From positions 7,441,794 through 7,505,793 of the forward strand of contig CAVNZM010000010.1 of NCBI GenBank assembly GCA_963693365.1: a stretch of 64,000 nucleotides of DNA. The letters are read 5' to 3'. The notes under the pieces were generated by a model. It saw only the letters and a list, made by a program, of their open reading frames with translations, ran no database searches and was not told the DNA's origin. Position 1 is the stretch's first letter; each line of letters opens with the position of its first letter. This DNA comes from Amoebidium appalachense. Lineage: Eukaryota; Protista; Ichthyosporea. Both the position numbers and the translations under genes were made by a program. This document shows positions 1 to 64,000 of this stretch, piece after piece.

Positions 1-586
1 TGTTTATCTGAGAGGTAGCGTGATTGGCTAGCCTCACTCGTTGTCTTTCCTTTATTTCAAAATGGCTTAGTTTTGTTCTCAAAAGGATGGCTCGCCAATA
101 GTCGCGAGCGAGTACATCTGTAGATCGTGTTGTGCATTCCTGTCTGTTAATATATGTGTGTTGTGATTGGACAATAGATATATATGGAATTCGGTTTATT
201 GCAAAGTGTCTTCACTTTGAGAGTGTCGACTTTTAGGAAATATATGTATTTAAATAAGTTTCTTTATAGAGACGAACATAAATATATATGTGAGTTAATA
301 GTAGTGACTAGATGTATAATTACTTAATTTATTTAAGTAAGAGTTTCTACACTTTAGTTTAATCGGAAGTTGGAATGCGTATGCTCTGTCGGAATGTGTT
401 TTTCTATCTTCTGATAGAACCGATTGGTTCTCCCTCTTTAGTTGTGATAAGGTGATAAGTCGCAAGTACAAAAGGAACCGAGAGCACAATAAAGAATCAG
501 TTGTTGTTTGAAATCTTTCAATGTCTCGTGAACAACTCCGATTGCCCTCTCATTAATGTGTTAGTCGTGTTTTACATGACACCTCT
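1..586 (+). repeat. Host interspersed AT-rich repeat (viral insertion target)
   Basis: Near-identical to 43625-44207. Confidence 0.92.
582..586 (+). repeat. 5-bp target-site duplication CCTCT, left copy
   Basis: CCTCT abuts both TIRs; the empty site at 44203-44207 has a single CCTCT (…CATGACA-CCTCT-GTGCACTCTG…). Confidence 0.93.
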
Positions 587-816
587 ACTACAATAAGGGT
601 CTCATTTCCGTGCTTTGTCTCCCGGGACAGAGGGGTCGCGGCTCGTGTATTTGTCCTTATACGGATTTTGATTGGCTGCCCGGTGGCTTACGGGCCATGC
701 CTGCCGGTACAGGGCCGGCTGGGCCGGGCCAGGGGCACATATGTGCACTGGAGCTGTTAGCTGGCGGTGCGGGCCGGACCGGCCCACTGTGCACGTGTGG
801 GTGTACCTGCACGTGT
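587..816 (+). repeat. Left terminal inverted repeat (230 bp)
   Basis: Reverse complement of 39941-40169; by eye one substitution and one 1-bp indel. Confidence 0.97.
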
Positions 817-1170
817 TGTGCAATATTAATTTTAACAAGAATAATTGAAGGGATGAAAAAAAAACATGGAGAACATGCATGTGTACACGTATTAATGATA
901 CCAACTAGTCTGTATACATGTACATATACATGTACGTGCCTGGCGCACGTGCTGGAAACTTCTTTGAATAGCCTAGGAAAAGCCGTCCCAAAGCCCTAAG
1001 CCGCCGTGGGAATAGAAAAGAAAATAAAGAAAACAGCAGAATGCCGCGGAAAGCCACGGCGAAACCGCAAAGGCTTTCCAGAAACCGTGTACGAAGCCAG
1101 TGTATACGTAAACAAAGCCACTTCGCGAATTCGAAGTGCTGATTCAAAAAAATTTGGACCCGCGCGTTCC

Positions 1171-1325
1171 GATTGGTGGACCTAAATTTAAGCTGTACCC
1201 TATTGGTCAAAAACGCACCGCGAAGAATGTTTCCATCGGTGTCGCGAGTGTACATGTGGCAGCGAACCGGCCATGACCGTCTTTTCCAGATGGTCATGGA
1301 CCCGGCGAAAGAAAACTATATAAGC
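1171..1325 (+). promoter_or_regulatory. Putative Pol II-type promoter (two ATTGG/CCAAT boxes + TATA) of the leftmost viral gene
   Basis: ATTGGTGGACCTAAA, CCTATTGGTCAAAAACGCACCGCG and AAAACTATATAA; the same three blocks recur inverted at 39626-39777. Confidence 0.6.
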
Positions 1326-1366
1326 AGCCTCACCGGTCACTTCTTTCACCACCTGCAAGCATCCAA

Positions 1367-2308
1367 ATGCAAAGCGAAAGCTCTGTACACATCTACACCT
1401 CCATCTACTTCTACCCTCCTTCACAAACCAACCATGAAGCCCGCCACCAGCAAGACTTCCGCCGTGCCAAGGGCGCCGGGCAAGACAAAGAAAACAAGCT
1501 TCCTCCTCCACTCAAGCCCATCAACCCCAACATCACCACCAGCACCAAGATGACCGTCGCCGGGATTCCTAACCGGGTGTGGCTGGGCCGTGTCACCAAC
1601 AAGGCCAGCTACAGCGCCGTGTACATCCTCAGCAAGCACATCTTTGAGACCGAAGATGAGATGGTGCTGGAAAACACCAACTTCAACGCCCTCCGCATCA
1701 AGAGCGACAAAGCCACCATCGGCCAGTGCCGCCTCCTTGCTTCCCTGCACACGGCCCTTCTCAACATCCCCCCTGCTGTGATCCGCAAGGCCCAGGCCGT
1801 ACACGGCTTCCTCAGGGACGGTGTAGACCTGAACACCGTGCGCACCACCACCCCTGCCGTGTGGAGCAGTCAGTGGGAGGAGGGCATGTCTGCTGCATTG
1901 GGCGCGGATCCCGTCACAGGTGAAGAGGTCCTGGACAACCTGGACGGCGGGGGCTTCAACATCACCATGGACTGGCCCTACAAGAGCGATGATGTCGTGA
2001 TCCTGCTCAACAAGAACCACATCACCAAGGACCAGTACAGCAAGATCCTTGTGGACGCCAACAGCGGCAAGAAGGTGTACGGCCACGTTACGTTTGCTCT
2101 TACTGGTGTGATCTATTCTGTTCTGAATGCCACTGTGCGTGCAAAGCTAGAAGTTAGAAGGATTGAGATGTGGAATGAAGATGCTAGTATGTATGAACAA
2201 AACCAGCCCGATGAGTATGCTCTTGAGACTCTGAAGAGGGCCGGGAGCCCCTATCCGTTCACTGATGCCCCGGCTGGGGAAAGCACCCCTAAGAAACGCA
2301 AGATGTGA
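1367..2308 (+). CDS. Viral protein with C-terminal NLS (PKKRKM); possible ssDNA-binding protein; start uncertain (1367/1434/1550)
   Basis: 313-aa ORF with strong C/G third-position bias from ~1550; beta-strand-like C-terminus (VTFALTGVIYS…AKLEVRRIEM). Function is inference. Confidence 0.75.
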   Translation: MQSESSVHIYTSIYFYPPSQTNHEARHQQDFRRAKGAGQDKENKLPPPLKPINPNITTSTKMTVAGIPNRVWLGRVTNKASYSAVYILSKHIFETEDEMVLENTNFNALRIKSDKATIGQCRLLASLHTALLNIPPAVIRKAQAVHGFLRDGVDLNTVRTTTPAVWSSQWEEGMSAALGADPVTGEEVLDNLDGGGFNITMDWPYKSDDVVILLNKNHITKDQYSKILVDANSGKKVYGHVTFALTGVIYSVLNATVRAKLEVRRIEMWNEDASMYEQNQPDEYALETLKRAGSPYPFTDAPAGESTPKKRKM

Positions 2309-2813
2309 GGAGGGAGATTGAGGGGAGGGGAGGGGTACGAATAGGAGCAGGCTTTGTGTGTGTGTGTGTGTTAGATGGCCATCTTAGGCCGAAAGTTTTG
2401 TAAATACCGTTTATAAATAAAAGAAAAAAACAACAACAATTCCGTTGAATGCAAGTAACATGCAAGATGCCTAAGTGCCCGTACACGTGTGCACGTGCAT
2501 GCTGTGTTTCTTTTCGTTGTTTTTTTCGTTTTTTTCTTTTTTTACGTGAAGGGGGGGGGGGGAAAGGGGGAAGATGCCTGCATTTGTTTTTTTCGTTTTT
2601 TTGTGTGAGGAGAAGGGGACGGGGGGGGGGGGGGGGGGGAAGTTGTCATGGCACAAGAAGACACAAGACTTATTATTTTATTTCTTTTAAAGGGGAAAAA
2701 AACATAAGTACACACTCTTATATGCAGAGATCCTGTCTCTGCAAAAAAGCTTAAGTTTACAACCGATTATCATAAAGAGATCCTGTCTCAGAAAATACAG
2801 TCTGCTCTCTTTC

Positions 2814-4085
2814 CTAACGGTAGTGATAGTTGTTTCCCCCGATGAAGTCGACAATGTGCATCTTCACACCGAGAGCCTGCATGCGGGTCTTGGGAGTCTT
2901 GGGGATCTGTTGGGGGGAAGGTAGAGAGGAGAGACGATCAACGGGGACGGGAGGGGGAGAAGAGGGGATGTCTAGAGGCTGCAGCGGAGAGAAGGTGAGA
3001 CCACCAACCGTAGAGGGGGGAGGACGAACAGGGGTGGGAGGGATGGGAGGTTGGGGATCAGAAGGGGCATTGCCAAGCAGGGGACAGATCACGTCAAAAA
3101 ACAGAGCACGCTCGTGCTCCTTCTTCCTGCCCACTAGTTCTTCTGCCTTTTTTAGCGCCCTGCACTCAATCTCCGCCTCAATGTGCGCACGAGTATCCAC
3201 CACCTCGTCTTTCCACGTCCATGCCATGACGAAGATGTTGTCGAAACCCGTCTGCTTCGTGTCCGTGATAGCGTAGTCGTGGAGGGTGCACACGGTCTCG
3301 GCAAACATTTGCACCGTCATGGGGGAGAAGAGTTCATATACGTATCCGGTGTGATTGCTGGCATGGAGGGCGCGGTAAAATAGGGCAATGGTGTTGATGA
3401 TGGTGGCCACGTACTTGCTGACCGCAGAGGAATGAGGGCGGAGAGTGGTGGCAGACGACTGGTGGGGTGTGATGCTGGCAAGATCGGCTCGAAGGTCTCC
3501 AATGGCGTTGTAGTTCGCGATAAGCACACTCTTCAACACTGCAAGACGACCGTGGGTGTCGGCGTGGATGCCGTCGGCGCCCGAAGGGTTTTCCCAATCC
3601 CCGCGCGCAAGAAGGTGGGAAGGCACCCCCTCGAACCGGGACAGATGGGCCATGCTCTGCACCATCTGATCGAACGCCATGGCAACTTGTCTGCGTTCCC
3701 AAGTGCCCAGCTTACCGGTTTGGAGAGCAGTGATGATGGGAAGACTGGTTTGCCTGCGGGGATCTGTATCTTCTGTGACCGTGGCGTCGCCGTAAACATA
3801 CTGAAGGGCCAACAGGTGAGAGGTGTGCAGTGAAAACGTAGGGATGTTGAGGTTGAAATCGAAAATATGCGGGTTTTCGGCGAACAAGAAGGTGGGAGGA
3901 TGGTTGAAAAAAGGACGGTCCGGGGAATAGGTGACAGGGGCAAGGCTGATCATGGGAGAAAGCACAATGTTTCTGTTAAGACCACCAGGATTCACAACAT
4001 AGTTATGGTTGGGTTTGGCTCTTGGGATGGAGGAGTTCAATAGGCCTCCTAGGGTAGTATCAGCAAGAAGGGCAAGCATTGACAT
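2814..4085 (-). CDS. Viral hypothetical protein (423 aa, Pro-rich C-terminus)
   Basis: Long ORF, ATG preceded by an A-run, bounded by AT/homopolymer spacers. Confidence 0.75.
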   Translation of the reverse strand: MSMLALLADTTLGGLLNSSIPRAKPNHNYVVNPGGLNRNIVLSPMISLAPVTYSPDRPFFNHPPTFLFAENPHIFDFNLNIPTFSLHTSHLLALQYVYGDATVTEDTDPRRQTSLPIITALQTGKLGTWERRQVAMAFDQMVQSMAHLSRFEGVPSHLLARGDWENPSGADGIHADTHGRLAVLKSVLIANYNAIGDLRADLASITPHQSSATTLRPHSSAVSKYVATIINTIALFYRALHASNHTGYVYELFSPMTVQMFAETVCTLHDYAITDTKQTGFDNIFVMAWTWKDEVVDTRAHIEAEIECRALKKAEELVGRKKEHERALFFDVICPLLGNAPSDPQPPIPPTPVRPPPSTVGGLTFSPLQPLDIPSSPPPVPVDRLSSLPSPQQIPKTPKTRMQALGVKMHIVDFIGGNNYHYR

Positions 4086-4721
4086 TTTTTTTCGTTTCTC
4101 CTGTTCTGTTTTTTTTTAGTGGGGATTGCAAGGAAAGTGAGAGTTTAACTGAGGGAGAAAAGAGAGAAAAGTAGTCGGGAAAAAAAAAAGGAAACGAACA
4201 GTTTATAGAAAATGGAACCGTGTCAATCCAGTCTTACAACGATCGCCCGCCGCGACCAATAGGATCACGTAGATGGCGAAGCAACCCCCCCCCCCCCCCA
4301 AATGCATCGCTTCTCGATTGGCTCACTAGGCTGCTCGAAAGTTTCGTACACACAATGAAGAAAAAAGGAAGGGGAGAAAAAAAAGGGGGGGGGGGGGGAG
4401 GGGGGAAGGGAGGAGTCCACAAATTAATAACATGAACATCCAGGACGCCAGAACATGCTTGTTCGTAGGGAAAAAAAACGTAAACAGAGACCATTTATTG
4501 AGTCCAGTCTTGGATGTTGTTTCTCAGGAATTTCCAGTGTGCCAAAACGCGGCGCCATTGGTTACATATCAGGACAGGTATGGACGAATCTGAAATAGTA
4601 GCCATATAAGGCAAGACCAAAGTCAGATACGGCCAGCCGCCGTACGTCCCGACTCCCGACATGTGTGCACCGAACGTGATGACGATCACGGGGTTTCTAG
4701 TCTCGAGTCAGAAAAAAAGAA

Positions 4722-5417
4722 ATGGCTTGCTTCAGTGAAGATTGGATAGATGCAACGCAGCGTAGTGTGATGGAGACTCGGATGGCCAATGATGGGGGCC
4801 CCCTCACGGCCATAGTGGTATGCCCAGGCCTAGGGATGCATACACTAGTCAGACAGGCAAACACCATAGCTGCAGGCACAATCAGAATCCTCAATGAACC
4901 ACAAGTGTTCGCAGCATTGCGCGCGCAGATCACACAGAGATTCCAAGATCAGTTGGAAAACGGCATGTTGGCGGAGATAGAAACGTGTGGGCTTTCACGT
5001 GAGCAGGCCATGGCCCTGCTTGGCGAGAGGCGTGTGGACGAGAGGGACCCCGGCGCGCTCACACGCATTCAACTGGTGCAAGATCACCTGCGCACCCTAC
5101 CCCATTTCAACATGAGGGTGGGGAAGGTGGAGGAAGCGCTGGTGTTTCTGGATGGAGGGGCCATGTTTAACGCGTACGAGACCATGTACGGCAACGGGCC
5201 CACAGTGGCCGTCCCGTTCGTGCGACTGACGCCGCCTGCCACCAGCCATGCCGCGACCGATGTATGTATCCCTGCGCGTGACTTTGTCACGGCCACTCTT
5301 CCCCACCCAACGAACGGGGTGTGTGGGAAACGGATCAGATCCTCGAGCAGGTGCAATGCAGCCGGCACGGTCCTATTCGAAACTGCAACCTGTCTGCATG
5401 CGGTGGTTACATCATGA
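4722..5417 (+). CDS. Viral hypothetical protein (231 aa)
   Basis: ORF preceded by an A-rich leader (GAAAAAAAGAAATG). Confidence 0.7.
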   Translation: MACFSEDWIDATQRSVMETRMANDGGPLTAIVVCPGLGMHTLVRQANTIAAGTIRILNEPQVFAALRAQITQRFQDQLENGMLAEIETCGLSREQAMALLGERRVDERDPGALTRIQLVQDHLRTLPHFNMRVGKVEEALVFLDGGAMFNAYETMYGNGPTVAVPFVRLTPPATSHAATDVCIPARDFVTATLPHPTNGVCGKRIRSSSRCNAAGTVLFETATCLHAVVTS

Positions 5418-5668
5418 TGATGTACACGTGCAGACAGGCGAGATGTTGGCTGACGGCTACGGCTCTTTTTGCGCAGGGAAAAGTGAAGCGCACGTTCGGC
5501 AAAGCCCCACTGGCTACCATCACCACAGAGCCAGACGGCGAATACACGGAGATGGATCTGCACGACGTGGATCTTTGGCACGGCAGGTTGGGCCACGACG
5601 AGTTTGTCTTGGACAGAATGTGCAAGTGCCACATGCCCAAGCCTAATGGTGTACATAAGCATTGGTAG
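5414..5668 (+). CDS. Small His/Cys protein (LWHGRLGH…CKCH)
   Basis: ATG at 5414 overlaps the upstream stop (ATGA); part of track ORF 5321..5668. Confidence 0.5.
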   Translation: MMMYTCRQARCWLTATALFAQGKVKRTFGKAPLATITTEPDGEYTEMDLHDVDLWHGRLGHDEFVLDRMCKCHMPKPNGVHKHW

Positions 5669-5764
5669 TTGGTGGGGAGGGGGGAGGGGGAGGGGGGGGG
5701 GGGTGCATGTCTTTAGGGAGATGCATGTACATGTTTTTTTTCTCATTTTTTCGTGTGTGTGTGT

Positions 5765-5808
<44 letters not shown>

Positions 5809-5819
5809 TATTTGAACAT

Positions 5820-6461
5820 CTACCACTTCACTTTAACAATGTTAGGTGGCTGCGCGGGCGGCCAGAAATACGAGTGTGCACCTGTGGTGTTGTAGTTACC
5901 CATGCCCCCGGTTCCAAAGGTTGCACTTGTGCCGTTTTTCAGAGTCACCAAACCGCTAGTCCCCGTCCCCCATGGCTTACCACCCACGTACACTTGCGCA
6001 CCCCCTGTCCCCCCTCCGTTCCACTCATAGGAAGGCTTGGTGGGTCTGCTGCTACCACTGGGACTCCCTAGATAGTTCTTTACACCGTTAAGGGCATAAT
6101 TTCCCGTCTCCCTGGTGATGTTTTTTAGCCCCCTCCACCCACTGCTTGCGCCACCCTGCACTCCATCAGCCACGCTGGATGCCACACGTTTGCCCCCGCT
6201 CAATGCCATGTTCCCCACCGCCCTTGCTCCCCCCTTGAGCCCCTGCCACGCTGCACCCCCTGCTTCCCCTGCCCTCTCAGCCGCATAGTTGCCCATGGCA
6301 CGTGCCATGTCCCCCTTGTGCTTCCACGCATAGTACCCCCCTGCACCCAAGGCCACACCCCCTGCCAATGGCCCCACCCATTTTGCCACCTCTGCCCCAC
6401 GGTTCTCGTTCTGCACGTAAATGACCCTAGGTCCCTCCTTCCGGTTTGTGCCTATTCCCAT
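5820..6461 (-). CDS. Gly-rich amphipathic protein with hydrophobic N-terminal segment; candidate virion membrane-active protein
   Basis: MGIGTN… start; WVGPLAGGVALGAGGYYAW segment; repeated W-x-G-L-K helices. Confidence 0.7.
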   Translation of the reverse strand: MGIGTNRKEGPRVIYVQNENRGAEVAKWVGPLAGGVALGAGGYYAWKHKGDMARAMGNYAAERAGEAGGAAWQGLKGGARAVGNMALSGGKRVASSVADGVQGGASSGWRGLKNITRETGNYALNGVKNYLGSPSGSSRPTKPSYEWNGGGTGGAQVYVGGKPWGTGTSGLVTLKNGTSATFGTGGMGNYNTTGAHSYFWPPAQPPNIVKVKW

Positions 6462-6501
6462 GGTGTTATAGTATACATACATGCCACATTATTTTTTATT
6501 G

Positions 6502-6744
6502 TCAAAGCCTGTTCAGTGCGTGCTTGGCGGCTGAAAAGAAGGGGACGTGTTGCCCCGCAGATCCTGCTTGATTGATGGGCCTGAGGTAGGGAGGGTGGCG
6601 GGTACCGCTAGGACAGATCTTTTCAGCCAACGAGTGGCTCATGGCTTCCAGGCCATAATAGGAAATGTCTGTCTGGGCGGCATTCTGCGCGCGGGCCGTG
6701 ATGGGCAAAAACTGGTCGTTCACGGCAGTATAGTAGGCAGCCAT
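6502..6744 (-). CDS. Viral hypothetical protein (80 aa)
   Basis: Short ORF between AT-rich spacers, co-oriented with its neighbours. Confidence 0.5.
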   Translation of the reverse strand: MAAYYTAVNDQFLPITARAQNAAQTDISYYGLEAMSHSLAEKICPSGTRHPPYLRPINQAGSAGQHVPFFSAAKHALNRL

Positions 6745-6778
6745 GTTTTATTAGAGTATACACATTTTTTTTGTTTGT

Positions 6779-7309
6779 TTAAATCACAAGCTTCTGTTTG
6801 CGGGGATTGGGAGGGTGGGGATCCCAACTCACTACACGTGGCCCGCCCACCCCTTGCTTCTCTGTAAACAGTGCCAGGCACACCCCCTCGGGGCACGGCC
6901 TATCAAACCCCTCATACCGCAATCTACCCCGTACGATCCTTATCTCATTAGCATGTTTGAACAGCAAATCATGAAACCACCGGGTTTCGGTTCTAGCAGG
7001 TACCAACATCACTGTTTTCTTGCCCATGGTGCGCGCCAGCTCAATGGCACGCCTAAGAAACGGTTCAATGGTGAGGAAAGGTGGGTTGATGTAGTTGACT
7101 TGCGTGTCTGAAAACACCGTGTCATTGGTGAGCGCGTTGGGGCTCTTCCCCTCCACATAATCAATGGGGCACGGGTCAGTCAATGGTCCGAACTCGGCGG
7201 TGAGCGTGTCCAACAGCCAGGCCGGTGTCTGCACCTCATCCGTGTCCACCCCCTCCCTCCTCTTTTTGGTGGTGACGGCATACACATGGCTTACGGATCC
7301 CAAACCCAT
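6779..7309 (-). CDS. Phage Dam-type DNA N6-adenine methyltransferase
   Basis: DEVQTP…DPCP…YINPPF (motif IV)…MLVPARTETRWFH…EIRIVRGRL, typical of the small phage N6A-MTase family. Confidence 0.9.
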   Translation of the reverse strand: MGLGSVSHVYAVTTKKRREGVDTDEVQTPAWLLDTLTAEFGPLTDPCPIDYVEGKSPNALTNDTVFSDTQVNYINPPFLTIEPFLRRAIELARTMGKKTVMLVPARTETRWFHDLLFKHANEIRIVRGRLRYEGFDRPCPEGVCLALFTEKQGVGGPRVVSWDPHPPNPRKQKLVI

Positions 7310-7369
7310 GGTGGGCCGCCCCTATACTCCACGCAGCACAAAAATTCAATTTGGTGCCACGGCTTTAAA

Positions 7370-7400
<31 letters not shown>

Positions 7401-7409
7401 GATTAATTT

Positions 7410-8888
7410 CTACTGTGGCCACATGGCCACATCCAAAGTGGGTAACTGGCCAGATGGCCACTTCCCGGTTGGCCACATCTTCATCTCCTCCCGTGGCGCC
7501 GCCCGCCTTGCGCCGCGGAGCTCAGGTGTTCGGCCTGCTTTTCGTAGTAAAGCCCCCTCCTGACCCTTTCCTTCCTCGCCCTCTTGTCTGCGCGCGTGTG
7601 CGCGGCCCCAGGTTCCTTGCCGGCATACTCCAGCCCCTGCTGGACCGCCTCCTTCATCGTGCCTTTGCGCCCAGCTTTCATACCCTGACTGTGAGGCACG
7701 GACATGCTGGACTCCGCCACCTTCGGGCCAGGCATACTCGACACCTGGCGGCTTGTGCGGCCGAAGCTGAATGGGGTCCGAGTGTGGCTTCTTGAGCAGC
7801 CAGCCGCTCTTGTCCTTGTACGCCAGCTGCCACACGCCCTTGGACCAGTTGCGCCCTTCCTTCTCAAACGCTCCCTTGGGCTTCTTGAGCGCCCGCACGT
7901 ACGTGTCCCTTGTGTGTCCCATTCGGGTGGTCAGTACCTGCTTCTGCTTCCGGTTCTTAATCCAAGTGAGGATGGAATTCCACCGCTCCAGTCTCTGGTT
8001 CATTTCGTTGGGCGGTCTCCCTATGGCCCCGTGGTACGAGTCGTTGTAGTCCTCCACCACGTCGTCCAGGCCCCACGTCCACGCACCCGTGTCGTGCGTC
8101 TCCATGTATTGGTTCAAGCCGTGTTTGAGCGTACGGTGGAAGCGTTCTACCACCGCCACATTCCTGGGTTTCCTGCCCGTCTTTTGTGGCTCCATGTATT
8201 GGTTCAAGCCGTGTTTGAGCGTACGGTGGAAGCGTTCTACCACCGCCACATTCCTGGGTTTCCTGCCCGTCTTTTGTGGCAGAAGAAGGATGTCTTTGTC
8301 CCTAAAGTACTTTTTCATGTCCCCGCTCGTAAATTCGTTGCCTTGGTCGGTGAACACCTGCTTCACGGCCGTCCCGACGTCGGGGTCGGGCTCCAGCCCC
8401 CTCTCACGGTTTGACTCGTCTTTTAATGCCTGGATCGTATCGAGCGCTTTCCCCATGGCCCTCTTCATCACGCTCGTGTCCACCGTGTACCTACCCGTGT
8501 CCTTGGACTTCTTGCTGGTTATGGGCACTACGGCCGCCTGACGTGTGTTCATGTCGACCACGCTGAGCCCGCCCTTGTATTTGCGCTTACCGTGGGGGGT
8601 GACTGGGTTGGCTGCCACGTACTTGGGCATGAAAAACAGGTCCACACCCACGCTGTTGGGGCGGGCCGTGGTCGTGAGAAAGTCCTTCCTGTCGATCTTG
8701 TGTGGTGCGTACACCTCTTTGAGCGAGGCCACCTCGCCCGGCAGGTGCCGTTTCAAATAGTCCTGCGCTTGCTTCAGCGTGGCGCCCTTTGCGCGGTAAC
8801 GGAGCGCTTGCGCGCTGGGCGGGTTCTTGAATGAGTGGTAGGCAGAGGCCAGCTCCTGCTCGGTCACCCTACGGGTCGGCTTCTTCAT
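7410..8888 (-). CDS. int: Retroviral-like (rve, DDE) integrase; 30-aa internal duplication; C-terminus possibly frameshifted (alternative end 7481)
   Basis: VDLFFM…VVDMNTR…VFTDQGNEF…VVERFHRTLK…YNDSYHGAIGRPP. Confidence 0.92.
   Translation of the reverse strand: MKKPTRRVTEQELASAYHSFKNPPSAQALRYRAKGATLKQAQDYLKRHLPGEVASLKEVYAPHKIDRKDFLTTTARPNSVGVDLFFMPKYVAANPVTPHGKRKYKGGLSVVDMNTRQAAVVPITSKKSKDTGRYTVDTSVMKRAMGKALDTIQALKDESNRERGLEPDPDVGTAVKQVFTDQGNEFTSGDMKKYFRDKDILLLPQKTGRKPRNVAVVERFHRTLKHGLNQYMEPQKTGRKPRNVAVVERFHRTLKHGLNQYMETHDTGAWTWGLDDVVEDYNDSYHGAIGRPPNEMNQRLERWNSILTWIKNRKQKQVLTTRMGHTRDTYVRALKKPKGAFEKEGRNWSKGVWQLAYKDKSGWLLKKPHSDPIQLRPHKPPGVEYAWPEGGGVQHVRASQSGYESWAQRHDEGGGPAGAGVCRQGTWGRAHARRQEGEEGKGQEGALLRKAGRTPELRGARRAAPREEMKMWPTGKWPSGQLPTLDVAMWPQ
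8101..8280. repeat. Perfect 90-bp tandem duplication inside the integrase
   Basis: 8101-8190 equals 8191-8280. Confidence 0.97.
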
Positions 8889-9315
8889 GGTCTGCCTTGT
8901 TACCTATCGACTCCCTTTTTTTCTTTTCCTTCCCGTCACGCTTCAAGTTCTTTTTCTTTCTGGGAGGGGGAGGAGCTTGCAGCTTTATCGGGTGGTCTGG
9001 AATGAGGTTGGGCGCCGTCACGGTGTGAAGCTCGTTCAGGGGTACAAATTCCAAGTGGCCAACTTGAAGTGGCCCTTGGGTCACGGAATCCGAGTCCGGC
9101 GGGAAGAACTCGAGGGGAGGGGTGGCTATGGGCGACATGAGAGCCGGCCTGGGGGTGTCTGGCCACTTCAAGTTCGAGTTGCCCGTGAGGGCTTGGACTT
9201 CGTTGCTCACCATTTTGGCTACTGTTTCCTGCAGCCATTGCAGGTCAACTTCGGCCGGTGACCACGTGAGGCCTTTCTTACCGTACAGCAGCACCTCCCC
9301 CTCCTTGGGGGGCAC
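8869..9315 (-). CDS. Viral hypothetical protein with basic NLS-like tail (148 aa)
   Basis: ORF overlapping the integrase start; PPPRKKKNLKRDGKEKKKR. Confidence 0.6.
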   Translation of the reverse strand: MPPKEGEVLLYGKKGLTWSPAEVDLQWLQETVAKMVSNEVQALTGNSNLKWPDTPRPALMSPIATPPLEFFPPDSDSVTQGPLQVGHLEFVPLNELHTVTAPNLIPDHPIKLQAPPPPRKKKNLKRDGKEKKKRESIGNKADHEEADP

Positions 9316-9503
9316 GGAGGGAAGCTCGATGAGATAGCCCTCCGTGTTCGGAGTTGCTGTGCGCCCTCACGCTCACGCACTTATTTGAGCGAGCAATCAG
9401 ATTCAAAACGCCTGTGTTGGTGGAGGTCATTCTGACTCTGTTTATTATTACCGCGCACATTTTTTTGTCCGCGCATGTTTGAACTAGAGAACCGTTCTGA
9501 ATC

Positions 9504-19401: not shown

Positions 19402-21250
19402 ATGGCCCAGGGGGACCAGCCTGAGAGAGCCGAGATTCTGAAGCAGCTGGGGCTATTTAGGAACAGTGTCTCACCGGTGGCCGTGTATCGTGTGAAATAT
19501 CAAACCGCCGAGGACGTGAAACACAATAAATGGAGGAACGCCGCGTGGTTCGGATTCGGATCAACCATTATAAGTCCCCGCAGATATCGTGTGTTGTATG
19601 AGAAAGGGCTAGAGGCGTTTTTGGCCCAGGAGGGCTACGAGTCGGTAGCCCGTCCTTGGGACCGTTCCGGAATGCCGCCTGAACGAATCAAACTTGACGT
19701 GTATTATTACGATTCGTGGAAGGAGCTTTTAAGAGACCAGCCACTTCAAACCACCTATGTGCGGCCAGGGAGCGCACTGAGTCACCTTGAAAATGTTCCC
19801 CCCCAACCCGGCACGTTGTCCGAGTCGCCGTCGCCGCCACCACCGTCGTCGAACGTTCCCGACATGGCACACCAGAGAGCCGAGATTCTGAAGCAGCTGG
19901 GGCTATTTAGGAACAGTGTCTCACCGGTGGCCATGTATCGTGTGAAATATCAAACCGCCGAGGACGTGAAACACAATAAATGGAGGAACGCCGCGTGGTT
20001 CCGATTCGGATCAACCATTATAAGTCCCCGCAGATATCGTGTGTTGTATGAGAAAGGGCTAGAGGCGTTTTTGGCCCAGGAGGGCTACGAGTCGGTAGCC
20101 CGTCCTTGGGACCGTTCCGGAATGCCGCCTGAACGAATCAAACTTGACGTGTATTATTACGATTCGTGGAAGGAGCTTTTAAGAGACCAGCCACTTCAAA
20201 CCACCTATGTGCGGCCAGGGAGCGCTCTGAGTCACCTTGAAAATGTTCCCCCCCAACCCGGCACGTTGTCCGAGTCGCCGTCGCCGCCACCACCGTCGTC
20301 GAACGTTCCCGACGTGGCGCCCAACCCACCTCCCCCGGTGCCCCCACCAACGTCCAACTTGAACGTTCCTGACGTGGTGCCCACCCCACCTCCCCCGGTC
20401 CCGATACCTTTCCCTCCCCCTCCCCCAACCACCACCACTACTAGTAGTACTAGTGGTAGTATCACGACCGTGGTCCCCGGACCGGCACCTTTTCCTCCCC
20501 CTCCCCCTCGGGCCACCACCTATCTTACCTCCCCCGCCGGACCACTCTCGTCGAGCGCCGTCACCGTGCCCCCGGGACCCACTACTACTACTAGTACCAC
20601 AAGTTCTGCTCCCGTGCCACGGCCAGCGGTGCCCCCTGCCGCTCAGGCTGTCCCCAGCGTCACTACTAGTACTAGCAGTAGTACCTTGGCCACCGAGTAT
20701 CCAAAAACGAAGAGCACGGTCTCAGTAACCAGCGACCCCACGCGCACCTCTAATTATTTAGAAGGAGTGGTGCCTGCGGTCACCGACTTTGCTAAGGAAG
20801 GCCTTGTTTGGGTGAAGGACAGTGCGGGGGCCGTGGTGGGCGCCATATACCACGTGCCCACTCATGCAGCGCAACTTGCGCAAGTTGCAGCAGGCACCTA
20901 TTCCAAAGTCACAGACACGGGTTACGGCCTTTACGACAGTGCCGGCCGCTATGTTGGGAAAGGGGTCGACAGCGCGGGCTACTATATTGGGAAGGGTGCT
21001 GATGCGGGTTATGACCTTTACGATAGCACCGGCCGCTACATTGGGAAAGGGGTAGACAGTATCAGATCCGCTCTCTCCGGCCTATCCCACCGGATACCTT
21101 TGGAGCGTGGGATTGAGTGGAGCTCGAAAGCTGTGGAGGAGTCGCAGCTTGCCCTTTCCAGCCTCGCCGGCATGGGCTATGGCCTGTACGACAGCGCCGG
21201 CCACTACATAGGAGACCTTGCCCAATACGTCAAGGATTCAGCGTCCCTTA
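19402..21250 (+). pseudogene. Large Pro/Thr-rich viral protein, 5' part; interrupted by a transposon
   Basis: The 636-aa ORF runs into the transposon TIR; it has a 150-aa duplication and GYGLYDSAGxYxG repeats. Confidence 0.75.
19424..20318. repeat. Near-perfect 450-bp tandem duplication (in frame)
   Basis: Sequence at 19424 recurs at 19874 with few substitutions. Confidence 0.95.
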
Positions 21251-22278
21251 CTAAATCAGCAAACTTCATCCGGCATCCGAAACCCATTAAAAACCCATTA
21301 AAGATATCATAAACCCATAAACCCATCTTTTTGCCACTCTTTATCCCCCTCTTGTCTTTTAGATAACATAACAGCATCGTTTTGCTATCACGGGTTTTCT
21401 GGATATCATTTTGGTATCTTTTGCTAGATATCAAAATGATCTCATAATGGGCTCATACGGAGCACCCTGAACCCATCGTTGTTCTATCCTGTGTTCCATG
21501 TATTCAACAACCTCGTTATATCCGTATGATACCATTATGATAGTCTATTTGATATCATAAAATCTTTTTAGTCTGATGTTCAGAAGCGTTTTAGACATAA
21601 TAAAGATATCTCTAATAGCGGATTAGGAGCCCTTCCCCATATCCTTATGGTAGCTATCACATATCCTTACGATATATATGATAATCGATCATAAGATACA
21701 TATATATCTATATGATATCATTTCGAGGTCATTATAGGAGGTTTCGTATATGGTAATACATCTATAAGATACTATTACAGATGTCCTTTTCATATACAAC
21801 GGATAGGTATAGGATGCCGAAAACATTATCTAAAGATCATACGTTAAATGTCATAACGATATAAGCCTCATAACATAAAGATAACTAGGATGGGTCAAAA
21901 GAAATTTCGTAATAATATCGTTTTGATAGTTTTAGGAGCCTTTAAAGATATGAGAAGTTCTGGCTGTATGTCCTCTACACAACATCTTTCTAGTATCTGT
22001 TACATATCGTTAAAACATATAGTAGTTTATCAGCTAACCATTCCTTATGATATTAGTAGCATATCGTTAACATAACTCTGTCACATCTTTTTGACATACA
22101 GCACTTATATCAAAACGATAAATTTAAGGTATAATTAAGATTTATTAAGAATGATTTTCGCAATATAGTTATATTATCCTTTTCATATCATTATGTTATG
22201 TCTTGATATATATGATTGAGCCATTTTCAAAGTTGATATCATCCAGACGTCGTTTCCGATCACTGTTTGATGTCGTTT

Positions 22279-22328
<50 letters not shown>

Positions 22329-22739
22329 CCCCTCACCCCTTTCGAACCTGCCTGTCACGTGGTCATATGTCGTCGAGCCGCTGATTACAGATCCATTTTC
22401 TGCAGACACGTCCCACTGGAACGTGTCAACTATAACTCATCTATTATCTTTTACGTAGGGTTATGTCCCACTGGGGCGTGTCTGTCACTTCAAATATTTT
22501 CTAAGACAAATATTTTCTAAGACAAATATTTTTAAAGACATGTCCTCGGGACATGTCTTCACACAATTTATTCGAACTACGAAAACACACAAAATAAATA
22601 CAGACACACACAAAATAATAATAATAATAATAAAAATAATAAAAAGCTCTGTTACTTTTTCTCTTCGCACACACACACACAAAAAAAAAGAAAAAAAGAA
22701 AAAAAAAGAAAAGTCACTCTTTTGTGTGTGTGTGTGGGG

Positions 22740-24056
22740 GGGGGGGGGGGGGGGGGGGGAAGGAGTATAAAAGAGCAGCAACGAACATAAACAAAACTCA
22801 AAACAAGCAAACTATTATGCGGGTTTCTAAGAAGCTCCCAACATCATTAAACTAAACACATGCTAATCCCTTGACAGAAGAGTAACAAGGTGTGTGTGTA
22901 TGGGTATGAGGCCCAAAAAAAAAAAAAAGGACGCCCAACATGACAATATAAGGGGGGCACTCTTACACCAAACCATACCATACCAAATGCCGGCAGAGTA
23001 ATTAACAGGACAAAGAGCCGGTACCCACCTATGGGTGCTAAACATGCACATGATCATTCATGTGCTATAAGAGCAACACAGAAACGAAACACGGAAACAA
23101 CAGCAGCCATAGGACAAAGAACCAGACCCACAGGGTCTTGCCTCCATACTTTATTTACCTTAACAGGACAAAGAGCCGGTACCCACCTATGAAACGAAAA
23201 ACGGAAACAACAGCAGCCATAGGACAAAGAGCCGGTACCCACCTCTAGATGATAACGTAGCCTTATAGCTGCTGATGACTTCATGGGCCAACCTTGCCAA
23301 AACCTGTAAAGGAACTCGAGCTAAGAATTAGCTCATCCTACTTGCGAGAAGTGGGGGGGAGGGGGGGGGGGGGGGGGGGGGGGGGACTGAGGGGGCTGAC
23401 TGAGAGTGGCAAAAAAAGAGTCGACAGAACCAACCTTAAACATAGTAAGGACGGAAACCCGGACCAGAACTTATGAAGTCTAGAGAAGCAGAAAATAGCT
23501 TGAACGATCGGTGGAGGGGATGATAGCTATAGTGCTAACAGCAAAAGTAGTGCCCACAGTCGCTGGTTCATGAACGTGAAAGGCAACGTGCATCTGCAGC
23601 CAGCAGACACACGCACACGCACGCACGCACACACACATACACACACACACACACAGACACAGACACAGACCAGACAGACAAACGCCATATGCACAAAAGC
23701 AGGCAACACAAAACTAACCTTCAAGAAGAAGCTGCAGCATGCAGCATGCGGAGGGGAAAAAATTGCAAACCGGATTGGGATTTAGCCAATCACTATTCGC
23801 CGCGCCTGATTAGGAAAAAGATAAAAATAGATTTCGGCTCGCGCGCGCGCGTGCATCAGCTTGGTGCCCTTAGCGCTACCCTTAGTGCCCTTAGTCACAA
23901 CTATCAGACTATAGTTACGTGTCCTCCACTTCTTTGTTCTTGACCATTTTTTCGGCATGAAAGGGTTTCTGTTACTTCTTGCTGTCCTTCTTAGCGTGCT
24001 TGCTTGTCTTTTTTTCAACATGGGTGTCACTGGCGCTTTCGACTTCTTTGAAATCA

Positions 24057-24087
<31 letters not shown>

Positions 24088-24481
24088 GCGCGCACGCGCG
24101 CACGCACACACACTCACACATGCACACTGCACACACACACACACACACACACACAGGCGCGCACACACAGGCACGCACACACACACAGGCGCACACCTAC
24201 ACAACACACACAGCACATGCACACACAAGCGCACACACGCACACACCCTGTTATCCCTGATCATGATGCCCCCTCCCCCCTCCCTCTTCCCCCCGCGCAC
24301 CCCCCCCCCCCCCCCCCCCCCCCCCCACCCACCCCACCCACCCACCTACAAAGACGAAAACATTGTACATGTATTGCATACACAAATATACTCGCACATA
24401 TACATACACACATTCACTTTAATCTTTCAGGCTACATGTGCAATATACATTAATTATGCACAGTCGATAGAATTCGTTGTG

Positions 24482-24519
<38 letters not shown>

Positions 24520-24634
24520 TCGTTCCCCCCATATGCAATGGGGATAATATTGTTTCCCGCTATTAATTAAAAAATCACCGTTCTAACTTCTTAAGACCGA
24601 ACCACTTGTAACACCGACAGTTTCGGTTGTGTGG

Positions 24635-24679
<45 letters not shown>

Positions 24680-24790
24680 CCCACCCACCACCTTACCAAT
24701 ATTGAGGTGTACACTGCCCCCACATCCCCAACTGTGTGCTGAATATCCCGTGCTAGGAAACCAATAACGTGAAAGTAACACATGCCGCAT
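22740..24790 (+). repeat. Host repeat block shared with 42385-43270 and 44245-45570
   Basis: Collinear near-identity (e.g. identical track ORFs 23294..23476 and 42933..43115). Confidence 0.9.
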
Positions 24791-26700
24791 GTGGGTAGTT
24801 ATTGAAAAAACCAATAATGTCTAGGTAACATACCGTATGATGTACATATACTATGCTACAAAGGGGGTTCTATACGAGCTACAACGTTGTGTTTTTTTCG
24901 TGTGACCCTCGTACTCCAGGGGCACATTCACCATCCCCCCCATAAACTTTGTGGTAAAGTTCTCGTGCTAGAAGCTGTTCTGTGGGTAGTTATTGAAAAA
25001 ACGAATAATGTCTAGGTAACACATGTACATATGCTATGCTACAAGGGGGGTTCTATTCGAGCTACAATGTTGTGTTTTTTTCGTGTGACCCTCGTACTCC
25101 AGGGGCACATTCACCATCCACCCCATAAACGTTGTGGTAAATCTCTCGTCCTAGAGGCTGTTCTGTGGGTAGTTATTGAAAAACCAATAATGTCTAGGTA
25201 ACATATATATGTACATATACTATGCTACAAGGGGGGTTCTATACGAGCTACAACGTTGTGTTTTTTTCGTGTGACCCTCGTACTCCAGGGGCACATTCAC
25301 CATCCCCCCCATAAACGTTGTGGTAAAGCTCTCGTGCTAGAAGCTGTTCTGTGGGTAGTTATTGAAAAAACCAATAATGTCTAGGTAACATACTATGTAC
25401 ATATACTATGCTACAAGGGGGGTTCTATACGAGCTACAACGTTGTGCTTTTTTCGTGTGACCCTCGTACTCCAGGGGCACATTCACCATCCCCCCCATAC
25501 ACGTTGTGGTAAAGCTCTCGTGCTAGAAGCTGTTCTGTGGGTAGTTATTGAAAAAACGAATAATGTCTAGGTAACACATGTACTTATACTATGCTACAAG
25601 GGGGGTTCTATTCGAGCTACAATGTTGTGTTTTTTTCGTGTGACCCTCGTACTCCAGGGGCACATTCACCATCCACCCCATAAACTTTGTGGTAAATCTC
25701 TCGTGCTAGAGGCTGTTCTGTGGGTAGCTATTGAAAAACCAATAATGTCTAGGTAACATATGTACATATACTATGCTACAAGGGGGGTTCTATACGAGCT
25801 ACAACGTTGTGTTTTTTTCGTGTGACCCTCGTACTCCAGGGGCGCATTCACCATCCCCCCCATAAACGTTGTGGTAAAGCTCTCGTGCTAGAAGCTGTTC
25901 TGTGGGTAGTTATTGAAAAAACCAATAATGTCTAGGTAACATACTATGTACATATACTATGCTACAAGGGGGGTTCTATACGAGCTACAACGTTGTGTTT
26001 TTTTCGTGTGACCCTTGTACTCCAGGGGCACATTCAACATCCCCCCCATACACGTTGTGGTAAATGTCTCGTGCTAGAAGCTGTTCTGTGGGTAGTTATT
26101 GAAACAACCAATAATGTCTAGGTAACACATGGACATATACTATGCTACAAGGGGGGTCTATTCGAGCTACAACATTGTGTTTTTTTCGTGTGACCCTCGT
26201 ACTCCAGGGGCACATTCACCATCTCCCCCATAAACTTTGTGGTAAATGTCTCGTGCTAGAAGCTGTTCTGTGTGTAGTTATTGAAAAAACCAATAATGTC
26301 TAGGTAACATACTATGTACATATACTATGCTACAAGGGGGGTTCTATACGAGCTACAACGTTGTGTTTTTTTCGTGTGACCCTCGTACTCCAGGGGCACA
26401 TTCACCATCCCCCCCATAAACTTTGTGGTAAAGCTCTCGTGCTAGAAGCTGTTCTGTGGGTAGTTATTGAAAAAACGAATAATGTCTAGGTAACACATGT
26501 ACTTATACTATGCTACAAGGGGGGTTCTATTCGAGCTACAAGGTTGTGTTTTTTTCGTGTGACCCTCGTACTCCAGGGGCACATTTACCATCCCCCCCAT
26601 AAACGTTGTGGTAAATTTCTCGTGCTAGAGGCTGTTCTGTGGGTAGTTATTGAAAAACCAATAATGTCTAGGTAACATATGTACATATACTATGCTACAA
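24790..26700 (+). repeat. Tandem satellite, ~184-bp unit, about 10 copies
   Basis: Unit TGTGGGTAGTTATTGAAAAA…CTCGTGCTAGAAGCTGTTC recurring head to tail. Confidence 0.95.
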
Positions 26701-26813
26701 GGTGCTACAAGGGAGGAGATATTTTATGAACGGGAGAGTGAGCCGAGAATGTGTAGATAAAGAACAGAGGAATATCGAGGCAACCGTGGTGTACCCTGTC
26801 TTTATGTGAACAC

Positions 26814-26845
<32 letters not shown>

Positions 26846-26912
26846 CTCGCGCGTTCGTGTCTACCGATGTACGTGCACACGGGCATGTGTTTGGGTGTGT
26901 GTATGTACGTGT

Positions 26913-26967
<55 letters not shown>

Positions 26968-26992
26968 AGGTGCGCATGGTAACGTGTGTGTG

Positions 26993-27068
<76 letters not shown>

Positions 27069-27101
27069 CAACGTGCCTGTGTGTGTGTGTGTGTGTGTGG
27101 C

Positions 27102-27132
<31 letters not shown>

Positions 27133-28627
27133 AGGGCAACGTGTCTGTCTGTGTGTGTGTATCTCTCTCTGTGTGTGTGTGTTTGTGTGTGTGTGTGTGG
27201 CAGCGTGCGTGTCTCGCTGTGTGTGTGTGTGTGTGTGTGTCATGATTGACGACATAGGTTCAGAAGAAGAGTGTGTATCACTACGTTGCAGTTTTCACAT
27301 ACTTTGTAGTTCACGCGCGCGGAGGCATAATGTTAACGTGCGTTACCGGTTATAGAAAGCACAAGCGTAACTAGCGTTTTATATCATAAATAGTCATAAA
27401 ATGGTAACGTTCATTATAACTACGATGCATGAGAATAGAATGATATCAACAATACATACATTAGATATCGTACGGATATCTTGCGATATATCATCTGGTG
27501 TCCGGAGAATGTGCACGTGCCTGTGATGTGCACCCGCCCTAATGCAGTAAGGTATTGTTTTCAGGCGCTAATAAACCTTCAAAGGTGGTAACATCCTCGG
27601 AACACACAAAATATAAAATTGCAATAAATAACCATTTTCCTGCTTCGATGCTCGAAATTGGTACTATGTAGTTACTAGATTGCTCTATTTTGCCTAGTGT
27701 TTAGTGTTTCGGACGTTCGCAATTTACACTCTGCCACATGGCACTTGCCAAATGGGGTAATTTAGTTTTATTTGCGGCCGTTGTGGTTGCGTGTTTATCT
27801 AACAAATATCATTATGAGATGTTTATGACCCCTGTGGGATATGTACAAGATCAGACCATAGAAGATCAGGTCGTTGCGATGTCGTAAAGATGGCAGAAAC
27901 ATATCTTCATTAGATGTATGCGATAATCTCAATTAAACATGAAACGTGATTGGCTGATCACAGTTGGGTGACCCTGAGCATGCCGTTTTGAAGAATAACA
28001 ACCAATCAAAATCGGGTTTGCCATTTTGTGATTTTCGTCCCACAATCGAACGGAAAAGTGATTTCCTGGCCCTATATAAATGGCCATGCCACCATCACAT
28101 TCAGATGGCCGCAATGAGCCCCGCAATGCCCCGTGTGAGTAATTGGCGGGTTTCCCAACGATTGCTCAGCTGGCTTGATCACAAAAATTTTCTTTGCGCG
28201 TATATCGCAACCATTCTCATCGGACATCTAATAGACATCTAAAGGATTTTTCGATTGTTCTTCTGATATCTTTCTAATATCCACAATGCTGCCGTTTAGA
28301 TATCACATTGATGTACTTACAAAAGACACTGACCTTCTACTGCACGGATGTTCTTCTGATATCTTTCTAATATCCACAATACTGCCGCTTAGATATCACT
28401 GGGATGGCAAGCTTATGTATCATATACTTATGAATTCGATATATAAATATATCCCTATGCGGATATCGCAATGATAATCTAAGGGCCTCTAAAAGATATG
28501 TAGATGATACCTCGTGGACTACTGCTCTGGACAAATTAGGATATTCAAATGATAGGTTACAGCATATCACATTGATGTACATAGCGACATCTTACCGATA
28601 TCAATCACACAACTCACTAGTCTTTAC

Positions 28628-29230
<603 letters not shown>

Positions 29231-30321
29231 TTAGATATATCAGGTACATATCCTTACGACGTGTACAAAGATATGAATTAGATATCGTAGCTTGGGCCTG
29301 CAAAGAGGCAGTTGTGATATGTTTGAGATGTAGGACCAAAAACAGATAACATATTGAATATAAAAGGGATATCAAAAAGAATATCAAAAGGATACCCACA
29401 ATGCTGCCGTTTTAGACAGAGCGGGATATTCAAATGATAAGTTACAGCATATCACATTGATGTACATAGGGGCATCTTACACATACCAATCACATATATC
29501 ACAAGTCTTTATTTAGATATATTTGGTACATATCCTTACGACCTGTACAATGATATGAATTAGATATCATATCTTGGGCCTGTGGACAAAGGGATATCCG
29601 AAAGGATATCAAAAGGATGTCTTCAACATGCCTACTGGTTGTGTACAAGGGTATCTTCTGGATTACCCCCATGGGCGCATAACGATATCAAAAAAATGGT
29701 TGTAGGTACATCACAACGATGTCCAGACGATATCAAAACAACATCTGTATTATATTCAATTTATAAGCATACATGTTATCCATCAGATATCACGTGGATA
29801 TCAATTTGTATTGTCCCACGACATCAGGTAGATATCGTCATGTAATGCGTATTGGATGGGATTAAGATATTCTATAATGAGGGATATCTGTAGGCTATAA
29901 CAAAGACATCTAACAGATATCGTTTGGGGCACCAATATCCTAAACGTATGTGAAACATATCCAAAAGAGCTATTATGACCTTGCTAACATACATATCACT
30001 AGGATAGCATATGGATATCATAATGCTATGAGGAAATTTTGAGATTTTCGGTCAAAAACCAAAACCATCGTGGTTTTCTATGATATCGTAAGGATATCGT
30101 AAGGATATCAGCAAAGGATGGGTTTCGGATATGCGCCATACCATAACCAATCCGAACCCTATCAAAGATATCATTGATAGGGATCTGATGGGTTCTATCC
30201 GGGAATTCTATGATATCTTGTCAGGCTCTTTTTGACGTATTTAGGGTGGGGTTTGGTATGCCATATATCAAAATGATATATAAGATGGGTTTCGGATGCC
30301 GGATGAAGTTTGCTGATTTAG

Positions 30322-30833
30322 TAATGTCGCCAAAGGAATGGACGTTCATCAGCGTCCGCGACATGTGGAACGGTGTCTTGAACTGGTACCGGGTACCCGA
30401 CCACGGTCCGGCGCGCTGGGGATGGCGTGCTGGCGAATACGCGTTGCCTGGACAAGCTGTTGAGCCTGCGGTCCCTTCGTTGCCTCTTCTCGGAATGCGA
30501 CCGGAACATATACGTATAACACCCGCCGGCGGCGCCGTTGAACACACTGCTGCGGGGACACCCACCGTGACCGCACCGGTGCCAGTGATGCCACCTATTA
30601 CCGTAATGCCCGGTACTACTACTACTCCTACCACTACTACTGCTGATGAGTCTAGTACAGCAGCCGCGGCCACTGGTATCCGGTCCGTCTATGAAATGAT
30701 AACGGGGGCTTTGGTACCTTCAAGTTGGGGACACACACCTCGGCCTGAGGCTCCCCTGTTCAAGCGGGCCTGCCATATTACGCTGCGCACCTACGTACGC
30801 CCAGAGTGGCATTTGCGCGCACGGGCGGGCTAG
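30322..30833 (+). pseudogene. 3' part of the interrupted Pro/Thr-rich viral gene
   Basis: GC-rich coding sequence resumes right after the TIR (MSPKEWTF…PGTTTTPTTTT), with the same ACT-repeat Thr tracts as the 5' part. Confidence 0.65.
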
Positions 30834-30952
30834 CATCACCCACCTACACGTCCCACGTGCCCGTGTATGCCTCATCCAAGAAGACAAAGTCAAAGAAAAA
30901 GAAGAAAGGCCAGTCTAAAAAATCTCACCCCACCAATTAGATCTAGGCAGTC

Positions 30953-31171
30953 ATGTCGTCACGAGACAATACCCACATGCGCATGTATGCCCTACCACAC
31001 ACGCTGGCTTCCCGCCCGGTACCCTTGCCCTACGTGTGGGGGAGAGGGGTGGGTCAGCCTCCAAAACAGACCAAACCCGTCTTTGGCAGTGACGTCATTG
31101 AGGGGGTACGGCCTGCCATGTACACGCCGTGGCCCGTGGCCGCAGACAACAACTCGTTTCAAAACCATTAA
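30953..31171 (+). CDS. Small viral hypothetical protein (72 aa)
   Basis: Short ORF after an A-rich spacer. Confidence 0.4.
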   Translation: MSSRDNTHMRMYALPHTLASRPVPLPYVWGRGVGQPPKQTKPVFGSDVIEGVRPAMYTPWPVAADNNSFQNH

Positions 31172-31215
31172 AAGAGCCCCAGTCTCAAAACAAATTGTAG
31201 ATCAACAGGTATACG

Positions 31216-31416
31216 TTGAACATCATGGAGCTGAACATTGGCGGCCCACCTGTGCGTAGGCGCCCCTTTATTTTTCCTGAGCAGAACAACAGTCTGAACG
31301 TGATGGATAACTCCACCATGCGTGAGTTTAAGCGAGACCCGCTCGCCTTTACCCTGCAACGATCTGGTGTAAACGCAAACAGGCCCGTACGTGCGGGCCG
31401 AGTGGTGTACAAGTGA
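31216..31416 (+). CDS. Small viral hypothetical protein (about 63-66 aa)
   Basis: ATCATGG start near 31225; ends at the TGGCCA-rich element. Confidence 0.4.
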   Translation: MNIMELNIGGPPVRRRPFIFPEQNNSLNVMDNSTMREFKRDPLAFTLQRSGVNANRPVRAGRVVYK

Positions 31417-31714
31417 ACTGGCCAAGTGGCAAAGTGGCCCGTGGCGAAGGCGAACTGGCCATGTGGCCTGTGACGTAAAAATCAAATAAACTCTAGCCGG
31501 CGCCGGCGCCGCCGCCGACGTTGCCGCAAAAGTCAAATTGGATATCAAGTCAGGTGCATTAACCAAGACTACTAGTACTGATAAGCCTGCCTTATTTGGT
31601 CCTGTTTGAACGCATTTGATTGGGGCCTTTACATTGCACACAGGGTGCTGCCGCCAGCTGGCGGCGGCTGTGCAGCGGCGGCGGCAGGGTGCTGCACACA
31701 GCTGGCCGCGGCAG

Positions 31715-32557
31715 TCACTCCACCGGGTGGCCGACGTCCAAGCAAAACATGTTGTATTCGACTAGAAGATGGTACTTTCTTAGGTCCTTTTCAAGCTCTT
31801 GCCATACCTTTTCGCTCTTTACCCTAGTTATTTTACTTTTTACGGCAGGGAGCAGCGGCTCCAGGCTCCTGGCGTCCATGCCGCTCACTAGCCCTACCAT
31901 CTTCACTAGCAGGAAAGGATAGCCAAGGAAGTTCTTGCGTTTGTCGTCCTTATACCGTTTGTGCCATGCTAGGGAAAACTTGAACATGCCCGTGAGCAGC
32001 TCAATCTGTTCGCAGCTGAAGCGGGGCAGCGACCAGCCGTACAGATGCTTCATGATGACAGGTGCGTGCGGGTAATGCTTGGTCAGCTTGTGTTTGCGCA
32101 GGATCTTGCGCACGTGGTCTGCGTCCTTGATGTTGGGTGTGTCCTCAAACGCGCGCCGTACGCCCTCTCCCAGCTCACCCACAGAAGCGTTTAGCCCTTG
32201 TATGGCGTGCAGCAGTTGCTTGAAGTGGTTGATGTGTCTGTAGGGCTGTGACCTCTTCCTGTCCCAGAATGCCGTGCACCCTTCGTATGTGTGTCTCCCT
32301 TCTCCATCGCTTGCATCCCACCCTCTTCCGTCCCACTCCCACTCCTCTTGCCAGTCTTCCGCTTCCCAATCCGTGTGCTCATGATCGTCGTCAGCCTCTG
32401 CCTGTTCGTGTCCCCACGGCAGGGTCGACGGGTTTTCGTTAAGTTCTGTGTCATGCTTGGTGCTGCAGTAGAAGTCAAACAGCATGGGGCACAGATCCAA
32501 CAGCTTTTCGGGATCTGTGGCCCCCTCCACAGCTCGGCACACGCTCTCTTCATCCAT
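31715..32557 (-). CDS. VLTF3: VLTF3-like late transcription factor (poxvirus A2 / Nucleocytoviricota family)
   Basis: YRHINHFKQLL…VRKILRK…KHYPH…LTGMF…KRKNFLGYPFLLVK…VKS…VWQEL matches the VLTF3 pattern (YKR-x-NHF…RKNFL-x-Y…LKS…IW). Confidence 0.85.
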   Translation of the reverse strand: MDEESVCRAVEGATDPEKLLDLCPMLFDFYCSTKHDTELNENPSTLPWGHEQAEADDDHEHTDWEAEDWQEEWEWDGRGWDASDGEGRHTYEGCTAFWDRKRSQPYRHINHFKQLLHAIQGLNASVGELGEGVRRAFEDTPNIKDADHVRKILRKHKLTKHYPHAPVIMKHLYGWSLPRFSCEQIELLTGMFKFSLAWHKRYKDDKRKNFLGYPFLLVKMVGLVSGMDARSLEPLLPAVKSKITRVKSEKVWQELEKDLRKYHLLVEYNMFCLDVGHPVE

Positions 32558-32617
32558 CTTTTTTAATGGTATGCGTGCGCGTTAGAGTGATGGGTGCACA
32601 GGGCCACCGTGCTCCTT

Positions 32618-33514
32618 TTATACTTTTTGGGCCTCTAGCTCGACCATGACGTGCTCCACAACGGCTTGTGCGAACGCTGCAGGCACACAGTTTCCAATCA
32701 TGCGCTTGCATGCTATGGTTTGGGGTACATGGTCGGTGACGTAGCCGAGGGGCAGGGTCTGCAGTAGTTCCCTTTCACGGTTAGACACCCATCCCACCTG
32801 CTTCATGTCCTTGTCAAAGTAGCGAAACACGTTGCTGGTGACTGTGTAGAAGCCAGGGTAGTCACCATCCAACCTCCTCCTCCTTTTGCCATACACGGGG
32901 TGGGCCACACGCCCCTGACTTAGGGTAGAGCTCGTGACATAGACGGCACCTTCTGGTGGGTTCAAGCACTCTCTCCACCCCATGGACGGTGGCCTGGGCG
33001 CCAGCGCTTGCAGGTCAAACCCACCGTAGCCAATGATGCGCTTGCGCAGCTGCGGGCAGCCGTACTGGCTCAGGTTTAGGACAGCATAGCTGACACCATT
33101 CTTTTCAAACAGGGCCTTGATTTCGGGTACGGGCACCTGCTCAATCGTGTAGGCATCGGGCTTGAAGGCCCGTATGACGTCAATGGCATACTGCACCAGC
33201 CTCAGCCCTTCCTCTACGCGTCGGTGCTTGTAGTTGACCACGCTCAGTTGGGTGCATGGTGGGCTTGCGTGGATGAGCGTGCAGTCGTGCGGCCCCATGG
33301 GAGGCAGCAAGGAGCGGAGTAGCTGCGCAAACTCTGCAGGAGGCACCGTGCCCAGCATGGTTTCCAGGTGCGTAGTGGTGGGGTGGTTGGCCTTGTGCAC
33401 TCTTAATGCCTCTGGCCAGCAGTCGGCTGCTACGGCCACGCTTGCCCCTGCCTTAGCAGCCCCACACGAGTAGCCACCCCCACCACAGAACAAGTCTACG
33501 AGATAGAGCACCAT
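32618..33514 (-). CDS. C5-cytosine DNA methyltransferase (Dcm-like, catalytic domain only)
   Basis: Motif I DLFCGGGG, IV ASPPCTQLS, VI EQV, VIII QLRKR, X IGNCVP. True start is MVLYL at 33514; the upstream extension is microsatellite. Confidence 0.93.
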   Translation of the reverse strand: MVLYLVDLFCGGGGYSCGAAKAGASVAVAADCWPEALRVHKANHPTTTHLETMLGTVPPAEFAQLLRSLLPPMGPHDCTLIHASPPCTQLSVVNYKHRRVEEGLRLVQYAIDVIRAFKPDAYTIEQVPVPEIKALFEKNGVSYAVLNLSQYGCPQLRKRIIGYGGFDLQALAPRPPSMGWRECLNPPEGAVYVTSSTLSQGRVAHPVYGKRRRRLDGDYPGFYTVTSNVFRYFDKDMKQVGWVSNRERELLQTLPLGYVTDHVPQTIACKRMIGNCVPAAFAQAVVEHVMVELEAQKV

Positions 33515-33569
33515 TCTCACACACACACACATACACACACACACACACACACGCACACAAAAAAACCAT

Positions 33570-33715
33570 GCCCCACCAAAGACATGCACCCCCTCCCCCC
33601 CCCCCCCTCTCCCCAAGACATGCACCCCCCCCCCCCCTCTCCCCGAGACATGTACCCCCCCTCCCCCCTAAAGACATGTACCCCCCCCCCCCCAAAGACA
33701 TTACTTCCCCCCCCC
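33570..33715. repeat. About five copies of (A/G)AGACAT-x-x-A + C-tract motif
   Basis: AAGACATGCACCCCC, GAGACATGTACCCCC etc. at ~30-bp spacing. Confidence 0.75.
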
Positions 33716-33730
33716 CCCTCCCTCTCCGTT

Positions 33731-34072
33731 CTACTTGCATAGTCTCTTGCATATAAAGTCTTTGCCCTTCCCCTTATACTCACGTGTTGCACCCCTTAGA
33801 GCTTTTGTGCCGTGTTTTCCTATGAAGCTAAGTGCACTTGGCCCGTACTGTTTCATGGCACCTGCAGGATTCATGGCAAACTCTGCTACAATAGGCAGCA
33901 TTTGCATGCTGTTCATCTTACCTAGGTTTTTTATTTCCGGAGATTGATCCATATAATCTAGCGCTTTGCTCCCTGCATTCAAAGCAAACTTCTTGGCCGT
34001 GCTCCAGGCACGGCCACCTACAGATCCCCAGAACTTCCTCTTAGACTTTGAAAACTTTTCACCAAACCCCAT
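33731..34072 (-). CDS. Small basic amphipathic protein (113 aa)
   Basis: MGFGEKFSKSKRKFWGSVGGRAWSTAKKFAL…. Confidence 0.65.
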   Translation of the reverse strand: MGFGEKFSKSKRKFWGSVGGRAWSTAKKFALNAGSKALDYMDQSPEIKNLGKMNSMQMLPIVAEFAMNPAGAMKQYGPSALSFIGKHGTKALRGATREYKGKGKDFICKRLCK

Positions 34073-34180
34073 TCTATCACGTGTTACCTATAGCCTGCTA
34101 ATTATTTTGGCACCAACATTCATGCATACATGCTAGCCTAGGTCCTTCGTGCATGACATACTACTCCTACTACTATCCAC

Positions 34181-36708
34181 CTAGAACTCAATCTCCTCCC
34201 CAGCCCACCCAATGGGGTAGGTGCGGATGCCGTTGCTGGTGCACACTACCCCCCGCTTGTCGAAGGCCCCTGACTGTGTCTTTGTGGTGTCCTTGTTCAC
34301 GATCACGTTGGTGAGGTAGATGCCCTTCTCCCTCGTGATCTTGTCCTTGTACTCGACCGTGAAGGCATCCACCTCACCTGCCACCAACCTGTGCAGGTTC
34401 TGTAATGTGATGATGTCTGTGGCCCGGCGGGAGAGGGTGATGCCTTTGACCTTGACGTCCATCTTGCCGTCCCTGCAGCGGTACGCGTACGTCTTGGGGG
34501 CCACATTGACAAACTCCACAATGGGTGAGTCTGTCTCCTCCTTCCAATTGCCCAGCAGGTCCCCGTTCTCGGTGCTGATGGTGTGGCTGAGGTGGGGCTT
34601 GCTCTTGTCGTAGTAGTAGACAATGGAGTCGGTGTCCATGTAGACCACCTGTTGAGGGCTGAGGGACTTGAGGGTCCGGAAAAGGTGCAGGCGTGCGTGC
34701 GCAGTGACGTAGGTGCCGATGGCAATGTTTGCGTAGGAGGGGGGTGGGGCTGTCTCCCGCTTGTGCCGGTACTTGACGGCCAGCCTGTTGTTGCCAACCA
34801 CCTGGATGTCCAACACTTGCAGGTTGGGGTTGTCGATGAGCCTCATCATCTTCTCCGGGCAGTCGATGTACTCCACCCACGGCGTGTCCATGCCTGCCCT
34901 TTGCACCAGCTTGCCCCACAGGCTGTTGAGGAACAGTTTGCTAATGGTGCGCAGTGCAGCGTTGGGCCTGAACTCGTCCGGCACGATGGTGATGTTGTAC
35001 TTCTCCAGCTGGGCCTGGACGACTCGGAGGGCGGGCACCTCCTCGGGCTTCACCTTGGTGGACACCAACTTGAGCTTGAGGAAGGTCTTGACGTAGTCTT
35101 GGAACAGGTGGGTGGACGTGTTGGGGTAGTGCACCACATCGTACACCTCTAGCAGCGTGTAGCCCTCGTTCAGTGCCTCCTTGATCTCCTCTGTGGTCCA
35201 TGTGCCCACGAAGGCCCTCTCCTCGTCCGTGTGTGTACACTGCGCGTGCTGCCTTGCCTGCGTCATGCACTCCCTGTCCCCCACCTCCCCTTGCAAGGCG
35301 CTGCATCCCTTGGCGCACAGCCTGCACTCTGGGAAGGCCAGCTTCTCGGATCCCTGGGCGCCGCTCATGCGTACGGGCAGGACAGGGATGAAGCACCCCC
35401 TCTTGCACGCAATACGCACGCGCGCCATGCCAAAGTAGTTGCCTGCCACCAATTCACGTTGCAGCTCGCTTGCGCTCACCACCTTGGCTTCGGGGAAGTC
35501 GTTGGTGCTGATGTCCAGGGCCGTTAACCACACTGGCTTGCCCACAGGCATGCGTTTGTCAAACATGACAAAGGGGTAGAGGGAGGTGACATCCACATAG
35601 GCCATGCCGACGTTGGGGTCGTGCTCGTCCACCTTGAGGTACCGGGTCACCACCTCCGTGCGCCCACCAAAGAAGGCCTCACGGATCTGCACCGGGCCCG
35701 TGGGCTTGGGGGCCAGCCGGCCCGTGTCCCCCCTCCGCATGTTCTGCTCGGCAATGGCCCGCTTCACCTCAGGTGTGTGTCTCTTGGCCTCCCAATCACA
35801 CTCCCACATGCTCTCCACCCTGTGCCCCCTCTCCCTGATGAAGGCCTCGTGCTGCATGGTGAGCTTGTGGCAGCTCTTTGCCGTCCTGCTCGTGACTCTT
35901 GCCGTGATGTCTGCATCCTTGTTGCACCTGGGGCAGCCGTGGAAGGCGCACCCATGGAAGAAGTAGTAGGTGGTGACGTTCTGCTCGTTGGAGTGCGCTG
36001 CATCGGCCCTGAAACGTGTGCCCTGCCCCTGCCTGTGGTTCTGGGTGGTGAAGCCGGTGACTGGGTGTCGTTGTATGTCGTCTGGCCCCTTGCCCAGCTG
36101 GTGTGTGATGTAGTCAACGTACTCCTGCTCCTTCTTGCTGGTGTTGATGTTGCCCATGGCACGGTCCCTGTGCACGGGGATGTCCTTGGGCTTGGCATGG
36201 GTGATCCAGAAGTGGAGGGAGAGGGAGGCCAAGGTGACGCAGGTGAAGGGGTCGATGTTGGTGAGCTGCACGAACTTGGTCTGGAAGTTCTTGACCACTT
36301 GGCGCAGCAGCTCGACGTCCTTCTTGCAGTACTCGATGCATTCACCGAGTATGTCATAGCACCGGTCGGCAGGCAGCCCCTTGCTCTCCTGGGCCACCTT
36401 CTCGGCCTGGTGCCAAGGCTTGAACTCCTTGACGTAGTAGCGCTCACGCATGTCTGCTGACCCGAACTCCTCCTCCGCAGGGAAGGGGATCATGCCGGCC
36501 TTGAAGTTCTCAAAGGTGGCTGCCCGGTGGGGGAAGTGGCCCTTGGTCTCCTCACACCCCATGGCCTTGCCAGCATCGTCCAGGCGCATGGTAAGGAAGT
36601 TGTACGTGTCCACAAACATGATGTCCACTGCTGTCTGCACGTTGCCCTTGCCCTTCTCCCTCTTCCTCTTCCTCCCACCACCCTCTGCCTGCTGGGTGTC
36701 CTCGTTGC

Positions 36709-36770
<62 letters not shown>

Positions 36771-39563
36771 GCATCGGGCTGGGGCTGGGGCTGGGCTGGG
36801 GGTGCTGAGGTCTGCCGTGGCTTCTTGAGGTAGTGGGTGATCCTGGCCGTCTTGATCTTGGAGTTGGAGAGCACTGGGCGGTAGATGTAGTCGCTCTCAC
36901 CCACCACCCGCTCGGTGATGAAGTGGAAGTCGAAGCCACCCCCGTTGTGGCAGAAGACGCGCGCGCCATGGTGGCGTGGGTTGTTGAAGATGTAGTCGTT
37001 CACTTGGTCAATGACGTTAAACTTGTCGTCCCGCAGCACATCCCACATGTTCTTGCCGGCCTGCTCGTCGGCAGGGGAGGGCTTGGGCAGCAGCACCACG
37101 GGCTCGGAGGGTTGGCCGGGCAGGGGGTCGACCAGGTTGACGACGGCCATGTACACCACGTGGCGCACCTTCCTGTCCTCGGGCTGGCTGCCCTCCTCGG
37201 CCACCGGCATTGTCTCAAACTTTGAAGTCGAGGACAATGTCGGACACTGGCCTCCTCGTCTGCTTCCACGCGCTGCTGCTGTTGGGGGGCAGGTGGTGGG
37301 GGCACACGTGGTCACCGGTGGGCATGGCATCGTCGTCTAGCCGTGGCTGACGTGCAGGTGGGTCCTCCCCCTCCTCCTCTTCCTCCCCTTCCCCCCCTCC
37401 CCCTCCCCCTCTTCCTCCTCCTCTGCTGCTGCTGCTGCTGCTGCTGCCCCCCTTGCGTGTGTAGCAGGCCAGCCGGTCACACCCCTCCACTGTGCACATG
37501 TACACGGGTTCGGCCGGCCGCTTGCTGCGTATGTAGCAGGGGTGGTCAATGGGCATGTAGCCACCACAGCCTGGGCAGTCCACGTCGCTGCATGCGTGCT
37601 GCTTCCATGTGTCGTCCTTTGGCTTCTTGCCCCGGCCCTCCTCCTCCTCCTCCCCCTCCCCCTCCCCCTCGTCATCTCCCTCGAAGAGACCCTCCCCCCC
37701 AAAGAGGTCCTCCCCCTCCTCCTCCTCCTCCTCCTCCTCCTCTGTGTCCATGGGCATGGCATGGCCGTGCTGCCCATCAGCCCCCTCCTGCTCCTGCTGC
37801 AGCTGCGCGCGCAGTTGGCGCACGCGCGCGTAGCGGTACTTGAGGTGGTACCTGCCGGCCGGGTTGCCCGTGAGCACTGTGCCCGTGGCGCTGCACTTGC
37901 TCATGATGCCGTGCACGCACGTGTCCCCCCTGCACCAGAACACACGGTCGCACGTCTGACCCTTGTGGTTGTCCATGCAGGTCTTGGAGGGGAAGATGCC
38001 GTTGCAGCCCGCGCATGTGTACGGCCAGCCCTCCTCCCCCAGCTCGGCCAGCTGCCGGCGCCGCTCCATGGTCCACTGGCATGCCCCGGCAAAGTCGGTG
38101 AGTGACCCCTTGTTGCCGCAGTTGTCGCACTGGTTGATGCATATGTGCGCGCCGTACTTGTCCCGCCTGACGGTCCTGTTGCAGTAGAAGCATGTGGTGT
38201 ACTGACGGTGGAGGCTGCCTTCGTACTTGGCCAGGTTCAGCCGTTCGTAGACATGGCTCACGTGCCTGACAATGGGCACGTAGTGGCGCAGCTTGTGGAA
38301 GTAGGCCATGTAGATGGTGCACAGCTGGGCAGGGGGTATGCCAGTGCTCATCTCACCGAACCTTGCCAGCAGGAGGCCCTTGCTGTCCCCGCCCAGCAGC
38401 ACGAGGCGCAGCCGGCCACTGTGGCCCTGGTCATGCAGCGCCTGGTTGAGCTTGGACACGGCCACCTGCAGCTGATGGGGGGTCAAGCCGAACTGGCCAG
38501 GCAAGGGCAGCTCGTACTTGTTCTGCAGCACATGGGCTGCTCGGGCCAGCCGGCGCAAATAAAGATCGGGGTGCTTGACTGTGTGGCGTGTTTTGGGCGG
38601 CAGCACGAGGCTGCACACCCTGCATGTTGCCCCGGTGCGCGTGTTGGTGTGGGTGCCGGTGCCGAGCACTTCCTCGGCCGTCAGCAGCTTGCATAGGATG
38701 TGGTTGTCCGCACGCCTGCGTAGATCTGATCGTTGCATGTCTGTGGGCAGTTTGTAGCTCTCGTTGGCGTTGGCCGGCTGCTTTACCCAGTGCGCCGCAC
38801 CGTACACCAATGACACCAGCCCGCACCATGTGCCGGCCACCTGCCTCAGCACGGGTTCATCCCCCCTGTGCTCCCCCACGTCCACCCCGGAGGGCGGCAC
38901 GTTCACAGCCATGCCAACCATGGTGCCCACGTCGGGCACGTCGGCCTTGTGCTCCATGCGCGCCACGCCCCTGAAGGCAGCGCTGTCTGCACCCCGCTCC
39001 AGACTTGCACCCCCGCACCCCCCGCTGGGCTGCAGGTCCGATCGGCGCACGATGGTGAGGTGCACCTGGGATGTGTTGTCGATGTAGGTTTCCGCTGCGC
39101 TCTGGGTGCGCTCACGTATGCTCTCCATGAACTTGAGCACAATGGCGGCCACGTCACCGTCATATTCGGTCAGCCCGCCCGCTGTGAACACACGGGTGCC
39201 TGCCTGCACGTCCTCACCCTCTGATCCCTCCTGCATGGCCACCCCCTGCCTCTCCACGCGCATGCTCAGGATGCGCATGAGCAGGCGGTCGCCAGGCACT
39301 ACCCCGGCCCGGCTTATGGCGTCCGTGATGATGGCCGTGAAGAAGTCGGGGAACTCGGTCACGTCCAGGCGTCGGTTGACGCGGTAGTCGTACACCATGG
39401 AGCGCACGCCCAGCCCTCTTGCTTGGTCGTTCTCAGTGTGTGACTCCAATCGCCACATGGGTGGGCGGCCGGCCGGTGGGGGGTCCAGCCTGTCCATGAT
39501 GTCCAGAAACTCGTCAATGTTAGCGTCCCAGTAGGGATCCGCGGCATAGTCCTGAGATGCCAT
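34181..39563 (-). pseudogene. polB: Protein-primed family B DNA polymerase (~1790 aa when repaired) with N-terminal TP/vOTU-like/Zn-finger region and Vsr-like nuclease insertion; frameshifted in ExoI
   Basis: ExoI IVLD|FET split between ORFs 37215..39563 and 34181..37330; ExoII HNGGGFD; ExoIII YCKKDV; YVDVTSLYP, KLFLNSLWGK, YMDTDS, APKTY, KVKGI; FHGCAFHGCPRC…WECDW insertion. Confidence 0.95.
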
Positions 39564-39625
39564 GGCTTAAAGTTTTTGTTTGCGTTTCAGTCTTTTGCAC
39601 ACAAAAAAAGAAGCCGTAAGCCGCC

Positions 39626-39777
39626 CTTTTTATAGTTTTTTTTTCCCGCCTTCCAGAACGCCCCGTGCATGCTCGTGTATGCTGGATGTGTACGGATATT
39701 GGCGACAAAAGAAAAAAAAAGCCGCGGTGCGTTATTGACCAATAGGAACTCGGTTGCGCTTTTTTAGGTCCGCCAAT
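39626..39777 (-). promoter_or_regulatory. Putative Pol II-type promoter of polB (two CCAAT boxes + TATA)
   Basis: Inverted counterpart of 1171-1325; TATA lies ~70 bp upstream of the polB ATG. Confidence 0.6.
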
Positions 39778-39940
39778 GAGACGCCTGCTCGAAACATTCT
39801 TTTGATCTGGGACTGTGCATATGCAGCCGCGGCGTTTTCCACGGCCGCGACGGCTTTCTCCCGGCCGCGGTGCCACGTGCGCCAGGCACGCGTGTGTGTT
39901 TGTTTTATTATTTATTTATTTATTTACTTACTTAAAGCCG

Positions 39941-40169
39941 ACACGTGCAGGTACACCCACACGTGCACAGTGGGCCGGTCCGGCCCGCACCGCCAGCTAA
40001 CAGCTCCAGTGCACATATGTGCCCCTGGCCCGGCCCAGCCGGCCCTGTACCGGCAGCATGGCCCGTAAGCCACCGGGCAGCCAATCAAAATCCGTAGAAG
40101 GACAAATACACGAGCCGCGACCCCTCTGTCCCGGGAGACAAAGCACGGAAATGAGACCCTTATTGTAGT
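39941..40169 (-). repeat. Right terminal inverted repeat (229 bp)
   Basis: Reverse complement of 587-816. Confidence 0.97.
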
Positions 40170-40174
40170 CCTCT
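40170..40174 (+). repeat. 5-bp target-site duplication CCTCT, right copy
   Basis: Directly follows the right TIR; the next ~40 bp match the empty site at 44208-44243. Confidence 0.93.
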
Positions 40175-41044
40175 GTGCACTCTGCTCCCTTAGACCCGTA
40201 CAAAAAACAACAGTGGCGCATAGCTCCGTTTTTCCAGACTCAAACTCCGGCCTGCCCAAAAACAATATGCTTAAAAACACCAACTAGTACTATTCTACGC
40301 AGTCTTGGGCCACGGCCCACTGCTGTGTATGCAAGTTGTAGATGGAGCCGCAGCAATCTCACCAAACAAAAGACAAAAGCAAATGCGTGCAAGCGAGTTT
40401 ATAGTCGCCTGTTTCTTTACACCAAAACTTGCCAACGGTTGTCTTTGACGACCAGCTGCTGTCTAGGAATCTTTGCTACTAAATGCGCGCGAGTGGTTGC
40501 ACTTGACCGATACTTGGAAGTCTTTTTCTTGTTTGTTGTGACCGTTAGGCCGCACATGGCATCACATTGATTCGGGCCGGGTCAAATTGGCGTAGTTGGG
40601 AAGAATTCCGGACGAAATTGGGAATATATTTAGACCTCATTACAGTCTACCAATCAGAATAGCTTACTTAATTCGTGATCGGGGATCATCGGGAGCCGGA
40701 TTCGCACTTTTTTTTGCTGTGTATCTAAATACTTCGCTTGATTCATCAAGCTCTATTTAGAGATGTATTTAGGCCAACTGATTGGTTGGAATAGGGTTCC
40801 AACAATCAGTGGCCACTAGGGAGCCGACTACTATGGTATATAGGCGGCGACTCGTTCTACTCGTCTTAGCTTTGTTTCCCCATCGGCCCCTACTTAGCCC
40901 CACCCACCCGCCCGCGCTGTGTTGCATTTCCCCGTCTTTAGCTAGTCTCTTGCTGATTGGCTACGGCACACACACACACACAGGCACACACCCACACATG
41001 CACACATACATGTACACACACACACACACACACACACACACCGT

Positions 41045-41117
<73 letters not shown>

Positions 41118-43385
41118 ACACAAACACACATCAGCAATCTTGTTGCGGCATCCAAAAGCTGTCGTAAACTACCCGACGACATCGGAAACCCCTCAACACC
41201 TCCAAAACTAACCCCAAATACATATCATTGCTCCCCGACGTCCAATGGATGTGTCGTAATCTGCTCGATCCGATACCCGATGCACCAATGGATGTACATA
41301 GAACCCCGCGAGTGCATATCCAATGGGTGTGCAATGTAGCCATCTAACCGACGTGCAATAGATCCAACATACGACGTCCAGTCGGTGGGTATATGACGGC
41401 GGCCAGGGGGCATTCAGACAGTCGTAACACCGTCTACGGGAGGATCAGAACGCCACCCTGTGGACGATCTTATGCATGTCTATGGTTTGATGTAAAGCCA
41501 TATAACGGAGCACTGTAAACGCATCGAATGTATGGTATTAATACCCTCTTGATCAAATATGTATGACTATCACATGTATGTCTATCGTTTGTTGTAAAGC
41601 AATGCAATGGAGCACTGCAAAACCATTCAGTTGATTATAAAAATAGATCGAAATCCAATCGTTCAGACGCCCTTTCCGACATCCGAATCACAACCAGTGG
41701 ATATACCATGGGTGGGTTTGTGCTAACCCATGACATATCATAAGATGTGATTTGCATCCTACTACAGATTACATTACGATGTTGTAAACAGATGTATAGG
41801 AGGACATTACGACATATAATGTAGATGACGCATATTAATACATTTGACGTCGTAACGTACACTTGCATATGTTGTAAGGGTGTGCTATGCACATGCACAA
41901 TGTGCTTTTTGGTGCGTCATAAACCCATCCTTACATGCATAATGGCATGTTCAATGTATGATAATGATATCATACATCATACGTCATAAAATCACTGTAA
42001 GGACACATACAGTATGACATCAGACGGCAAGAAGAGCGCATAAAGATGTTTCTTTGCGTCTCGCTCCACAGGAGCAGAGACGGATACCATATGTACTTTT
42101 TTGTCTCGCTCCACTGGAGCAGAGACCACGCCTGACAGTTTGTTTTTTCTCACAACTTGTTACAAATTTTTAAGTCTCGTTCCACAGGAGCGAGACTGCA
42201 ATACAACAAATTTCTATGTCTCGACTCCGGAGTCTGCTCCAGACTGCACTAGACACCAAAACATATCAAAAAAAGAAGAAAAAAAAGAGGGTGGGGGGGG
42301 GGGGGGGGGGGGGGGCTTCTATCATCCCACTAGTCCTCATCCTCATTCTCCCCACCCTCATCTCCTTCCTCCCCCCAGCCGGGAGGGGGGGGGGGGGGGG
42401 GGGGAAGGAGTATAAAAGAGCAGCAACGAACATAAACAAAACTCAAAACAAGCAAACTATTATGCGGGTTTCTCCCAACATCATTAAACTAAACACATGC
42501 TAATCCCTTGACAGAAGAGTAACAAGGTGTGTGTGTATGTGTATGAGGCCCAAAAAAAAAAAAAAGGACGCCCAACATGACAATATAAGGGGGGCACTCT
42601 TACACCAAACCATACCATACCAAATGCCGGCAGAGTAATTAACAGGACAAAGAGCCGGTACCCACCTATGGGTGCTAAACATGCACATGATCATTCATGT
42701 GCTATAAGAGCAACACAGAAACGAAACACGGAAACAACAGCAGCCATAGGACAAAGAGCCCCAGACCCACAGGGTCTTGCCTCCATACTTTATTTACCTT
42801 AACAGGACAAAGAGCCGGTACCCACCTATGAAACGAAAAACGGAAACAACAGCAGCCATAGGACAAAGAGCCCGGACCCACCTCTAGATGATAACGTAGC
42901 CTTATAGCTGCTGATGACTTCATGGGCCAACCTTGCCAAAACCTGTAAAGGAACTCGAGCTAAGAATTAGCTCATCCTACTTGCGAGAAGTGGGGGGGAG
43001 GGGGGGGGGGGGGGGGGGGGGGGGACTGAGGGGGCTGACTGAGAGTGGCAAAAAAAGAGTCGACAGAACCAACCTCAAACATAGTAAGGACGGAAACCCG
43101 GACCAGAACTTATGAAGTCTAGAGAAGCAGAAAATAGCTTGAACGATCGGTGGAGGGGATGATAGCTATAGTGCTAACAGCAAAAGTAGTGCCCACAGTC
43201 GCTGGTTCATGAACGTGAAAGGCAACGTGCATCTGCAGCCAGCAGACACACGCACACGCACGCACGCACACACACACACATACACACACACACTGTTGGA
43301 ATACGTCACCATGTATGACAGCAAGAGCCTTGAAGTATGTATGTGTCTTAGCTTGTTTGTATTCGTGTCTGCTTTCCTTCTTTGT

Positions 43386-43515
<130 letters not shown>

Positions 43516-44838
43516 TATCTCTCTCTCCCTTGTTTCTGTGGGCACAGATATCTGTAGATCTGTGCACACCTAGCTCTCTTGCCTGATAAGAACTTATTGT
43601 ATTTTATTTCTGTTTGCTCTCCTCTGTTTATCTGAGAGGTAGCGTGATTGGCTAGCTTCACTCGTTGTCTTTCCTTTATTTCAAAATGGCTTAGTTTTGT
43701 TCTCAAAAGGATGGCTCGCCAATAGTCGCGAGCGAGCACATCTGTAGATCGTGTTGTGCATTCCTGTCTATTAATATATGTGTGTTGTGATTGGACAATA
43801 GATATATATGGAATTCGGTTTATTGCAAAGTGTCTTCACTTTGAGAGTGTCGACTATTAGGAAATATATGTATTTAAATAAGTTTCTTCATAGAGACGAA
43901 CATAAATATATATGTGAGTTAATAGTGACTAGATGTATAATTACTTAATTTATTTAAGTAAGAGTTTCTAAACTTTAGTTTAATCGGAAGTTGGAATGCG
44001 TATGCTCTGTCGGAATGTGTTTTTCTATCTTCTGATAGAACCGATTGGTTCTCCCTCTTTAGTTGTGATAAGATGATAAGTCGCAAGTACAAAAGGAACC
44101 GAGAGCTCAATAAAGAATCAGTTGTTCTTTGAAATCTTTCAATGTCTCGTGAACAACTCCGATTGCCCTCTCATTAATGTGTTAGTCGTGTTTTACATGA
44201 CACCTCTGTGCACTCTGCTCCCTTAGACCCGTACAAAACAACACACACACACAGACACAGACACAGACCAGACAGACAAACGCCATATGCACAAAAGCAG
44301 GCAACACAAAACTAACCTTCAAGAAGAAGCTGCAGCATGCAGCATGGTCCAAAACAATCAGCACGGTGGCTGCGCGATCTGCGGAGGGGATCTGTGACCA
44401 GGCGCTGCGGGAAGGGAACTGCGACCAGGCGACCTGCGGGAAGGGACCTGCGACCAGGCGACCTGCGGGAAAGGACCTGCGGACCTGCGGGAAGGGGGAA
44501 GAGAAATGGAGAAAACAACGTGCGTACAGGCTTAAATGGAGAAAAAATTGCAAACCGGATTGGGATTTAGCCAATCACTATTCGCCGCGCCTGATTAGGA
44601 AAAAGATAAAAATAGATTTCGGCTCGCGCGCGCGCGTGCATCAGCTTGGTGCCCTTAGCGCTACCCTTAGTGCCCTTAGTCACAACTATCAGACTATAGT
44701 TACGTGTCCTCCACTTCTTTGTTCTTGACCATTTTTTCGGCATGAAAGGGTTTCTGTTACTTCTTGCTGTCCTTCTTAGCGTGCTTGCTTGTCTTTTTTT
44801 CAACATGGGTGTCACTGGCGCTTTCGACTTCTTTGAAA

Positions 44839-44890
<52 letters not shown>

Positions 44891-44912
44891 GCACACACAC
44901 TCACACATGCAC

Positions 44913-44948
<36 letters not shown>

Positions 44949-45569
44949 CGCACACACACAGGCACGCACACACACACAGGCGCACACCTACACAACACAC
45001 ACAGCACATGCACACACAAGCGCACACACGCACACACCCTGTTATCCCTGATCATGATGCCCCCTCCCCCCTCCCTCTTCCCCCCCCCCGCACCCCCCCC
45101 CCCCCCCCCCACCCACCCCACCCACCCACCTACAAAGACGAAAACATTGTACATGTATTGCATACACAAATATACTCGCACATATACATACACACATTCA
45201 CTTTAATCTTTTAGGCTACATGTGCAATATACATTAATTATGCACAGTCGATAGAATTCGTTGTGAACCCCCCCCCCCCCCCCCTCCCCCCTCCTCGTTC
45301 CCCCCATATGCAATGGGGATAATATTGTTTCCCGCTATTAATTAAAAAATCACCGTTCTAACTTCCTTTATAAGACCGAACCACTTGTAACACCGACAGT
45401 TTCGGTTGTGTGGAACCCCCCCCCCCCCCTCCCCCCCCCCCCCCCCCCCCCCCCCCCAACCCACCCACCACCTTACCAATATTGAGGTGTACACTGCCCC
45501 CACATCCCCAACTGTGTGCTGAATATCCCGTGCTAGGAAACCAATAACGTGAAAGTAACACATGCCGCA

Positions 45570-46700
45570 TGTGGGTAGTTATTGAAAAAACCAATAATGT
45601 CTAGGTAACATACTATGTACATATACTATGCTACAAAGGGGGTTCTATACGAGCTACAACGTTGTGTTTTTTTCGTGTGACCCTCGTACTCCAGGGGCAC
45701 ATTCACCATCCCCCCCATAAACTTTGTGGTAAAGTTCTCGTGCTAGAAGCTGTTCTGTGGGTAGTTATTGAAAAAACGAATAATGTCTAGGTAACACATG
45801 TACTTATACTATGCTACAAGGGGGGTTCTATTCGAGCTACAATGTTGTGTTTTTTTCGTGTGACCCTCGTACTCCAGGGGCACATTCACCATCCACCCCA
45901 TAAACTTTGTGGTAAATCTCTCGTGCTAGAGGCTGTTCTGGTAGTAGTTATTGAAAAACCAATAATGTCTAGGTAACATATGTACATATACTATGCTACA
46001 AGGGGGGTTCTATACGAGCTACAACGTTGTGTTTTTTTCGTGTGACCCTCGTACTCCAGGGGCACATTCACCATCCCCCCCATAAACGTTGTGGTAAAGC
46101 TCTCGTGCTAGAAGCTGTTCTGTGGGTAGTTATTGAAACAACCAATAATGTCTAGGTAACACATGTACATATGCTATGCTACAAGGGGGGTTCTATACGA
46201 GCTACAACGTTGTGTTTTTTTCGTGTGACCCTCGTACTGCAGGGGCACATTCACCATCCCCGGCATAAACGTTTTGGTAAATAAAACGCAGTAGGCCGTC
46301 GAATGTGGCGGGGCCTCCGGCAGTGTCCACGCAATAAAAAGTGTGTAAACCCCTAACACAATGTACATAATACTATGCTACACGGGGGGTTCTATTCGAG
46401 CTACAAGGTTGTGTTTTTTTCGTGTGACCCTCGTACTCCAGGGGCACATTTACCATCCCCCCCATAAACTTTGTGGTAAAATTCTCGTGCTAGAGGCTGT
46501 TCTGTGGGTAGTTATTGAAAAACCAATAATGTCTAGGTAACATATGTAGTATACTATGCTACAAGGTGGGTTCTATACGAGCTACAACGTTGTGTTTTTT
46601 TCGTGTGACCCTCGTACTCCAGGGGCACATTCACCATCCCCCCTTATAATTTGTGGTGAATTTCTCGTGGTAGAAGCTACTCTGTGGGTAGTTATTGAAA
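45570..46700 (+). repeat. Second array of the ~184-bp satellite (about 6 copies, one disrupted)
   Basis: Same unit as 24790-26700. Confidence 0.93.
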
Positions 46701-46789
46701 AAACCCGATGCTTATAAGTAACGCATGCACAAATTGTCATCATAGCATTATACTACCACAGTAGTTGGTCGACAATCGAGTGATACAGC

Positions 46790-46859
46790 ATGGTGACAGG
46801 ATACGAATTCACCGAGGACTCACTCAACGAGATGAACGAGCGTTACAGAACGTACGTGT

Positions 46860-46890
<31 letters not shown>

Positions 46891-47290
46891 AAAGCCCCCC
46901 TGTCTTCCCTCCTTCCCACTACGACCCCCCCCCCCCCCCCCCTCCCTGCACGTGTCTAGGTGTATAGATCCTACAGGTAATGATGGCAGAACTTTCGCCA
47001 TTTGGTAATGGACTCCGTGCCGCTCTAGTGCATTATATTGTAAAGTAATATCACCAACAAAAAACGCAGGTTCGGCAAAGCTGCGTACGAGTGCTTCAAG
47101 GACTCCACCAAAAACGAACTCAAAACATCGAAATTCCATGCTGGTGTGCATTATTCTGTCGACTATCGCCTCTTTGGCCCGGTGGAGTCAGCTGAGAGCT
47201 GGGAGCGTGCACACAAATACTACTGCAAGATGCCGTATCGTATGACCGACAGGAACTCTGCATTGAATATTTTGCAGTTGAGTACTAGTA
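46790..47290 (+). pseudogene. Plavaka-like transposase C-terminal remnant with a GT-AG intron (46852-47069)
   Basis: Spliced reading FTEDSLNEMNERYRT-FGKAAYECFKD…SKFHAGVHYSVDYRLFGP…ESWERAHKYYCKMPYRMT fits the K-x-H…HY…FG…E-x-x-H…K-x-PY pattern; in-frame TGA just upstream. Confidence 0.6.
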
Positions 47291-48193
47291 CTCCAAAATA
47301 TGGTGAAATCTACGATATCCGGCGAGCATGTTTGTATGTCGTAGTCCACATGTCGACGATATTATGTATCGTCTTACGACCGTTTGTACCGTACGATATA
47401 TCGTTTTACGACAGTAATATGGATGGTATTGTTACAGTCTTGGGGATGGCCCATGGATATACATAAGGCGTGTTATGGATTATGTTTGGACATCTTTATT
47501 ACACCTACTAGACATGTGAACCACCGAAAGGTGGATACTACAAGATGGATACATTTGCACGGTTAATAACGTGCAGGGGATTGATGGGGCCCCAACCAAA
47601 TTTTGCATTAGGCAGTGTCTCTGTGTGGGTGATGTAACAAAACCGGTCGGACTGTCCCGGGAAAAGTTATTGACCGTTGTACGTCCATATTATGCAAAAT
47701 GCTCTGTAATACATAGGGAAAGGGGGGGGGATTCAACGGTTAATAACGTGCAGGGGATTGTTGGGAGCACAACCAAACTTTGCATTAGGCAGTTTCTCTG
47801 TGTGGGGGGTCTAACAAAACCGGTCGGAATGGGGGGATATCACCACTTTCATTCCGCGGCCACCTGATGAGCCTCATCCGCTTTCCATGAGGCGTGCAAA
47901 AACAAATTCACATGTCAGTTGCGCCCGTTAGATAATCTCCTTGTGATCATTATGATGACCGTATGGATTTTGGTATGTGATCACTATAATGATCGTATGA
48001 GGCATAGAATGAGATCATTATGATGATCGTATGGGGGTATAACTAGCGATCCTTATGGTGGTCGTATGGGGCATATAATGAGATCATTATAATGATCGTA
48101 TGGGGGTATAATTAGCGATCCTTATGGTGGTCGTATGGGGCTTCTATGAAAAACTACTCCGGGGGTCATTCATTCCCAGGACACCCCTACCCC

Positions 48194-48248
<55 letters not shown>

Positions 48249-48349
48249 TATATATATATCATATATATATCATATATATAGTATACTGTATATATATACA
48301 TAAAACTATTGTACTTATACATTATAAAAACCCCAACTTATATATATAT

Positions 48350-49564
48350 AGGTGGTGCAAGGCAAACCTTATGATCCTTAACATAGACAAATGTGGTGTT
48401 CTTGTACCTGATATAGCTAACAATTTACACACATTTACATTATCATCTAAACCTGTACCTATAGTTCCAGAATACAAATATCTTGGTGTTCCGGTTGATT
48501 CTGTTGGTGTTATGTTTCCCCATATGGTCGAAAAGAGGGTAGAGTTGGCTCGTAAGCGGTTAGCTTTCTTCTCGGCTAATATTTTTAAAGACACACCCCT
48601 CCATCCTTCTATTAGACTTACATTTATTCGCACTTTTGTCTTCCCGGCATGTGAATATGGTTTACCCCTTCTCGCCGCTTGGATCAAGAAAGAGAGAACT
48701 AGAGCGCTTAAACCCTTGGCAAATTTCCTTGAAGCAGAAGTTGCCTCCTTTCTATCTAACAACTGTTGTAAACCTGGGCCTGTAACGCTCTCGATATATG
48801 GTCTGGTCCCAATAGCTGCTAGAGTATCCTATCTCGCGCTGAAATTCAATAAGCACATAAGCCGCTTAAAGAAGTATTTGCCCTCCCACCCTCTCTTCTC
48901 TATCCGACCTGTCCCCTCCTCACCTCTCCCCTCTTTCCTCCCCTCTCTCTCCCCTTCTCCCCTGGGCACAAATACAAATAAACCCCGCAATAGTGTGTGT
49001 GTGACTTTGGACTGCCACTTACTTATTAAACATGTACACAATCACAAGATAATCACGCAATATAACAAATGGAAAAAGATACCACACGACACTAGACCCG
49101 ATGAAAGCATACACCTTGAAAAACTAAGCCTTATGTCTCGTTTTATATATACTGACCGCCTCAACCATATTGCCAAATATGGCACTCGCAAGTGTATAAC
49201 ACCTAAATACATTTTACCTTCCTGTAGAACTGGTCTTTCTCTAGCTGATGGTATTATTGATCAATTACCACGCTTTTACTGTACACGTGCTATACAGTGG
49301 AGATCTAATAAGTATAAGGTGGCATCATTTGCATGCCCAAACAACACACACACACACCAGTTTAACCGGTCATGTATCGCCAAATGTAGTTTGATAGACC
49401 ACATAATACCGCAACACACACACGTCACATTCACAACAGACACCCAGAAAGATAGCCTACCTGTAAATTACAACATCCTTGATTTTATACTAAACACGCG
49501 TAACTACGACCTGTTTATTAGATGTATTGATTGGCTTGAGAAACACATCACTACAAAATTATAG
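48350..49564 (+). mobile_element. 5'-truncated non-LTR retrotransposon (RT C-terminal/thumb region onward)
   Basis: WCKANLMILNIDKC…EYKYLGV motif; flanked by (TA)n and a 34-bp direct repeat (48298-48331 / 49957-49990). Confidence 0.8.
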
Positions 49565-49568
49565 CGCA

Positions 49569-49637
<69 letters not shown>

Positions 49638-49669
49638 CCAGCTGATACCGAGTGTCCCGAGGGGAGCCC

Positions 49670-49706
<37 letters not shown>

Positions 49707-49900
49707 GGGGAACCCCAACTAATTGATTTCTCCTTGTAGTCTTTATGGTGTCTCGTAGAGAAAGTAAACCCTGATATATAGTCACCACCCGACATCTATG
49801 TACGTGATCATGATATACCGCTGAGGGGATATTCCGAGCAAACCCCCCCCCCCCCATACCTGAGACTGGTTCTCTTTGCCTCGAGTAAACAGCGTAAACC

Positions 49901-49934
<34 letters not shown>

Positions 49935-52338
49935 TATATGATATATATATATATACACATAAAACTATTGTACTTATACATTATAAAAACAGTATTTATT
50001 ATTGCAGAATTCGCCGTTTCTTATTAGTTTACAGACGTCGGAAACCTCATAAGATGCTTAGAATCGCCTTCACAGTATGCTTTGTTTTCGACGTCGACGA
50101 TACCCATCATGTTAGCCTACACAGTATACATACGTAGAACAGGCTTACGACGTCCATAGCACATCTATAGCATTGGAATAGGTGCTACATTTGTTTAATG
50201 GACGGTGTAAACGCATGCACAGCATGTCCATAGGATGACGTTGGCATATACACATGAGGGTCGAGAAATCAGTGGACCTCTTTATTACCCTGTAACATGC
50301 TTGTCGACGTCGACGATGGGTTTTCAGCTTTTCCATCCATTAAAATGTCGAGGGTACCAAACGCAGCCACTCAGGTATCGTAAACTACTCCGAACCCGTC
50401 GTCGACGTCGTAGAGGGGTTTCCGATGGGGGGGGGAAGATTGCTGATGCACGCCCACGCATTGAGGGTAGTGGAGGGGGAGGATAGGGTAGAGGGATTTT
50501 CTTCGTGCGGTGTGTTTATTTGGATTTTGTTCGTAGAGAGGCAGTGCATGCCATGGTATGTGTACGTTTCTGATGATCGTGTCCAGTGGGCACTTGGCTG
50601 AGCCGAGCCAATAAGCAAATCGAAGCAAAAATGCATTCCATATTTTGTCTTCCTCAGGGTAGGTATTATGAAAAAAATCGTCGTAATTACGATTAACGAG
50701 AGACCCCGATACGAATAAGGTCAAGGTACCGTCGTAACAGCTTTCGTATCAGGTGTGTAGCATTATAAACGCTTGAATATGTAATTTTCCCTATTTTTTC
50801 AATATTTCTGTTGAAGAACAGCACATTCCCCCCCAAGAACATATCTACAGCGCTTCTCATGTGCAATATCGAGCCCCGATAAGTTTTCAGGGCTTGTAAT
50901 CTTGCGATTCTCAATTTGTAAAAACGCGTATTTTGACTTTTGCGACTGGAGGGGCGTTTTAGGCGGGGAATGAATAGCCCTTCAAGAGGATCATAGTTTA
51001 GAATATAGAAAAGAGACACCTCTTTGTTTTAAACCCTGTTATAACCTCACAATACTACTGGATGGTGCCATACACCTAGGTGTTCCACTCGATCACTGCT
51101 TCAAGAGCCAGCCGGTGATGTGTCCCCTCTGCACTGCCACCCCGATTGCTAAAAGCTTTTGGTAAAAAATGAGGACGCTAATGGCCAATCATCACCGGAA
51201 TCGGTTCTTGCCGATTTTGCTCATCAAACGAGCGTTCCATTCATTGTTGGTTGTACACCGTTTATGAACATTATACCGAAATAGTGACTGCTGCACCCAT
51301 TTTTTTTGTGTTTTGCTCGGAAAATCGCATATATATTCTGTTCCGCAATTTAGTGCCCCCGACACGTACGCTTCACGTACGTGCGTCGCGGGTGCCTTTT
51401 GGGACAGTCGTTTTGGGGGTTTTTTTAATGATAAAACCATACTTTTTGATTAATTAGGTTTTTTATTCATGTATACAGCAAATTTTTCTGAGCCTTGATT
51501 TATGTTTGTGTGTTAAATATGGTTTTTTCGGGCATTGAACTACGATCCCCAGCTGGTCAAATTCCGGAATTTGGCTTGAAGGTCGTAAACCCCAAGGTCG
51601 GAGACGTCTTTGGGTAATGTCTTGAAATTACCATATGCATAATGTTCTTGCATGTTTCCGATCGATCGTTTTGTAGGTCATGGCCTTTGCGAGTGCATGC
51701 CTGTCACCTACGGAGGTGACTCGTATTTTTCCTTACACACACAGCGAACACTGGACTCTCGGGACCGTAGAGCCGCCGCGAGAGAAAGCATGCACGCGGT
51801 CGCGAGAGTGTAAGGAAAAATGGGTGTGAGGCGAACGTGAAGTTCAAAGCAGCCCAGGCACCGTCACTACGTGCCAGAGTGCATGCCACGCATAGTTCGA
51901 TTTTACGGCCTCGGAGTTCTGTCCTGAACGTAGCTTCTACGGTATGAATTTAAAGTTTGTCTTTGTGAATTTGTTTTGTTTTGTCTATTTTAATGATTTC
52001 AGCAACTTTTACCCTGCCTGTTAGACGGTAGTTTCCCTAAGAGGGCCTGCAAAGGCTCTCCGGGAACAAAACGTGATAAAATAAAATTAAAAATATCACA
52101 ACGAATGTGCCACGGCCAGTTCTTGTACTGGTATCATTGTTGTTGTTAATCGCATATAGATATTACAGGATATATATCTCATAATCTCTATGTTGACCCA
52201 TGCACGTTCATAAGAAAAATATAGTATGCATATGATACTAAAATAAATAAATCCCCCTGTATATGTATTGTCTAAATGGTGATGTACATTGTCTTTACCA
52301 TTTCTGATCATCTCAACCATGTACGTCGAGCCTTGAAT

Positions 52339-52370
<32 letters not shown>

Positions 52371-52958
52371 CCCCCTCCCCCGTCCCGTCCTCATTTTCAT
52401 CGACCTTAGCAGCTCTTTGATCAGTGGGTGCAAATGGTTGCCAGCCACATGAATGTGACATGAACCGTAACAAAATGCATACAAATATGTTTCGCCTCGG
52501 AGACCATGAGCCCCCGTTATGCATCGTCCCTCGTTATCATTTCATCGAAGCGCCGGACAACAGTCAATACAAGAACTTGAAAAGTACGATCAATTGCTGC
52601 AACCGTGTTGCCACCCATGCCGCAAGTCTGCCCACCGATTGGTTGAACCGAGGGTGCCATTACAGCCAATCAAAAGGTGCCCTTTTCATACACGATCTGT
52701 GCTGCCAGCCTGCCACCTGTCTCAACCGGTATGCATTCCGACACCAAATTAGGATCCACACACTCATTCCTGTTCCTGGATTGGTCGGCCTTAACGTGCA
52801 TCATTGAAGACATTCACACAAAGTACGTCCACTTGAGGCCCAGCTTGGGACTTGGTTTTCCGTTGCGGCAGTACTCCTTGCTGCTGAAAAACACATGCTG
52901 TGGAAAGGAAGACAGGAAGGGATAGCAGGGGAGGGAAAGGTAGGAGGTGTGTGTGTGT

Positions 52959-52994
<36 letters not shown>

Positions 52995-53137
52995 GGGGGG
53001 AGGGGGGGGGAGGGGGGAGGGGGTTGAGGGGAGGGGGGGGGGGGGGTATGGGGTTGGAGGGGGGCGGGGGCGGGAAGTAGTGTACATGTGTTAAGCGATA
53101 TGAAAGTTAGGTGGGAGTGGGGGTGATGGTGATGGCG

Positions 53138-53168
<31 letters not shown>

Positions 53169-53173
53169 GGGGC

Positions 53174-53219
<46 letters not shown>

Positions 53220-54258
53220 GGGGGGGGAGGGGGGGGGGATAGGGGACGGGAGGGGATGAGTGTGTATATGGGGAGGTACGGAAGGAAGTTAGGTGAATGG
53301 GTGGTAGTAGGAAGGCGGGTACAGGGGATAGGATTAAGGGAATGGACAACTGTCAGTACTTGAGGAAATCCCATTCGTCTTTGTATGCTTGAACTGTTAC
53401 GATATATTTAGGGTGGATACTTCAGGGATAGTGTCACGGGTATGCATGTGTACGGTGTTCATCTTACTGCCGGACATAACATTTTTTTACTGCCGAACAT
53501 AAATTTGTGTCTTGCATCAGTATATATAATCATCTTGGAGGGAAGAATAACATACTACGGGGTGGATATCTTCACACGCACACACACACCGCATCACCAC
53601 CATGTCATCCCTACCCATAGTCACCCACACACATCCCCCCCCCTCCCCCCCCCCCCCTTCCCCCCCCTCCCCCTCCCCCTCCCTCCCCCCCCTTCCCTCC
53701 CCCCCTTCTCCCACGTACCATCACTACGAACTCCACCCACCCCTACAACGAGACCTTTTGTAACCCCTCCCCCATCCCCGTCTTCCCCCTCTCCTACCGC
53801 CACTCACATCCACAACCGCACCTATCAACTACCCCCCCCCCCTCCCCCCCCTCCCCCCTCTCTCTCTCCCCCCCCCCCCCCCCCGACGCTCCTATTACTC
53901 CACGCACATCCACACCATTTACCCTCGCCCCCCTCCCCCCCCCCCCCCCGCCCCCCCTCACCCCCCCTTTCTCCCTCCCTCCCCCCCCCCCCCCCCCTCA
54001 AAAAATACGCCAGCCCACTCCCCCCCCACCCCCCCTCCCCCACCCCCGCGAAGAAAAACGAACCGCGCACGAACACTTGCATATACACAAACGTACACAT
54101 TGTCAATTTCGTCATGGCACACACGCACACAAACACACACACACACACACGCACAAGCACACACACAGATACAGACACCGACACACACACACACACACAA
54201 ACACAAACACACACACACACACATGCACACACGCGCGCGCGCACACACGCGCGCGCAC

Positions 54259-54349
<91 letters not shown>

Positions 54350-54518
54350 ACACTGTGACACGTGCGCGCGTGCCCTCCCCTCCCCCCCCCCCCCCCCCCC
54401 CCCCCCAACCCCCCAACCCTCAAACCCCAACCCTTTCTCCCCCAACTCCACACAAACACATCTCGCAGTTCCTTTTATCCATTCCAAATGATTCCATATA
54501 CACACAAAAAACACTTAC

Positions 54519-60936
<6,418 letters not shown>

Positions 60937-61739
60937 TTTTTATCATAACCTCCAGAGGGGCACAACCTAAAAGTTTCGGTCTCGTATGGAGTGAGCTATC
61001 GGAGAGAGCTCTGGAAGGACGTCGACGTGCTTTCAAACAACAAGCTTTTGCATGGCTCTCGTATCAGAACATTGTGCCACTTAGCAACACGTTCAAGCTC
61101 TTGTGCCAGTGTAAGTAATGGACGTGAAGAAGCTTATTAGACCCGCAAACTCCTTGAAAACGAAGTGCTGGTACTTCTTGTTTCGGTGCAGCTAAAATCA
61201 TCGGTGTACGTACTCCTTTCCGTGAGACGAAGTGTTATAATAAGCCCTGCAGTTCCAGATCTGAACAAGTTTAAAGAGCCCACGGTCTCGTAAAAAATTG
61301 AATTACTATGTTTTTTTCAGCAATTTACTACGTTTGGTGCAGTGTTAGCAGGTGTTCTGGGTTTGATGTTTCCTTTGTGTGTTTGTGTGTGGCTGCCTGC
61401 TGGTAGCAGGCTCGCGGAGGCTGACGACGGCAGCTAGAAAGCGCGTAGTTACCATATTAGTAGCACCATCCCCTGATTCCATTAGATTACAGATTTGAAG
61501 GAATTTATTCCACCAATCATTTTGCTTATGCCACCTGGTATGATCAGGGGAGATCAGAATCCGCGAATGGTATGGGGGGGGGTTCGCCAAGGATATGTCG
61601 ACGTCGCCCGTGGCTTGCGGACGCGTGTATTTTTCTCAGGGCCTGTTACACTGTGGTCTGTGATGCTGTGTGTTAGGAGAATTTACCAAACGAGTTAAGC
61701 TTTATTTATTTCCTTTCATTTTTTGTTCCCAAACTGAAT

Positions 61740-63490
<1,751 letters not shown>

Positions 63491-63692
63491 TTGTTTTTTT
63501 TGGGGGGGGGGTGAGGGGGGGTGAAGAGACACGTGTACATCGTGTAAGTGCATATGCTTTATAGGAAGAAGGGAGAGGGGTGAGAGGGAGGGAAATCAGT
63601 GAGAATCCGGATGCGGGAAAGGGCAAAGGGGAGACCATGCTTTGATTTGTATGCATGACTACACAGGCTACTGCACCGATTGACATTGTGTT

Positions 63693-63855
63693 TGCTGTGT
63701 GGGAGGGAGAGAGGGAGGGGGAAGGTGGAGAGAAGGGAAGGTCGGACTCTGCTGTGTGGGAGGGAGAGAGGGAGGGGGAAGGTGGAGAGAAGGGAAGGTC
63801 GAACTCTGCTGTGTGGGAGGGAGAGAGGGAGGGGGAAGGTGGAGAGAAGGGAAGA
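63693..63855 (+). repeat. 57-bp purine-rich tandem repeat, about 3 copies
   Basis: TGCTGTGTGGGAGGGAGAGAGGGAGGGGGAAGGTGGAGAGAAGGGAAG recurs at ~63693, 63750 and 63807. Confidence 0.85.
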
Positions 63856-63912
63856 GGAGTGGACGGGAGGATAGGGTGTATATATGTGCGTATACAGTAG
63901 GAATGGAGGGAA

Positions 63913-63946
<34 letters not shown>

Positions 63947-64000
63947 GGGGGGATGAGGGGGGTGGATGCACTTGCATGCGAGGAGGCAATGAGGAGGGCA

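Follow-up and report, generated by a model that had tools for sequence, protein, structure and literature searches.

A VLTF3 homologue with an acidic, tryptophan-rich segment at the zinc-ribbon position in a Polinton-like element of Amoebidium appalachense

Boundaries and gene content of the element

The stretch of DNA analysed here (64,000 nucleotides, hereafter the window) contains a Polinton-like element at 587-40169, which measures approximately 30.5 kb when an inner insertion is left out. The left terminal inverted repeat (587..816, + strand, 230 bp) matches the right one, with which it pairs (39941..40169, - strand), at 99.1%, and the two are flanked by copies of the 5-bp target-site duplication CCTCT at 582..586 and 40170..40174 (both + strand). 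The usual Polinton duplication is 6 bp, against 5 bp here. A paralogous host repeat (43625-44207) provides an unoccupied site, with a single CCTCT at 44203-44207. The inverted termini, the flanking CCTCT and the empty paralogous site thus fix both boundaries exactly and make it probable that the insertion is young. A copy of this host repeat (1-586 and 40170 onward) surrounds the element; the region 42405-46734 is related to the repeat, the copy at 43625-44207 being 98% identical, and pieces of the same host-repeat region also occur within the inner insertion.

The inner insertion is a secondary, host-type insertion of 9.1 kb (21248..30324, no strand assigned), which splits the element and has 40-bp perfect inverted ends. 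Its GC content is approximately 43%, versus 56-59% in the arms of the element, and it has repeats in common with the right flank. The sub-terminal regions of the insertion are AT-rich with many GATATC-like words, nested host repeats are present, and TA is a possible target duplication. A 186-bp tandem array lies within it at 24790-26702 and is found again at 45570-46734. No transposase was identified in 21248-30324.

The left arm of the element carries genes for a Dam-type adenine methyltransferase (6779..7309, -; PF05869, E 1.4e-12), a retroviral-type (RVE) integrase (7410..8888, -), an A32-like packaging ATPase (16403..17158, +; PF04665, E 2.5e-10) and the major capsid protein (17201..18966, +). 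The right arm carries VLTF3, a C5 cytosine methyltransferase (32618..33532, -; PF00145, E 5e-19) that immediately precedes VLTF3 and shares its strand, and pPolB (34181..39563, -; PF03175, E 5e-43 on the second part). The element encodes both adenine and cytosine methyltransferases. The integrase match is weak (rve_3 E 5.9e-5, below the cut-off; PHROG transposase E 2.7e-8), and the target duplication fits an integrase. A possible minor capsid protein (13706..14783, +) lies in two overlapping frames; it is a candidate by its position and a C-terminal motif only, and it had no library match. The N-terminal part of pPolB (37215-39563, -, 782 aa) contains several Cys-rich clusters and poly-Glu runs and likewise matched nothing in the libraries. 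After a 457-aa coiled-coil, fibre-like ORF (12277-13650, -) come ORFs at 10260-12246 (-) whose N-terminal motif is similar, and these probably encode virion appendages.

The capsid, polymerase and candidate minor capsid genes are each split over two frames, either by decay or by assembly error, while VLTF3 is intact; in the capsid gene, the first stretch is in a different frame from the 522-aa main ORF (17398-18966). Tandem duplications in coding regions were seen at 8086-8280 (90-bp period, inside the integrase gene) and 19424-20318 (450-bp period, 99%, in a 636-aa ORF), and are either recent duplications or assembly artefacts.

According to Atlas features, the capsid protein scored 0.98 to Preplasmiviricota clusters and 0.97 to double-jelly-roll clusters, a lead obtained without alignment; one of the top three clusters was with Nucleocytoviricota, and the placement is mostly in Preplasmiviricota clusters. 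Its sequence relatives were P0167 (50%), P0168 and a protein of Sphaeroforma arctica (28%), which suggests a host of ichthyosporean type; no match was obtained in the PDB and no relative in scans of viral and metagenome contigs. P0167 and P0001, the closest relative of the VLTF3 described below, are each listed on two contigs, the longest of 17,803 bases, and are probably from one sister element.

No RNA polymerase was detected, either as a Pfam match among the 28 and 11 ORFs scanned or in a six-frame scan for the RNA polymerase motif ADFDGD, and neither TBP nor TFIIB was found in the element. The scanned ORFs, several of which remain unannotated, also gave no Pfam match to NCLDV-type capsid, RuvC, HUH endonuclease or adenain maturation protease, and a crude adenain motif had 0 matches. 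Adenain, like a PolB of the adintovirus clade, is a feature of Adintoviridae in the strict sense (PMC8502044). When the other core genes of the element were compared by tblastn with 102 fetched loci, no match was returned. The Polinton-like setting without RNA polymerase that the first-pass annotation had proposed is thus borne out by the inverted repeats, the target duplication, pPolB and the polymerase scans. In addition, pPolB and the RVE integrase argue against membership of Mriyaviricetes or Nucleocytoviricota.

The VLTF3 core and the segment at the ribbon position

The VLTF3 gene (31715..32557, -) is an intact frame of 280 aa. The Pox_VLTF3 profile (PF04947) aligned from position 8 to 165 of 168 with residues 106-260, at E 1.4e-13 and 51.3 bits against a curated cut-off of 25, and the family motifs were located at residues 110-112 (NHF), 207-213 (RKNFLGY) and K240-S241...W252. 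The first-pass annotation had named the gene from these motifs and had proposed the profile search, and the match is clear. At core columns where 80% or more of 150 homologues agree, the protein is identical in 22 of 37, and the core (31778..32242, -) is basic, with a net charge of +14 over residues 105-262.

When 1.84 billion representatives were searched with VLTF3, 550 relatives were obtained at E <= 0.001, of which the best, P0001, shows 46-47% identity and the remainder approximately 30%. A word-seeded protein search found none of 365 candidates to be related, a protein search with the clade alignment returned solely P0002 and P0118, and the 64-kb window holds no second VLTF3. Codon use of the gene is inside the range of the element (mean correlation 0.57; range 0.43-0.73), and VLTF3 is therefore no fresh arrival. 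An origin as part of a separate insertion was ruled out, the gene being inside the pair of terminal inverted repeats and outside the inner insertion.

The AlphaFold2 model, for which 149 relatives served as alignment, was confident in the core (mean pLDDT 79; 85-98 per block, residues 101-270) and of low confidence at residues 38-90, and single-sequence folding gave a pLDDT of 39. With this model, Foldseek returned 13 matches in BFVD at E <= 0.001, mostly named VLTF3 or B385R (probability 1.00), and the best were VLTF3s; matching viral models included the VLTF3s of Tetraselmis virus 1, Clandestinovirus, pandoraviruses and medusavirus, and B385R of ASFV. A wrong-frame artefact was ruled out by these matches and by the Pfam match. 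No match at E <= 0.001 was obtained against the PDB. In the VIA structure search, 33 of the top 37 rows were Rb, cyclin, TFIIB, Brf or Orc6, as judged by eye from their titles (Z 4.8-6.6), and the best were Rb pocket B (Z 6.6), cyclin C (6.4), TFIIB (5.8), Brf2 (5.7) and archaeal TFB (5.7). Approximately 90-110 residues aligned to one cyclin box of TFIIB/TFB chains (Z 5.1-5.8, rmsd 3.2-7.2). The TFIIB core consists of two cyclin-box repeats, and the predicted helical domain of VLTF3 appears to resemble a single one. This likeness is no more than suggestive, as every VIA Z is below 8, a range that a helical arrangement of a common kind may also reach. The first-pass annotation had made its reading depend on a match to VLTF3 or to the cyclin/TFIIB fold; the former is clear and the latter is weak but consistent.

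That Rb pocket B and cyclins are the best structural rows, tied with TFIIB, would also suit a captured VLTF3 that now targets host genes or proteins of the cell cycle by means of a cyclin/Rb-like box, or one that is simply carried along. Most Polinton-like viruses do without VLTF3 (PMC11244446, as far as the accessible text goes), and this copy of the element is decaying. We nevertheless consider such a role improbable, as the frame is intact, the 46%-identical ortholog keeps the family motifs, and the codon use speaks against a recent arrival.

The N-terminal part differs from the family. Eight of the 150 homologues have fewer than 40 aa ahead of the domain and were too short to score. Of the other 142, 138 carry a zinc ribbon by a relaxed CxxC...CxxC-type pattern and 126 by a strict one, and the ribbon was present in all 101 scorable VLTF3s from the 102 fetched loci. 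The family ribbon is TFIIB-like, since the best PDB match of its profile is 1pft TFIIB (E 8.5e-5), and the ribbon of P0003 matches Zn_Ribbon_TF and A2L_zn_ribbon. In the Amoebidium protein, which has no ribbon, C94 is the sole cysteine kept in this region, and the position is occupied by an acidic, Trp-rich, predicted disordered segment (residues 37-99; 32261..32449, -) whose residues 39-92 have a net charge of -17, six Trp and no Cys. The replacement of the ribbon by an acidic Trp-rich stretch, suspected in the first-pass annotation, is confirmed by this comparison.

The segment can be aligned with P0001 position by position, at 46% identity. In a tree made from the core only (64 of the 150 rows, 19 chosen and 45 random, without named references), the Amoebidium protein and P0001 were grouped with support of 100/94 and were joined at 97/98 by P0002 and P0118, both without ribbon. 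As judged from this tree, whose bootstrap was unconverged and whose clade branches are long, the four proteins form a ribbon-less clade. P0065, outside this clade, has neither ribbon nor acidic replacement, and its loss of the ribbon was apparently independent. Scans of viral and metagenome contigs returned no ribbon-less VLTF3.

The composition of the segment was scored with a published rule for activation domains, namely a net charge of -9 or lower and at least seven W/F/Y/L in 39 residues (PMC10550315); the rule derives from human factors, and the accessible part of the source gives its revised version a predictive value of approximately 0.2-0.7. Ten tiles passed in the Amoebidium VLTF3 and six in P0001. 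Across 22 ORFs of the element, 11 of 7078 tiles passed, and 10 of these 11 were in VLTF3. P0001 is the only homologue whose charge falls to -12 or below in the 75 residues that precede the domain, and 11 of 141 other homologues have a passing tile somewhere in the N-terminal part. P0002 has no passing tile, though its net charge reaches -9, and there is none in P0118, which has 35 residues upstream of the domain. On these compositional grounds, the segment conserved between the Amoebidium protein and P0001 looks like a candidate acidic activation domain.

A conserved core in a clade that has lost the ribbon as a whole would also be expected of a decoy, which still contacts TBP, partners or DNA, is unable to engage polymerase and is dominant negative for late transcription in a co-infecting giant virus. 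The acidic segment may then mimic DNA, and could fold back on the oppositely charged core. Against this, activation-domain composition is conserved in two proteins, the element itself offers a candidate late cassette and perhaps a VLTF2-like partner (see below), and the interfaces may no longer match because the identity to the giant-virus homologues found is approximately 30%. We rate the decoy as the least probable of the readings considered here.

Promoter-like motifs and a VLTF2-like finger

A promoter-like cassette with two reversed CCAAT boxes and a TATA-like box lies in the left sub-terminal region (1172..1323, +), preceding an ORF at 1367, and a cassette of the same layout in the right sub-terminal region (39628..39777, -) precedes the pPolB gene. 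Three motifs are common to both cassettes, which lie inward of the terminal inverted repeats. This CCAAT/TATA arrangement is the layout of cellular Pol II promoters, and the motifs suggest that the terminal cassettes may act as host-type promoters.

A different motif, A6TGT, precedes the capsid gene (17158..17166, +) and is a candidate late-promoter core, though defined after the fact. Other copies are located at 6762-6770 (-), 16030-16038 (-), 16101-16109 (+) and 18971-18979 (+), and further ones at 9457-9465 (-), 15974-15982 (-) and 4082-4090 (-). Of the nine copies in the window, the left arm holds eight, and the right arm has none. Five of the eight left-arm copies, including that of the capsid gene, are 21-38 nt before a start of the form AAC(G)ATGG, versus none of 46 other A-runs (p 2e-5, with both motifs defined after the fact). 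When enrichment was determined, A6TGT accounted for 8 of 54 A-runs in the left arm versus 3 of 135 in host zones (p 0.002, or 0.15 after correction by a factor of 64), and the difference between the left arm and the right arm (0 of 15 A-runs) had a p of 0.19. The enrichment by itself is thus weak and not significant after correction.

The motif cuts both ways, because A6TGT fits WWWWWTGW, the early promoter pattern of giant viruses, and the helper-dependent PLV PgVV uses the early promoter of its helper. The late genes may accordingly depend for their transcription, as in a virophage, on co-infection by a giant virus whose factors or polymerase recognise A6TGT, with VLTF3 plugging the promoters into that machinery. 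Several PLVs are strictly helper-dependent (10.64898/2026.06.19.733378, accessible part), and VLTF3 is itself a gene of giant-virus type. When Amoebidium DNA was demethylated, 32% of adintovirus genes came back on and the capsid genes stayed off; the giant viruses beside such elements are Medusavirus-related, and the authors suggest a virophage link (PMC11244446, in the text accessible to us). Because of this relationship, however, a helper in Amoebidium may have no polymerase to lend, medusaviruses being without one. It also counts against dependence on a helper that CCAAT/TATA-type cassettes and not giant-virus motifs are found at both ends, that the ribbon kept by nearly all homologues is lost here, and that the helper's own VLTF3 could serve a virophage. 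On balance we consider a virophage-like dependence unlikely, although it is the strongest competitor to transcription by the host polymerase.

One of the starts preceded by A6TGT opens an 86-aa ORF (16140..16400, +) directly upstream of the ATPase gene, which contains CxWCxHxF...FCSxxC and resembles a VLTF2-like zinc finger. The comparison was made with an HMM of 111 motif-selected viral proteins, which are putatively VLTF2-like and have the support of a weak zf-FCS match. Without composition correction, the ORF ranked first of 1260 frames in the window (E 1e-5 to 2e-5, 0 of 2000 shuffles), and with correction the E value was 0.7-1.0 (9 of 2000 shuffles). The FGG part, present in 106 of the 111 references, is missing, and the ORF has no Pfam match and no relative in the scans of viral and metagenome contigs. 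Because the HMM test is partly circular, the likeness is a lead only. A literature search on VLTF2, zinc finger and FCS found no paper. The finger would matter because VLTF2 and VLTF3 together have been called diagnostic of Nucleocytoviricota (PMC11253617, accessible text). Separately, a viral contig (L089) encodes near its VLTF3 a 476-aa VLTF2-like protein (7651-9081, -) with YSPTSP repeats like those of the Rpb1 CTD (Pfam RNA_pol_Rpb1_R), that is, a late factor with a mimic of the Pol II tail; a protein of this kind is also present in L099-L101.

Transcription of the late genes and comparison with known systems

VLTF3 is one of the few near-universal markers of giant viruses, including some that lack an RNA polymerase. 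The first-pass annotation had offered two mechanisms, and the present evidence leans to the host Pol II over the machinery of a giant virus. This is because of the activation-domain-like segment, the CCAAT/TATA terminal promoters and the retention of VLTF3 by nuclear giant viruses without RNA polymerase. We propose that VLTF3 may be the element's own late-gene activator, recruiting the host nuclear RNA polymerase II to the capsid genes, and we infer each step that leads from the protein to transcription. Host factors would first read the CCAAT/TATA cassettes at both ends, so that pPolB and the right-arm genes co-directional with it, VLTF3 included, are expressed early. The basic, cyclin-box-like core would then bind to host TBP, to DNA at the A6TGT cassette or to both, possibly partnered by the 86-aa VLTF2-like finger. 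Finally, the acidic-aromatic segment would serve as an ordinary acidic activation domain and call in host co-activators, instead of docking on the polymerase through a TFIIB-type ribbon.

The vaccinia late factors may link TBP to the polymerase (PMC8400408, in its accessible part), and for this reason too we consider that the proposal has an even chance of being correct. Weighing against it, the activation rule is human-based and is passed by 11 of the 141 other homologues while P0002 and P0118 fail it, and the fold likeness stays at Z < 8. The silence of the capsid genes after demethylation in Amoebidium fits a need for a helper as well as decay, and A6TGT agrees with the early pattern that helper-dependent PgVV uses.

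A broader and considerably more tentative reading is that the element captured a late module from giant viruses, VLTF3 with perhaps a minimal VLTF2 finger and a promoter of the A6TG type, and adapted it to the nucleus, whereby a TFIIB-like general factor became a host-style activator and the ribbon was traded for an acidic activation domain. If this were true, the way in which VLTF3 works with cellular Pol II could be studied in a minimal system, a 30-kb genome, and the pair VLTF2 and VLTF3 would lose its diagnostic value for Nucleocytoviricota. A ribbon-less natural variant in a small element with approximately five candidate late promoters can be tested with reporters, and VLTF3 (possibly also VLTF2) should be used with caution as a marker of giant viruses in eukaryotic assemblies.

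Exchange between such elements and giant viruses was reportedly proposed by Krupovic and Koonin in 2016 and by Yutin in 2015. The first-pass annotation had called VLTF3 not a standard Polinton gene, and this stands as far as "standard" goes; its presence in a Polinton-like element, implied to be new, is already published for several groups. The accessible texts report VLTF3 in Amoebidium 'adintoviruses' (Sarre et al. 2024, PMC11244446), in coral polintoviruses (PMC11131425), in PLV-like elements of Tetraselmis (PMC9356565) and in approximately 30% of two Zephyrvirus clusters, VC123/VC126 (10.64898/2026.06.19.733378); the accessible part of another report names it solely in a figure legend (10.1101/2025.10.09.676808). 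The coral, Tetraselmis and Zephyrvirus cases are likened to ours by description only, as VLTF3 in a small genome of Preplasmiviricota type. Among the closest are the Amoebidium adintoviruses, described as approximately 30 kb long with terminal repeats, VLTF3, Dam, capsid proteins and PolB (PMC11244446, accessible part); the present element measures 30.5 kb when the inner insertion is discounted, and a relative of its capsid occurs in an ichthyosporean. The accessible portion of that text is silent on a lost ribbon and an acidic segment, as it is on promoter motifs and VLTF2, and its supplement file 1 has 0 occurrences of 'zinc' and 'VLTF2'. A literature search that left most subscription journals outside found no publication describing the exchange of ribbon for acidic segment, nor any paper on VLTF3 together with TFIIB and zinc ribbon. 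The unreported part is thus the ribbon-less VLTF3 variant with an activation-domain-like segment.

In proteins of the TFIIB family, the zinc ribbon docks on the polymerase, and the VLTF3 described here is without such a ribbon. Vaccinia A2L (VLTF-3), after which Pfam A2L_zn_ribbon is named, belongs to the same family and works with A1L, G8R, H5R and the viral RNA polymerase in the cytoplasm; no equivalent of G8 or H5 was found in this element. The acidic segment resembles activation domains of the VP16 H1 / CITED2 class in disorder and in the acidic/aromatic rule, a likeness of composition only (PMC10550315, accessible part).

Nucleocytoviricota that keep VLTF3 without an RNA polymerase include, in the texts accessible, the nucleus-dependent medusavirus (PMC8400408), ariadnaviruses (10.64898/2026.08.29.747986) and the phycodnavirus CpV-BQ1 (PMC12085832), the latter two also encoding TFIIB, as well as mriyaviruses (PMC11253617). 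Unlike these viruses, the present element has a Polinton-type capsid, pPolB and an integrase, and no TBP or TFIIB was found in it. What the medusavirus, the ariadnaviruses, the phycodnaviruses and the mriyaviruses have in common with it is a late factor without a viral polymerase, which in those viruses presumably operates with the host Pol II.

Follow-up and report, generated by a model that had tools for sequence, protein, structure and literature searches.

The closest described systems are the adintoviruses reported from Amoebidium, which are approximately 30 kb in length, have terminal repeats, encode VLTF3, Dam, capsid proteins, and PolB, and are CG-hypermethylated (Sarre et al. 2024, PMC11244446; this and all other papers cited here are referred to in the part of each that was available). 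The host range of Amoebidium is given in that study as freshwater arthropods, and 10 of its 18 DNMTs lie in giant-virus insertions. No C5 enzyme is named in Amoebidium-type adintoviruses in the available part of that study or in the rest of the literature searched; its figures S1B and S4B, or the supplements of preprints, could show one. More widely, the Dam and Dcm families were noted in 2015 as a "common theme" in PLVs (PMC4642659), more than half of 632 PLV/virophage genomes encode a methyltransferase (PMC7805220), and some PLV genomes encode three or more (10.64898/2026.06.19.733378). Genes of both classes are found here as well; the available literature gives neither clade, motif VI, nor specificity for the published ones and does not name the genomes that have both. 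Uncharacterised giant-virus DNMTs, the sister group of the Amoebidium GEVE DNMTs, are by their description also single-domain viral C5 enzymes (PMC11244446), whereas the carrier here is a 30 kb virus. The EpiLTR retrotransposons are likewise mobile elements with adenine- and cytosine-type methyltransferases, but these are retroelements with a chromodomain, methyltransferase domains within the element ORFs, and a DNMT4-related enzyme (10.64898/2026.05.21.726589), whereas the genes reported here are separate from one another and belong to a DNA virus in which no reader domain was found.

The window, which is the whole stretch of 64,000 nucleotides of Amoebidium appalachense DNA that was analysed, contains an integrated element at 587–40169. 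Its span of 39.6 kb includes a nested insertion of 9,071 bp, without which the element is 30,510 bp, and it shares this size, methylation, and the gene set of VLTF3, Dam, and PolB with the Amoebidium adintoviruses. The terminal inverted repeats, target site duplication, protein-primed PolB, and A32/FtsK ATPase identify it, on sequence grounds, as an integrated virus of the Polinton/adintovirus type. Dam and Dcm in PLVs and a VLTF3-plus-Dam element in Amoebidium are already published, and the gene pair is expected for this virus group. The features are as follows.

587–816, plus strand: left terminal inverted repeat of 230 bp, with the target duplication CCTCT in front of it at 582–586
6779–7309, minus strand: Dam-like amino-methyltransferase, 176 aa, PF05869, motif NPPF
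7410–8888, minus strand: putative retrovirus-type (rve) integrase, PF13683, E = 5.9e-5, 23.2 bits, below the cut-off of 26.5
16403–17158, plus strand: A32-like packaging ATPase, PF04665, E = 2.5e-10
17398–18966, plus strand: probable double-jelly-roll major capsid protein, a lead only, from language-model look-alikes
21251–30321, no strand: nested 9,071 bp insertion, TA-flanked with inverted ends, not viral, interrupting the viral ORF that starts at 19402
31715–32557, minus strand: VLTF3-like late transcription factor, PF04947, E = 1.4e-13
32618–33514, minus strand: C5-cytosine DNA methyltransferase, 298 aa, short variable region, motif VI EQV
34181–39563, minus strand: protein-primed DNA polymerase B in frames 37215–39563 and 34181–37330, PF03175, E = 5e-43
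39941–40169, minus strand: right terminal inverted repeat, at 99.1% identity with the left one, with CCTCT behind it at 40170–40174
43625–44240, plus strand: empty target site, a paralogous host repeat without the virus

The 5 bp target duplication is confirmed by this paralogous host repeat, which carries a single CCTCT and no virus. The copy at 587–40169 is probably defective, judging from PolB, which lies in two frames, and from the disturbed integrase region, which has a 90 bp tandem duplication (8086–8280) and an apparent frameshift and in which the copy in sequencing run X8 differs. The PolB frames overlap at about 37215–37336, and the break, which may be a mutation, an assembly error, or a programmed frameshift, is close to what is presumably the first exonuclease motif. 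The nested insertion, which we take to be Tc1/mariner-like from its TA flanks, carries host repeats and a 183–186 bp tandem array at 24790–26700, and there is a 445 bp tandem duplication (99%) at 19424–20318 within a Pro/Thr-rich viral ORF. The capsid candidate has Atlas look-alikes at 0.96–0.98 in Preplasmiviricota capsid clusters, with a recognition value that is low and below threshold; it has no Pfam match and no BLAST match to the candidate in L232, a PolB-related viral locus. In that locus, which is distant and may be partial, no obvious methyltransferase was seen by eye among the 14 listed ORFs. The search for VLTF3 homologues returned no match. Adintoviridae sensu Starrett 2021 have an adenain maturation protease and an OTU-like PolB N-terminus (PMC8502044); here, no adenain-type or other protease family was found among the ORFs scanned, most viral ORFs being without a family match.

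The ORF at 32618–33514 is stop-free over its 298 aa in translation, and its product matches Pfam PF00145 (E = 5e-19, 69.3 bits, cut-off 22), scoring 45.9 bits against TIGR00675, under the cut-off of 100.65. The motifs are in canonical order, with DLFCGGG (I), SPPC with C87 (IV), EQV with E125 (VI), QLRKR (VIII), RE..LQTLP (IX), and IGNCVP (X), following the usual numbering of C5 methyltransferase motifs. The catalytic residues C87, E125, R157, and R159 are all kept. The original prediction, made from the sequence alone, was therefore right that the major motifs are intact with EQV in place of ENV, and also that the gene adjoins VLTF3, which begins 60 bp downstream. The AlphaFold model (pLDDT 85.5, pTM 0.87) has a predicted C5 methyltransferase fold spanning the whole domain, with residues 198–221, in the variable region, uncertain. 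It aligns with M.HaeIII over 255 residues (Z 25.2, rmsd 2.9) and with DNMT1 over 265 residues (Z 25.5, rmsd 3.1), and M.HaeIII, M.HhaI, DNMT1, and DNMT3 are tied at Z 23–25. The fold and catalytic motifs are common to E. coli Dcm, M.HhaI, and M.HaeIII, from which the protein differs in being only 16–21% identical in structural alignments, in its shorter variable region, and in having EQV rather than ENV. A six-frame profile search of the whole window for both methyltransferase families found exactly one C5 gene and one Dam-like gene. From its sequence and model, 32618–33514 is an intact stand-alone C5-cytosine methyltransferase gene, with the methyl transfer itself being predicted.

The reading preferred here, by analogy and tentatively, is that an orphan C5 enzyme guards its own viral DNA against the nucleases of a helper virus or of a competitor and is silent when integrated. 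For donor, activity, timing, and protective role, we infer that the gene was likely acquired from the pool of genes carried by giant viruses in the same host, and that the enzyme would methylate newly made viral DNA, replicating or packaged, in the active phase and so shield it from such nucleases. The Dam-like gene would be a second, independent shield and not a partner of the C5 enzyme. In the integrated state, the methylation seen at nearly all CpGs of the element would probably be the work of the host, and both methyltransferase genes would likely be silent. Protection from giant-virus restriction is a published hypothesis for PLV methyltransferases (10.64898/2026.06.19.733378; PMC9356565; PMC12220804), while the finding of methylation without apparent role in Acanthamoeba Mimiviridae/virophage systems (PMC7253447) counts against the protective reading. 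Evasion of helper-virus defence had been suggested from the sequence, and this agrees by analogy with the usual published view of self-protection against helper or competitor nucleases, but no cognate restriction enzyme was identified in any helper virus. Nuclease families were found neither in 33 window ORFs searched against Pfam nor in 19 searched against PHROGs, where again most viral ORFs have no family match.

The relatives of the C5 protein were collected with a nine-sequence profile, which gave 759 cluster representatives at E ≤ 1e-30, clade membership having been checked for part of them. In the best 150 of these, motif VI is EQV in 105, EEV in 26, ENV in 15, and something else in 4. 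That EQV results from decay is ruled out, this being the majority state among the best 150 relatives, and it is instead a trait of the clade in which the catalytic glutamate is kept. The one other C5 group with a changed motif VI in the literature consulted is RID/Masc1 (DNMT4), a fungal clade with EQT or EET, in which the recognition domain is likewise short and for which unusual substrates have been proposed (PMC6709928). By the same token, the motif VI and the short variable region of the enzyme here may point to a changed substrate, with the enzyme acting elsewhere, on the DNA of a helper giant virus, on host chromatin, or on RNA. A cytosine carboxymethyltransferase is indeed among the top two matches in the PDB sequence search, although weakly (E = 1.6e-5). 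That the enzyme has such a substrate is considered very doubtful, given that no targeting domain is fused to it, that 25 of the 26 longer clade members in a domain scan have the methyltransferase domain alone or an overlapping methyltransferase match, and that many C5 enzymes score alike in the structural comparison.

The tree had 82 rows, drawn from the nearest 25 among the 150, one in five of the others, the locus proteins, Dcm, and 12 bacterial-type matches, leaving out the 2,643 aa P0097 and eukaryotic DNMTs; it came from a quick search with a midpoint root and without bootstrap. In this tree the C5 protein is within a 64-row clade (SH-aLRT 100), outside of which are Dcm, on a long branch, and the bacterial-type enzymes, and it groups (SH-aLRT 98) with P0162 and P0115 (KAI9549594.1, KAI9549679.1). 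These are its nearest relatives among the best 150 of the 759 representatives, at 39% identity, and both are on one 183 kb contig of a Daphnia sinensis assembly. That contig is possibly co-assembled giant virus or epibiont sequence. Amoebidium lives on crustaceans such as Daphnia. One named clade member is from Tribonema minus, and in the top Atlas clusters for the C5 protein every member that has a record is viral (100%); a search of viral contigs with the C5 protein as single query found no close relative, and the scans made with alignments covered 18, 13, and 10 of 64 parts, or 5 of 64 parts for metagenomes. The clade is, on these comparisons, uncharacterised, largely viral, and separate from E. 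coli Dcm. The phylogeny that had been proposed as a check, against bacterial, NCLDV, and eukaryotic enzymes, sets the protein apart from Dcm in a tree drawn without eukaryotic DNMTs. One clade member is in a nucleocytovirus-like contig, L001, which also carries RNA polymerase Rpb2, a capping enzyme, an A32 ATPase, and VLTF3.

A giant-virus source of the C5 gene is plausible from these contexts. Members of the clade are, however, also present in contigs that look like those of prokaryotic viruses (L157, L159, L164/L166, and L222), so that the donor is not fixed; the small-virus contigs L157, L159, and L164 have pPolB or other polymerases. The ENV branch of the clade is seen in two small pPolB virus-like contigs, at L222:61-10094 and L157:616-5824. 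In L222 it is accompanied by a PF05869 gene, what is probably a third methyltransferase, an ATPase, and a capsid-like ORF, and in L157 there is a DpdA gene nearby. Five tandem paralogues of the EQV/EEV clade are found in a metagenomic contig at L154:2969-7489. The gene reported here is a clean and testable member of this large, apparently unassayed, viral clade with a changed motif VI.

The Dam-like protein matches PF05869 (E = 1.4e-12, 48.1 bits, cut-off 28.1) and has the catalytic NPPF motif, scoring 35.1 against TIGR01712, below the cut-off of 97.05; a sequence search for a related solved structure found none. It had been claimed that the virus carries both 5mC and 6mA writers. The presence of two intact methyltransferase genes of different class on one viral element stands, while the writing itself is a prediction; the Dam of an endogenized adintovirus gave no increase in 6mA in dam- E. 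coli, which its authors consider may be technical (10.64898/2026.05.21.726589), and this result counts against the label of a dual writer. The distances of about 6.2 and 6.7 kb from opposite ends are correct, with 6,193 bp between the left end and the nearest edge of the Dam-like gene, and 6,656 bp between the right end and that of the C5 gene; measured from the start codons, they are 6,723 and 6,656 bp. Both genes are on the minus strand and so are not mirror-oriented, and this placement is treated as chance, because the genes are unrelated and on the same strand and because the measure was picked after the fact.

Of the proposed dual self-modification system, then, the two genes are present, but there is no sign of coordination: the genes are not related, a distance of 25 kb separates them, and the closest relatives of the C5 gene are elsewhere. 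Nor is the combination unusual, since Dam and Dcm genes are published in PLVs and the metagenomic contigs L163 and L222 each pair a C5-clade gene with a PF05869 gene. It is highly unlikely that this small virus borrowed a giant-virus enzyme of the EQV clade in order to write the two chromatin marks that its host itself uses, 5mC, for its own latency or the silencing of a helper, alongside 6mA from the Dam-like enzyme that would keep reactivation genes accessible. If such a dual-mark reading were true, a close relative of animals would harbour an epigenetic latency switch encoded by a virus. The preferred protective reading has the two genes as independent shields.

The methylation of the integrated copy bears on these readings. 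In runs X9 and X10 the changes are only C>T and G>A (with one G>T in X9), which shows that these are base-converted libraries. The 23 contig pieces, counted as displayed and partly overlapping, have 1,665 changes against 1,651 non-CpG C, with 590 CpG C. At 30325–30440, 17 of 17 non-CpG C are converted and 14 of 14 CpG C are kept, and at 5931–6071, where 23 C are converted and 6 kept, the split between non-CpG and CpG is exact. The contigs of converted libraries give majority states, they cover approximately 100 bp of the C5 ORF, and 6mA is not readable from them. A low-depth contig (4.7) over the 5' part of the C5 gene, X9 record 29 at 33245–33477, has one change and is probably from an unconverted fraction; this piece was set aside from the count. 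Nearly every CpG of the integrated copy is methylated, whatever its context, and at the consensus level methylation is seen at no non-CpG motif. This bisulfite-type comparison, which had been put forward as a check for self-modification, shows dense methylation across the element without supporting marking of the element by its own enzymes. All-context CG hypermethylation is reported in every class of viral insertion and in transposons of Amoebidium (PMC11244446), and the CpG-only pattern matches this host signature; nothing in it indicates that the integrated copy is marked by either enzyme. The CpG methylation is, by analogy, probably host silencing.

A CpG-specific viral enzyme would be invisible against this background, and the same pattern of CpG methylation alone is what it would leave. 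The C5 enzyme might be a CpG or CG-motif methylase, through which a pre-methylated viral genome would pass for silenced host DNA and go into latency, or stay in it, after integration, with the mark of the Dam-like enzyme perhaps being opposite and permissive. CpG has been lost in 11 viral ORFs (observed/expected 0.58–0.90) with an excess of TpG, which would fit. Amoebidium uses both 5mC and 6mA (PMC12695648), the two marks are in opposition in a latent giant virus (10.64898/2026.10.09.758095), and retrotransposons with both enzymes exist (10.64898/2026.05.21.726589). The host alone accounts for the pattern, however, given its reported hypermethylation of every class of viral insertion and of transposons, and the host flanking repeats are at least as CpG-depleted (observed/expected 0.62) as the viral ORFs. 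Mimicry of this kind is unlikely, and the setting of latency by the C5 enzyme, as originally suggested, is possible only if it is CpG-specific.

The search for a target motif in the composition, by Markov and codon-shuffle comparisons, found only CpG-containing depletions and no non-CpG motif. The motif z-scores are from 19 pieces, one of them out of frame, and the silent-site figures from the corrected set. There is no depletion of CCWGG (z -1.2), which is the target of Dcm, an enzyme outside the clade of the C5 protein, and GATC occurs about as often as expected (z -0.3). Silent-site loss of CpG is strongest in CGC/GCG, with a C fraction of 0.51 before GC and GCG at 0.52 among NCG codons, and CGC/GCG is the context most methylated by the Amoebidium host (PMC11244446). 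The probable host is one where 5mC controls viral silencing. If the C5 enzyme were CpG-specific, or acted on a helper virus, this would be a small virus manipulating the silencing code of its host, while an enzyme marking a non-CpG motif would be ordinary anti-nuclease armour, in keeping with the protective reading.

The stretch is present in 9 of the 24 listed sequencing runs. In X8, which has a different organism label, a contig over the C5 gene has 9 differences in 2,184 bp, and the ORF is without indels. Three of the listed differences are in the C5 ORF, two of which change an amino acid, both outside the motifs, and the Dam-like gene of X8 is frameshift-free with four listed substitutions. 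With regard to the suggestion that absence from other copies of the element would weigh against the dual system, both methyltransferase genes are intact in X8; no single contig joins them there, and their contig depths are similar (79–88). An X8 contig aligns only from 30324 onward, which is consistent with a copy that lacks the nested insertion.

That two of the three X8 differences in the C5 gene alter an amino acid, too few to test selection, might suggest that the gene is a recently captured passenger of little or no benefit, intact because the insertion is young. The near-identity of the terminal repeats (99.1%) and the perfect target duplication do indicate a recent insertion. One divergent paralogue of the C5 gene, at about 82% across some 100 bp, is seen in X1, X6, and X8 and is the sole one at 80% identity or above, whereas many contigs stack on the conserved VLTF3 and integrase stretches. 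This contrast is uninformative, since the Dam-like gene, which the literature gives as a hallmark of such elements, is at the same single depth as the C5 gene, and the attempt to count related elements carrying the C5 gene by contig depth was accordingly rejected. The passenger explanation is doubtful in that every catalytic motif is kept even though the nearest relatives are only 39% identical, and in that the C5 gene, with a GC3 of 0.69, does not stand out from the remaining viral genes (0.64–0.85), which suggests long residence.

Upstream of the C5 gene, at 33567–33727, there are three copies of the sequence AAGACATGY between poly-C runs, and one copy (5705–5713) is upstream of the ORF at 5084–5746. 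There are 6 copies in the window against 1.2 expected, and this sequence is possibly a viral promoter element. Outside the virus, an AT-rich ORF at 48146–49564, which has no Pfam match, resembles by eye the C-terminal part of a non-LTR reverse transcriptase.
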